From the NCBI GenBank assembly GCA_903920205.1, contig CAIXLI010000063.1:7913-71912 (forward strand): DNA of 64,000 bases, given 5' to 3'. Both the position numbers and the translations under genes were made by a program. The DNA comes from an uncultured Pseudomonadota bacterium (lineage in GTDB: Bacteria > Pseudomonadota > Alphaproteobacteria > UBA9219). Position 1 is the first letter of the stretch. Every line of letters begins with the position of its first letter. The notes under the pieces are model-generated. The model made no database searches. It was not told the origin of the DNA and worked only from the letters and a program-made list of their open reading frames with translations. This document shows, piece by piece, positions 1-64,000 of this stretch.

Positions 1-935
1 ATCGCTGTCATGTCGCGGGCGAAACGGCGGGCGCGGCGGACTTCTTGCTCGGCTTGATTTTGGAAATAGCCGCGATTGCTGATGCCAGTCAAAGAATCCG
101 TCGAAGCTTGGCGGAAAAGTTCGGCTTCCATTTCCTTGCGTTGGGAAATGTCGTTGAGCGCGACCAGCATGGACGGTGCGCCATTGTAGTCCAAAAGAAT
201 TGCCGCCATTTCTGCGATAAAAACGCGGCCCTCCGAGGTTCTCATGCGGACTTCGATGTCGCGGATGTCGGATACGCTATTAAAAAGATTGTCGAGATTG
301 TCTTTGTCCGCTTGATCGACGTAAAGATCGGAGGACTTCATACGCAGGAACTGCCCCGCGCTTTGTTGAAACAGCAAGCAGCTTTTGCGGTTGACGAATA
401 AAAGCTGGCCATCGGAGCGGCGGGAAATAAAAACAGGATAAGGCAGAATTTCCAAAACAGCGCGTAGTTTCTGTTCGTTCTTCAGCAAGCTGTATTCAAG
501 CTCGACCTGCTTTGTGATGTCGAAGGAGGTCAACATCATTGCCGGATCGCCTTGCCAATCGACGACGCGTAGCGTTACCGCGACCCATATTTCCTTGCCG
601 TCCTTACGTATGCCGCGCGAGCGCCCGATGGTGGATTTTTTTGCGCCGCGCATCATCTCGTCATATTCGACCTCAAGGCGCGGCCACACATCATCGGGAA
701 CAAGCCCGCGTAAAAGGGGCAGGCTTAATATTTCCTGAGCGTTGGCATAGCCGAACAATTCGGCAAAGGCGTTGTTGGCGTAGAGCGGTTTGAAGTTGCG
801 ATGAATGATGATGCCCTGTACGGCATCATCGACCAGAGAGTGAAAATCGGGCGCGGCCTCCGCTTCTTGTCTGCGGTCGGCACGCACCGGATTACGGCGA
901 CGCCCTCGTCGGGCGATATTAGGGTCTGTCATCAT
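1..935 (-). CDS. PAS/PAS-GGDEF diguanylate cyclase, N-terminal portion; 3' end lies beyond the window start
   Basis: Hand-translated minus strand from ATG at 935 (MMTDPNIARRGRRRNPVRADRRQEAEAAPDF...). Reading frame stays open to position 1 and ends in ...DSLTGISNRGYFQNQAEQEVRRARRFARDMTA, the typical onset of a GGDEF domain. It is absent from the ORF track because there is no stop inside the window. Confidence 0.55.
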   Translation of the reverse strand, partial: MMTDPNIARRGRRRNPVRADRRQEAEAAPDFHSLVDDAVQGIIIHRNFKPLYANNAFAELFGYANAQEILSLPLLRGLVPDDVWPRLEVEYDEMMRGAKKSTIGRSRGIRKDGKEIWVAVTLRVVDWQGDPAMMLTSFDITKQVELEYSLLKNEQKLRAVLEILPYPVFISRRSDGQLLFVNRKSCLLFQQSAGQFLRMKSSDLYVDQADKDNLDNLFNSVSDIRDIEVRMRTSEGRVFIAEMAAILLDYNGAPSMLVALNDISQRKEMEAELFRQASTDSLTGISNRGYFQNQAEQEVRRARRFARDMTA

Positions 936-948
936 AAACTGAACGTTG

Positions 949-970
949 ATGGTACAGTGCACTGTACCAT
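949..970. promoter_or_regulatory. 22-bp perfect palindrome ATGGTACAGTGCACTGTACCAT in the 90-bp gap upstream of the GGDEF gene; candidate dimeric transcription-factor operator
   Basis: Perfect dyad with no loop and no following T-run. It sits 14 bp upstream of the GGDEF start codon. Confidence 0.4.
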
Positions 971-1022
971 AAATTGGGGGCGAATAAAGAGAGGGAAAGT
1001 GGAAAACGTATAATACAGAGGG

Positions 1023-1697
1023 TTACCCTTCTTTGTCCCCCTCGCCGCTTTTTACGACCCGCAAGGAGGGACGCGTTTTCTTTTTGTTGGTTTCTGTGGG
1101 ACGCTCTTCATAGCGGGCTAGCGCCCGTTGATATAATATCCGCGCGACTTCTGGGGAACGGGTTAGAAGGCATATTTCCTGTGCGGTAAGCGCTAGATCG
1201 TCCGGGTTAGTGATAGGCAGTCCCGCAATGCCGTTTTCGGCCATCCATACGCCGTAATAAATCAAGCCAATGAGGCAAGAAAGATCATGAAACAAGGCCC
1301 CGATGCGTTTTGCCGTAGCGCGAAATTCGTCGCTTTGCCAGCCTTGTGTCATCGCCACGCGCGTTAGTGCATGAATAAAATCATTGCCGAAAACATCGCT
1401 ATTCGGCTGCGCAGGCGATGCCGATCCAAGCCACTTTTTCATGGCAATTTTATTTTCCAACAAAAGCTCTGCCTGGGGATCGAGCCGCATAGGCAGCCAA
1501 GAGACTTCCTCAAGGCTTTGTGTGATAACGCTTAAGCCGATGCGTTCGGCGCGGAGATAAGAGAATCCGTAAGAGTCGGGACTAAAGCCTTCAGGAAGTG
1601 GCTCTATGACAAGGAGTTTCTGACGGTCCTGCGAAAGTTTGTCTCGCGCCTCATCAAAATGTTTTTGTAAATCATCAAGAGTCCAAATCCCTACCAT
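1023..1697 (-). CDS. hypothetical protein (224 aa), no recognisable domain
   Basis: Clean ORF co-directional with the GGDEF gene. Its GC looks slightly below the local average. No motif recognised. Confidence 0.5.
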   Translation of the reverse strand: MVGIWTLDDLQKHFDEARDKLSQDRQKLLVIEPLPEGFSPDSYGFSYLRAERIGLSVITQSLEEVSWLPMRLDPQAELLLENKIAMKKWLGSASPAQPNSDVFGNDFIHALTRVAMTQGWQSDEFRATAKRIGALFHDLSCLIGLIYYGVWMAENGIAGLPITNPDDLALTAQEICLLTRSPEVARILYQRALARYEERPTETNKKKTRPSLRVVKSGEGDKEG

Positions 1698-1849
1698 TGT
1701 CCCTCTTTACACCCTCAGGGTTTCTTGTGGAACCCTGTCCTAAGAACAAATTTATGGAAGAATGATAAGGATTTTATTAATTAGCCCTTGAAAAAACCAC
1801 ACATTCAATATTTTCTCTTTCCATTGCTTTCAGAATAGATTTCCCTTAT

Positions 1850-3733
1850 TTGTCCGCCATGTTTTCTTATGATGTCATTGTTATCGGCGCGGGTCATGCG
1901 GGGTGCGAGGCGGCTGCGGCTGCGGCGCGTATTGGCGCTCGTACGCTATTGTTGACGCATAAAATCGAAACGATTGGCGATATGTCTTGTAATCCCGCCA
2001 TTGGCGGTTTGGGTAAGGGCCACCTTGTACGCGAGGTCGACGCGTTGGACGGCGTCATGGGGCGTGTAGCCGATGCGTCCGGAATCCAATTTCGTGTTCT
2101 TAATCGAAGCAAAGGCCCTGCAGTACGCGGCCCCCGCGCTCAAGCCGACCGCAAGTTGTACCGGCAGGCCATGCAGGAAGCCCTTTTCCAGCAGCCCAAT
2201 CTTGAAATTCGTGCCGATGCTGTTGAAGATCTAATCACCGATGGCTCCGGCGCTATAGCGGGCGTTATCACGGGGTTAGGAGAAGAAATACGCGCAGAAT
2301 CCGTTATTATAACCACCGGAACCTTTCTTCGCGGGTTGATGCATCAGGGAGAGATTCAAACGCCTGCGGGACGTATAGGCGAGCCGCCCGCTTGCGGGTT
2401 AAGTATTGCCTTGGAGCGCTTGGGCTTTCCCTTGGGGCGGCTGAAAACAGGGACTCCGGCGCGGCTTGACGGACGCTCAATTGATTGGAGCGGCATGGAA
2501 ATGCAGTCCGGAGACGACAAGCCGGAGCCTTTTTCTACCCTGACCGATGCTTTGCCTAATCGCCAGATCGCTTGCGGCATTACCCATACGACGCCGAAGA
2601 CTTTGGGAATTATCCGCGCCAACCTTCACCGCGCTCCTATGTATTCCGGTCAGATACAAGGCACGGGGCCGCGTTACTGCCCTTCGATTGAAGATAAAGT
2701 CGTGCGCTTTTCTGATAAAGACACGCATCAAATCTTTTTGGAGCCCGAAGGGCTGGACGACGACACAATTTATCCAAACGGTATTTCGACCTCGCTTCCT
2801 TGTGATGTGCAGGACGAATTCATACGTTCTATCAATGGTTTGTCTGGCGTCAAAATAATTCGCTACGGCTATGCCATTGAATATGACTACTGCGATCCGC
2901 GCGAATTAAGGGCGAGTTTGGAGACCAAGCGCGTCTCCGGCCTCTATTTCGCCGGACAAATCAACGGAACGACAGGCTATGAAGAAGCTGCCGCGCAAGG
3001 ACTGATGGCGGGGTTGAATGCGGCGCTTAAAGTCGGAGGCAAACCAGCTTTCACGCTCGACCGGTCTCAGGCCTATATCGGCGTTATGATTGACGATCTC
3101 ATTACGCGTGGCCTTAACGAGCCTTATCGCATGTTTACCTCTCGCGCTGAATATCGGTTGACTTTGCGGGCGGACAATGCCGACCAAAGACTGACGCGCC
3201 AAGGGATGGGGATCGGATGTGTTGGCGGCGAGCGGCAAAAGGCGTTTTGCGATAAAATGAAGTCTTTGGACTCGGCACGGGCTTTGATGGGCAGTTTGAA
3301 GGCTTCGCCCAACAAGCTTGCCTCTTTTGGTCTTAAAATCAATGCGGATGGGGTTGTGCGAACGGCGCTAGAGCTTATTTCCTATCCCGAGATAGATTTG
3401 AATAAATTGGTGGAAGTCTGGCCTGAACTAGCCGGCATAGGCCCCCAAACTGCAGAACAATTGGAAATTGACGGAAAATATGCGGGCTATATCGAAAGGC
3501 AGGACAGCGATATACGGGCTTTCCGTAAGGATGAGAGCCTAATTTTGCCGCGTGACCTCGATGTTGATGCGATTGGCAGCCTGTCGGCGGAAATCCGCCA
3601 GAAATTGCGTCAAATCAGGCCCGAGACATTAGGGGCTGCCTCGCGCATTCCGGGCATGACGCCCGCAGCTGTGGTCGCGCTTTTGCGCTATGTAAAGCGG
3701 GATAAAAAGGCTACAGAGAAGAACGTGGGCTGA
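1850..3733 (+). CDS. mnmG: tRNA uridine 5-carboxymethylaminomethyl modification enzyme MnmG (GidA)
   Basis: N-terminal FAD fold [16 protein letters not shown] and the conserved GidA core. 627 aa. Confidence 0.95.
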
Positions 3734-3764
3734 ATAACGCGCAGCGATAAAAACGGAAATCACC

Positions 3765-4400
3765 ATGAATCAAGAACAAAAAGCTTTTCTCGACGCATAC
3801 GCCGTTCCTCATGAAACTATCCACAGGCTAACGACCTATCAGGAAATGCTGACTTCTTGGAACGCGAAGTTCAATCTGGTGGCGGAAAGCACTTTGCCCC
3901 AGATCTGGACGCGCCATTTCCTCGATAGCGCCCAGTTGATGCCGTTTATTACCGAAACCGCGCTGACTTTAGCGGATATGGGCGCGGGTGCGGGCTTTCC
4001 GGGACTTGTGCTGGCGATCATGGCGCAAGACCTTAAACGTCCCTTGCATGTTTATTCCATTGAAAGCACAGGCAAGAAGGCGGATTTTCTTCAGGCCGTC
4101 GTCGATGAACTTAAATTGAACGTGACGGTGCGGCGGGAAAGAATTGAGGATATTAGGGATTTAAAAGCCGATATCATTACTGCCCGAGCCCTTAAAGCCT
4201 TGCCGGAGGGGCTGAAATACGCCAACTATTTGATGCATAAGGATACAATCTGCCTTTTCTTGAAAGGCAAAAACGCGACCGAAGAATTGACACAAGCGCA
4301 GAAATATTGGACATTCGGGCTCGAAATCCACCCGAGCTGTACCGACGATTCCGGAAAAATTCTGGTGCTTCGCAACCTTCGCTATAAGTCAAAACGTTAG
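3765..4400 (+). CDS. rsmG: 16S rRNA (guanine527-N7)-methyltransferase RsmG (GidB)
   Basis: GidB family motifs DMGAGAGFPGLVLAI. Lies directly downstream of mnmG as in the conserved operon. Confidence 0.9.
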   Translation: MNQEQKAFLDAYAVPHETIHRLTTYQEMLTSWNAKFNLVAESTLPQIWTRHFLDSAQLMPFITETALTLADMGAGAGFPGLVLAIMAQDLKRPLHVYSIESTGKKADFLQAVVDELKLNVTVRRERIEDIRDLKADIITARALKALPEGLKYANYLMHKDTICLFLKGKNATEELTQAQKYWTFGLEIHPSCTDDSGKILVLRNLRYKSKR

Positions 4401-4413
4401 GTTTTAGGCCGCA

Positions 4414-5232
4414 ATGACCACACAATGCCGCATTATATCAGTCGTCAATCAAAAGGGCGGCGTAGGGAAGACGACGACGGCGGTCAATCTGGCAACGGCC
4501 TTGGCTGCTGTCGGCAAGCGCGTTTTGGTGGTCGATGCTGACCCGCAGGGCAATGCTTCGACAGGATTCGGTCTTGTGCGGGCGGATCGCGGTGCGGGGT
4601 GTTATGAGCTGATGTTCGATGGATTGTCTGTTGAGGATGTGGCCGTCCCGACGCCCATTCCTAATCTTTCGATCATAACCTCCTCGGCGGATTTGGCGGG
4701 CGCAGAAATTCAACTGGTCACTATTGACCGCCGCGAATTTCGCATGAAAGACGCGCTGGATCGCAGCGCCAAAGATTACGACATTGTTTTTATCGATTGT
4801 CCGCCTTCCTTAAATCTTATCACGCTGAATGCGCTGATTGCTTCGCACGCGATTTTGATTCCGCTTCAGCCGGAATTTTATGCGCTTGAAGGCGTGTCTA
4901 GCTTGCTGCAAACGGTGGAAGCCATACGTGCGCGTTTTAATCCGGCCTTGGAAGTTCAAGGCGTGGTGCTGACGATGTACGACAAGCGCAACAGCCTATC
5001 GGATGCGGTGGCAAGCGATGTGCGCTCTTATTTTGGCGATAAGGTTTACGAAACTGTCATTCCGCGGAATGTGCGCGTGTCCGAAGCGCCTTCGCACGGC
5101 AAGCCCGTTTTGCTTTACGACCTGAAATGCAGCGGGTCTCGGGCCTATATGCAATTGGCGAGTGAAGTGCTGCGCCGCGAGTTCGGGTTTTTGGAGCGCG
5201 AGGAAGAAAAACGCGTAGCACTTGGCGAGTAG
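4414..5232 (+). CDS. parA: chromosome partitioning ATPase ParA (Soj)
   Basis: Deviant Walker A NQKGGVGKTTTAVNLA. 272 aa. Confidence 0.92.
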   Translation: MTTQCRIISVVNQKGGVGKTTTAVNLATALAAVGKRVLVVDADPQGNASTGFGLVRADRGAGCYELMFDGLSVEDVAVPTPIPNLSIITSSADLAGAEIQLVTIDRREFRMKDALDRSAKDYDIVFIDCPPSLNLITLNALIASHAILIPLQPEFYALEGVSSLLQTVEAIRARFNPALEVQGVVLTMYDKRNSLSDAVASDVRSYFGDKVYETVIPRNVRVSEAPSHGKPVLLYDLKCSGSRAYMQLASEVLRREFGFLEREEEKRVALGE

Positions 5233-5266
5233 AAACAATTTAGAATCATTCTAAAGAGGAATAACA

Positions 5267-6169
5267 ATGAACAGCGCAACACCAAAACCATCGCCGCTTG
5301 GACGCGGGCTCTCCGCTTTATTCGGCGACGCCGACGCTTCGTACCAACCGGCGGCGCGCATAGGTGAACCTGCCGCGGCGTCGAAAGCGGGCGGGATGCA
5401 GCGCATGTCGGTGGCTTGGCTGAAATCGGGCGTGTTCCAGCCGCGCCGTCACTTTAATGACGAAGCGTTGGGGGAATTGGCGGATTCGATCCGTGAGCGC
5501 GGCATTTTAGAACCTCTTTTGGTGCGCCCCTTGCCTGGCGAACGCGACAGTTATGAAATTATTGCAGGCGAACGCCGCTGGCGCGCCGCGCAAATCGCGG
5601 GATTGCACGAAGTTCCCGTGATGGTGCGCGAACTGACTGACCGCGAAGCGATGGAATTCGGCATCATCGAAAACGTGCAGCGCGAGGATCTGTCGCCGAT
5701 CGAAGAAGGCGAAGGGTATAAACGGCTGATCGAAGAGTTCGGGCATACGCAAGATGCGCTCGGCAAAATCGTCGGGAAGAGCCGTCCGCACATTACGAAT
5801 ATGCTGCGGCTTTTGTCTCTGCCGGAAGGCGTGCGAGACCTGATCGCGTCTGGCAAACTGACAACAGGCCATGCTCGCGCCTTGGTTCCGACTAAAAATC
5901 CGCTCGCGTTGGCGCAAGAGGTCGTTAAAAAAGGCTTGAATGTTCGCCAAACTGAAACGCTCGCCAAACGCGCTCAAGATAACCCCGAAATTCATAAAAG
6001 AAGGGGAGCGGATGAAGAAAACGCCGATGTTCTTGCTTTGGAAAAAGAACTGGAGCGCGTGATCGGTCTTAAAATAAAAATCGCCACCAAAGGCAAAGCG
6101 GGGACGTTAACCCTGCATTACACAAGCCTCGATCAGCTTGACGATATTATTAAGAAGCTGCGCGGCTAG
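5267..6169 (+). CDS. parB: chromosome partitioning protein ParB (Spo0J)
   Basis: ParB box GERRWRAA and a helix-turn-helix. Follows parA. Confidence 0.9.
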   Translation: MNSATPKPSPLGRGLSALFGDADASYQPAARIGEPAAASKAGGMQRMSVAWLKSGVFQPRRHFNDEALGELADSIRERGILEPLLVRPLPGERDSYEIIAGERRWRAAQIAGLHEVPVMVRELTDREAMEFGIIENVQREDLSPIEEGEGYKRLIEEFGHTQDALGKIVGKSRPHITNMLRLLSLPEGVRDLIASGKLTTGHARALVPTKNPLALAQEVVKKGLNVRQTETLAKRAQDNPEIHKRRGADEENADVLALEKELERVIGLKIKIATKGKAGTLTLHYTSLDQLDDIIKKLRG

Positions 6170-6993
6170 AGCGTTTCCCTTTTAACCATTCACCTCTTTA
6201 ACGGCAAAGAGGCATGAAAGTAATAGGGATTTCGGGCTTCTCCCCTATACTGTGCGGATATTGCGATAGCGCGCATTGAGAGAGAACGGATTTATTTGAA
6301 TGCCAAAATATGTTTCCATTAAAAGGGCGGTTCTTGCCTTCGGCGCAAGCGCGAAGGAAGCCTGCCGTCATCCGCGCTGTACAGTAGAAAAATACGGGAT
6401 CAACATTGCGAGCTTCGTATATATTCTTGGTAGCGGCGTTCAAGGCCATATTGGTCTTACGACAGACACGTGGAACGATATTGGGGCAGGAGTCCTAAAC
6501 GGTTCTGGTTGTACGGTTTCTTTGATGGCAGGGCACACATCGGCAGGCATTGCGATCTCTTTCCTAATGACTGTTCCTGCTGTTGTCCTTGCTCGATGGG
6601 AAGGGATGGAGGCTCATGATCTTGGCGCCTTTCTGTCGTTGCGGCCTGTGCCCTTGGGCAGGGACTGTTTGTTGTCAGCAAGCCCCTGATCGAAAAGTTT
6701 AAAGAATCGTCATATGCGGTTTTGCGTCAAACGCTTGGCAACCCGCGTCGATTGGCGGCCGCGACTATGATTTGCTGCGTGCAGCTTCCCTGTTTATTTG
6801 ATCGACTGGCACAGGGGAAACCCGAAGAGGCCTTCCCCTTCCTTGTATTTTCGGGAGCTCATGTTTTTTCCGCTTTTTCCAAGCCTGCGAATATGGACAT
6901 GCCTTCTCTTTCAGATAAGCCTGCGCGGCGAACCCACAAAATGAGGCTGCTTCCTTTAAAGGCGTATGGGTAGAAGGCTTTTAATGAGGCTTC

Positions 6994-8295
6994 TTGCGAA
7001 ACCAAGGGTTTTCGTGCAAAATCAGCACTCACATTTTACAAGCTTACGTGCGGTGGTTTATGAGCGGAAATAATCAAGGCGAGCCAGGCATACTTCTTCT
7101 GATGGTGATCGCGCTATTTGCGGGACTTGGCTGGTTGATCTGGCATGTCAGCCGAGAATTCTGGCTTGATTACGTTTTTCGCTGGCTGCGATTTGGCGAA
7201 TTATGGATCATCAATTTTTTTGCTCCTCACTATGATGCTTGCCTCGTCTGGCTGCGCGAAGCGCGGATTAACGATTCCTCGCCGTCGCCGCGTATTGTCG
7301 GGTTGACTAATGCTTGTTTCGGCACTGCGTATTTGAACCATGTTCCGCGTAACGAGATTCTTTCCTATTACCAGCTAGCGATGCCGCCGATTGCAGCGTT
7401 GGGCGCGGAGGCGATGAACTATTTTCGGTGGCCGATCTCTGCGGTTCTTTTCACGGCGGGGTCTTACGAATTGTTTTTTTCGCCGCATACCAAATTCATG
7501 ACCAAGCACACGCTTGAGAGTCTGATCTCGACGCAGGCGAAAATGTGGCCGATCATTTCGCCGATCGTGAAATTTAATCCGTCGAAAACGGGGCGCATTT
7601 TGGGAGATAAGGTTCCCGACAAACTACCCCTTTTCGCCGAAGCGTTATCGCCCGAGGAGTGGATCGCATGGAATCGCATTCCCCTTGCCAACGGCATTCC
7701 TGACCGCGATGCATCGCGGCGTGCTTTTATTCGTCAAATGGGGCCGCGTTGGAATGGTATTGGCTCTCTCCCTTTGCATATAAGGGCTGTTTTGGCGGCT
7801 TTCGCCCTTAAGGGGGCGCAGAAACGTGACGAAAGCGATAATCTTCTGGGGCGTCTGGCGTTATGCTGGTCGCCAGAAAAAGGCTTTCGTCCGGATTCCA
7901 CCCTGGTGTCGGAAATCGACAAAATCCTGCACGATCCCGATGTCGGCGGAAAAATAGTTCCTATTGCTGATCAACATGCGTGGCGCACGACAGCGGTGTT
8001 GGGCGTTTTGCTGTGGGCGCGATCGATGGGCGGCGTTTTGGCTCCGGCGCAATTTTTGTGGATCCGTGGGGAAGATCGCGCCTTGTGGTATCCCTTGAAC
8101 AATCTTGGTCGCCGCTCGTTCCACAGCGAAGGCGCGGGTGCCATGGCGCATTTTATGGCGGAACAAGCCGCCAAAAAGCCGCTTCCCATTCCCCGTGTGG
8201 ACACGGCGATTGTTACGCTCAACACCTATCTGCACGATCCTGATAAACGTCCCGTGCCGATTCCTCAGCGCGAAGAAACAAGCGCTCACGCCTAA
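6994..8295 (+). CDS. inner-membrane protein with N-terminal transmembrane helices and a large cytoplasmic domain; tentatively DotM/IcmP-like (TrbA-like) type IVB secretion component
   Basis: 433 aa (411 aa if the start is MSGNNQ at 7060). Hydrophobic helices near residues 30-50 and 60-80, no nucleotide-binding motif. Size and topology fit DotM/IcmP. The assignment leans on the unambiguous DotH/G/F-like genes elsewhere in the window. No motif-level confirmation was possible. Confidence 0.3.
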   Translation: MRNQGFSCKISTHILQAYVRWFMSGNNQGEPGILLLMVIALFAGLGWLIWHVSREFWLDYVFRWLRFGELWIINFFAPHYDACLVWLREARINDSSPSPRIVGLTNACFGTAYLNHVPRNEILSYYQLAMPPIAALGAEAMNYFRWPISAVLFTAGSYELFFSPHTKFMTKHTLESLISTQAKMWPIISPIVKFNPSKTGRILGDKVPDKLPLFAEALSPEEWIAWNRIPLANGIPDRDASRRAFIRQMGPRWNGIGSLPLHIRAVLAAFALKGAQKRDESDNLLGRLALCWSPEKGFRPDSTLVSEIDKILHDPDVGGKIVPIADQHAWRTTAVLGVLLWARSMGGVLAPAQFLWIRGEDRALWYPLNNLGRRSFHSEGAGAMAHFMAEQAAKKPLPIPRVDTAIVTLNTYLHDPDKRPVPIPQREETSAHA

Positions 8296-8322
8296 TCCGT
8301 TCACGCTTTGTAAGGATTCTCG

Positions 8323-8778
8323 ATGAAAAAAAAGACTGAAGCCAGACTTAAGGGCTCGATGCTGACTGTCGGATTTTATTCTGCAAAATCGCCTCTGATC
8401 TGGCGCTTCGATCTTGATCGCAATCACAGCTTTACGCTTTCCTTGCAAGGGGAAGAAGGCGATTGGGAGTTAGGCGTGGCAACGCCCAAGGGCGATTTTA
8501 TTTCTATCGCGCATTTCGACGAGCGCGAAGACGCCGAAGATGCTTTGGTCAAAGTTGAAAAGTCGCTGGCGAGCAAGTGGGGCGGAACGGCGCTCGTTCT
8601 TAAGGTTGTGGCTTTGGTGGCGCTTGTTGCGGTCGGCATTGTTCTGGCTGTGGGGCTCTATGGTTTCATCGTCTCGCAGCAGCCTTCCAGTTCTGCGGTC
8701 GGTAAAGCTGGGGCTCCTGCGCAAATGCGAGATGGGGTCCCTCTCTCTGCCGACGACGTTTTGCAACCCCCGCGGTAA
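8323..8778 (+). CDS. hypothetical protein with a C-terminal transmembrane helix (151 aa)
   Basis: ORF 28 bp downstream of the DotM-like gene. Carries the hydrophobic stretch LVLKVVALVALVAVGIVLAVGLYGF. Confidence 0.4.
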   Translation: MKKKTEARLKGSMLTVGFYSAKSPLIWRFDLDRNHSFTLSLQGEEGDWELGVATPKGDFISIAHFDEREDAEDALVKVEKSLASKWGGTALVLKVVALVALVAVGIVLAVGLYGFIVSQQPSSSAVGKAGAPAQMRDGVPLSADDVLQPPR

Positions 8779-8910
8779 TGGCCCCTTGTGTTACGAGAGA
8801 TGGCGGGCGGAAGTCTTTGGACTTCGCCCGTCTTTTTCTGCGTCCGAAGTCAGGCCATGAGGGGCATTGAACGGCATAATAATTAAAGTTAAGGGCGTTG
8901 CATCGGGCAA

Positions 8911-8940
8911 CAAAAAAGCCCGCAGCCGAAGCTGCGGGCT
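8911..8940 (-). terminator. rho-independent terminator of pal (stem AGCCCGCAGC/GCTGCGGGCT, then a T-run on the minus strand)
   Basis: Perfect 10-bp stem with a 4-nt loop, flanked by A6 on the plus strand, which is T6 on the minus strand. Confidence 0.7.
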
Positions 8941-8962
8941 TTCATGAGCTTAAACCTAATCG

Positions 8963-9448
8963 TTACTGAGCAACGACGGTCACAGCGCGGCGGTTCTGCG
9001 CCCAAGCTGCTTCGTTGCTTCCAACGACTGCGGGGCGTTCCTTGCCATAGCTGATGGTGTTGATGCGCGCGGCAGCAATGCCAGCGGCGACCAAGTAGTT
9101 CTTGGCAGCCGTTGCACGGCGTTCGCCCAGCGCAAGGTTGTATTCACGCGTGCCACGTTCGTCGGCATGACCTTCGAGCGTGATCTTCGCGGTGGCGTAC
9201 TTCTTCAGCCAGGTCGCTTGACGATCGAGCGTCGCTTGAGCTTCCTTGCTCAGATCGGACTTGTCGAAGCCGAAGAATACGCGGTCGCCAACGTTGACAA
9301 CCAGATCTTCTTGCGTGCCTGGACGAGCTGCGCCCTTGACGCCGCCGCCTGCGCCGTTCGCGCCGCCTTCACCTTCGTTAGAGCCGGTCGTGTCGCAAGC
9401 AGACACGAGGACGAGAGCCGCCATAAGGCACAAAAGCTTTTTAAACAT
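8963..9448 (-). CDS. pal: peptidoglycan-associated lipoprotein Pal (OmpA-family)
   Basis: Lipobox LVSAC, then LEGHADERGTREYNLALGERRA...NRRAV, a canonical Pal/OmpA C-terminal domain. Confidence 0.8.
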   Translation of the reverse strand: MFKKLLCLMAALVLVSACDTTGSNEGEGGANGAGGGVKGAARPGTQEDLVVNVGDRVFFGFDKSDLSKEAQATLDRQATWLKKYATAKITLEGHADERGTREYNLALGERRATAAKNYLVAAGIAAARINTISYGKERPAVVGSNEAAWAQNRRAVTVVAQ

Positions 9449-9844
9449 CGTTTTCCCCCTTCAGGAACCTCTGGCGGTGTGGCGATAACGCCTTTGCCGA
9501 GATGGATTAAGAATGAAGCCGCGCCCGACACCGAGGGGATCCCCGAAACCTTACGCGACACTGTGACTCTCCCCCTTGTCAAATTCGACAAGTCCACAAA
9601 GAAAACTCATCAAGCGCGACACGGGATTGAATTCGATAAAGAATAAAGTAGTCGGATGAGCCGAATGAATCAAGACTGAATACAAAAAAAAAGAAAGCGC
9701 AGCGCAACAAATAACGACAAGTGGCATGATTGCAACTATCAAAGGCTCAAAACCCTATGAATTATGGCGGAATTGTGGAGTTCTGCCTTCTTTTGAACAA
9801 AGCCAAACTTTGCTGTGCCGATAAGAAGCGTGTTCTCGTTTGTC

Positions 9845-9888
9845 GAAAAAAAACAAAAAAAGGACGCCAACTTTGCCAGCAGGCGTCC
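9845..9888 (-). terminator. rho-independent terminator downstream of the RHH-protein gene
   Basis: Stem GGACGCC/GGCGTCC with a 13-nt loop, followed on the minus strand by a T7-T8 run. Confidence 0.65.
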
Positions 9889-9911
9889 CTTCGATGGATT
9901 GTTTGAAATTG

Positions 9912-10298
9912 TTAGGAAAAGCTTGTTTTCGTCAGAGCTTCCGCTGGACGTCTGTTGTAGTTCGCGTTGCCGTTCATGCTAAGCCCCAACGTAAGACCAT
10001 AGCCATGACCCGCGTTGCTGTGTCCTGCTTCGGTTGCGGCAAGGCGGAAATAACGCATAACAAAAACGCGGATCGCCGCCGTCAGGGATGTATCTTCCAG
10101 TTTTTGCAGCGATACAGTCGTACATATTTGATGAATGTTAGCTCGTTCACGCAAACAGATTTCGCGTAAGCCATCCCACATTTCCGGCTCAAGCCGAATG
10201 CTGGTGCGGCGGCCGGAAACGACGACGTTTCGGCTGACTAAGGTGCTGCGCGTGTAGGCTTTATCTTCTCCAGGACTAAGCTTTTCAACATTAAACAT
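9912..10298 (-). CDS. ribbon-helix-helix domain protein (alphaproteobacterial RHH family, often misannotated as aryl-sulfate sulfotransferase)
   Basis: GRRTSIRLEPEMWDGLREICLRERANIHQICTTV is the characteristic RHH core of this family. Confidence 0.6.
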   Translation of the reverse strand: MFNVEKLSPGEDKAYTRSTLVSRNVVVSGRRTSIRLEPEMWDGLREICLRERANIHQICTTVSLQKLEDTSLTAAIRVFVMRYFRLAATEAGHSNAGHGYGLTLGLSMNGNANYNRRPAEALTKTSFS

Positions 10299-10413
10299 AT
10301 GAGAGGCCCCATGAAGTTACGCGGCGGTGCATACGGAACGAATGCACCCATAGGTTGCATGCAAACACACGCGCGCAACTAGATCAATAAGTATTTGGTT
10401 AATTATGTTGTTT

Positions 10414-10923
10414 TTATGTCTCGCTTGCGAAACGATCTTCAGCGATTTTATGCTGAATGGCGTCTAGCGCACCCTGCAGAATATAAGCCGCCGCCATTTT
10501 ATCGACCACGGCGTCGCGCCGTTTACGGCTCATATCGTCGGAAATCAAGAATCTTTCGACGGCTGCTGTCGAAAGTCTTTCGTCCCAGAACACAACGGGA
10601 AGATCGGGATCAGGCAAAACATTCTTTTGCGATAAATTGCGGATAAAAGCGCGCGCTGCCTGCGCTGTCGCGCCCTCGGTGCCGTCCATATTTTTAGGCA
10701 AACCGACAACAAATCCGCCGATTTCCCTGTCTCGAAGCAGGGCCACAAGCGCTGCTGCGTCGAGGGGAAATTTTTTACGTGTGATAGCGCCTATCGGTGA
10801 AGCAATGCGTAAATTGGGGTCGGACACGGCGACGCCTATAACCTTGCTGCCGTAATCGAGCCCCAGCAGGCATTGGTTTTTGTGCAAAAGCGCGGGAATT
10901 TCTGACAGGTTGCGAATGATCAT
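10414..10923 (-). CDS. ruvX: Holliday junction resolvase-like protein RuvX/YqgF
   Basis: LLGLDYGSKVIGVAVSD N-terminal RNase H-like motif. 169 aa. Confidence 0.85.
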   Translation of the reverse strand: MIIRNLSEIPALLHKNQCLLGLDYGSKVIGVAVSDPNLRIASPIGAITRKKFPLDAAALVALLRDREIGGFVVGLPKNMDGTEGATAQAARAFIRNLSQKNVLPDPDLPVVFWDERLSTAAVERFLISDDMSRKRRDAVVDKMAAAYILQGALDAIQHKIAEDRFASET

Positions 10924-11097
10924 GTTGGATGATAGTGATAGACACGTTTTCTTGAAAACCTAAAAATTCTTCGCCGCAAGGTACAGAGAACTAAAGTCGA
11001 TCAACCCGCTGCAGCCAAGAGATATTGAGAGTTTTCGCGTTGACGTAGTATAAAGTGTTTCCACTCTTTCAGCAAAGCAAAGTTCCGAAAGAAGCCT

Positions 11098-11385
11098 ATG
11101 ACCATAGATCAAAAAATCGTCGCTAAAATCGCCCATCTCGCGCGCTTGAAAATTCCTGCTGAAGAGCAAATCCATGTCGCGGGGGAATTGAACAATATCC
11201 TGAACTGGGTCGAGCAATTGAACGAAGTCGATGTCTCCGGCGTCGAGCCTTTGGCCAGCGTCAACGATACCTCGCTGCGTGCTCGCGCCGATGTGGTGAA
11301 TGACGGGGATAGATCTGAAGACATTCTTGCCAACGCACCTGCCAGTACCGCTGATTTCTTTACCGTTCCGAAAGTTGTCGAATAA
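11098..11385 (+). CDS. gatC: Asp/Glu-tRNA amidotransferase subunit C
   Basis: 95 aa with the GatC motif [13 protein letters not shown]. Directly precedes gatA. Confidence 0.9.
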
Positions 11386-12866
11386 TGACCAAGCTTACCG
11401 ATCTGACGATTACCGAGGCTCTGCACGGATTGAACGATAAAAAGTTCAGCGCAGCAGAATTGACAGAAGCGCATATCTCCGCTGTGGAAAAAGCACGGGG
11501 ATTGAACATATTCATCACCGAAACACCGGATGGCGCGCGCCGCCAAGCGCAAGAATCCGATGCGCGGCGCGCAAGCGGCAAGGCGGGCGCATTAGACGGC
11601 ATTCCTCTGGCAATCAAGGATTTGTATTGCACTAAAGGCGTGCGCACGACAGCCGCCAGCAAAATTCTTGGCAATTTCGTGCCGACTTATGAATCAACCG
11701 TCTCGCAAAAACTCTTCGATGCGGGAAGCGTGATGTTGGGCAAGGTCAATCTGGACGAATTCGCCATGGGTTCCGGCGGCGTGACCAGCGCGTTCAATCC
11801 CACCATCAGCCCGTGGTCAGGCAGCGATCCGGCCAATGCCGCACGCAAGCTTGTGCCCGGCGGGTCGAGCAGCGGTTCGGCGGCTTCGGTCGCGGCGCGG
11901 ATTGCTATGGGCGCGACGGGAACGGATACGGGCGGTTCGATCCGCCAGCCTGCCTCGGTTACTGGCATTGTCGGGATCAAGCCGACTTATGGGCGTTGTT
12001 CGCGCTGGGGCATTATCGCTTTCGCTTCGTCGCTTGATCAGGCTGGGCCTATGACGCGCGATGTGGCGGATGCCGCTTTGATGTTGCGCGTGATGGCGGG
12101 GTTTGACGAAAAAGATTCGACCTCTGTCGATGTGCCTGTGCCCGATTATGTTGCGGCGTTGGGCAAGTCGATCAAGGGGTTGAAAGTTGGCCTGCCACGC
12201 GAATACCGCATCGACGGGATTAATCCTGAAGTGGACGCCCTGTGGCACAAAAGCGCCGAGATGCTGCGCGAGGCAGGAGCGGAAGTGGTCGATATTAGCC
12301 TGCCGCATACCAAATACGCTTTGCCTGTTTATTATATCATCGCGCCTGCCGAAGCTTCATCGAATCTGGCGCGGTATGACGGCGTGCGTTTTGGCTTGCG
12401 TGTCGCAGGAGAAAATCTGGACGATATGTATGCCTCGACCCGCTTCGCGGGGTTTGGCAAAGAAGTACGGCGCCGGATTTTGATCGGCACTTATGTGTTG
12501 TCTGCCGGATACTACGATGCCTATTACCGCAAGGCTCAGCGCGTGCGGCGTTTGATCCGCAACGACTTTGTCGAAGCGTTTAAGAAGTGCGATGTCATTC
12601 TGACTCCCGCTTCCCCGGGGACGGCCTTTGCGATTGGCGAAAAGCAAGATGATCCGTTGCAGATGTATCTGGAAGACGTTTTTACGGTCACGCTGAATCT
12701 GGCGGGCTTGCCTGGTATCTGCCTTCCAGTAGGACTGGCGCAGAATGGTTTGCCCATGGGCATGCAGTTGATCGGTCGCGCTTTCGACGAAGAAACACTT
12801 TTCACGGCAGCTTCGGCCCTTGAAAAAGCGGCAAAGTTTACTCACAAACCTCCTTTTACGGCATAA
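11385..12866 (+). CDS. gatA: Asp/Glu-tRNA amidotransferase subunit A
   Basis: Amidase signature [13 protein letters not shown]. 493 aa. Confidence 0.95.
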
Positions 12867-12870
12867 GACA

Positions 12871-14322
12871 ATGAGCATTATTCAAGGCACGACCGGCGAA
12901 TGGGAAATGGTGATTGGGCTGGAAGTCCATGCGCAGGTCATTTCCCATTCCAAACTTTTTTCGGGCGCTTCCGCTGTTTTCGGAGCTGCGCCCAACGCGC
13001 AAGTCAGTTTGGTCGACGCGGCTTTTCCGGGCATGCTGCCCGTCATCAACGAAAAATGCGTCGAACAAGCGGTGCGTACGGGGTTGGGGCTTAAGGCGCA
13101 GATCAATCTGACCTCCGTCTTTGATCGCAAGAATTATTTCTACGCCGATTTGCCTGCGGGCTATCAGATCAGCCAGTTCACGCAGCCGATTGTCGGCAAG
13201 GGCGAGATTTTGCTCGATCTGGCGGATGGCTCCTCGCGCACGGTCGGCATTACGCGTCTGCATCTGGAACAAGATGCGGGTAAAAGCATGCATGACCAAA
13301 GCCCGAACGAAACGTTTGTGGATTTGAATCGCTCTGGCGTTGCTTTAATGGAAATCGTTTCCGAACCCGATATGCGGTCGGGGGAAGAAGCGGGCGCGTA
13401 TCTTAAGAAACTTCGCGCCATTTTGCGTTACTTGGGCACTTGCGACGGGAATATGGAAGAAGGCTCCATGCGTTGCGATGTGAATTTGTCAATGCGCCGC
13501 GTGGGCGATCCTGTGCTGGGCACGCGTTGCGAGATCAAGAACGTCAATTCGATCCGTTTTGTGCAACAGGCCATCGAATACGAATCTGTGCGTCAGGTCG
13601 AAGTTTTGGAATCCGGCGGCAAGATCGTGCAGGAAACGCGGCTGTGGGATACCAGCAAAGGCATCACGCGCAGCATGCGGTCGAAAGAAGACGCGCATGA
13701 TTACCGCTATTTCCCCGACCCCGATTTGTTGCCGCTTGTCCTCGACCCCGCTTTTGTGGAAAGCATCAAGGCGACATTGCCGGAATTGCCGGACGAAAAG
13801 AAGGCGCGGTTTATTAGCGATTACGGCTTGAAGCCTTATGACGCTTCGGTGTTGGTTGCGGAAAAACCATCGGCGGATTACTTTGAAAAAGTTGCCAAGG
13901 GTCGTGACGGCAAGCTTGCCGCGAATTGGGTGACGGTCGAATTATTCGGCGCGTTGAACAAACTGGGCAAGACGGTCGAAAACAGCCCCGTTTCCGCCGA
14001 GGCTTTGGGCGAATTGGTCGGACTTATCAGCGATCAAACCATCTCAGGTCGTATTGCCAAGGAAGTGTTTGAAGAAATGCTGGAATCCGGCAAAGCCGCT
14101 GCGCAGATTGTCGAAGAAAAAGGGTTGAAGCAGGTAACGGATACCGTGGCTATTGAACAGGCCATTGACGCTATTCTCGCCGCCAATGCTGATAAAGTCG
14201 CCGAATACAAATCCGGCAAGGATAAGCTGTTTGGCTTCTTCGTCGGGCAGGTGATGAAAACAACAGGCGGCAAGGCCAATCCGGCGATGTTGAATGAGTT
14301 GTTGAAGAAGAAGTTGGCGTAA
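12871..14322 (+). CDS. gatB: Asp/Glu-tRNA amidotransferase subunit B
   Basis: [23 protein letters not shown] start. The true ATG at 12871 lies inside the longer tracked ORF, which begins at 12820 and overlaps gatA. Confidence 0.93.
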
Positions 14323-14350
14323 TTTGTTAGGGCGCCCCAACAAACAAGAG

Positions 14351-14496
14351 CGTCATACCGGCGAAAGCCGGTATCCAGATTGAAAACTTTTTCTTCAACG
14401 GCGATAGGGTGGGCCTCTCGTAATGGGAGGAATCTAAATAACGTCACCTTTGGGATATAGATTTCAATCTGGATACCGGCTTTCGCCGGTATGACG
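14351..14496. repeat. 146-bp element bounded by perfect 35-bp inverted repeats (CGTCATACCGGCGAAAGCCGGTATCCAGATTGAAA ... TTTCAATCTGGATACCGGCTTTCGCCGGTATGACG); MITE- or REP-like, or a very long hairpin terminator
   Basis: Arms at 14351-14385 and 14462-14496 are exact reverse complements. Each arm holds a nested hairpin CCGGCGAAAGCCGG. Located between gatB and the cobS-like gene. Confidence 0.6.
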
Positions 14497-14519
14497 ATAA
14501 ACGGAAAGTGTGGGGCTTT

Positions 14520-15491
14520 ATGGCGACATCTGAGAAATCGAGGGCTTCTGAATTCGACATGCCCGACATCAAGCTCTCGGTGCGGGATGTTTTTGAGATT
14601 GAATGCGATTGGCAGGTTCCGGCTTTTTCGCAAGCTTCGGAGCATGTGCCGGAAATCGACAAGGCGTATCGCTTTGATCCTGACACGACGTTGGCGATCT
14701 TGGCGGGGTTCGCCTTTAATCGGCGGGTTTTGCTTCAGGGGTATCATGGCACGGGGAAATCGACGCATATCGAACAGGTCGCGGCGCGGCTCAACTGGCC
14801 TTGCATTCGCGTCAATCTGGACAGTCATATCAGCCGCATCGATTTGATCGGCAAAGACGCCATCGTTTTGAAAGACGGCAAGCAGATTACGGAATATCAC
14901 GAGGGCATGTTGCCTTGGGCGTTGCAACGCGCTTGCGCTTTGGTGTTCGATGAATATGACGCAGGCCGCCCCGATGTGATGTTTGTTATCCAGCGCGTAT
15001 TGGAAGTCGAAGGGAAGCTGACTCTGCTCGATCAAAACCGCGTTATTCAGCCGCATGCCGGATTCCGGCTGTTCGCTACCGCTAATACTATCGGCCTTGG
15101 GGACACCACGGGGCTTTATCACGGAACACACGCGCTCAATCAGGGGCAGCTTGATCGGTGGAATATCGTGGCGACGCTGAATTATCTTCCCGCCGAGGAA
15201 GAAGAGGCGATTGTCGCCGCCAAGGTTCCGTCCTTCGCCGTGTCCGATAAAAAGGAGGCGCTACGCGGTATGGTCGCGCTTGCCAATCTCACGCGGCAAA
15301 GCTTTATGCAAGGCGATATTTCCACAGTCATGTCGCCGCGTACGGTGATTACATGGGCAGAAAACACGGAAATTTTCGGCGATCTTGCGGCGGCTTTCCG
15401 GCTCAGCTTCCTCAATAAATGCGATGAATCCGAACGCGCTGCCGTGGGTGAACTTTATCAACGCTGTATGGGGGCGGAAGTGTCGGCATGA
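14520..15491 (+). CDS. cobS: CobS-like AAA+ ATPase (MoxR/cobaltochelatase CobS family)
   Basis: Walker A GYHGTGKST and an AAA+ core. An alphaproteobacterial CobS homologue of about 325 aa. Start ATG at 14520 gives MATSEKS; an upstream GTG at 14508 is also possible. Confidence 0.8.
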   Translation: MATSEKSRASEFDMPDIKLSVRDVFEIECDWQVPAFSQASEHVPEIDKAYRFDPDTTLAILAGFAFNRRVLLQGYHGTGKSTHIEQVAARLNWPCIRVNLDSHISRIDLIGKDAIVLKDGKQITEYHEGMLPWALQRACALVFDEYDAGRPDVMFVIQRVLEVEGKLTLLDQNRVIQPHAGFRLFATANTIGLGDTTGLYHGTHALNQGQLDRWNIVATLNYLPAEEEEAIVAAKVPSFAVSDKKEALRGMVALANLTRQSFMQGDISTVMSPRTVITWAENTEIFGDLAAAFRLSFLNKCDESERAAVGELYQRCMGAEVSA

Positions 15492-16120
15492 AGTCTGCGA
15501 ATGTCGATGAGTTTTTCCGTCGTCTTGCCGCCGCTGATCCTGCGCCGAAAACAGAGCTGAATTATCTTAACGCCTACACGCTTCTGGTCGCCGTGGTTTT
15601 GTCGGCGCAGGCGACGGATGTCGGCGTGAACAAAGCTACAACTGCTTTATTCAAGAAAGTCAAAACGCCACAAGCGATGGTGATGTTGGGCGAGGAGGGG
15701 CTTAAAAGCTACGTTAAAACAATCGGCTTGTTTAACGCTAAGGCTAAAAACATCGTCGCGCTATCGCATATTCTTGTGGAGAAATTCAGCGGCAAAGTTC
15801 CGTCCACGCGTGAGGAGTTGCAAAGCCTTCCGGGTGTGGGGCGCAAGACGGCGAATGTTGTTTTGAATGTGGTTTTTGGTCAACCGACTTTGGCGGTTGA
15901 TACCCATGTCTTCCGCGTCGCCAATCGCACAGGGTTGGCGCAGGGGAAAACGCCGGAACAAATTGAAGAAAAACTTTTGCGCGTTATTCCAAAAAAATAT
16001 ATGCGTCACGCGCATCATTGGTTGATCTTGCATGGACGGTATGTTTGCAAGGCACGGGTTCCTCTTTGTCCCGAATGCCCTGTGCGCGATTTATGTTCGT
16101 ATCGGAGCAAGACGCGTTAA
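15488..16120 (+). CDS. nth: endonuclease III
   Basis: HhH-GPD fold and C-terminal 4Fe-4S cluster motif CxxxxxxCxxCxxxxxC (CKARVPLCPECPVRDLC). Overlaps the cobS stop by 4 bp. Confidence 0.9.
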   Translation: MKSANVDEFFRRLAAADPAPKTELNYLNAYTLLVAVVLSAQATDVGVNKATTALFKKVKTPQAMVMLGEEGLKSYVKTIGLFNAKAKNIVALSHILVEKFSGKVPSTREELQSLPGVGRKTANVVLNVVFGQPTLAVDTHVFRVANRTGLAQGKTPEQIEEKLLRVIPKKYMRHAHHWLILHGRYVCKARVPLCPECPVRDLCSYRSKTR

Positions 16121-17286
16121 ACAATCGCGCCGTTTTCAACTTGAAACATTTGCGCGTGAGGTGCGAGATGCGCAAAAGATTCGCGGTCGGTGCCGGTAAA
16201 CCACGCTTGTGCGCCAAGGGCGCGGATTTCGTCGAACAAAGAGGCGCGGCGAAAATCGTCCAGATGCGCCGCGATATCGTCCAGCAAAAACAAAGGCGTC
16301 ACGCGCCTTTGTTCCGTTAGAAGCCGCACATAGGCCAGCATTAAGGCGATAAGCAACGATTTTTGTTCGCCCGTCGAGCAAAGATCGGCGGGGCAATTTT
16401 TGGCGCGGTGAACGACGCGCAAGTCGCTGCGATGCGCGCCTGTGGCGCAGGTGCCGTGGGCGGCGTCTGAACTGCGGCAGCGGGCAAAGGCTTCGCGCAA
16501 CGCGTCTTCGACCAGTAAAGCGGGTTTGTCTTTCAGCATATCTTCCGCCGCGCCGCGCACTTCGATCTCGGCACGGGGGAAAACATCGCCGCCTTCGGCA
16601 ATCGCGCTGCGCAAACGTTCGATCATATGACGCCGTGCGGCGGCAATCGCCACGGCGGTTTGCGCCATTTCGTTTTCTAACGCTGACAACCAGACGGAAT
16701 CGATTCCGCCTTCGCGCAACAAACGCAATCTTTCGCGCATCGCTTTTTCATAACGCTGCACGCGGCCTCCATGCGCGGGGTCAAAGCTGTAGACAAGGCG
16801 ATCAAGGAATTTGCGGCGCGTCGATGCCCCTTCCGCAAGCAAGCGATCCATATCGGGCGTAATCCACGCCATGGCGATATGCTCGGCTAAGATATTTTGG
16901 CTTCGAGCCGGTTTGCCGTCGATATGCACTAAACGGCGTTCGCTTTCCGTTTCCTCGGCGGCAGGATCGCGGCCTGTGCCGATGCGCAAAGCGCCGACTT
17001 CCGTGCGCAACTCAATGGCCACCGCCCAAGGTTCCGTCGTCGTGCGATTTTGCAAATCGGACAAGGCGCTGCGGCGCAAGCCTCGTCCGGGCACCAAAAG
17101 GCTGATCGCTTCCACAAGATTGGTTTTACCGCTGCCATTCGTGCCAGTCAGAACAACGGGCGCTCCGCCGACTTGTAAACGCAGGGCATCGTAATTGCGA
17201 AAATGCGCCAGCGTGATCTGAGAGATGGAAAGGGATTCCCCCAAGACGGAATCCTGGAAACTACGGACGGCGCTAGCCTCCGGCAT
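16117..17286 (-). CDS. recF: DNA replication and repair protein RecF
   Basis: Walker A GTNGSGKTNLVEAI and the RecF signature. 389 aa. Confidence 0.9.
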   Translation of the reverse strand: MPEASAVRSFQDSVLGESLSISQITLAHFRNYDALRLQVGGAPVVLTGTNGSGKTNLVEAISLLVPGRGLRRSALSDLQNRTTTEPWAVAIELRTEVGALRIGTGRDPAAEETESERRLVHIDGKPARSQNILAEHIAMAWITPDMDRLLAEGASTRRKFLDRLVYSFDPAHGGRVQRYEKAMRERLRLLREGGIDSVWLSALENEMAQTAVAIAAARRHMIERLRSAIAEGGDVFPRAEIEVRGAAEDMLKDKPALLVEDALREAFARCRSSDAAHGTCATGAHRSDLRVVHRAKNCPADLCSTGEQKSLLIALMLAYVRLLTEQRRVTPLFLLDDIAAHLDDFRRASLFDEIRALGAQAWFTGTDRESFAHLAPHAQMFQVENGAIV

Positions 17287-17743
17287 AATTGATCATTCCC
17301 GTCCAGAAGCGTTCCAGCTTGCGTAGAACCTCGCTGGCTTGGGTCAGCTCTTCGGGCGCAATTTTGGCATTGCCTAAAGCAGCCGCCTGACGTTCAAGGC
17401 TTTCGCCGATGCTTTTGTGCAAAGCCAAGCCCTTGGGCGACAATTTGATCCGCACCGAACGGCGATCATGCGGCGAGCGCTCCTGCATCAAATACTGGTT
17501 TTCGACCATTTTCTTGACGTTATAAGAAACGTTCGAACCCAGATAATAACCCCGTGCGGTCAATTCGCCGACCGTCATTTCGTCGGTGCCGATATTGTGA
17601 AGGATCAGCGCCTGAATGTTGTTGATATCCTGAATGCCAGCGCGGTCGAGGTCGGTTTTGACGACTTCGAGAAAGTGGCGGTGGACTCGTTCGACCAATT
17701 GAACGGCTTCGTAATAGGCGTGGCGCACGGCAAATCCCCTCAA
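17273..17743 (-). CDS. MarR-family transcriptional regulator
   Basis: Winged helix-turn-helix MarR pattern (TVGELTARGYYLGSNVSYNVKKMVENQYL...DRRSVRIKLSPKG). Overlaps the recF start by 14 bp. Confidence 0.75.
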   Translation of the reverse strand: MRGFAVRHAYYEAVQLVERVHRHFLEVVKTDLDRAGIQDINNIQALILHNIGTDEMTVGELTARGYYLGSNVSYNVKKMVENQYLMQERSPHDRRSVRIKLSPKGLALHKSIGESLERQAAALGNAKIAPEELTQASEVLRKLERFWTGMINYAGG

Positions 17744-17882
17744 CGGGAGTGAATGACAACTGATTGTCGCATGTTCAAGATGCGGATACTACCCATTAGT
17801 AGTGAAAAAACGTTAAAAATCAACCCATAGTCGGCGACATGAAAAGAACGCGATTTCTTGGCCATATTTCGAGGTTAACGCC

Positions 17883-18425
17883 TTATCTTATTCTAAAAAC
17901 AAGCGCCAGCCGTGAAAAGCTGGTCTTGCCGCAGGCCGTTTCGGCGGCGGAATCCGCGCCTATGGCAGGGGGCGGATAAATGGCGGACCATGATGTATCT
18001 ATGTCCGACTGGGCGTCTGCCGAAAGAAGACCCAGTTCAGCGGGCTGCCTGCCCAGAAAATATTGAGCGAGCCGACGGCAATCCTGGGAAGGAAGGTAGC
18101 TTTCAATACGCATCGCCATATTGGCAATAGCGATCGTGCGTATGTCTCCTCCCCAAGGGTTTGTGCGGGCGAGGGGCGGCGGCGTTTGCCCCAGCCGCGT
18201 CATATCGGCTAAAATGTCTTCGCCGGAATTGAAAATAAGCGTTCTTTGTTGTCCGGCAAACGAGCGCACAGAATCGACAAGTCCTAAAAGCTGGGAGGTT
18301 GCTCTGACAAAGCGCAAATTCTCAACGACCGCTCCGGCGGACACGGCAAAGGCCCCCAGAATGATAAGTACAACGGGGATACCAATGAAGATGTGAAGAT
18401 GTGATCTGTTTTTGAGTGCAGCCAT
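17883..18425 (-). CDS. hypothetical membrane-anchored protein (N-terminal transmembrane helix, 180 aa)
   Basis: One N-terminal hydrophobic helix IFIGIPVVLIILGAFAVSAGAVV, then a predicted periplasmic domain. No motif recognised. Confidence 0.45.
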   Translation of the reverse strand: MAALKNRSHLHIFIGIPVVLIILGAFAVSAGAVVENLRFVRATSQLLGLVDSVRSFAGQQRTLIFNSGEDILADMTRLGQTPPPLARTNPWGGDIRTIAIANMAMRIESYLPSQDCRRLAQYFLGRQPAELGLLSADAQSDIDTSWSAIYPPPAIGADSAAETACGKTSFSRLALVFRIR

Positions 18426-18706
18426 GACACGAAAAGGTAATTACGTGTATACTCCGCCAACTTGAAAACCCGAGACAATTCCAGACCGCGTCATAGTGAT
18501 AGGCTTAGGTTATTGCAGCGCGGCGGCGAAAAATTGTTTCGGGTTTTCAAGCAGACGAACTATATGAATTTACACAATACTATCAAGGAGTCCATAAGGA
18601 AGGGCGCAAAAGATTGCCGTCGCGGAACAAAGGGTTCTCTTGCGACAATCCTGCACCCTCCGATGGATGTATAAAAAACTGCATTGCACTCTGAAAGTTC
18701 CCTCTT

Positions 18707-19534
18707 ATGCCCGACCTGTCTTATCTGCCCCCTTTGCGCGACGTTATCGCCCGTTATGATTTGCGGACGCGTAAATCATTAGGGCAGCATTTTTTGTGTG
18801 ATTTGAACCTGACACGCTGCATTGCCGAAGCTGCGGGCGATTTATCGGGCTGCGCTGTTTTCGAAATCGGCTCGGGGCCCGGGGGGTTGACCCGCGCTTT
18901 GGTGGAATCGAGCGCTGCTCGCGTCATTGCGGTAGAAAAAGATCCGCGCTGTGTCGCGGCGCTGGAAGACCTCGTCGTGGCGTCGCAGGGAAAACTCCAG
19001 ATTATCGCGGGGGATGCCATAAAAACAGATCTGGCGTCTTTGGCCTCTGCCCCCCGCGCGATTGTTGCTAATCTGCCTTATAATATTGGTACGGAATTGC
19101 TGCTGGGCTGGCTCAGGGAAATCAATGCCTATCAAAGCCTGACCTTGATGTTCCAATCCGAAGTCGTCGACCGTCTTTGTGCTGTTCCGGGCAGCAAGGC
19201 CTATGGGCGTTTGTCGATTATCGCGCAATTTTGCTGCACCGTGCAGCGCGTTCTGGATGTTCCTGCCGCCGCTTTCACCCCGCCGCCCAAAGTCGATTCC
19301 GCCGTCGCGCATCTAACTCCGCGCCCCGACCGTCCCAAGGATGTCGATTTTGCTGTCATGGAAAAAGTCACCGCCTTTGCCTTTGGGCAACGCCGCAAAA
19401 TGCTGCGTTCGAGCCTGAAGCCGTTGGGGGGGGAAGAATTATTGCTTCGTGCTGGTATTGACCCGACCCTACGCGCCGAAACCCTGTCGCTTACGCAGTT
19501 TGAAACGCTGGCGCGGCTTGTATCGCATCCCTGA
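18707..19534 (+). CDS. rsmA: 16S rRNA (adenine1518/1519-N6)-dimethyltransferase RsmA (KsgA)
   Basis: LGQHFLCD and the SAM-binding motif EIGSGPGGLT. Confidence 0.9.
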   Translation: MPDLSYLPPLRDVIARYDLRTRKSLGQHFLCDLNLTRCIAEAAGDLSGCAVFEIGSGPGGLTRALVESSAARVIAVEKDPRCVAALEDLVVASQGKLQIIAGDAIKTDLASLASAPRAIVANLPYNIGTELLLGWLREINAYQSLTLMFQSEVVDRLCAVPGSKAYGRLSIIAQFCCTVQRVLDVPAAAFTPPPKVDSAVAHLTPRPDRPKDVDFAVMEKVTAFAFGQRRKMLRSSLKPLGGEELLLRAGIDPTLRAETLSLTQFETLARLVSHP

Positions 19535-20066
19535 TCTGTCTGGCGTTGTGGAATACGGGGCGGTCGTCGCAGGTGACGATGATATCGGCCTCGGCATACA
19601 CGGGTTCGCGTTCGGACAGAATTTTCGCCAGTTTTTCCTGCGGGTCGCCGCCGCGCAGCATCGGGCGGGTGTCGCGGCGCAAGACGCGTTCTAAAAGAAT
19701 GTTCCGATCAACGTTGATCCATACGGAAAAAGCCTCTTTTTTAATGCGTTCGCGCGTCTGATCGTCCATAAACGCCCCGCCACCCAGAGACAAGACGCAC
19801 GCGCCGCTTGTCAAAAGACGGGCGATAACCAGGCGTTCCATGCGGCGGAATTCGGGCTCGCCATAATCGGCGAAGATCTGCGCGACACTGCACCGCGCCG
19901 CCGCTTCAATTTCCGTGTCGGAATCAAAAAACGGCACCGCGAAAAGTTCCGCCAAGGCGCGTCCCACGCTGGTTTTCCCCGCTCCCATCATGCCGATCAG
20001 AACGACGGGGCGCGTTAAAGAAAAATTTTCGGAAATTGACTTGTTCATGCCATAATTCGCTGTCAA
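19491..20066 (-). CDS. aroK: shikimate kinase
   Basis: Walker A GMMGAGKTSVGRALA. 191 aa. Its 3' end overlaps the rsmA 3' end by 44 bp in a convergent arrangement. Confidence 0.85.
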   Translation of the reverse strand: MTANYGMNKSISENFSLTRPVVLIGMMGAGKTSVGRALAELFAVPFFDSDTEIEAAARCSVAQIFADYGEPEFRRMERLVIARLLTSGACVLSLGGGAFMDDQTRERIKKEAFSVWINVDRNILLERVLRRDTRPMLRGGDPQEKLAKILSEREPVYAEADIIVTCDDRPVFHNARQIRDAIQAAPAFQTA

Positions 20067-20173
20067 AACTAATACATCGACGGTTTGCGGCGTTGATGCT
20101 TTAAACCGGTGATATCCGTGGCCTCTGCCAACGCATACCCTTAACTATATCCTAGAGAAGCAGGAGTCGAATA

Positions 20174-20320
20174 GTGAATTCACAATCCCTTGTTGCCGTT
20201 ATCGTGGGTGTCTTGCTATTAGTTGTAGCGGGCGGGGCTTTGTGGTTATCAAACGCCCGCGTCATGCCGCCTACGCAAAAGACGGAACTGGCTATACCTG
20301 ATGAGCGGATTCCTCGCTAG
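20174..20320 (+). CDS. possible small membrane protein (48 aa, GTG start)
   Basis: GTG preceded by AGGAG. Encodes one transmembrane helix SLVAVIVGVLLLVVAGGALWL. Overlaps the start of the next gene by 20 bp. Speculative. Confidence 0.2.
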   Translation: MNSQSLVAVIVGVLLLVVAGGALWLSNARVMPPTQKTELAIPDERIPR

Positions 20321-28399: not shown

Positions 28400-29941
28400 G
28401 TGAAGACTTATTATGTCACGACCCCCATTTATTACGTCAACGATGTGCCGCATATAGGCCATGCTTATACCTCACTATCCTGTGATGTTCTGGCTCGGTT
28501 TAAACGGTTGGACGGTTATGACGTCATGTTTCTATCCGGCACCGACGAACACGGGCAAAAAGTCGCCAAATCGGCGGCAAGCGCTGGGGTCGATCCTCAA
28601 ACCTTTACTGATGGGGTTTCAGAAAATTTCCGTGGTTTGCTGGACACGCTGAATATCTCCAATGACGATTTCATCCGCACGACCGAAGAACGGCACATCA
28701 AGTCGTGTCAGGCGTTGTGGAACGACTTACTGAAGCGCGGCGAGCTTTATCTGGGCAAATATGCCGGATGGTACGCCGTCCGCGACGAAGCCTATTACGG
28801 CGAGGACGAATTAACGGAAGGGACGGGCGGCAAGAAAATCGCTCCCTCCGGCGCGGAATGCGAATGGGTGGAAGAGCCAAGCTATTTCTTCAAGCTTTCC
28901 GCTTGGGGCGACCGGTTGTTGAAATTCTATGACGAAAACCCCGATTTTATTTTGCCGCATACGCGCCGCAACGAAGTGATAAGCTTCGTCAAATCCGGCA
29001 TGCGCGATTTGTCTGTGTCTCGCACGGCGATTACTTGGGGCGTGCCTGTGCCCAATGAGCCGAAGCATGTCATGTATGTCTGGCTCGACGCTTTGACTAA
29101 CTACATTACGGCGCTGGGCTATCCCGACACGCAGGCCGAGAAATATAAAAAACATTGGCCTGCCAATGTGCATATGGTGGGCAAGGATATCCTTCGTTTC
29201 CATGCGGTTTACTGGCCCGCCTTTCTGATGGCGGCGGGGCTGGAATCGCCCAAGCGCGTCTTTGCGCATGGCTGGTGGACGAATGAAGGGCAGAAGATTT
29301 CCAAATCGCTCGGCAATGTTATTGATCCTTATGAGTTGTTGCAGACTTACGGCCTTGATCAGACTCGCTATTTCCTGATGCGCGAAGTGCCGTTTGGCAA
29401 TGACGGCGACTTTTCGCGCAGCGCGATGATCCGCCGCATCAACAGCGACCTCGCCAACGGCATCGGTAATCTGGCGCAGCGTAGCCTGTCGCAGATTGCA
29501 AAAAATTGCGGCGGTGTCGTACCTAAGCGTGGCGCGTTTACTGAAGCCGATCAGAATTTGCTAGGCTCGGCGCAGGGGCTTCTGGCTTCCGTGCGGCAAG
29601 AAATGGACGTGCAAGCTTTTCATAAGGCGCTTGACCGCCTTTGGGCCGTCATTGCTCAAGCCGACCGCTATGTCGACGAACAAGCGCCCTGGGCTTTGAA
29701 GAAAACGGACATAGCGCGGATGGAAACGGTTTTGTATGTACTGGCGGAAACGCTGCGTTACTTGGGCGTTTTGCTGCTGCCGTTCATGCCGGATTCCGCT
29801 AATGCCTTGCTCGATCAACTCGCCGTTCCCGCCGCCGAACGCAATTTTGCGTATTTGACGGAAAAGTATGCGTTGAAGAGCGGAACTCCTTTGTCCGCGC
29901 CGCAAGGGATATTCCCCCGCTATGTAGAGCCCGTCGCGTGA
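28400..29941 (+). CDS. metG: methionine--tRNA ligase (short form)
   Basis: HIGH motif PHIGHAYT and KMSKS motif KISKSLGN. GTG start at 28400. 513 aa. Confidence 0.95.
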   Translation: MKTYYVTTPIYYVNDVPHIGHAYTSLSCDVLARFKRLDGYDVMFLSGTDEHGQKVAKSAASAGVDPQTFTDGVSENFRGLLDTLNISNDDFIRTTEERHIKSCQALWNDLLKRGELYLGKYAGWYAVRDEAYYGEDELTEGTGGKKIAPSGAECEWVEEPSYFFKLSAWGDRLLKFYDENPDFILPHTRRNEVISFVKSGMRDLSVSRTAITWGVPVPNEPKHVMYVWLDALTNYITALGYPDTQAEKYKKHWPANVHMVGKDILRFHAVYWPAFLMAAGLESPKRVFAHGWWTNEGQKISKSLGNVIDPYELLQTYGLDQTRYFLMREVPFGNDGDFSRSAMIRRINSDLANGIGNLAQRSLSQIAKNCGGVVPKRGAFTEADQNLLGSAQGLLASVRQEMDVQAFHKALDRLWAVIAQADRYVDEQAPWALKKTDIARMETVLYVLAETLRYLGVLLLPFMPDSANALLDQLAVPAAERNFAYLTEKYALKSGTPLSAPQGIFPRYVEPVA

Positions 29942-30783
29942 GCGAGGAGTACGCCGCGCGGTTGCGCCAGAGCTTAGGCGGTAGTTTTATCGTTCTTGCG
30001 ACCGTGGATTCGACGATGCGCGTGATGAGTGAGCTGATCGACCAAAACTATAGGGACGGAATAACCGTTCTCGCCTTGGAACAAACGGCGGGACGCGGCA
30101 GCGGCGACAGAAAATGGGCATCGGCTGTCGGCAACGCCATGTTCAGCCGTTGCATCGCCGTTCTTCCCGACGAATATGGGCAGGAAATGGAAATGATTGC
30201 CGCCTGCGCCGTGGCCGAGATCATGCGCGATCTTTTGCCTGACCGCGACGTTACGCTTAAATACCCCAATGATGTGTTGGTGGACGGTAAGAAAATATGC
30301 GGATGTCTCGTTCCTCCGTCTTATGATGTTGACGCGGGCGTTGCGCGGAGAATTAATCTTGGCGTTGGCGTGAATTTGAAAGTCGCGCCGGAATTGTCGA
30401 ACGGCATGCGTGCGACAAGCCTTTCCGCGTTAGGCAAAGATACTGATATCCCTGATTTCATGAGGAAGTTTGAGGATAAATTTGCCAACATTTTGGGGCA
30501 GTATCGGCAAGATGCTTCGTTCGACACGGTTCTGCGACGCATGGGGTTTCTTGATGTCGAGGGCATGCTGACGTTGCGCTCCCCTCAAGCTGACCAAGAC
30601 GTGCGCGGGACGTATGTGGGATTCACGGTTAAGGAAAGGGACGGCAAGCCCGCCGCATTCCTCGTGCTTCGCAGTCAGGGCGTAGAGATCCCCCATCCGG
30701 TGCATGCCTTCACGATGTTCAGCCAGCCGCAACGCAGAGATTTTTCGTTCGAACAGCAAACAAAACACTATGCCTACGGTTAA
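29938..30783 (+). CDS. birA: biotin--[acetyl-CoA-carboxylase] ligase (group I BirA, no DNA-binding domain)
   Basis: LEQTAGRGSGDRKW is the GRGRRGR-type biotin-AMP motif, and KYPNDVLVDGKKICGCLV is also present. Overlaps the metG stop by 4 bp. Confidence 0.7.
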   Translation: MSEEYAARLRQSLGGSFIVLATVDSTMRVMSELIDQNYRDGITVLALEQTAGRGSGDRKWASAVGNAMFSRCIAVLPDEYGQEMEMIAACAVAEIMRDLLPDRDVTLKYPNDVLVDGKKICGCLVPPSYDVDAGVARRINLGVGVNLKVAPELSNGMRATSLSALGKDTDIPDFMRKFEDKFANILGQYRQDASFDTVLRRMGFLDVEGMLTLRSPQADQDVRGTYVGFTVKERDGKPAAFLVLRSQGVEIPHPVHAFTMFSQPQRRDFSFEQQTKHYAYG

Positions 30784-31213
30784 ACTGCGCGGACACCACT
30801 TTCTCTGTATCCTTTGCTATCGCGGCGAGGGGTATACGGCGGGGTTTGTCAAAAATTTTGATGGCATGGTCGAACGCATCAACAAAGGTGCGACAATTGA
30901 AATCGTCTTAGGCATCGACGATGTTTGCGCCGCTCTACACCAAAGCGGCGCAATGGCTTGTGAGCACGCAGAGGTTTGCCGTCAGGAAAGCGTGAACCGC
31001 CGCGACAAGAGCGCTCTTCAAGACATCGCCAATGTTCTTCAAAAATCGATGGAAAGTGGCGACACGCTCGCGCTCATGAAAAACGACATTAATCACTTGC
31101 GCCAGCTTTTTGCACAGGGGGCAATCCGCCAAGCATGTGCGGATTGCCCGTGGTTCGAGTTTTGCTCGCAAATCGCCGCCGAAGATTTCTCCGGCGTCAG
31201 ACTGTTCCCGTAA
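30770..31213 (+). CDS. DUF1284-family protein with a Cys-rich N-terminus
   Basis: MPTVKLRGHHFLCILCYRGEGY start. 147 aa. ATG at 30770 lies inside the tracked ORF. Confidence 0.5.
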   Translation: MPTVKLRGHHFLCILCYRGEGYTAGFVKNFDGMVERINKGATIEIVLGIDDVCAALHQSGAMACEHAEVCRQESVNRRDKSALQDIANVLQKSMESGDTLALMKNDINHLRQLFAQGAIRQACADCPWFEFCSQIAAEDFSGVRLFP

Positions 31214-31216
31214 AGC

Positions 31217-31783
31217 TCAGCCCTTCACATCCGCCGCGACGCGCATATGCAGGATCTTGGTGGGGTCGGAAACGGTGCCGTTATTGGCTTGCGAACCGGC
31301 CTTGATCTTGTCGACGAATTCCATGCCGGAGGTTACCTGTCCCCAAACGGTGTACTGACCGTCTAAGAAGGAGGCGGGCGCGAAGCAGATAAAGAACTGG
31401 CTGTCGCCGCTATCGGGGTTCGATGCGCGCGCCATGGATACTGTGCCGCGCAGATGGGGTTCGCGTGAAAATTCGGCTTTCAGCTTTTGACCTGAACCGC
31501 CTGTGCCGTCGCCGCGCGGATCGCCCGTTTGCGCCATAAAGTCGGGGATAACGCGGTGGAACGACAGGCCGTCATAAAAACTCTTGCGCGCCAATTCCTT
31601 GATCCGCGCCACATGATGGGGTGCCAGATCGGGACGCAGTTGAATAACGACGCGCCCTGCGGGAAGGTCGAGATAAATCGTGTTTTCAAGATCAAGAGCG
31701 GGCGCGGCGGAAGCGGACATGGAAAAAACTCCGGGCAAGAGGGCTAAAAGGACGGCAAACAGGCGGATAAAACGAGTCATCAT
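31217..31783 (-). CDS. ppiA: periplasmic peptidyl-prolyl cis-trans isomerase (cyclophilin type)
   Basis: Signal peptide MMTRFIRLFAVLLALLPGVFSMSASA, followed by the cyclophilin core FHRVIPDFMAQTGDP...GTVSMARA. Confidence 0.85.
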   Translation of the reverse strand: MMTRFIRLFAVLLALLPGVFSMSASAAPALDLENTIYLDLPAGRVVIQLRPDLAPHHVARIKELARKSFYDGLSFHRVIPDFMAQTGDPRGDGTGGSGQKLKAEFSREPHLRGTVSMARASNPDSGDSQFFICFAPASFLDGQYTVWGQVTSGMEFVDKIKAGSQANNGTVSDPTKILHMRVAADVKG

Positions 31784-31850
31784 GGGGACACCAGTAAAAA
31801 GTTGGGTCGAAGACGAATTCGAGATATATACAAAAATAGGGGGAGAAACA

Positions 31851-32387
31851 ATGAACAAAAACCGCGCCTTGCTTTTGGACAGGGACGGCGTCGTCAATGC
31901 CGATTACGGCTATGTCGGCGCGGCGTGGAAATTCGACTTTCTGCCTGGCTTGTTCCCCTTTCTTCGCGCCGCGCAGGATAAAGGCTATCGCCTTGCCGTT
32001 CTGACCAACCAATCGGGCGTCGCACGCGGGCTTTATACTGAAAAAGACTACCAAAGCGTCACCGCGCATATGCTCTCCGTCCTCCGGCGCGAAGCGATCA
32101 CGTTCGACCTGACTTTGGCGTGTTTTGAGCATCCCGAAGGCACAATCCCCGCCTATGCCTTTGAAAGCTTCTGGTGGAAGCCCAATCCAGGCATGGTGTT
32201 AGAAGCCATCCGCCGCCTCGACCTCGACCCTGCGCAATCGGCCTTTCTGGGGGACAATCTGCGCGATATGCAGGCGGCGCAAGGCGGCAAGATAAGCCGT
32301 TGCTTGTGGCTGACACAGAAAGAAGTCGCGGCTCCGGCGGGGGTCGATTGTGTCAAAACTTATGACGAGGCGCTGCGTTTCCTTTAA
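31851..32387 (+). CDS. gmhB: D,D-heptose 1,7-bisphosphate phosphatase (HAD superfamily)
   Basis: LLLDRDGVVN HAD motif I. About 178 aa. RBS GGGGGAGAAACA before ATG at 31851. Divergent from ppiA. Confidence 0.75.
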   Translation: MNKNRALLLDRDGVVNADYGYVGAAWKFDFLPGLFPFLRAAQDKGYRLAVLTNQSGVARGLYTEKDYQSVTAHMLSVLRREAITFDLTLACFEHPEGTIPAYAFESFWWKPNPGMVLEAIRRLDLDPAQSAFLGDNLRDMQAAQGGKISRCLWLTQKEVAAPAGVDCVKTYDEALRFL

Positions 32388-34903
32388 GGCGATGTCTGCC
32401 GGAACTCAGCGGGGAAGGTAATGCCGCCAGCCGAATCCGTGTGAAGGCCTCCCAGATTTTTCAGATAAAAATGGAAGGCGACGGACGTGCCGGAACTGAT
32501 ATCGGCCCGAACAGTGTTGTTGCGCGACACATTGACGCCGAAAGCAAAGCATTCATCGACATAAGTCAGGGCGACGCCAGAACTGCGCGACCCTGGTTGC
32601 GGATCGAAAGCCTGCACATGCGATCCCGAAAACGTCCAGTATTTGGCAAAATTCGACGACAAGCCAAAGGTTATCTGCCTAACCTGATCGACCAAATTGG
32701 TCGCCGCGTTGGCTGTATAGGCTTGAATATAGCGTATCGAAGGGCGGAAAACGGGCGCGCCGAAAGACACCAAAGCATCCTGCCTTTGCGGCGAAAGATC
32801 TTTTTCTGCCAAACGGAACCCATAATTGGCATCAAACCAGGGGGCGGGGGAAAAGTCGATGCGTCCTACATAATCAGAGGCTTGTGTGTTAAGCCCCGAC
32901 ATCGCAGGGAAGGCGTTATTGTGACTGAAGTCATAGCTTTGACCGCCGAAAACATCGATACGTGCGCCAGAATTCATCGTGATCGCGTTGCGCAGACCAT
33001 AGGTGGTGCGGCTTCCCCCTTCGATCAAATCGCTGCCAGTAAAGCGGTTGGGCGAAAACAGGTTGGTTTCATCGAATTCGACATCCAAACTGTCTTCGAT
33101 CGGCTGCTTGGCGCTCGTACGCACCGTGGGCGCGGCTGTCAGGGCGACAATCGGCTCCATCAGATGCTGATACCCGTCGCCGCTGCGCCCCATCGGATAG
33201 CGCATGACGGCGTTGGCTTGACCAAACGGGCGCGTGAACAGGGTTTGATTATAGGCGGTGGTGTTATCTGGCGCGACCACGTTATTGGCCCAATAACTGT
33301 CGGTCCGTGCTAAGCCTGAAATCGTCGTTTCCAGCCCCGTACTGGAAATCAGCTGCCTTTGCCATCCGGCGTTCAGCGATAAACGGCGCGTATCGGGGCC
33401 TTGCTGCGCGAGGGGTTGTCCCGCATTGTTGCGCGTGGTCACAAGCGTATTGCCGTCAAAGGACCATCGCCCCCCCCATGTCTTTCCGGGATCGCCTAGC
33501 GCGCTAAAAGCCACCGAAGGCAACACGGTCGGCTCCGAAACGTCGGTGCCTGCGCGCAAATCCTGAAAATAGTAAGAATTGACGACGGCGTAATTGCGAC
33601 CTTGAAAACCCTCAGCATAAGCGCGACTGGTCGTCTGATCGAGCGATGAGATATTATAGCGGCTCAAATAGCTTTTATCTGATGCATATTGCACGTCGCT
33701 TCCCGCGCGCCATGTGTTGTCGAGATCATACCGGAATTTGCCGAACAAATGACCGCGCCATTGCTTCCCCTTGTCTGCGCCAGTATCGTCTATCAGCGTA
33801 GCTTCCGTCATCGAGCCGTTCAGCAACAAAGACCCTCGATCAAAACGCTCGCGGTATTGGGTGTCGAGCTGGAGTTTATCGACAGAGCTAAAAGTCGGCG
33901 TCAGCGTCATGTCTTTATCCGGCGCGATGTCGACGTAATAGGGCGTCTTGATAAACGCGCCGAGATTGGGTGTTTCTCCCGGCATGGGCGACAAGAATCC
34001 CTGCCGACGCTTAACGGTTGGGTCGGGGGCCGACATATAGGGCGTATAGGCGATCGGTACCCCCGCGAAATCGACGGTTGCGTCGTGGTAATAAATCTCG
34101 TGCTCGACGTTATCATGCGTGATTGTGCCCGCTCTCATTTGCCATAAAGGCTCTTGCTCGGGATGTTCGCGGCACACATTACAGGCGGTGTACATGGCTT
34201 GATCCGCCACGGTATAGCGCTCGTCATAACGTTGAGAAACCCTAGCCGCCATGCGCGAATTGTCAGGAAACAGGACGCCAATATTCTGGGCAAAGGCTTG
34301 CTTCATGTCGCCCGTTATTTCCTGATGATCGGCGAATTCCACTTCGCCTGTCGGCGTTAAAAGCGCGACATGCCCGTCGGCGGCCATCACCCCTGTTTTC
34401 TGGTTATAGGAAACCTTGTCGGCATGCAGCACATAGTCGCCATGCACCAGCTCGACTTTGCCAGACGCGGTGACGATGCCGGTCGCACTGTCCGAATGCA
34501 TTTGCTTGGCGGTAATCAGCGTTTCTCCGGCATGTTCCGTCTTCGTGTCGGCGACTGCGGGGCGGGGCTTAGCAACAGGAGCAGGGTTAATTTCCGCGCG
34601 AGGAACGGGCCCGACATAGCCCAACGGCATTGGCAAAACAACCGAAGTCTGTGGCGCGGGGCCGACATAACCCCGCGACGGCACCGTCGCCGTCGTAGCG
34701 CGAGGCACCGGCCCGACATACCCTAATGGCATAATGGGAGACTGTATCTCGGCGCGACACGGCAAAGCCCATGGCAATGTCAGAAGACATACCGCGCTCC
34801 ACGCGAATCGTTTGGAGAAAAACCCGAAGCTCATACCCCAAGAATTGCCAGAGGGAACGGCTGGGAGCAAGAATTTAGTCGTTCTGGCGCCAAGAAGAAG
34901 CAA
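32384..34903 (-). CDS. lptD: LPS-assembly protein LptD (OstA/Imp)
   Basis: About 820 aa with an OstA N-terminal domain and a large beta-barrel. Probable start MSFGFFSKRF at 34834. Carries an N-terminal triple repeat PLGYVGPVPRA. Confidence 0.85.
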   Translation of the reverse strand: MLLLGARTTKFLLPAVPSGNSWGMSFGFFSKRFAWSAVCLLTLPWALPCRAEIQSPIMPLGYVGPVPRATTATVPSRGYVGPAPQTSVVLPMPLGYVGPVPRAEINPAPVAKPRPAVADTKTEHAGETLITAKQMHSDSATGIVTASGKVELVHGDYVLHADKVSYNQKTGVMAADGHVALLTPTGEVEFADHQEITGDMKQAFAQNIGVLFPDNSRMAARVSQRYDERYTVADQAMYTACNVCREHPEQEPLWQMRAGTITHDNVEHEIYYHDATVDFAGVPIAYTPYMSAPDPTVKRRQGFLSPMPGETPNLGAFIKTPYYVDIAPDKDMTLTPTFSSVDKLQLDTQYRERFDRGSLLLNGSMTEATLIDDTGADKGKQWRGHLFGKFRYDLDNTWRAGSDVQYASDKSYLSRYNISSLDQTTSRAYAEGFQGRNYAVVNSYYFQDLRAGTDVSEPTVLPSVAFSALGDPGKTWGGRWSFDGNTLVTTRNNAGQPLAQQGPDTRRLSLNAGWQRQLISSTGLETTISGLARTDSYWANNVVAPDNTTAYNQTLFTRPFGQANAVMRYPMGRSGDGYQHLMEPIVALTAAPTVRTSAKQPIEDSLDVEFDETNLFSPNRFTGSDLIEGGSRTTYGLRNAITMNSGARIDVFGGQSYDFSHNNAFPAMSGLNTQASDYVGRIDFSPAPWFDANYGFRLAEKDLSPQRQDALVSFGAPVFRPSIRYIQAYTANAATNLVDQVRQITFGLSSNFAKYWTFSGSHVQAFDPQPGSRSSGVALTYVDECFAFGVNVSRNNTVRADISSGTSVAFHFYLKNLGGLHTDSAGGITFPAEFRQTSP

Positions 34904-34995
34904 GAATCCGCTAATCTTCGGTATTCAGGGGATATTAAAGCATGAGCGGGCTCACTTCTCGCCCTTGCTCAAGACCTGACACAAAAAACCCTGCT

Positions 34996-36399
34996 TTATT
35001 CCTTGGCCTTCACGATAGCCGGAGGGCGGCGCAGAAAGGCGGGCAAAGCCGTATCGTCGAAAGCGTCGCCGCTTGTTGCTTGCCTAGGGCGCGGTTGGGC
35101 GCGGGGTGCTGCTTCTTGCGGTGCAGCGCGCGGCGCAGAAATCGGGGGTGACGGTTCGCGGCTGCGCGGTGGTGGGCTTGAATTTCGGTCGCGCCCATGA
35201 CGGCGGTCGCGGGATTTATCGTTGCTGCGGTGCCGGTGGTGATGGCGTTCTTCTTCGCGCGGTTCGCCCAGACCCTCGATGCTTTCGCGGTCGAGGGTTT
35301 TCTTAATCAAATGCTCGATGGCAGCGACCTGTTTGGAATCGTCGGGGGTCACCAACGTATAGGCGGTACCGCTTAATCCTGCGCGTGCCGTGCGACCGAT
35401 GCGATGCACATAATCTTCCGCATTGAACGGTACATCAAAATTAAACACATGACTGACGGCGTCGATGTCCAGCCCGCGCGCGGCGACATCGCTGCACACC
35501 AAAAGCGCGATTTCATTGCGGCGGAATTTGTCCAAGGTCGCCGTGCGCTCGGATTGCTCCATATCGCCATGCAACGCGCCTGCGTTAAAGCCGTGCTTGA
35601 CCAGAGATTTATGCAACGAAGCAACGTCGCGCTTGCGGTTGCAGAAAATAAACGCGTTTTTTACAGCGTCCCGCTTCAGCAAATGGCGCAAAGTTTCGCG
35701 CTTTAGCCAATCATTGTTCTGCCCCATAACCGCCAGCTTCTGCGTCACATTGGTCGCGGTGCTGGAAGGCGGGGAAACGGTCACGGTTTTCGGATTGCTC
35801 AGGAATCGGTCGGCCAACTTGCGGATTTCCGGCGGCATTGTTGCCGAGAAAAACAAAGTTTGCTTCAAAGGCGGCAACATTCCTGCGATGCGTTCGACAT
35901 CGGGAATAAAGCCCATATCAAGCATGCGGTCGGCTTCGTCGATCACGAAAATCTTGATATCCGCCAGCATGATTTTGCCGCGATCAAACAAATCCATCAT
36001 GCGCCCGGGCGTGGCGATCAAAACATCGACGCCGCTGTCCAAGGCGCGGATCTGGTCGCCCATCATCTCGCCGCCGACCAAAAGAGCCATCGAAAGCTTG
36101 TGATATTTTCCGTAGTTTTCAAAATTTTCCGCAACCTGCGCCGCAAGTTCCCGCGTTGGTTCCAGAATAAGCGAACGAGGCATCCGCGCTCTTGCGCGGC
36201 CGGAACCCAAAACTTCCAGCATCGGCAGCACGAAACCCGCTGTCTTGCCGGTGCCTGTTTGTGCGCAACCTAAAAGATCGCGTCCTTGCAAGACGTAAGG
36301 GATGGCTTGTTCTTGGATAGGGGTTGGGGTCGTATATCCGACATCCTGAATAGCCTTGAGGATGTCTTCGCTCAGCCCTAAATCGGCAAATGTGGTCAC
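34996..36399 (-). CDS. rhlE: DEAD-box ATP-dependent RNA helicase (RhlE-like) with an Arg-rich C-terminal tail
   Basis: Q-motif, Walker A AQTGTGKTA, DEAD box VIDEADRMLDMGF, SAT, and HRIGRTARAG. Confidence 0.9.
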   Translation of the reverse strand: MTTFADLGLSEDILKAIQDVGYTTPTPIQEQAIPYVLQGRDLLGCAQTGTGKTAGFVLPMLEVLGSGRARARMPRSLILEPTRELAAQVAENFENYGKYHKLSMALLVGGEMMGDQIRALDSGVDVLIATPGRMMDLFDRGKIMLADIKIFVIDEADRMLDMGFIPDVERIAGMLPPLKQTLFFSATMPPEIRKLADRFLSNPKTVTVSPPSSTATNVTQKLAVMGQNNDWLKRETLRHLLKRDAVKNAFIFCNRKRDVASLHKSLVKHGFNAGALHGDMEQSERTATLDKFRRNEIALLVCSDVAARGLDIDAVSHVFNFDVPFNAEDYVHRIGRTARAGLSGTAYTLVTPDDSKQVAAIEHLIKKTLDRESIEGLGEPREEERHHHRHRSNDKSRDRRHGRDRNSSPPPRSREPSPPISAPRAAPQEAAPRAQPRPRQATSGDAFDDTALPAFLRRPPAIVKAKE

Positions 36400-36579
36400 A
36401 GTTATCTTATCTCATCTGTTTATTGTTGCAGCGCAGTCTAGCAGAGAAGCGCCGCCAAGTGCAATCAAAGCCGTGTTTTCTGCGAATTCTCCGCTACGGC
36501 TTCGTATCTTCCGCCTTCCGCGAGAAAACGTCTCGCGGAAGGATCGGATTAACATGCTGGAATATAAGGAACTTCCTCG

Positions 36580-38394
36580 TTACGCTTCAACTTGCTTCGC
36601 CATGCGCTTGCGCATGTTGGGGTCGAGATAGCGTTTGCGCAGACGGATTGATTTGGGCGTTACTTCGACCAATTCGTCGTCGGCAATATAGGCGATGGCC
36701 TTTTCCAAGGTCAGGATAATCGGCGGAGTCAAGCGAACGGCTTCGTCTTTGGATGTCGTGCGCATGTTGGTCAATTGCTTGCCCTGCATAACGTTGACGT
36801 CCAGATCGTTGCTCTTGGAATGTTCGCCGACGATCATGCCTTCGTATACTTTCGTGCCCGGGACGATCATCATGGGGCCGCGTTCTTCCAGCTTCCACAT
36901 CGCATAGGCAACAGCCTCGCCTGTGCCCATCGAAATAATAACCCCTGTGCGTCGCGCCGAGATCGCGCCTTTGTAAGGCGCATAGCTGTGGAACAAGCGG
37001 TTCATCAAGCCCGTTCCGCGTGTGTCGCTCAGGAATTCGCTGTAATAGCCGATCAAGCCGCGCGAAGGCGCCAAGAAGGTCAAACGAACCTTACCGCCGC
37101 CCGAAGGACGCATATCGGTCATCTCGGCCTTGCGTTCTGACATCTTGTTAACAACGGTGCCCGAATAAGGTTCATCGACGTCGATCACCACTTCTTCAAT
37201 GGGCTCGTGACGCTGGCCGTCAATGGTCTGGAACAACACGCGGGGGCGGCTGATCGAAAGTTCGAAGCCTTCGCGGCGCATGGTTTCAATCAAAATGCCC
37301 AATTGCAATTCGCCGCGTCCTGCTACTTCGAACGCATCCTTGTCCTGCGATTCCGTTACGCGGATGGCGACGTTGGTTTCGACTTCGCGCATCAGGCGGT
37401 CGCGGATCATGCGGCTGGTCACCTTGTCGCCTTCGGTTCCCGCCAAAGGAGAATCGTTGACCGAGAAAGTCATGCCAATGGTCGGCGGATCAATGGGGCG
37501 TGCGTGAAGCGGCGCTTCCACAATTAAATCGCACAAAGTATCGGCAACGGTCGCCTTGCTCAAACCGGCGACGGCAACGATATCTCCTGCGCTGGCTTCT
37601 TCGACCGCGACGCGTTCCAAGCCGCGGAACGCCATGATCTTGGTCACGCGGCCTTGCTCGACCAGCTTGCCATCATGCGTCAAAGCCTTGACCGGCATAT
37701 TCACCTTGATCGTGCCTGTCTGCACGCGCCCCGTCAGCATGCGCCCCAAATAGGGGTTCGCTTCCAAAAGCGTTGCCAGCATCGTAAAGGGCGCTGTCGC
37801 ATCGACTTTTGGTGGTGGCACATGGTTGGTGATAAGGTCGAACAAAGGAGTCAAATCCTTGGGTTCGTCGCCCATCTTCTCGATTGCCCAGCCATTGCGG
37901 CCTGACGCGAAAAGGGTCGGGAAATCCAATTGCTCTTCCGTCGCGTCCAAAGCCGCGAACAGATCGAAAATTTCGTCGTGAACCTGATGCGCGCGCGCGT
38001 CGGGACGATCAATCTTGTTAATCACAACCATAGGGCGCAACCCGATGGTCAAAGCCTTGCCCAAAACGAACTTGGTTTGCGGCAAAGGGCCTTCGGCGGC
38101 ATCGACCAACAAAACAACGCCGTCCACCATCGACAAAATACGTTCGACTTCGCCGCCGAAATCGGCGTGCCCTGGGGTGTCGACGATATTGATGCGCAGA
38201 TCGTCATGCATGATCGAGGTGCACTTGGCGAGAATGGTAATGCCACGTTCCCGTTCCAGATCGTTGCTGTCCATCGCCCGTTCCGCGACTTGCTGGTTTT
38301 CGCGAAAGGTACCGGATTGCTTAAGCATTTGATCGACCAGCGTTGTTTTTCCGTGATCGACGTGGGCGATGATAGCAATGTTGCGAAGCTTCAT
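36580..38394 (-). CDS. typA: translational GTPase TypA/BipA
   Basis: [22 protein letters not shown]1 motif and the DTPGHADF switch region. 604 aa. Confidence 0.93.
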
Positions 38395-38687
38395 ATTCTC
38401 ACAAAAGTTGTCTTGAGGGTTACGGGGGGACGATCAAATCCCCTCCAAGGGACAATCGCCACGCTCATTCTGTGCGCAGGGTTACGAGTTACAGCGGCTT
38501 TCGTCAATCTTTATCGACAAATTCAGGACAATTCAGCCAAAAAGCATCGATTTTTTCTTGGGTTAGGACGCGACCTTCTTTGAGTTTTCGAGTTTTTTGC
38601 GAATCCACTATTTACTTTCAGGCCTGTATGTTAATCTTTTTAAAAAAATGGGGCTAGGCAATCTAATTTTGAAAGGAAAACAGTATA

Positions 38688-38984
38688 ATGTTCGATCCGT
38701 ATAAAACGGCTGGTCGCAATATTTTAGAGATTTTTGTCGTAGTAGGAGTGACGATTGGGGGTGTGGCCTTATGGGATTCAAAGGAGGACGATAGAGCCAG
38801 ATTTACTTTGGAAAAGGATTCGAAGACTTATGCCCACAATCCTCAAATAGCGAATGAGAATTTTAAGCTTACAGGAACGGGGCTTGTTATCGCTACGATT
38901 AATGGCAGGTCATATCTAGTAAATGCAGGTGACGGTCTTTCGGGCACGCAAAAGGTCTATATGACCCCTATGCCCAAGCCGTGA
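38688..38984 (+). CDS. small hypothetical protein (98 aa, one transmembrane helix) in an AT-rich segment
   Basis: Follows a roughly 290-bp AT-rich intergenic stretch at 38400-38687. No domain recognised. Confidence 0.35.
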   Translation: MFDPYKTAGRNILEIFVVVGVTIGGVALWDSKEDDRARFTLEKDSKTYAHNPQIANENFKLTGTGLVIATINGRSYLVNAGDGLSGTQKVYMTPMPKP

Positions 38985-39023
38985 CGTTTTTTTGGCTTTT
39001 TTGAAGACTACGGCAGAACAGGT

Positions 39024-39686
39024 TCAACGCATATAGCCATGAATCCCGCTAAAAATCGCCCATCCGGCAAGAATTGCTAAACCCACCGCCGTGACGCGGT
39101 TGACGGCGATGATGCGGCTTTCGGTGAAATGACGACGCAAAAGCCCCACCCCGCCCGACAGCATAAGCCACCACAAAGCCGAGCCGGAGAAAATACCGCC
39201 GATCAAAACATTGGCTTCCAGCTTCTTCGTCACCGCGCCGAAAGTCGCCACAACGGCCAGCGTGCCGAACAGAGTCAGGGGATTTGTCAACGTAATCACC
39301 AAGCCGCTCAACCCCGCCCTCACAATGCCCATCGGCGTGTTTTCTGGCGGCAAGTGCAAAACCTTGGTTACCAACTCGGTGGGCTCCGGCGGTTTGGGGT
39401 GATCGAACCATGTGTGCCATGCAGTGGCCAGCACGATAATGCCGCCTATAAGTCGTATCGAGGATTCATAGTGATGAATGAAATCCAAAACCGCGCTCAC
39501 GCCCAAAACGGCGATGCCGCCAAAAAGCGCGTCGGCGCAAGCCGCGCCCAAGCCCGTCGCCAGCCCGATAGCCAACCCTTTTTGCAAGGTGCGTCGAATG
39601 CACAAAAGCCCGACGGGGCCGACAGGGGCGGCAATTACCAGCCCCAGAACCAAGCCCCGATATAAAACGCCCATTTCTTCGAACAA
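39024..39686 (-). CDS. LysE/RhtB-family amino-acid exporter
   Basis: Six-helix LysE-type pattern. N-terminal MFEEMGVLYRGLVLGLVIAAPVGPVGLLCIRRTL. Confidence 0.75.
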   Translation of the reverse strand: MFEEMGVLYRGLVLGLVIAAPVGPVGLLCIRRTLQKGLAIGLATGLGAACADALFGGIAVLGVSAVLDFIHHYESSIRLIGGIIVLATAWHTWFDHPKPPEPTELVTKVLHLPPENTPMGIVRAGLSGLVITLTNPLTLFGTLAVVATFGAVTKKLEANVLIGGIFSGSALWWLMLSGGVGLLRRHFTESRIIAVNRVTAVGLAILAGWAIFSGIHGYMR

Positions 39687-39789
39687 AATTGCTCTCCGCG
39701 AACGACCGAACAGGTCTATAGGTTTTTCCGAACGCCGTTATGGCAAAGTCGGGGGCTTTAAGCAACATGATGGTTAATGACCGAAGCGG

Positions 39790-40632
39790 CTATGCCGCAT
39801 CCCGCAACGCCGCCGCCAAGGCAACGACCCGCGCCATAAACTTCACGTCATGCACGCGCACAATATCCGCGCCCAGCATCACGGCGATAGCGACGCTGGC
39901 GGCGGTGCCTTCCAGTCTTTCATCGACGGGCAAATCCAAAACATGTCCGATAAAAGATTTGCGCGAGGGCGCGATAAGAACGGGGAAGCCCAAAGCCTTA
40001 AGCCGCCCCGACTGCGCAATCAGGGCGAGATTCTGTTGCGGCGTTTTGCCGAACCCGATGCCCGGGTCGAGAATAATCTTGTCCCGCGCTACACCTGAAG
40101 CCACAGCATAATCGATCCGCTCCTTCAAAGCGTCGACAACCTCGGCAACGACATCCCCGTATTCCGGCGCATCATAATGCCCGCCGATTTTTGTGTCGCG
40201 GCTGACGGCATTCTGCGCCGCACGATTATGCATCAACACAACGGTGGCTCCATGCCGCGCGGCGACCTCGCCCATTCGTGGATCGCCCGTCAACGCTGTA
40301 ATGTCGTTCAGGATTGAAGCCCCTGCTTGTAAGGCCTGTTCCGCGACATCCGCCTTCACGGTATCGACGGCGATCAGGCGCTCCGTGCCGAACTTGTTTT
40401 TCAGCGCAACGATCACGGGAACGACGCGGCGGATTTCTTCTTCGGCGGGAACGGAAACCGACCCCGGACGGGAACTTTCGCCCCCTATATCCAGAATATC
40501 CGCTCCATCCATCGCCATGCGTTCGGCTTGCGCCACGGCGCTAGCGACATAATCGTTCTGAGTCAGAAGTCCGTCGCCGGAAAAAGAATCCGGCGTCACG
40601 TTAACGATGCCCATGACCAAGGGGCGTTTCAT
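39790..40632 (-). CDS. folP: dihydropteroate synthase
   Basis: MGIVNVTPDSFSGDG is the DHPS signature. 280 aa. Confidence 0.9.
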   Translation of the reverse strand: MKRPLVMGIVNVTPDSFSGDGLLTQNDYVASAVAQAERMAMDGADILDIGGESSRPGSVSVPAEEEIRRVVPVIVALKNKFGTERLIAVDTVKADVAEQALQAGASILNDITALTGDPRMGEVAARHGATVVLMHNRAAQNAVSRDTKIGGHYDAPEYGDVVAEVVDALKERIDYAVASGVARDKIILDPGIGFGKTPQQNLALIAQSGRLKALGFPVLIAPSRKSFIGHVLDLPVDERLEGTAASVAIAVMLGADIVRVHDVKFMARVVALAAALRDAA

Positions 40633-41132
40633 GAAAGAAGCGCACCAAGAGACATCACGGTGTTAGAAGGCAAAAGCGCGCACATCTCTGCCACTGTCTG
40701 CCCATTTTTCGGATGCCGCCACTCAGGCGCGATATCGCTCAAAGGATGCAACACAAAATCGCGCTCCGCCACACGGCGGTGGGGGATGCTCAGTTCCGGC
40801 GTGTCCACAATCCTGTCGCCGTACAATATAATGTCGATATCAATCACGCGCGGGCCATAGCGATAGGTGGGGGTGCGCCCGATTTCGCTTTCAATATCCT
40901 TCGCCGTCCACAAAAGAGCCAGCGGTTCCAGTTTAGTCATGCCGATAACCACAGCGTTTAAAAACGGTGGCTGGTCTGTGACGTAAAGCGGGGCTGTTTC
41001 GTAAACGGGAGAAAGCGCCGTTATCTCGACATAAGGCGCCAAAGCCTTGATCGCCTGACGCAGGGAATCAAGGCGGTCGCCGAGGTTAGAGCCAAGCGCA
41101 AGCGCGACGGGGATTGTCGGAGCATTAGTCAT
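40629..41132 (-). CDS. folK: 2-amino-4-hydroxy-6-hydroxymethyldihydropteridine pyrophosphokinase
   Basis: VALALGSNLGDR...YETAPL is the HPPK signature. Overlaps the folP start by 4 bp. Confidence 0.88.
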   Translation of the reverse strand: MTNAPTIPVALALGSNLGDRLDSLRQAIKALAPYVEITALSPVYETAPLYVTDQPPFLNAVVIGMTKLEPLALLWTAKDIESEIGRTPTYRYGPRVIDIDIILYGDRIVDTPELSIPHRRVAERDFVLHPLSDIAPEWRHPKNGQTVAEMCALLPSNTVMSLGALLS

Positions 41133-41802
41133 CTCTCTCCTCTAAAACTTTTCGCGCCAAAACGATAGTGATTTTCCGCCCCTCCGCCAAGGCGGCGCGG
41201 TCAAGCCGGTCGACTAAATCCCGAATGCCGGCGGCGTCACGGGGGATACGCGGGGCGAGATAGGCCACAACCCCCGCATCAAGAGCAACCTGCCTGTCGC
41301 GGAACTGCTTAACAATCAACGCCTCCAAAAGCGTATCGTCGGGGGCACCCAAAAGAGCAGCCGGAAAGGTCAGCAAGCGCGACCGCAAATCAGGCAACCT
41401 AAACCCCGCTTGTCCCGCTCCGCATTTCATCGTTAGGACAAGCGAGCCTTGGATTGTTTTAATATGGTTATAAAGGTGAAACAGCTTTTCTTCAGCCACG
41501 GCATTGCCCGCCAAAGCGTCGGCATCGTCCAAGGCAATCGCGGTCGTTGCGGCGGTTAAAGCAGCGGAATCTTCCGCGAGCAACTTCGGCAATGTCAGCA
41601 GCCTGCCTCCGCTTTTGGTCAGCCATAAATTCAGCAAATGGGTTTTGCCGCTGCCCGAAAGTCCCGTCAGGATCAGCCCATGCGAAGGCCAATCGGGCCA
41701 CTTCTCGACCCAGGAAGCGGCCTCGCGGTTACAGGGCGTGACCAGAAAATCGTCCGCGCTCATCGCCGCATCATGGGGCAAAGGCAGGGGAAGCTGAATC
41801 AT
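41125..41802 (-). CDS. hda: DnaA-related regulatory inactivator Hda (HdaA)
   Basis: QLPLPLP N-terminus and Walker A LTGLSGSGKTHLL. 225 aa, a DnaA domain III-like AAA+ protein. Confidence 0.75.
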   Translation of the reverse strand: MIQLPLPLPHDAAMSADDFLVTPCNREAASWVEKWPDWPSHGLILTGLSGSGKTHLLNLWLTKSGGRLLTLPKLLAEDSAALTAATTAIALDDADALAGNAVAEEKLFHLYNHIKTIQGSLVLTMKCGAGQAGFRLPDLRSRLLTFPAALLGAPDDTLLEALIVKQFRDRQVALDAGVVAYLAPRIPRDAAGIRDLVDRLDRAALAEGRKITIVLARKVLEERDD

Positions 41803-42857
41803 TTATAGATCGCGCTGGCTTTGTATTGCCGCACGCCGAAACGCACTAGAACGCCTATTACGGCGGCGGTCGGCACGGCGATTAGAACACCAGTAAAGCC
41901 CATCAGTTTGACGCCTGAAATCAAGGCAAACAAAATCCAAACAGGGTGCAGCCCGACGCGGTTGCCGACGAAACGAGGCGTCAGTACATAGGCTTCAAAG
42001 AAATGCCCGATAGCGAACACGGCGATAACCAAGCTGATCCGCAGCCAATCGCCGTCGAATTGTACGCAGGCCAAAATAACGCTGGTCGCCCAGCCAAAGA
42101 CGGTGCCGACATACGGGATGATGGTCAAAATGCCCGCGATGATACCGACCGTCGCGCCGTATTTCAGCCCGTTCATCGCCAATCCGACGCTGTAAACGAC
42201 GCCCAAAATAACGCACACAATCGCCTGCCCGCGCAAAAATCCGGACAAAGTCTGGTCGATTTCGGTCATTTGTTCGCGGATGACGGCGTAATGACGACGG
42301 GGGATCAACTGGTCGATCACCTTGGTCAATTTTCCCCAATCCTTCAAAACATGGAACGCCGTGACGGGGGTCAGAATCGATAAAGCGATGGCGTCGACCA
42401 AGGCGAAGCCGCCGCTGACGATGCTTTTGACCGTATGACTAACCCACCCCACCGCATCGCCCGTGGATTGCGTCGCCGCATCGCGGATTTTCTCGACGTC
42501 CTCGGGCGAGAACCGCGCCAGCCAATCCTGCGCCCAAGGCAAATAATGTTCGCGGATTTTGGCGATATAATCGGGCAGGGCGTTAATCAAAGCGCCGAAC
42601 TGATGGTTCAGCATGGGCCATATCAGAAGGACAATCGCCACCACGACAAACAAAAATCCCGATAAAACGACCAAAGCCCCGATCCACCTCCGCACTTTGC
42701 GTTTTTCCAGCGCTGTCACGGCGGGCTCCAGAAAATAAGCAATCGCCAACCCTGCCAAAAACGGCACCAAGACAGGTTTAAAAAGCCATAAAACAACAGC
42801 CAGCGCCGCCAAAAGCAATAGCCAGAAGCGCAGCGTAAAATTATTGGTCGTGGTCAT
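41799..42857 (-). CDS. AI-2E family transporter (PerM/YhhT, UPF0118)
   Basis: 352 aa and about eight transmembrane helices with a typical AI-2E hydrophobicity pattern. Confidence 0.75.
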   Translation of the reverse strand: MTTTNNFTLRFWLLLLAALAVVLWLFKPVLVPFLAGLAIAYFLEPAVTALEKRKVRRWIGALVVLSGFLFVVVAIVLLIWPMLNHQFGALINALPDYIAKIREHYLPWAQDWLARFSPEDVEKIRDAATQSTGDAVGWVSHTVKSIVSGGFALVDAIALSILTPVTAFHVLKDWGKLTKVIDQLIPRRHYAVIREQMTEIDQTLSGFLRGQAIVCVILGVVYSVGLAMNGLKYGATVGIIAGILTIIPYVGTVFGWATSVILACVQFDGDWLRISLVIAVFAIGHFFEAYVLTPRFVGNRVGLHPVWILFALISGVKLMGFTGVLIAVPTAAVIGVLVRFGVRQYKASAIYK

Positions 42858-43076
42858 GAGGTGTCCTTTTCCCTATGCGAGACCGACAGATTACCCGATT
42901 TTGAAAAAAGGTCGAGGGTTAAGCTGGGAAAGCGGTGCAACCAGAATTTCAGGAAGAACAGGAAAAAACGGTAGCGTTAACCCCAGATTCCCATTGTGTA
43001 AGGATTATGTGCCCTCTACCGTCAGGCCGTATGAAGAAAACAAGCCCTAAATCGCTCATCCACAGGAGAGTGCGTA

Positions 43077-43790
43077 ATGTCTTTCAGCCTTGATAAGGTC
43101 GTCCCCTGGGGGCGCACTTACGAAGAATATATCGCTATGTTCTGCCTTGACGAGCAGGATTTACAGAAAGAAATTCTCGGCTGCGGCGATGGCCCTGCGA
43201 GCTTTAACGCGGAGTTTTCCAAACACGGCGGCAAGATCGTTTCCATTGACCCGATTTATCAATTTGCGCAAGACGAAATCGCCCAGCGCACAGAGGAAGC
43301 ACGCCACCTCATCATGGCGCAGATACGCGCCAACGCCGACGAACAGGTTTGGGGGCAGGGTATCGATTCGCCCGACCATCTCGAACAAATTCGCGTCACG
43401 GCGATGAGTGTCTTTCTCGCGGATTATCTGCAAGGAAAGAAAGCCGGTCGCTATATCCCCGCCGCGTTGCCTAAGCTCGATTTTTCTGACAGGAAATTCG
43501 GACTCGCGCTCTGTTCCCATTTTTTGCTCCATTACGCGGAACAGCTTGACTTGGATTTTCACCTGACGTCTTTGCGCGAGCTATGCCGTGTCGCCGACGA
43601 AGTGCGGGTGTTCCCTATTCTGGAACTTGGTGCCAAAAGATCGCGGCACGTCGACCCTGTCGTGGCGAGGTTATCCGCCGAAGGGTATAAAGTTTCTATT
43701 CAGCGCGTTGGGTACGAGTTTATCAAAGGAGGCAATGAAATGCTTATCGTCAAGCCTTCACTGCGGGCGATCACGCTCTTGCCTCAATAG
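43077..43790 (+). CDS. putative class I SAM-dependent methyltransferase-like protein
   Basis: ILGCGDGPASFNAEF is a glycine-rich motif I-like segment. 237 aa. Weak call. Confidence 0.4.
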   Translation: MSFSLDKVVPWGRTYEEYIAMFCLDEQDLQKEILGCGDGPASFNAEFSKHGGKIVSIDPIYQFAQDEIAQRTEEARHLIMAQIRANADEQVWGQGIDSPDHLEQIRVTAMSVFLADYLQGKKAGRYIPAALPKLDFSDRKFGLALCSHFLLHYAEQLDLDFHLTSLRELCRVADEVRVFPILELGAKRSRHVDPVVARLSAEGYKVSIQRVGYEFIKGGNEMLIVKPSLRAITLLPQ

Positions 43791-43799
43791 GGAAGAAAC

Positions 43800-44966
43800 A
43801 TGAAAACAGTTGCCACCCATACTTTTCGCGGCTCCGAAGGTGGAGCGGAACACACCATCATGATCCAAGCCCCTGGGCACATAGGCTTTGCCGAACAAGT
43901 CAAGTTTATCGAACGTTATTACAAAGAGGCGCAGGAGAAATTGGGGCTTGATCCCAAAACCGCCATATTCCGGCGTTTTTTTCTCAGCGATGTTTTGAAC
44001 CAAGCGGAAGCTGTTCGTCAAAGTGCTCTAGCCGATGAGAGGGAGGACAATCCCGTCGCCCTCTCCCTTCTTCAGCAATCGCCCTTGCCGGAGTCCAAAA
44101 TCGCCATGTTGGCCTATCATATAGATAACGCGACCTTGATAAAAAAGAAGCGCCTCTCGCCCTACCACCTTCTCGTCGAGAAAAACGGCAAGCGCCATCT
44201 TTGGAGCACGGGGCTTTGCTCTGATGCCTATGACGGCCAGCCGCCAACCTCGCCTGCCGAGCAAACGAAGGCGGGGTTTGGCGACGCGGTCGCGCTGCTT
44301 GCGAGCCAGGGTGGTTCATTAAAAACGAACGGCGTTCGCGCATGGATTTACCTTAAGGACGTCGATGTCTTTTATGCGGGCATGGTCGAAAGCCGCCGTG
44401 AGCTTTTTAAGAAACTGGGCATGAACGGCGATACGCATTACATCGCCGCGACCGCCATCGAAGGCGCTCCGGCGCACAAGAACGGTCTGGTTGCAATCGA
44501 CCTTTATTCCCAGCTCGACCTTAAGCCGGAACAAGTTACGTTCCTTTACGACCCCGATTATCTGCCGTTCCGTAATCATCAGGTCGTTTTCGAATATGGA
44601 ACGAAAATAGATTACCGTGACCGCGCTCATCTTTTCCCGTCAGGAACGGGCAGCGTCGACCCGTCGCTTATAATTCTGTATAAGGGCGATGTGATGCGCC
44701 AACTTGAACGTTCACTAGAAAATGTCGAAGCCTTGCTTCGTGCCGGAAAGGCGGGTCTACAAGACCTTACGCACCTGATCGTGTATTTGCGCGACCTGAC
44801 AGATTATCAACGCGTCGGGCAATACCTTGACGAGCGATTTGCCAATTTGCCCAAAATCATCGTCCAAGCTCCCGTCTGCAATCCCGATTGGCTTGTCGAG
44901 ATCGAAGGGGCGGCTATTATTGCGAATAACCCCGCCAATGAAGGCAAGACTTTCCCGTCTTTCTGA
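43800..44966 (+). CDS. tandem RidA/YjgF-fold protein, possibly of the chorismatase (FkbO/Hyg5/XanB2) family
   Basis: The C-terminal half NVEALLRAGKAGLQDLTHLIVYLRDLTDYQRVGQYLDERFANLPKIIVQAPVCNPDWLVEIEGAAI matches the RidA signature region. The N-terminal half has a second Rid-like segment. 388 aa, far longer than a single Rid domain. Confidence 0.45.
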   Translation: MKTVATHTFRGSEGGAEHTIMIQAPGHIGFAEQVKFIERYYKEAQEKLGLDPKTAIFRRFFLSDVLNQAEAVRQSALADEREDNPVALSLLQQSPLPESKIAMLAYHIDNATLIKKKRLSPYHLLVEKNGKRHLWSTGLCSDAYDGQPPTSPAEQTKAGFGDAVALLASQGGSLKTNGVRAWIYLKDVDVFYAGMVESRRELFKKLGMNGDTHYIAATAIEGAPAHKNGLVAIDLYSQLDLKPEQVTFLYDPDYLPFRNHQVVFEYGTKIDYRDRAHLFPSGTGSVDPSLIILYKGDVMRQLERSLENVEALLRAGKAGLQDLTHLIVYLRDLTDYQRVGQYLDERFANLPKIIVQAPVCNPDWLVEIEGAAIIANNPANEGKTFPSF

Positions 44967-44968
44967 CG

Positions 44969-45967
44969 TTATTGTGCAATCTTCCCCGCCCCAATTAACC
45001 CGCACAAATCCTGCTGCGGCCTTGGCCCGTAATGGCTGATAACTTCCGAAGCGGCGATGGCGGCTATCCTGCCGCATTCGGGCAGGGGTTTGCCTTGCGT
45101 CAGCCCGTATAGAAATCCTGCTGCAAAAAGATCGCCCGCGCCTGTCGTATCGATCACGGAAGGGGCGGGGTGCGCTGGTATTTCAAAAATCTGGTCTGCT
45201 GCCGCGATAATCGCGCCTTGGGCTCCGCGCGTCACCACGACGATCTCGGTATGGGCGCGAACGGCGTCAAGCGCGGAACGAACGTCTTGTGTTTGATAAA
45301 GTTCTTTAATCTCGTTCTCGTTGGCGAAAAGAATATCGACATCGCCGCGCACCAAATCCAAAAACGCCCCCCGATGCCGCAACACGCAAAAAACATCCGA
45401 CAGGGTCAGCGATAATTTGCGCCCCGCCTCATGCGCCAAGCGTGCCGCTTTGCCGAAAGCCTGCTGCGCGGCGGGCTTGTCAAACAAATAGCCCTCCAAG
45501 TAAGTGATCGCCGCGTTTTGTACCACAGCAGCATCAACATCCTCGGGGCCGAACTCCACGGCGGCTCCCAAAAAAGTCGTCATGCTACGCTGCGCATCCG
45601 GCGTCACAAGGATCAAGCAGCGCCCCGTCGACAGATCGGGCGATAAAGGCGTCGTGAAATGAATCTTCTGTGCGTGAAGATCATGCGTAAAAACCTCGCC
45701 AAACTGGTCGCGCCCCACCTTGCCCATAAAAGCGCATAAGCCGCCTAAAGAAGCAAACCCCGCCATGCTGTTGGCGGCAGAGCCGCCCGATGACATTTCA
45801 ACGGCAGATCCGGCGCGGGCATAAAGCGCGGCAGATGTCTCGTCATCCACCAAAGTCATCGCGCCTTTGGCCACCTGATTGGCCTGCAGAAAAGCGTCGT
45901 CGGTCGAAACGATAATATCTACAAGCGCGTTTCCGATGGAGCAAAGGTCGTAAGAAGGGCGGGGCAT
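44969..45967 (-). CDS. PfkB-family carbohydrate/nucleoside kinase (adenosine kinase-like)
   Basis: N-terminal SIGNALVDI and C-terminal DTTGAGDLFAAGFLYG, the PfkB signature 2. Start MPRPSYDL at 45967. Confidence 0.8.
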   Translation of the reverse strand: MPRPSYDLCSIGNALVDIIVSTDDAFLQANQVAKGAMTLVDDETSAALYARAGSAVEMSSGGSAANSMAGFASLGGLCAFMGKVGRDQFGEVFTHDLHAQKIHFTTPLSPDLSTGRCLILVTPDAQRSMTTFLGAAVEFGPEDVDAAVVQNAAITYLEGYLFDKPAAQQAFGKAARLAHEAGRKLSLTLSDVFCVLRHRGAFLDLVRGDVDILFANENEIKELYQTQDVRSALDAVRAHTEIVVVTRGAQGAIIAAADQIFEIPAHPAPSVIDTTGAGDLFAAGFLYGLTQGKPLPECGRIAAIAASEVISHYGPRPQQDLCGLIGAGKIAQ

Positions 45968-46207
45968 AATAAAACCATAGGTTGTTGTCGTGATGGGGTG
46001 TTCTCGTGATGGGGTTTGCCCTGGCGGCGGCAAAACAAAAATATTTGTCCGAAAAAAGGTTCATGTTTTTCCGACATTTACGTCTTTAGCAACATTGTTT
46101 CCTTTTCACAACAGGGGGTGTTTTGGGAATCATTTCCTTGCCTTCTTCGTTAAAGATGTGTTAACCGTCGAGTCCACAGTTTGCACTTCATTTCGCAGGA
46201 GTAACGA

Positions 46208-46807
46208 ATGTTCGGTCCAAGAGATAAATCCAAAAACGACACGCAAGAAATCACCACGGAAGACACCTCTTCCGCCGCTCTGCGCACCGAACAGCCCTCC
46301 GGCTTGCCGCGCGCCTCAACGCCTTCTTCGAACCGCCGCTTGCCGGAAGTAAGCCGCCGTTCTTCGTCCAGCAGTGCCGATGGGCGCAAGCTGATCGTTG
46401 GCGACGGGCTGTCTTTGTCGGGCGAAATCACCTCCTGCGATATTCTGGTCGTGGCGGGTAAGGTCGAAGCCAAGCTGACCGATGGCAAACTTCTTGAAAT
46501 CAACGAAACAGGCCAATTCCGCGGCAGCGTCGAGATTGAAAATGCCGATATCGCCGGTCGTTATGATGGCCAATTGGTCGTCCATGGTCGTTTGACCGTG
46601 CGTTCGACCGGTCGCATCAGCGGCATGGTCAAGTATGGTGAATTGGAAGTCAGCGCCGGCGGTCAGATTATCGGCGAATTGCAGGTTACGGGCGGTGGCG
46701 CAAACAGCGCACAAACGACCGGAACCGGCGGCTTCAAAAGCGCGGCAAAATTCACCTCGCTTCTTGACGACGAAGGAAGCTCCTCGGACGAACGCAAAAG
46801 CGCATAA
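46208..46807 (+). CDS. bactofilin (CcmA-family cytoskeletal protein)
   Basis: Central DUF583 beta-helical repeats LIVGDGLSLSGEITSCDILVVAGKVEAKL...VHGRLTVRSTGRISGMVKYGELEVSAGGQIIG, flanked by disordered tails. Confidence 0.8.
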   Translation: MFGPRDKSKNDTQEITTEDTSSAALRTEQPSGLPRASTPSSNRRLPEVSRRSSSSSADGRKLIVGDGLSLSGEITSCDILVVAGKVEAKLTDGKLLEINETGQFRGSVEIENADIAGRYDGQLVVHGRLTVRSTGRISGMVKYGELEVSAGGQIIGELQVTGGGANSAQTTGTGGFKSAAKFTSLLDDEGSSSDERKSA

Positions 46808-46834
46808 TTTCCTGGCTTAGATTCCTGTCACTAA

Positions 46835-46869
46835 AATGCCACTACTTGCAAAGTAGTGGCATTTTTTTA
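46835..46869 (+). terminator. rho-independent terminator of the bactofilin gene
   Basis: Perfect 13-bp stem AATGCCACTACTT/AAGTAGTGGCATT with a 3-nt loop, followed by T6. Confidence 0.85.
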
Positions 46870-47034
46870 TTGCGCACAGTTAAGTCATTCAGAAAAAAAA
46901 GAAATTTTTGTAGTCTACTCTTGTGTGCACTGCAAAAAAAACGTGACAACGCGTTAATCATAATATATTAATTAACCCTAACGAGGGGGCGTTCCGACCC
47001 TCTGTTTTTGATCTTTTCTGAGCCACATGGAGGC

Positions 47035-47532
47035 ATGATGTCGAAGCCGTTTACCAATCCTTTTTTTGAGGCCGATATGTCTAAGGTGTTTGACACGTCC
47101 AAGTTCTTCGATCTGTCGAAGACATTTGACATGTCGAAGATGACTGGTCCCTGTTCCATTCCTCAATTCGACATCGAAGCCGCTTTTGCGCTTCAACGCA
47201 AGAATGTCGAAGCGTTCACTGCGTTAAGCCAGACCGCTTACGAAAACATTCAGTCGCTGTGGCGCCGTCAAACCGACAGCTGCCGCCAGATGATGGAAGA
47301 GCTGACACAAAGCATGCAAGCCACGATCACCAGCCCGACAACCGAGGGCAAGGCGAGCAAGCAAGCGGAAGTCAGCAAGGCCGCTCTCGACAAGTATATG
47401 GCCAGCCTGCGGGACGCTTCCGAGACGCTTGCCAAGTGCAATTCGCAAGTGATGGAAACCGTCAGCACGCGCATGAATGATAGCATTAGCGAACTGCGCG
47501 GGATCGTCAAGAAAACCGATTGCGCCGCTTAA
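47035..47532 (+). CDS. phasin-family PHA granule-associated protein
   Basis: FDIEAAFALQRKNVEAFTALSQTAYENIQSLWRRQTD is the phasin_2 pattern. RBS GGAGG 4-7 nt upstream of ATG at 47035. N-terminal degenerate repeats MSKVFDTSKFFDLSKTFDMSKM. Confidence 0.7.
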   Translation: MMSKPFTNPFFEADMSKVFDTSKFFDLSKTFDMSKMTGPCSIPQFDIEAAFALQRKNVEAFTALSQTAYENIQSLWRRQTDSCRQMMEELTQSMQATITSPTTEGKASKQAEVSKAALDKYMASLRDASETLAKCNSQVMETVSTRMNDSISELRGIVKKTDCAA

Positions 47533-47578
47533 GGGTTCCGCTATTTCCGGGAATCTGAGAAAAGTCGTTATAACGGGC

Positions 47579-47692
47579 ATGGTGCTTCTCAGCATCATGT
47601 CCGTTTCTGCGTGTGGGAAAAAGCCGCCGGATGTCGATCCTCCTTTGGGCAGCGAAGGCACTGTATTTCCTCGAGCCTACCCCGCGCCTTAA
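47579..47692 (+). CDS. possible small lipoprotein (37 aa)
   Basis: MVLLSIMSVSACGKK has a lipobox-like VSAC. Lies between the phasin gene and dnaJ. Speculative. Confidence 0.2.
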   Translation: MVLLSIMSVSACGKKPPDVDPPLGSEGTVFPRAYPAP

Positions 47693-47878
47693 ACAGACTA
47701 TCGACATCTTGCTCCTCTGGCGTACCGGCTTTGGTTCGCCCATTGTCATGAGGCCTTTCCTTCCCTATAAGAGCACGCAACGAAGGCGAGGACAGCGGTG
47801 CCCAAAAAGCTGCAAACTTTCTCGCACGGCGCCAACCCTTGACCCGCGAGGGGGAGCACAACAGTCAGGGGTTGATCG

Positions 47879-49030
47879 ATGCCAGCTAAAAAAGATTATT
47901 ACGAATTGTTGGGCGCCCAGCGCGGCGCTTCGGCGGACGAGCTGAAAAAGGCGTATCGTAAGCTGGCGATGCAGTACCATCCCGACCGCAATCACGGCAA
48001 GCCCGAGGCCGAGCATAAATTCAAGGAAATTAACGAAGCCTATGAAGTGCTGCGCGATGATCAGCGCCGCGCTGCTTATGACCGTTTTGGACATGCCGCC
48101 TTTGAACAAGGCGGTCCGGGCGGTATGGGGGGCGGCGGGTTCGGCGACTTTGGCTTTGGCTCGGGCTTTTCGGATATTTTCGACGAAATGTTCGGCGAAA
48201 TCATGGGCGGCGGACGGCGTCAGCAACCGCAGGGTGGTGCGCAACGCGGTGCGGATTTGCGTCACGACATGGATATCTCGCTCGAAGAGGCTTTCGCGGG
48301 CGTCACAAAAACAATTACCATTCCTAACACCGTGGCCTGCGATGGCTGCAAAGGCTCGGGTGCTGCCGCCGGAACCGCGCCCACCGAATGCGGGATGTGC
48401 AAAGGCCATGGTCGTGTGCGTGCGCAGCAAGGATTTTTCACGGTCGAACGCACATGCCCCACCTGCCAGGGCGTCGGTCGTGTCATCCATTCCCCCTGTA
48501 AAAAATGCGGCGGACAAGGGCGCGTTCACCAACAACGCACGCTGGCGGTCGAAATTCCCGCAGGCGTTGAAGACGGCATGCGTATCCGCCTGACCGGCGA
48601 AGGTTCCGCAGGTGTGCGCGGCGGTCATGCGGGCGATCTCTACGTCATTCTTGGAATCGAACAGCACAAGGTCTTCCAGCGTGACGGTGCAAATCTGTAC
48701 TGCCGCGTACCGATAGCGATGACGGCGGCGGCCTTGGGCGGTTTGATCGAAGTGCCGACCATCGACGGCGGCGTCGCCGAGGTCAAAATCGACGCAGGCA
48801 CGCAATCGGGCCACCGTGCGCGCATCAAACACAAGGGCATGTCCGTGCTGCGCGGCTCCTCGCGCGGCGATCTCTATGTCGAACTCGCGGTCGAAACGCC
48901 CGCGCATCTGACCAAACGGCAAAAAGAGCTTTTGGTCGAATTCGCGCTAGAAGCGGAAGAAAATGCGACCCACCCTGAAAGCGAAGGCTTCGTCGCACGC
49001 GTCAAAGAAGCCTTGGGCAGAAATAAATGA
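47879..49030 (+). CDS. dnaJ: molecular chaperone DnaJ
   Basis: J-domain with HPD, a G/F-rich region and four CxxCxGxG zinc-finger repeats. 383 aa. No dnaK lies upstream in this window. Confidence 0.95.
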
Positions 49031-49905
49031 CCCAATCTCGCGCCATGCTCTGCGCTTTGGCGGGTTTCTTTGCGTGGGTTGTCGTCGATGTTGCCATTAA
49101 GCTTGGCGCTCAGGGACAGGCTGCTCTTTCACCCTTCGTGATTATGGCTGTGCTGGGGACATTCGGCGCGGCGAGTCTTGTCGCGTCAACCCTCATCCGG
49201 CGCAAAGCAGCCCTGTTGCGCCCCAGAAGCTTGCGCGAACAAGCCCTTATAGCCATGTGCGCGATTAGCATTAATTACACCAACGTCATATCCCTTAAAC
49301 ATCTTCCTTTGACGATGTTTTACGTTGTCGTCTTTACAATACCGCTGATGATCGCGGTACTTTCGGCGGTGCTGAAACATGAAATCCTGACGCCCCTTAA
49401 AATCGTTTGCCTGATAACAGGGTTTTTGGGTGCTGCCCTTGCCATTGGCGTCCACGGCGGCGGCGGAGATTGGATCGGCTATTTAGCTGCTTTTATCAGC
49501 GTTTCCTCCTTTGCGACCTACACGATCTTGATGCGGAAGATATCTCAAACCGATACCGTCGAAAGCACCCAGTTTATCAATGCGTTATGCGTGGGCACTG
49601 TCGGCATTGTGGGGGCGCTGTCGCAATCCTCAGCCGCGCCAGTGGGCTGGGCGCTGGCGATTATGATCGTCGCAGGCGGTATCAATGTTTTGGGCAATGT
49701 TCTTTACAACACGGCGTTGCAAAATACGGCTTCGACCAATGTCGCGCAGCTTCACTACACGCAGATCATCTCCGGCGCGATTTTCGGGTATTTTCTCTGG
49801 CACGAAATTCCGACATGGAATCTGATTGCGGGATCGATCCTGATTATCGCCGCTGGCATGATCGTCGCCGGACAGGTGCGAAAGAATAACGGAACGGCGA
49901 GTTAA
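49027..49905 (+). CDS. DMT-superfamily (EamA-like) transporter
   Basis: 292 aa and ten predicted transmembrane helices in two EamA-like halves. Overlaps the dnaJ stop by 4 bp. Confidence 0.7.
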
Positions 49906-50483
49906 ACCTTGCCGACCTTCGCCGCATACTCCGCGCTATTCCCCTTCAGCATAAGATCGAACGAGTCCGCCAGCGCAGGAAGCAAACGTTCCAGCCAGAC
50001 TTTATCCGATTTGGCAAAAGGATTAAGGACGTAAGAAGTCACGGCGTCGCCTTTGACCGCTTCGCCTTGCTCGGTCATCGGCCTGCCGATACCAAGGCGC
50101 ACGCGCCAGTAATTTTGTCCGATATGGGCGTCCAAAGATTTTAATCCGTTATGACCGCCAGCTCCGCCGCCCTGCTTGACCTTAACCTGCCCCGCCGACA
50201 AGTCGAGATCGTCGTGGAAAACAATCACCTGCTCCGGCAAAAAATCATAAAAACGCAGAGCCTCGCCCGCCGCTTCGCCGGACAAATTCATAAAAGTCTG
50301 GGGTTTTAAAAGCAGAAAATCGTCGGCGTTCGTGATAAGCCCGCGAAATTTTTTCTTCCATGCCGGGCAGTGATATCGCGCGGCAATCTCGTCCACGGCA
50401 AAAAAGCCAATATTGTGTCGGGTGCGGGCATAATCTTCGCCCGGATTGCCGAGGCCGATAACAAGATGGGAAAAAGAAGGCAT
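49902..50483 (-). CDS. pth: peptidyl-tRNA hydrolase
   Basis: LVIGLGNPGEDYARTRHNIGF is the Pth signature. 193 aa. Confidence 0.92.
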   Translation of the reverse strand: MPSFSHLVIGLGNPGEDYARTRHNIGFFAVDEIAARYHCPAWKKKFRGLITNADDFLLLKPQTFMNLSGEAAGEALRFYDFLPEQVIVFHDDLDLSAGQVKVKQGGGAGGHNGLKSLDAHIGQNYWRVRLGIGRPMTEQGEAVKGDAVTSYVLNPFAKSDKVWLERLLPALADSFDLMLKGNSAEYAAKVGKV

Positions 50484-50542
50484 GAATAAACAGGAAAAAA
50501 AGAGTAGGGGGCAGGAAAATTTCCCGCCCCCCGCTCGATACG

Positions 50543-51259
50543 TTACTTCTTGGCTTCTGGCTTTTTCGCCGCCGCCGCAGGAGCTGCCGCCGCGCCAGCC
50601 GCAGGAGCCGCCGCCGCGCCAGCCGCAGGAGCCGCTGCTGCCGCAGCAGGAGTCGCAGCAGCCGAGGCCGCCGCTTCGTTTTCTGAACGAACAGCCGAAG
50701 GCACCGCGATCGTGGCGATGGTGAAATCCTTTTCGTGCGTCGTCAGTTTGATGTCCTTGGACAGGTTCAACGCGCTTAAATGGATGGCGTCGTTGATCTG
50801 CAAACCTTCCAAGCTGACTTCAAAGCGAGCTGGGATCTTGTCGGGAGCGCACATGATTTCGATTTCATGATGAACAACGTTCAACGTGCCGCCACGCTTG
50901 ATGCCGGGCGATTTTTCCGCGTTTAGGAACGCGACGGGAACAGCGACGCGAACGCGGGTATTGGCGGAAACGCGCAGAAAATCGACATGCAACGGACGGT
51001 CGGAAACGGGATCAAACTGAACATCGCGGGGAAGAACGCGGAACTTCTTGCCGTCGATTTCAAGATCGAAAAGGCGGGTCAGAAAACCGGCGGCTTCCAA
51101 TTGGCGAACCAGAATCTTGCTTTCCAGCGAGATCAAAGCGGGGGCTTGCTTGTCGCCGTAAATCACGGCCGGCACATGACCGCTGTTGCGGATCGCGCTA
51201 ACGGCGCCTTTGGTGGTCTTGGTGCGCGCGGCAGCGGCAAGGGATGTAACTTGGGTCAT
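50543..51259 (-). CDS. rplY: 50S ribosomal protein L25/general stress protein Ctc with an Ala/Pro-rich C-terminal tail
   Basis: MTQVTSLAAAARTKTTKGAVSAIRNSGHVPAVIYG is the L25 N-terminal domain. The tail AAAPAAGAAAAPAAGAAAAPAAAAKK is encoded by three tandem 24-bp repeats at 50570-50650. Start at 51259 lies inside the tracked ORF. Confidence 0.85.
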   Translation of the reverse strand: MTQVTSLAAAARTKTTKGAVSAIRNSGHVPAVIYGDKQAPALISLESKILVRQLEAAGFLTRLFDLEIDGKKFRVLPRDVQFDPVSDRPLHVDFLRVSANTRVRVAVPVAFLNAEKSPGIKRGGTLNVVHHEIEIMCAPDKIPARFEVSLEGLQINDAIHLSALNLSKDIKLTTHEKDFTIATIAVPSAVRSENEAAASAAATPAAAAAAPAAGAAAAPAAGAAAAPAAAAKKPEAKK

Positions 51260-51554
51260 TCTTCTCTCCATGTAAGCCGTCGGCTGCTGAATGAAAGAGA
51301 AGCTGCGAGAGGACGAGAAAACAAAAGCTTTGTTTCCCGCGCGTTCGTGGCCGCCCCCTGACAACACAACCAAAATCCGGCGTTTGATTAAAGTCGGCCT
51401 CCAGGGGTGCCGACCATTGCGGAGCAGGAGATAGCAGAGAAAGCTAAGGATTGGCGAGTCTTTTTTCCTGTTTTTGGGCAGACAGGGGCCAATGACAAAA
51501 GCCGCAGCCCCCATCTATCCTTGTAGGGGCCCGGATTCATAGGAAAAAAAGAGG

Positions 51555-52019
51555 TTAGCCTGTTGGTCCAGCGTCGACGGCAGTCGGCATTGCGGCCTTT
51601 ATCTCGCCCCTTTGGTTGGGGCGCTTACGGCTTTCACGCGCATTTTTCAACACGGCGAGGATTCCCTGCACGCTGTCGGATGGGGTTGCCTTGATACCCA
51701 CATCCTCAAACCAAAAGGTTACAGGAGCGCCTTGCAAAGTTTTGCTGAGACGAATAGCAGCATCCGCAACTTCGTCCGCCGTATACCCTTCCGCTGGTTC
51801 CCATAGGGCTGCTTTAATGATCTTGTCGCCGTCATTTGGGCCCCGTGTAACGTGCAAAAATATAAGTAGACCTTCCGATTGACTGGCTTCCGCCAATTCG
51901 TCTGGCGTAACAACCTCATAAAGCTTATCCAAAATTTCTTTCACCTGACTATCGTCTTTCGGTAGCAGGGAAAGAATCCTCACGACCGAACCTGTCTGCA
52001 GTAAATTCATGGGGGGCAT
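51555..52019 (-). CDS. hypothetical acidic protein (about 154 aa) inserted between prs and rplY
   Basis: MPPMNLLQTGSVVRILSLLPKDD... No domain recognised. Acidic and alpha/beta-like. Interrupts the conserved prs-rplY-pth cluster. Confidence 0.4.
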   Translation of the reverse strand: MPPMNLLQTGSVVRILSLLPKDDSQVKEILDKLYEVVTPDELAEASQSEGLLIFLHVTRGPNDGDKIIKAALWEPAEGYTADEVADAAIRLSKTLQGAPVTFWFEDVGIKATPSDSVQGILAVLKNARESRKRPNQRGEIKAAMPTAVDAGPTG

Positions 52020-52148
52020 GTGTTTCTTTCTAAAATTAGTGCGTATAAAAAAACTAAGCGCGCAAGAAAACTCGCCGCCTATTGTAGCAATGAACACAGC
52101 GGGCGCTTTGACATGCCTCAGTCTATAATAATTCTGAAATTTTCGTCC

Positions 52149-53096
52149 TTAACCAAACAAACTAGAAACAGACCGTTCTTGGTTAATGCGAATAATCGCT
52201 TCAGCCAGCAAAGGCGCGACGCTGATCTGTTTAATTTTGGGTGAGGCGATAACGTCGGGCGTTGCTTCGATGGAATCCGTAATAATCAAATGCTCCATCG
52301 GCGATTTATTAACGCGGTCGATTGCCGCGCCCGACAAAACGCCGTGCGAAACATAGGCGGTAACGGTCTTCGCGCCCGCCGCTTTCAGCGCTCCGGCGGC
52401 GTTGCACAAAGTTCCGGCGCTATCGGCGATATCGTCCAACATAATGCAATCGCGGCCTTCGACGTCGCCGATAATGTTCATAACTTCGGATTCGCCAACT
52501 TTTTCGCGGCGTTTATCGATAATCGCTAACCCCGCATCCAATTTTTTCGCCATCGCGCGCGCGCGCACGACGCCGCCGACATCGGGGGACACTACCGTTA
52601 ATCCTTCCGGCAATTTGCCCTGCACCGACAGATTATCGCGCACATGACGCACAAAAACGGGGCCGACGAAAAGGTTATCAACCGGAATATCGAAAAAGCC
52701 CTGAATCTGACCCGCATGCAGATCAAGCGTTAAAACGCGGTTTGCCCCTGCCGTCGTAATGATATTGGCGACCAGTTTAGCCGTAATCGGCGACCGTGAG
52801 CTTGTTTTGCGATCCTGCCGTGCATAACCGAAATAGGGCATAACGGCGGTAATGCGGCGCGCCGAAGCGCGGCGCAGCGTGTCGATCATTACCAAAAGTT
52901 CCATAAGCGTGTCGTTGGCGGGAAAAGACGTCGGCTGAATGATAAAGACATCCTCGCCACGCACATTTTCAAGAACCTCAAAGAAAATCTCCATATCCGC
53001 GAAGTGCCGGATAGAGGCGTGAGCCAAAGAAGTGCCCAGATTCTGCGCGATAGCCTCAGCCAAAGGCCGGTTGCTGTTACCCGCGATAAGCTTCAT
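52149..53096 (-). CDS. prs: ribose-phosphate pyrophosphokinase
   Basis: PRPP-binding motif and divalent cation site. [17 protein letters not shown] start. 315 aa. Confidence 0.93.
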
Positions 53097-53302
53097 GGCA
53101 CGTTCCTTATATATAGGTGATTATGGGCGAGGGTATATCAGCGCGGGCGCGGCGTGTAAAGGCGAGGATGCTTCAGGAACAAACATCGGCGAAAGAGGAG
53201 AATATCTATTATTTACTTTCACGGGGGTATGTTATATTCGGCCATTCGCACAAGGCGGCATAGTATTTAATAATAAGGCAATAATGTATGGGGGGACATG
53301 TA

Positions 53303-53740
53303 ATGTCGGAACAAGAATTATTTATTGAGGCTAGACAAACTCTGCCTGTAAGCGGCCTCAGCTGGTTGGGGCGTTTTTCCCCGCGTGTAGAGACGGGCTC
53401 TAAAATGATTTCTGTGCGGAGTATTAACTGTATCGTAAAAGGACGCGTTATTGAGAGCGGTTCGAAGATAAGCAATGAGCCTCTCCACGAGCATCAAGCA
53501 AGGCGTGTAGATGACGACAAATCCGTGCTTGAAAAGATGAAAAAGGCTGGGTTAGCGGTTTTTAGCGTGAACGCGGATACTTATGTGAATCTCAATCAAG
53601 TCAGGAGCATTGTGCCTGAACGGGAACGCGCGCAGATAGTTTTTTGTGATGGACAGAGCTTGAATACGGAAATGCCCTTTGAGCGCGCTCGTTCCAAGTT
53701 TGTAGCAACGACAACTCAGTCCAAGGCCGTGCCAACTTAA
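53303..53740 (+). CDS. hypothetical protein (145 aa) in an AT-rich islet
   Basis: RBS GGGGGGA before ATG at 53303. Local GC about 46% by eye. AT-rich promoter-like DNA at 53100-53300. No domain recognised. Confidence 0.4.
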   Translation: MSEQELFIEARQTLPVSGLSWLGRFSPRVETGSKMISVRSINCIVKGRVIESGSKISNEPLHEHQARRVDDDKSVLEKMKKAGLAVFSVNADTYVNLNQVRSIVPERERAQIVFCDGQSLNTEMPFERARSKFVATTTQSKAVPT

Positions 53741-53924
53741 GCCACAAGCTCACCAAGCAGAATGTTGTGGGGGGCGGCTCTTGCGATGTCTTGGATTGTC
53801 GATTAATGCTTGACCATTGCCTCGGCACCGCGTATGAGTCCCGCCTTCGCGCTAAGAAACCCTTTATACGGGCGGCGCGGCAAGCAACTGCATTAAGTTA
53901 ACTACGGAATTTGGGAATATCGTT

Positions 53925-54194
53925 ATGGCCAACCATAAATCTGCCGAAAAGCGCGCACGTCAAACTGTGAAGCGCAATGAAATCAACCGCTCGCGCCGTT
54001 CTGCGATCCGCACTGTCGTTAAGGCAGCGGAAGCCGCAGCCGTTTCGGGCGATGCCGCTGCCGCATTGACGGCGCAACGCAAAGCCGAATCCGCTCTGGC
54101 AAAAGGCGCATCACGCGGAACGTTGCACTGGAAAACAGCGGCGCGCAAAACGTCGCGTCTCGCCAAGCGCGCGAAGGCTGCCAAGAAAGCGTAA
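53925..54194 (+). CDS. rpsT: 30S ribosomal protein S20
   Basis: [13 protein letters not shown] start. 89 aa, basic. Confidence 0.93.
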
Positions 54195-54226
54195 CAACTT
54201 CCCGTTTTTTGTTCGCTTAAGAATTA

Positions 54227-54262
54227 TCGCCGCGCATCAAAATGCGCGGCGAATTTTTTTGT
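54227..54262 (+). terminator. rho-independent terminator of rpsT
   Basis: Stem TCGCCGCGCAT/ATGCGCGGCGA (11 bp) with loop CAAA, followed by T7. Confidence 0.85.
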
Positions 54263-54698
54263 CTTCTTTTTCATTTTTTTTCATCACAAATTTTCGCACA
54301 ACAGTGCAATGTGAATCCTTAAAAAAATCGGACGAGGTTAATGCGCCAGAAAACGAAAAAGATGCGCGCACTCTTCGGTGTGTATGCGACGAAAATTTTT
54401 TTGGCGAAGCAAGAAATATTTTTATCACGTTCCCTCTTCGGACCTGTGGACAAAGACGTAAGGTTTGATCTATGGTCGAGTTGTCTTCTGGTTATGAGTT
54501 TCATCGTGAATGCGGATCGAAAAAATATGAGAAGCTATCAATCACACCGTATCAACGATTCTTATACGCCAAAGCTCGTCGCCGCCTTCTGCGCGACACG
54601 TCCCCTTACTTAGTTCTTTTTGCGAAACCCCGAAGAATCTTTCTTCGGGCTGTGCGATATCTTTTGCTTTTCGGCAAGTCAGTTCGATCCATGGAGTT

Positions 54699-56147
54699 GT
54701 GATGAAGGTTCAGGCAGCAAGCGCGGTCTCGGAAGATATGGGTGCGATCTCCCCAACGGCGTGGGATGATGTGCGCACGGCGTTGCGCGATCGTTTCGGC
54801 GAAACCGCGTATCGCCGCTGGCTTGAGCCGATGACCAACGACATTGTGTGCGATGCTTCTGGCGTCCATCATGCGACCATGATTTTGCCGACCCGTTTTA
54901 TGCGCGACTGGGTCGAAGCGCATTACGGCGACATGATCCGTTCCCTGTGGCAGCAAAATTCTCCGCGCGGCAATGTTTCTTTCTCTGTCATGTCGCCGTT
55001 GGCCAAAGCGGCGCAGGCCAAGAGCGCGATCGATACAGCGGCTACGGCCCCCATCGCGCCTTTGGGACGCGCTCTGGCTCCGGCTCAGGCTTCGTCTTCC
55101 TCTTCCTCGGGATTTGCCGGAGATTTGTCCGCTGATCTTGATCCGCGTTTTACCTTTGATAATTTCGTCGTCGGTAAACCGAACGAATTGGCTTATGCCG
55201 CCGCGCGCCGCGTTGCCGACACGGAAAACCCCGCCTTCAATCCGCTGTTCCTTTATGGCGGCGTCGGTTTGGGCAAGACCCATTTGATGCACGCCATCGC
55301 CTGGCATATACGCACGAATTATCCGCATCGCCGCGTCATCTATATGTCGGCGGAAAAATTTATGTATCAGTTCGTGCGCGCGCTGCGTTTCAAAGACACG
55401 GTTTCGTTCAAGGAACAATTTCGCTCTGTCGACGTCCTGATGATCGACGATGTGCAATTCATCGGCGGCAAAGACACGACGCAGGAAGAATTCTTCCATA
55501 CCTTTAACGCGCTGGTCGACCGCAACCGCCAAGTGATCGTCTCCGCCGACAAATCGCCCCAAGATCTTGACCGCATGGAAGAACGTCTGCGCTCGCGCCT
55601 CGGCTGGGGGCTTGTCGCCGATTTGCATCCGGTCAATTACGAATTGCGCTTAGGCATTCTGCACGCTAAGGCGGACAAGCTCGGCTGCCCCGTGCCGGAC
55701 AAGGTGATGGAATTCCTCGCCCACAAAATCGCGTCGAATGTGCGCGAACTTGAAGGCGCACTGAACCGCATCGTCGCGCACGCCCAATTGGTAGGCCGCA
55801 CGATCTCGCTGGAAATGACGCAGGAAGTTCTCGCCGATATGCTCCGCGCTTCCGAACGTCGCGTCACGATTGACGAAATTCAAAAGAAAGTCGCGGAACA
55901 TTACAATGTCCGCGTCGCCGACATGCATTCCGCCCGCCGCGCCCGCGCCGTAGCGCGTCCGCGTCAGGTGGCGATGTATCTGGCGAAACAACTAACTCCG
56001 CGCTCTCTGCCGGAAATCGGCCGTAAATTCGGTGGACGCGACCACACCACCGTTATCCACGCCGTCCGCAAGATCGAAGAACTCTCAGCCTACGACGCAG
56101 CCTTCCGCGAAGACGTCGAATTGCTAAGGCGTTTGCTCCAGAATTAA
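54699..56147 (+). CDS. dnaA: chromosomal replication initiator DnaA
   Basis: Walker A GGVGLGKTHLMHAI, sensor motifs and the domain IV helix-turn-helix. 482 aa. The 430-bp AT-rich region upstream holds DnaA-box-like TGTGGACAA at 54445-54453. Confidence 0.95.
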   Translation: MMKVQAASAVSEDMGAISPTAWDDVRTALRDRFGETAYRRWLEPMTNDIVCDASGVHHATMILPTRFMRDWVEAHYGDMIRSLWQQNSPRGNVSFSVMSPLAKAAQAKSAIDTAATAPIAPLGRALAPAQASSSSSSGFAGDLSADLDPRFTFDNFVVGKPNELAYAAARRVADTENPAFNPLFLYGGVGLGKTHLMHAIAWHIRTNYPHRRVIYMSAEKFMYQFVRALRFKDTVSFKEQFRSVDVLMIDDVQFIGGKDTTQEEFFHTFNALVDRNRQVIVSADKSPQDLDRMEERLRSRLGWGLVADLHPVNYELRLGILHAKADKLGCPVPDKVMEFLAHKIASNVRELEGALNRIVAHAQLVGRTISLEMTQEVLADMLRASERRVTIDEIQKKVAEHYNVRVADMHSARRARAVARPRQVAMYLAKQLTPRSLPEIGRKFGGRDHTTVIHAVRKIEELSAYDAAFREDVELLRRLLQN

Positions 56148-56764
56148 GAAAACTGCGGCGTTGGGATCCCTGCGTACCATTTCAGCAAAGAGGTCGTTAT
56201 CTCTGGCTGCGAGGGGGGCGGCTTCGGCAACCCGATCTGTGCAGCTGCCTTTAAAACGTTGGTCAAAATTCCCTCCGACACGTCATCGGACAATATCTTA
56301 ACATAAAGAGGGGGAAGTGCTGGCTTAAATCCAGCGTTTTCCCTATTCACGGATTTTAGCGCCTGCTTCCAATCGTCAAGCAGATACCCGTTCTTGAAAA
56401 AAGAAACGCTATTTGCCACCCACGGGGCGCGCCACAAACGAGCTATAACGGACTCTTCATGCTCAGATTTATGGAACAAGGACTCGTTCTTCGTATTATT
56501 AAGGGCTTGCAAACGCCCAATGGGCGCGGTCAAGATGCCTGCCAACTCGGGCCCAAGTTTGATCAAGGGGACAAGTTGCTCAGCCGTTAGCTTGGTTTGG
56601 ACAACGGCATCGTTTTGTTGACACGCATTTCCGAACACAGCCTCTGAATTCTGGAATAGGTCTCTAGTAATTATGCCGATACCATTATGGGGGCTCAAAG
56701 TCAGGACGACATGCTCATCGGCAGTAAAAAGATATAAACTATCGTTGTGAAAAGACTTAGGCAT
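56144..56764 (-). CDS. hypothetical protein (206 aa), lower GC, convergent with dnaA
   Basis: Clean ORF overlapping the dnaA stop by 4 bp. No domain recognised. GC about 48% by eye. dnaN is not present here. Confidence 0.4.
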   Translation of the reverse strand: MPKSFHNDSLYLFTADEHVVLTLSPHNGIGIITRDLFQNSEAVFGNACQQNDAVVQTKLTAEQLVPLIKLGPELAGILTAPIGRLQALNNTKNESLFHKSEHEESVIARLWRAPWVANSVSFFKNGYLLDDWKQALKSVNRENAGFKPALPPLYVKILSDDVSEGILTNVLKAAAQIGLPKPPPSQPEITTSLLKWYAGIPTPQFS

Positions 56765-56948
56765 TGGAATCCTCTAAAAATGTGTGGGGTTTCAAAAACT
56801 CAAGGCTTCTATACCTCCTGTTTTCTGCAAGTAAAAGCCAAATCATCCCTGGAAAAGAAAAAAACTTCGCTGCATACCCGCGCAAAGCAAAACTTCCCAA
56901 ACAATACGATTTTCCCAAGTTGTCGTGTCGGCGCGGAAGAGACAAGCT

Positions 56949-57359
56949 TTATTTCACCCCCACCAGCATTGGCATCGCAAACACATATAAACAGCTAAAG
57001 CTGGCGATGGTTAAAACCAGATAGGTCAGCTGTGCGCCAAGGAAACGCAGGGCGTCCGAGTTGCGCGTATGGTTGCTTCCAAAAGCATGCATCAAGCGGG
57101 CGGTAACTAAAAGGGATCCCAATGCATGCAGGGCAAAGGTAGGAGCGCCGCTCGCTTCGACCAGCCCGATCAAAAAAAGCGTTAACGGCACATAATCCGT
57201 AAAGCTTGAGACTAAAGCCTCGGCGCGGCGCAAATCGGGGTCGCTTTGCTTGCCCTGACCTGCGGCATGAACCCAGCTTTTCATCATGTTAAAAGAAAGG
57301 ACGACCAGCAAAAGGCCAAGAAGACCAGCATAAAGTAGGACAATATGAACAGAGGCCAT
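56949..57359 (-). CDS. MAPEG-family inner membrane protein (YecN-like)
   Basis: MASVHIVLLYAGLLGLLLVVLSFNMM... About 136 aa with four helices. Pattern matches YecN. Confidence 0.6.
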   Translation of the reverse strand: MASVHIVLLYAGLLGLLLVVLSFNMMKSWVHAAGQGKQSDPDLRRAEALVSSFTDYVPLTLFLIGLVEASGAPTFALHALGSLLVTARLMHAFGSNHTRNSDALRFLGAQLTYLVLTIASFSCLYVFAMPMLVGVK

Positions 57360-57653
57360 GAAACCCTCCTTAACAAGGTTAATCCCGCTCTTTCCGTGCA
57401 AGAACGGGGTTTGACGCAACAATCTCGCCCGTCTGACAGGCTAGACAAGACAAAAAAAGGCCGCAAAACCGTCTCTCGGTTTTTATTGTTACAAGGGCTT
57501 GAATAACACAAGAAACTGACGGTATAAACCTACTATTAACTTTCATGTGGTCAAACAATAAGATTGGATAAATTGGTTTGTCTGATTTGGGGATGTTCTT
57601 TGCTGTACATACTGCCTAATTGCCGGGTTAGCCCGGTTTCACGCACCCTCTTG

Positions 57654-58787
57654 ATGGCTAGTGCCTTGCTGGCTTTTTCGGGGGCGCCTTTTTCTGCGCA
57701 TGCTGCGAATGGCAGCGCCGTTTCTGACGCCATAGCCACGTTGTCGGCGCAGCCCACGGGGCAGGGGCGAGCATCCACCTATCCTTCTTCTGCCACGCCA
57801 GCGGCTCCGGTGGTATCGCCTTCATCAGCGGGGGCTCTACCGTCAGCAGTCCCTTCAAGCTCTTCCGGCATTGATATTCCTTCGCCGCCGCCGCCCTCGG
57901 CTTTTTCTTCAGACGCCAACCAACTCGCTGTTCAGGCAGAACAAGCCGCACTGCAAGCGCAAGCGCAGGCCGATAATGACGAACACAAGCGCGAACAGGA
58001 GCATAGCTCTAAATCCTTTGATAAGGCCGAACGCGGATTGATGCCTATGTCTCCCGACCAGGTGCGCGAACTTATGCGCCGGCTCGAACAAACGCAGTCA
58101 GCGGCGCAGATTCCTTATGCAGGTCCGCCCAAGGGACAAACGCGTGTTTCCACCTTGTCCCTCGATCCCGGTGTCGAGCCTCCGCAGATTAATCTTAACT
58201 CCGGCTATGTCACGACGATAGCGATGGTCGATGCGACGGGTGAACCATGGCCTATTTTGGATGTCGGCGTCGGAGGTAATTTCGAAGTTTCTCCGACTCA
58301 GGCAGGAACGCATGTCGTTCGCGTCATGCCTTTGACCCGCATGGGGACAGGCGATCTGTCCGTTTTGCTCAAGGACTTGCCGACGCCGGTCATTTTCCGT
58401 CTTTCGTCAGGCGGTCCTAACGTCGACCTCCGCTATGACGCGCGTATCGGCAAAATGGGCCCTGGCGCCAAGCCGCAGATCATTAGCCGCCCACGCCTTG
58501 AAGCGGGCGATGAGACATTGACGTTGCTTCTTGAAAATGCACCACCGAATGCCGCTAAACGTGTCAAGGTTAGCGGGCTTGATTCCAGAACTAAAGCCTG
58601 GTCTATCGGCGACAAAGTATATGTGCGCACGCCCCTCAGCCTGCTGTCTCCTGCGTGGAATGCCAGTGTGGCCTCGGCGGACGGCACGACGGTTTATGAG
58701 ATAGGCTCTGCGCCCGTTCTTTTAATGTCCGATAATGGCGCTATGGTGCGCGCCCAGATTTCGCGGGACGAAGATCATGACAAATAA
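57654..58787 (+). CDS. dotH: type IVB secretion outer-membrane core protein, DotH/IcmK-like (VirB9-like C-terminal domain)
   Basis: Signal peptide MASALLAFSGAPFSAHA, then a Ser/Pro/Ala-rich linker and a C-terminal beta-rich domain. Directly precedes the DotG-like and DotF-like genes in the Legionella order icmK-icmE-icmG. A TTG at 57564 is an alternative start. 377 aa. Confidence 0.6.
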   Translation: MASALLAFSGAPFSAHAANGSAVSDAIATLSAQPTGQGRASTYPSSATPAAPVVSPSSAGALPSAVPSSSSGIDIPSPPPPSAFSSDANQLAVQAEQAALQAQAQADNDEHKREQEHSSKSFDKAERGLMPMSPDQVRELMRRLEQTQSAAQIPYAGPPKGQTRVSTLSLDPGVEPPQINLNSGYVTTIAMVDATGEPWPILDVGVGGNFEVSPTQAGTHVVRVMPLTRMGTGDLSVLLKDLPTPVIFRLSSGGPNVDLRYDARIGKMGPGAKPQIISRPRLEAGDETLTLLLENAPPNAAKRVKVSGLDSRTKAWSIGDKVYVRTPLSLLSPAWNASVASADGTTVYEIGSAPVLLMSDNGAMVRAQISRDEDHDK

Positions 58788-60315
58788 TCTCGAAAACGAA
58801 AATAACGACGATTTCATCGAACCTGAGATCGGCGCGTCCGAAGAAGGCTCGTCGCGCGGCGGTATGGCCGGTAATCTGGCTGAAGCGTGGCGCACGCGTC
58901 CGTTTTTCAAGCTCATCGTTCTGATCGTTGCCGTTTTTGCGGTGGGCGTGGCGGGGATTAGCTTTTTTGGTGGCAACAATACGGCGGGGAACGAGGTTGC
59001 ACGCTTAGGCAAGCCTCCTGCTCTTAAAGAAGCCCCCGGCGGCGCGGCAACGCCCTATATGCGCCAGCAAACAGAAATGGCGAATAACGAGCGTTCCGAG
59101 CAGGCGATCGCCAACGGCGGCAGCGCCATCCCGACGCCAATAGGCCAGACGATGGATATCGGCAGCCTTGGTGGCACGGAAAAGAAAGAAGACCCGCTGA
59201 AAGAACTGCGCATCGAGACTGACATGCTGAAAAAGCAGATTCAGCAGCAACAGGTTCAACAGCAACAACAACAGGCCCAGCAGCGTCCTCCCGAGCAATT
59301 TGACAACTCTTTGGCCGAAGCGATGCAGCGCCAAATGCAGCAACTCATGGAAAGCTGGACGCCCAAGGGAATTAAGAACGTAGTCGTGATACGGGCAGAG
59401 GATTTAAAGGCCGAACAAGAAAAAGCGACCCAAGCTTTGGCGACAACCACCGCGACAGCCGTTTCCTCTACGGAAGCGACCGCACCCAAGATCGTGGTCA
59501 GCGCAGGCACGGTCAGCTATGCCCAGCTCTTGACGGAAGCCAATTCGGATGTTCCAGGTCCCATCCTTGCCCAGATCGTGTCCGGTCCCTTGTCTGGCGC
59601 ACGCGCGATTGGCGGTTTTCAAGTCGCCATGGGCTATGAAAAGTATCTTGTGCTAAAATTCAACCTTGCTGACAAAAAGGGCAAAGATTACCAAATTAAC
59701 GCTGTCGCCCTTGATCCCGATACGACTTTGGGCGGCATGGCGACCGAGGTTGACGAACGCTACTTTACGCGCATCGTTCTTCCCGCTGCCGCTGGTTTCT
59801 TGGAAGGCATGGGACGGGCGTTGGGGCAAAGCAATACGTCGGTTACGACCAACGGCACGACGTCTCTCTCTTCGGTGGCGGGCAACGGCTACAAGCAGGG
59901 CATCTATAACGGATTGGGAACCGCTGCGGAAACAATGAGCTCGTTCTTTCAGAACGAGGCCAATTTGACCAAACCGTTGGTGCGCGTTGCGGCGGGCACG
60001 CCTTTGGGCATATTCTTTGTCACGCCTGTGATGGAGCCTTCGGCGAGTAACGGGGGAAATCAGCAAAATATCCCTAACGGAGGCAATGGTCCCAACGGCA
60101 ACACCAACTACCCTGGCACGACCGTCAACGGTTATGGCGCAAGCCTTCCCGGCGGTGGTATGCCCTATCCGAATTATGCGACGCCATCTTCCAATCGGAA
60201 CAACTACCCTGGCACGTCACCCTTCGGCGCCCCTTCCTACGGCAACGCGTCCTATGGCGGCAATGCCTATGGGGCGATGCAAGCTTCGCCTTACTCTCAG
60301 AATTATGGACAATAG
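58777..60315 (+). CDS. dotG: type IVB secretion core protein, DotG/IcmE-like (VirB10/TrbI C-terminal domain)
   Basis: N-terminal transmembrane helix FFKLIVLIVAVFAVGVAGISFF, then a Gln-rich coiled coil (QIQQQQVQQQQQQAQQ). The TrbI/VirB10 signature is KIVVSAGTVSYAQLLTEANSDVPGPILAQIVSGPLSGARAIGGFQ...YEKYLVLKFNLA...INAVALDPDT..GGMATEVDERYFTRIVLPAAAGFLEGMG. It is followed by a G/N/Y/P low-complexity tail of about 90 aa. Overlaps dotH by 11 bp. Confidence 0.75.
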   Translation: MTNNLENENNDDFIEPEIGASEEGSSRGGMAGNLAEAWRTRPFFKLIVLIVAVFAVGVAGISFFGGNNTAGNEVARLGKPPALKEAPGGAATPYMRQQTEMANNERSEQAIANGGSAIPTPIGQTMDIGSLGGTEKKEDPLKELRIETDMLKKQIQQQQVQQQQQQAQQRPPEQFDNSLAEAMQRQMQQLMESWTPKGIKNVVVIRAEDLKAEQEKATQALATTTATAVSSTEATAPKIVVSAGTVSYAQLLTEANSDVPGPILAQIVSGPLSGARAIGGFQVAMGYEKYLVLKFNLADKKGKDYQINAVALDPDTTLGGMATEVDERYFTRIVLPAAAGFLEGMGRALGQSNTSVTTNGTTSLSSVAGNGYKQGIYNGLGTAAETMSSFFQNEANLTKPLVRVAAGTPLGIFFVTPVMEPSASNGGNQQNIPNGGNGPNGNTNYPGTTVNGYGASLPGGGMPYPNYATPSSNRNNYPGTSPFGAPSYGNASYGGNAYGAMQASPYSQNYGQ

Positions 60316-60372
60316 CCCTTTCTCGGGTAAACTCAGGCCGTCCGGTCTGATAAAAATCGCAGGAGTTTAGCT

Positions 60373-61494
60373 ATGACCGATATCTATGGCTCGGAGCCGC
60401 ATGATCACGAGATGGAGCATGACGACGCGTTAACCCATGATGGTGACATTGTGCATGAACCGCCTCCCGAATATGAATTTTCTGACGAGAACGGCTCTGC
60501 GATAGAACAGCCCGAAGAAGACGTTATCCCTTCATCCGAGGCGGGCTCGCCGCGTCGTTCGCCCTTTTTGCCGATAGCGGCAGCCCTTGGCGGAGTCTTG
60601 TTGCTGGGGGCTGTGGCTTGGTGGCAATTTGGCGGCGTATCGTCCTCTCCGCCTCCTCCCGTCACTAGAACGGCCTCGCCCATCCTTCCGGTAACCCCCC
60701 CGCCTAATGGGGCCCCCGCTCCTTCGTTGAACGCGGCGGACGCATCCTCTGGCGTCGCTCCAAAAACTTCTTCAACAGTGACGCAAGACAAGGATTCCAG
60801 CGGATCTTCGGCTCTTGTCTCTTCCGGTGTTGCTTCTTCCATGCCTAGCGGCGCGGCACAACAAGCCAAACCAGCCGATGCGTCTGTCGATGTCCCTGCG
60901 CCGACTCCTTCGGCGGCTTTCTCACTGCCTGCGCCGACAGTGCCGAACGACAATGCCGATCATCGCATCGAGATGCTGACGGCGCGCATCGATAATTTGC
61001 AAAATGCGCTCGATCAAGCGAATCAGCAATTAGGCCAGATGACAAATGTCCTCGCCGCATCTTCCGGTATCGGCGCTTCATCTACCGCCTCCGCTAAGGA
61101 TTTACAGGACAGGATAAACAAGCTTGAACAGAAAATAGCCACGATGAACGCCGTTTCTTTGACGCCTACTGCGGCTTCGCCGTCGTCCGGCATATCCGGG
61201 ATTGATGTTTCGCCCCCGCCGCGCAAAGCGGTGGCATCCGTTCCCAGACTCAAGGCGGTGCACAAAACCTCGCGCCAACATGTCAAAAGAGCTCCTGTGG
61301 AAGATCAAGCTGAGAGCAATTGGATTCTACGCGCGGCATCGCCCGGGCAAGCTTGGGTCGCTACCAGCGCGACGACGCATGAGTTGAAACAGGTTCAGGT
61401 CGGCGACAAGCTGTCCGGAATCGGGCGCGTTACCGCCATCCAGAAGCAGGGCGATGCCTGGATTGTGCGCGGAACCAAGGGGTCAATTCAGTAG
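60373..61494 (+). CDS. dotF: type IVB secretion inner-membrane core protein, DotF/IcmG-like
   Basis: RBS AGGAG before ATG at 60373. Acidic N-terminus, one transmembrane helix FLPIAAALGGVLLLGAVAWWQF, a Ser/Pro-rich region, a coiled coil, and a C-terminal beta domain WVATSATTHELKQVQVGDKLSGIGRVTAIQKQGDAWIVRG. Position after the DotG-like gene matches icmG. Confidence 0.5.
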   Translation: MTDIYGSEPHDHEMEHDDALTHDGDIVHEPPPEYEFSDENGSAIEQPEEDVIPSSEAGSPRRSPFLPIAAALGGVLLLGAVAWWQFGGVSSSPPPPVTRTASPILPVTPPPNGAPAPSLNAADASSGVAPKTSSTVTQDKDSSGSSALVSSGVASSMPSGAAQQAKPADASVDVPAPTPSAAFSLPAPTVPNDNADHRIEMLTARIDNLQNALDQANQQLGQMTNVLAASSGIGASSTASAKDLQDRINKLEQKIATMNAVSLTPTAASPSSGISGIDVSPPPRKAVASVPRLKAVHKTSRQHVKRAPVEDQAESNWILRAASPGQAWVATSATTHELKQVQVGDKLSGIGRVTAIQKQGDAWIVRGTKGSIQ

Positions 61495-61500
61495 GCAAGC

Positions 61501-61540
61501 AAGGCGGGGAGGAAAAAACCTTCCCTCGCCAGCTTTTTAT
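61501..61540 (+). terminator. probable rho-independent terminator after the dotH-dotG-dotF operon
   Basis: Imperfect stem GGCGGGGAGG/CCTTCCCTCGCC with one mismatch and loop AAAAAA, followed by AGCTTTTTAT. Confidence 0.5.
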
Positions 61541-61684
61541 ATCCCCCGTGACTTGTGCAGGCAGAAAGCGTAAAGAAAAACGCGGCATTCCCTTGCATTT
61601 TTGCCCTAAAACCGCCATCTAAGGAACGTTAAGTCGGCAAGTCCCCCCTGCCGGACCGTCAACCACGAACCTTGAACCCTGATT

Positions 61685-64000
61685 ATGATCACTTCTCTCG
61701 CGCGCAAGCTGTTTGGTTCCCATAACGACCGTGTTTTGCAAGGGCAAACGCCACTTGTCGCCCGCATCAACGCGCTGGAACCCCAGTTCAAAGCTTTGTC
61801 CGACGAAGCCCTCCGCGCCAAAACGGCGGAGTTTCGGGAACGTCTGGCTAACAAGAACGGCAAAGGCGGAGAGGCCCTCGATTCCCTGCTGCCGGAAGCC
61901 TTCGCCACCGTGCGCGAAGCCGCTTGGCGCGTCTTGGGACAGCGCCCGTTCGATGTCCAATTGCGCGGCGGGATGGTTCTGCATCAGGGCAAAATAACCG
62001 AAATGCGCACGGGCGAAGGCAAAACGCTGGTCGCCGTCTTGCCGTCCTATCTAAACGCCCTGACCGGCAAGGGCGTCCATGTCGTCACGGTCAACGACTA
62101 TCTTGCCAAGCGCGACAGCGGATGGATGGGCCGCATCCATAATTTCCTCGGCCTAACGGTCGGTTGTATCGTGCATGGTTTGGACGACAGCGAACGCCGT
62201 GCGGCCTATGCCGCCGATATCACCTATGGCACCAATAACGAATTCGGCTTCGACTATCTGCGCGATAATATGAAATTCGCGCAAGGCGATTTGGTGCAAC
62301 GCGCCTTCAACTTCGCCATTGTTGACGAAGTGGACAGCATCCTGATCGACGAAGCGCGCACGCCGCTGATTATCTCCGGCCCCGCCGAAGATTCGTCGGA
62401 ACTCTATATGCGCGTCAACGAAATCATCCCCAAACTCGACGCAGTTGATTTTGAAAAAGACGAGAAAAGCAGAACCGTCTCGCTGACCGAAGTGGGCAAC
62501 GAAAAGATCGAGCTTCTTCTGGGCAAAGCGGGGCTTCTGACTCCTGGCGGCGGGCTCTACGATCCCGCCAACGTCATGATCGTGCATCACGTCAATCAGG
62601 CTTTGCGCTCCCATACGATGTTTACACGCGACATCGATTACATCGTCAAGAACGACAAAGTCGTCATCATCGACGAATTCACAGGACGCATGATGGAAGG
62701 TCGCCGCTATTCAGACGGACTGCACCAAGCGCTGGAAGCCAAAGAACATGTAGCGATCCAGCGTGAAAATCAGACCCTCGCCAGCATCACCTTTCAGAAT
62801 TATTTCCGACTCTATCCCAAACTCTCGGGCATGACGGGCACCGCCCTGACCGAAGCGCCAGAATTTGCCGAGATTTACAATCTGGAAGTCGTCGAAATGC
62901 CGACCAATGTGCCGGTGCGCCGCGACGACATGAACGACGAAGTCTATGGCACAATGGCCGAAAAGAACGTCGCCATCGTGGCGCGTATCGAAGATTGCCG
63001 CAAGCGCGGGCAACCCGTTCTCGTCGGCACCGTGTCGATCGAAAAATCGGAAGCGCTGGCGGAAGTGCTGAAGAAAAAAAGCATCCCGCATAACGTGTTG
63101 AACGCCCGCTTCCACGATCAGGAAGCCACGATCATCGCGCAAGCCGGACGTCCGGGTGCCGTCACCATCGCCACCAACATGGCGGGACGCGGCACGGACA
63201 TCCAACTCGGCGGCAATTTCGACGCACGCCTTGCGGAACTTTCCGCGCAAGGCGAACCGGACGCGAAAACCGTCACCGCTTTGCGTCAGGAAATCGACGA
63301 AGCGCGCGAAAAAGTGCGTGAAGCAGGCGGCTTGTTTGTAATCGGCACTGAACGCCATGAATCGCGCCGCATCGATAATCAATTGCGTGGTCGTTCGGGC
63401 CGTCAGGGCGATCCTGGCGCGTCCATTTTCTTCCTTTCGCTCGAAGACGATTTGATGCGCATCTTCGGCGCGCACAATCAAACGCAGTCGATCTTGGCAA
63501 AGCTGGGGCTGCGCGACGGCGAAAAGATCGCCCATCCCTGGATCACGACGGCTTTGGCGAAAGCGCAGCAAAAGGTCGAAGGCCGCAATTTCGACATGCG
63601 CAAAAACCTGCTGAAATTCGACAATATCATGAACGACCAGCGCAAGGTCATCTATGAACAGCGCCGCGATATTATGGGGGCGGCGGATGTCTCCTCCATC
63701 ATCCGCGAACTGCGCGAAGAAGTGATTCACGAATTCGTCAGCAAAGCCATTCCCCCTCATTCCTATGTTGAACAATGGGATATCGCCGGATTGCACGAAC
63801 GGGTCAAAGACGTTCTGGCGCTTGATATGCCCATCGCGGAATGGGCGGCGGAAAACAATATCGCCGAAGTTGAGATCGAAGAACGCATTCGCCGTGCGGC
63901 AGAGGAAAAGCTGAAAGAAAAGACAGCCATTCTTGACGAAGGCGCTATGCGCCACGCGGAAAAAGCGGCCCTGCTCGGCACGCTCGATCAGGCGTGGAAA
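61685..64000 (+). CDS. secA: preprotein translocase ATPase SecA, 5' portion (continues beyond the window end)
   Basis: [19 protein letters not shown]...[20 protein letters not shown] is Walker A, and [19 protein letters not shown] is also present. Absent from the ORF track because there is no stop inside the window. Confidence 0.9.

Follow-up and report, generated by a model that had tools for sequence, protein, structure and literature searches.

A dotH-dotG-dotF operon next to dnaA and secA in an uncultured alphaproteobacterium, a probable fragment of a dispersed type IVB secretion cluster

Three genes that resemble the core of a Dot/Icm type IVB secretion system (T4BSS) lie among housekeeping genes of an uncultured alphaproteobacterium, which raises the question whether they belong to a working secretion machine, to a mobile element, or to the remains of either. 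The window, i.e. the complete stretch of 64 kb analysed here, contains three open reading frames on the + strand within positions 57564-61494, which we assign to dotH, dotG and, with less certainty, dotF. The original prediction of three co-directional genes at this place was confirmed; its claim that all three are translationally coupled holds for dotH and dotG, which overlap by 11 nt (ATGACAAATAA), but not for dotF, which follows dotG after a spacer of 57 nt and whose ATG is preceded by AGGAG. Neither a promoter nor a terminator of the operon was identified. As had been stated, the operon is flanked by a MAPEG-family membrane protein gene (56949-57359, - strand; PF01124, E = 2.9e-15), which is located upstream and divergent from dotH, and by secA (61685-64000, + strand), which was identified by its translation and continues past the end of the window. 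The end of dnaA (54699-56147, + strand; Pfam domains DnaA_N, Bac_DnaA, and Bac_DnaA_C) is 1.5 kb away, and the GC content of the operon (0.56-0.58) equals that of dnaA and secA.

The assignment of the first gene is clear. DotH/IcmK (57600-58787, + strand; maximal reading frame 57564-58787), a secreted periplasmic/outer-membrane core protein, matches PF12293 (T4BSS_DotH_IcmK) with E = 9.6e-72 at 237 of 238 profile positions (241 bits, cut-off 25), and the IcmK/DotH chain 6x62_DH of the Legionella structure in the PDB with E = 8.4e-43. Two start codons have been used: TTG at 57600 gives the 395 residues of the NCBI cluster representative, ATG at 57654 the 377 residues called in ENA, which agree with the signal-peptide protein of about 377 residues proposed originally. 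Judged from the sequences, the 395-residue form is the more likely one, because the Arg-rich n-region of its signal peptide is conserved in relatives. The signal peptide ends with ...FSAHA, followed by ANG.

DotG/IcmE (58777-60315, + strand) is a short form of 512 residues, which consists of an N-terminal transmembrane anchor (residues 43-64), a Gln-rich coiled linker, the VirB10/TrbI C-terminal domain, and a tail of 98 residues rich in Gly, Asn, Pro, and Tyr, a feature retained throughout the lineage. The VirB10/TrbI domain, which had been recognized in the initial reading, was found with PF03743 (TrbI, E = 3.9e-14, 53.4 bits, cut-off 35) and with NF033900 (DotG/IcmE, E = 3.7e-52, 177.6 bits); the latter match is confined to the C-terminal 270 positions of the model and misses its full-length cut-off. 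The model of TraO from IncI plasmids gave E = 9e-29 and 100.8 bits, i.e. a lower score than the DotG model. Residues 155-417 align with residues 774-1044 of Legionella DotG (7muc_AG, E = 1.9e-22); elsewhere, the alignment contains one weak N-terminal stretch. The long central repeat region of the Legionella-type protein, which has about 1048 residues, is absent.

The third gene (60373-61494, + strand) encodes a bitopic inner-membrane protein of 373 residues with an acidic N-terminus, one transmembrane helix, a linker rich in Pro and Ala, a coiled-coil segment, and a C-terminal beta domain of 70 residues that is conserved. Thus, the predicted single-pass topology with a C-terminal beta domain was found. 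The proposed identity as DotF/IcmG agrees with this architecture and with the gene position, but every single score is weak. The match to NF038218 (IcmG_DotF) has E = 3.1e-6 and 27 bits at a cut-off of 200. A profile of 14 orthologues, compared with the PDB, gave DotF 7muc_AF as top match (E = 5.7e-4, three collinear segments). In a Foldseek search of the PDB with a single-sequence AF2 model (pLDDT 62), two 7muc DotF chains ranked first and second (prob 0.99 and 0.97), with an rmsd of 1.8 Å over 55 columns and E = 0.16. Finally, the gene has a conserved place between dotG and dotE. As these four weak lines are concordant, we regard the gene as probable dotF/icmG. The resulting icmK-icmE-icmG order is the one predicted from Legionella, and it is kept in 18/18 genome loci as well as in the JGI loci.

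A second fragment of the system is located 50 kb from dotHGF, directly after parB. It begins with dotM/icmP (7060-8295, + strand; 411 residues), which encodes a membrane protein of the coupling complex and matches PF23127 (DotM_C, E = 2.5e-46) and NF033890 (DotM_IcmP, E = 9.2e-49); DotM scores better against the Dot/Icm model than against the plasmid model. The next gene, orf151 (8323-8778, + strand), is a conserved partner of dotM and encodes a small protein with a C-terminal transmembrane helix; a family search with it gave no match. Orthologues (26-43% identity) follow dotM in 18 of the 23 dotM-bearing JGI loci and in locus L026. This fragment had been overlooked in the earlier reading of the window. 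The adjacency of parB and dotM is kept in L026 and L027, and parB-dotM of L026 and dotHGF of L003 lie on one contig of 264 kb, about 84 kb apart.

For the other components, the picture is less complete. A tblastn search of the window plus about 24 kb of flank (~88 kb in total) did not find dotO, dotL, dotN, dotE/P, or dotI; of the coupling complex, the window contains DotM but not DotL and DotN, though both are encoded in the clusters of relatives. The Pfam annotation of the window's genes contains no recognizable DotA, DotB, DotC, or DotD, IcmS/W/Q/R/T/X were not seen, and dotA, dotB, dotC, and dotD were identified in none of the loci examined, relatives included. A PilT/DotB-like secretion ATPase of 324 residues (25296-26267, - strand; PF00437, T2SSE) reached NCBIfam scores for PilT (8e-29), TraJ (6e-21), and DotB (8e-16), all of which are under the cut-off; in comparison with the PDB, PilT (1.4e-21) again preceded DotB (1.3e-15). 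The ATPase is linked to dot genes in no locus; by its sequence, it is a possible equivalent of DotB. The original prediction that the remaining components are dispersed is upheld as an inference: nothing beyond dotHGF and dotM-orf151 was seen in the ~88 kb, and the other parts of the machine would be encoded elsewhere in this genome.

The origin of this layout can be traced in relatives. Sister lineages, which are uncultured alphaproteobacterial MAGs throughout, possess a contiguous cluster of 12 genes, dotI-dotI'-dotH-dotG-dotF-dotE-dotP-dotN-dotO-dotM-orf151-dotL, preceded by a small regulator-like gene; here, orf151 has its place between dotM and dotL. The full cluster was found in L012, L013, and 33 JGI loci. 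Among its products, DotN matches PDB entry 5x42 (E = 9e-19), DotE matches TraQ of IncI1 (4.5e-12), and DotL matches the TrbC model NF041447 (2.8e-106). The DotO candidate is a conserved protein of 991 residues with a Walker A motif; no Pfam model is reached, and its match to VirB4 (TIGR00929, E = 6e-5) is weak.

A comparison of synteny showed that the order dnaA-MAPEG-dotH-dotG-dotF-secA recurs in three relatives (L001-L003, in all of which MAPEG is adjacent to dotH) and in part in L005 and L006. DnaA of the window is 74-98% identical to DnaA of many uncultured alphaproteobacterial MAGs. At the relatives' loci with this arrangement, identity is 85-98% for DnaA and SecA (SecA: 85-88% in L001, L002, L003, and L005) and 68-83% for DotH; SecA of L019 has 915 residues and all SecA Pfam domains. 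The match lists of DotH and DnaA have at least 20 contig sizes in common, nine of which are at most 29 kb. In a neighbour-joining tree of DotH, the loci with this arrangement group into a single clade, which is nested among others whose clusters are larger. On this comparison of sequences, the arrangement is a derived, monophyletic, and conserved state, and the dispersed layout results from the break-up of a contiguous cluster which sister lineages retain intact. Note that in L059 a solo dotO is located between phaR and prfB-fabF-era-rnc.

Taken as a whole, dotHGF is very probably a functional core operon and a fragment of a vertically inherited, dispersed type IVB (Dot/Icm, MPF-I) cluster. 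Three other explanations have to be weighed. The genes may have been kept for a job outside a T4BSS, such that DotH-DotG-DotF form an envelope complex which, together with DotM, serves e.g. as a scaffold or contact structure. Selection does keep the genes while none of the ATPases was seen in the ~88 kb, and the low-complexity tail of DotG and orf151 are lineage-specific novelties. These novelties, however, are shared with relatives whose cluster is complete. In addition, DotH of Legionella depends on two lipoproteins, DotC and DotD, for its transport to the outer membrane, and we know of no role of DotM, a coupling-complex subunit, apart from DotL, nor of any precedent for DotH-DotG-DotF-DotM serving without a full T4BSS. 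We therefore consider a different job unlikely.

Alternatively, dotHGF and dotM could be non-functional leftovers of a decaying T4BSS, the rest of which was lost in the clade. The cluster is clearly fragmented, and no further dot/icm gene was detected in the ~88 kb. However, dotH, dotG, dotF, dotM, and orf151 are all intact, and dN/dS of dotH, dotG, and dotF is 0.08-0.22 as compared to 0.09 for dnaA, values which indicate purifying selection but are approximate as dS is saturated (>1). Moreover, both fragments hold their positions across the clade, and the solo dotO of relatives demonstrates dispersal without loss. Decay is thus very unlikely.

The genes offer little room for a mobile origin, as the original prediction had argued from the flanks. 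The 64 kb contain no tRNA gene, repeats around dotHGF are at chance level, and no relaxase, T4CP, or integrase is encoded within 10 kb on either side; the sole tyrosine recombinase, a XerC/D-type gene, is 35 kb away. No gene of the window or its flanks belongs to a relaxase family, so that a relaxase, if there is one, would lie elsewhere in the genome. Hence, the operon shows none of the marks of an integrative element or genomic island, i.e. flanking integrase, tRNA, direct repeats, relaxase/T4CP, or atypical composition. That dotHGF stems from an IncI-type conjugative plasmid or ICE (MPF-I traN-traO-traP) which integrated recently is highly improbable: the TraO match and TraO-like shortness of DotG and the TraQ and TrbC matches of the relatives' DotE and DotL favour this reading, but several species-level relatives with diverged housekeeping genes share the insertion site and the flanks, the GC content is that of the neighbours, DotG prefers the DotG model, and neither a relaxase nor another conjugation-specific family occurs among the scanned cluster-adjacent proteins of relatives. 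The neighbour-like GC content and the flanks shared with diverged relatives uphold the claim of a chromosomal, non-mobile Dot/Icm system. It is neither an integrative conjugative element nor a decaying remnant, but a vertically inherited system whose cluster has been dispersed.

For this dispersed system, homology to the solved Legionella machine suggests how the products would cooperate. DotH would be exported via Sec and become part of the outer-membrane cap and the periplasmic ring. DotG, anchored in the inner membrane, would take part in the outer-membrane dome or channel through its VirB10-like C-terminal domain, and DotF, a bitopic inner-membrane protein, would join the core with its small C-terminal beta domain. 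The ancestral contiguous cluster would have been broken up and its pieces fixed in the clade between housekeeping genes, dotHGF between the MAPEG gene and secA beside dnaA, and dotM-orf151 after parB. The machine is presumably assembled in the cell. Because no relaxase was found within the range examined, it most likely serves to transfer proteins to a second cell and not to conjugate DNA.

[quoted passage not shown] In contrast, the host belongs to the Alphaproteobacteria and not to the Legionellales, DotG lacks a repeat region of about 600 residues and has the Gly/Pro/Tyr/Asn-rich C-terminal tail, DotF has 373 instead of 269 residues, the conserved orf151 is inserted between dotM and dotL, and the cluster is split in this clade into mini-operons between housekeeping genes. 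The Tra/Trb system of the IncI1 plasmid R64 (TraN-TraO-TraP, TraQ, TraU, TrbA, TrbC; MPF-I) belongs to the same machine family and shares the short TraO-like DotG, the DotE-TraQ match, and the match of DotL to the TrbC model. Unlike R64, the system studied here is chromosomal and vertically inherited, no relaxase/oriT or thin-pilus genes are nearby, and DotG and DotM score better on Dot/Icm than on plasmid models. The rvh type IVA system of Rickettsiales is likewise a vertically inherited alphaproteobacterial T4SS with genes in small islands among housekeeping genes. The likeness is limited to this genome organisation, as rvh is of the VirB/D4 class, has duplicated components, and its gene order is not homologous.

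The kind of system is already known. NCBI and JGI records already list these proteins as DotH/IcmK and IcmP, and MacSyFinder pT4SSi systems have been mentioned, in one sentence and without gene content or layout, by Needham et al. 2022 (PMC9418006) for seven MAGs of marine Micavibrionales. The latter are also Dot/Icm-type, relaxase-free systems of uncultured alphaproteobacteria, and Micavibrionales are compatible with the names under which NCBI lists the relatives ('Bdellovibrionales bacterium', 'Rhodospirillaceae bacterium', 'Alphaproteobacteria bacterium'); NCBI taxonomy places Micavibrio in Bdellovibrionales. The lineage studied here is probably Micavibrionales-like. MacSyFinder requires co-localisation and therefore would detect contiguous clusters, but probably not a scattered arrangement. 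It is this scattered layout among housekeeping genes which makes the system unusual.

The interval from 57564 to 61540 is filled by three ORFs running in the same direction, as stated in the original prediction of a dotH-dotG-dotF-like type IVB (T4BSS) core operon. The first one is dotH/icmK (+ strand), which extends from TTG 57600 (alternative ATG 57654; the maximal ORF opens at 57564) to 58787. In the suggested profile comparison, its product matched the Pfam family T4BSS_DotH_IcmK (PF12293) end to end with E 9.6e-72; moreover, residues 94-368 could be aligned to residues 80-357 of the Legionella IcmK/DotH chain 6x62_DH (E 8.4e-43). The start of the gene differs by caller: the ENA assemblies of the same organism list 377 aa beginning at ATG 57654, and the NCBI cluster representative has 395 aa, which is equivalent to a start at TTG 57600. 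An Arg-rich stretch upstream of Met31 is kept at the protein level in three relatives' loci (L001-L003), which have no equivalent internal Met. This is why the longer form with 395 aa and the predicted signal peptide ...RVSPVSRTLLMASALLAFSGAPFSAHA|ANG is more likely. The signal peptide of the first protein had been anticipated correctly; the protein length of about 377 aa probably has to be revised.

The second gene, dotG/icmE (58777-60315, + strand, 512 aa), overlaps dotH by 11 nt. The VirB10/TrbI C-terminal domain expected for its product was confirmed by Pfam TrbI (E 3.9e-14) and by NCBIfam DotG/IcmE (E 3.7e-52), the latter match being confined to the final 270 model positions. Residues 155-417 align to residues 774-1044 of the 1048 residues of the solved Legionella DotG (E 1.9e-22); the comparison with IncI1 TraO gave E 9e-29. 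The protein consists of an N-terminal TM segment, a Gln-rich linker, the VirB10-like domain, and a tail; the repeat region of Legionella DotG is absent. The tail (60022-60312) comprises 98 aa, is rich in Gly, Asn, Pro and Tyr, and is of low complexity. Whereas Legionella DotG stops at the VirB10/TrbI domain, the orthologues across the lineage add tails of 84-164 aa and similar composition. The 98-aa tail could be a surface-exposed or peptidoglycan-interacting extension.

The third gene (60373-61494, + strand, 373 aa), separated from dotG by a 57 nt spacer that contains AGGAG, probably encodes DotF/IcmG; four lines of evidence, each of them weak, all agree. The protein begins with an acidic stretch and a single TM helix; a linker rich in Pro and Ala leads to a coiled coil, and the C-terminal 70 aa form a conserved domain (WVLRAAxPxxAWV...VGDxLxGIGxV). 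This matches the DotF/IcmG layout. The single-pass topology and the C-terminal beta domain had been proposed before and agree with this layout; the match of the domain to the DotF profile (NF038218 IcmG_DotF) is weak (E 3.1e-6). A direct phmmer search of PDB sequences gave no DotF match; a profile of 14 orthologues found DotF 7muc_AF as the best PDB sequence (E 5.7e-4, three collinear segments). The C-terminus was also modeled from the single sequence by means of AlphaFold (pLDDT 62 for the whole model, about 70 for the beta domain). When this model was compared with the whole PDB by Foldseek, the top two matches were both 7muc DotF chains (probabilities 0.99 and 0.97), with an RMSD of 1.8-1.9 Å over 55 columns, 27% identity, and an E-value of 0.16. 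In the relatives, dotF is invariably located between dotG and a TraQ/DotE-like gene. A promoter and terminator scan around the operon gave nothing above shuffled expectation.

The window is ordinary chromosomal DNA. It starts with gidA-gidB-parA-parB, continues with gatCAB, cobS, nth, a gene for a XerC/D-type recombinase, metG, lptD, bipA, folKP, hda, dnaJ, pth, rplY, prs, rpsT and dnaA, and reaches, after an ORFan and a MAPEG gene, dotHGF and secA; further downstream, outside this stretch, lie an EamA transporter gene, etfAB, pnp, and parDE. The statement that neither a relaxase, a coupling protein, a tRNA nor repeats flank the operon held: the genes of the window and its flanks include neither a relaxase nor a coupling protein, the tRNA and Rfam scans of the whole 64-kb window were both empty, and repeats around the locus were at chance level only. 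The GC content of the dot genes (0.56-0.58) equals that of dnaA and secA; the value for the window overall is 0.54. A position of dotHGF near the origin, also part of the original prediction, can reasonably be assumed, on the basis of the gidAB-parAB-dnaA gene content only; oriC itself was not located, as the AT-rich spacer upstream of dnaA (54195-54698, 504 nt, GC 0.43) contains no DnaA-box cluster and only one near-consensus box. The ORFan between dnaA and the MAPEG gene (56144-56764, - strand, 206 aa, GC 0.486) has no Pfam or NCBIfam match above cut-off and is absent at that position in L001. Together with two further low-GC ORFans (27195-27833, - strand, GC 0.44; 53288-53740, + strand, GC 0.48), it could be a lineage-specific accessory or effector gene. 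In addition, a protein of 605 aa with a signal peptide (20301-22118, + strand), which has no Pfam or NCBIfam match, is encoded directly upstream of the XerC/D-type recombinase gene (22118-23140) and abuts it.

A second Dot/Icm fragment of the window had been overlooked. When the product of the gene next after the DotO-like one in relatives was used as a query, it gave a match at 7.0-7.9 kb, where dotM/icmP (7060-8295) lies directly after parB (PF23127 DotM_C, E 2.5e-46; NF033890, E 9.2e-49). The next gene, orf151 (8323-8778, + strand, 151 aa), has no family match and a C-terminal TM helix. In 18 of the 23 JGI loci with dotM, an orthologue comes next after this gene and lies between dotM and dotL, which makes orf151 a candidate for an unnamed T4BSS accessory; in the genome studied here it still adjoins dotM. 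The spacer of 890 nt between parB and dotM contains an ORF of 129 aa in the ENA call (6300-6690, + strand). This spacer is absent from the relatives' loci L026 and L027, where dotM begins within about 100 nt of parB. An OmpA-family gene (8963-9448, - strand) was considered as DotK/IcmN and rejected, because it is Pal (TIGR02802, 148 bits at a cut-off of 125). Between an HU gene and a Bax-inhibitor-1 gene, with no pilus or secretion partner genes nearby, lies the gene of a PilT/DotB/TraJ-like secretion ATPase (25296-26267, - strand, 324 aa), a T2SSE ATPase scoring below every NCBIfam cut-off. It might be a DotB equivalent, but it resembles PilT more than DotB and is unlinked to the dot genes.

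A locus scan with one genome per GTDB species gave 18 loci, all from uncultured MAGs, which are labeled as Alphaproteobacteria, Rhodospirillaceae, Rhodospirillales, Pseudomonadota or Bdellovibrionales, and in one case as Propionivibrio. The best 120 DnaA homologues likewise are MAGs, with no cultured organism among them. The comparison of synteny, as proposed, showed dnaA-MAPEG-dotH-dotG-dotF-secA in the same order in L001, L002, and L003; L005 and L006 share it in part. Across these loci, identity is 85-98% for DnaA and SecA, 68-83% for DotH, 58-66% for DotG, and 34-45% for DotF. Nei-Gojobori dN/dS values against L001, L002, and L005 were 0.08-0.12 for dotH, 0.10-0.18 for dotG, 0.17-0.22 for dotF, and 0.09 for dnaA; they are rough, since dS is saturated, and all far below 1. 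At least 20 contigs, paired by size, are common to the match lists of DotH and DnaA, and 9 of them are at most 29 kb long, which implies that the linkage of dotH and dnaA is widespread. The adjacency of parB and dotM is kept in L027 (a 585-kb JGI contig) and in L026, which shares contig JAMFSS010000006.1 with L003 and lies about 84 kb from the dotHGF genes of the latter. In other members, too, individual dot genes are embedded in housekeeping DNA, as L059 shows: here, a solo dotO-like ATPase gene (10001-12631) lies between phaR and prfB-fabF-era-rnc, flanked also by an ion channel gene and an M23 peptidase gene; L052 and L054 are alike.

More distant loci contain a larger cluster. A scan of JGI metagenomes with the gene of 991 aa that is the DotO candidate gave 33 loci with the recurrent order c4-dotI-dotI'-dotH-dotG-dotF-dotE-dotP-dotN-dotO, followed by dotM-orf151-dotL and LPS glycosyltransferase genes. 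This corresponds to the Legionella order icmM/L-K-E-G-C-D-J-B and then icmP-icmO. The assignments are based on PF11393 for DotI (E 2e-47 and 3e-31), DUF6750 and IncI1 TraQ (4.5e-12) for DotE, PDB 5x42 for DotN (E 9e-19), and NF041447 TrbC (E 2.8e-106) plus T4CP Pfam domains for DotL. For the DotO candidate, the evidence consists of a Walker A motif and of matches to VirB4 that are weak (TIGR00929, 6e-5; TraC, 2e-3); the L012 protein has no Pfam, NCBIfam or PDB match, and its L038 orthologue matches VirB4 weakly. The conserved c4 gene directly upstream of dotI (L012 7348-7914, L028 931-1608, and orthologues; 155-225 aa) weakly resembles GcrA, a cell-cycle regulator, and a treble-clef zinc finger, below cut-off (E about 1e-3) and is a possible dedicated regulator; no c4 homologue was found in the window. 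Upstream of the cluster in L008 and L012 are lexA, gltX, comEC, and FlgE-like and FlgK-like genes for the flagellar hook and hook-associated proteins; on this gene content, motility is probable for these organisms, and extreme reduction improbable. With the DotI, DotE/P, DotN, DotO, and DotL of relatives as queries, tblastn gave no match in the window or its flanks of about 24 kb (L019-L027). In a neighbour-joining tree of DotH, the loci with the dnaA-linked arrangement group in one clade; the sister of this clade (L004, L007, L009) retains dotI upstream, and the full-cluster clades lie outside both. On this topology, the window reads as a derived, fixed break-up of the cluster.

We conclude that the finding is real and its first interpretation essentially right: the genes argue for a Dot/Icm-type T4BSS of unusual dispersed organisation in a poorly known alphaproteobacterial lineage. 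Homology to the Legionella complex of known structure suggests that DotH, DotG, and DotF form the outer-membrane cap and the periplasmic ring together with the connection to the inner membrane, and that DotM is part of the substrate-recruiting coupling complex of DotL. Because the system has no associated relaxase, its most likely function is to translocate proteins into a target cell, which may be a protist host or bacterial prey.

Homologues at E <= 1e-5 number 377 for DotH and 1089 for DotM; NCBI names the former "DotH/IcmK family type IV secretion protein" and labels the latter hypothetical, and JGI uses the names IcmK and IcmP. In reviews of its evolution, the T4BSS is treated as a trait of Legionellales and related gammaproteobacteria, which branch deeply and live inside cells, and its presence has served to infer when host adaptation and phagocytosis arose (PMC8896642, PMC11338181). 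By means of MacSyFinder, Needham et al. 2022 found pT4SSi in seven marine Micavibrionales MAGs, which they report in one sentence (PMC9418006); the genome paper of M. aeruginosavorus reported no type III or IV system (PMC3189940). In the literature searched, neither the scattered layout with its links to dnaA and parB nor orf151 nor the DotG tail was described. NCBI taxonomy places Micavibrio under Bdellovibrionales, which would explain the label "Bdellovibrionales bacterium". It is conceivable, although we consider it improbable, that the lineage is Micavibrionales-like, hence a relative of obligate epibiotic predators of bacteria, and that its vertically inherited machine injects effectors into bacterial prey and not into eukaryotic hosts; the machine would be hard-wired beside dnaA and parB, and the relatives' cluster is preceded by the weakly GcrA-like gene. 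If true, it would be the first case of a type IVB system serving bacterial predation and a candidate for the unexplained "leeching" mechanism, and it would weaken the T4BSS as a marker of eukaryote-host adaptation.

Progressively, the cluster has been split into single genes and mini-operons that lie between essential genes, a clean natural example of operon dispersal without loss, which also explains why searches based on co-localisation would overlook such systems. The same machine is carried as a vertically inherited chromosomal trait by a large, environmentally widespread, and entirely uncultured alphaproteobacterial lineage, which widens the known distribution of the type IVB machine and makes this lineage a likely cell-associated parasite, symbiont or predator.
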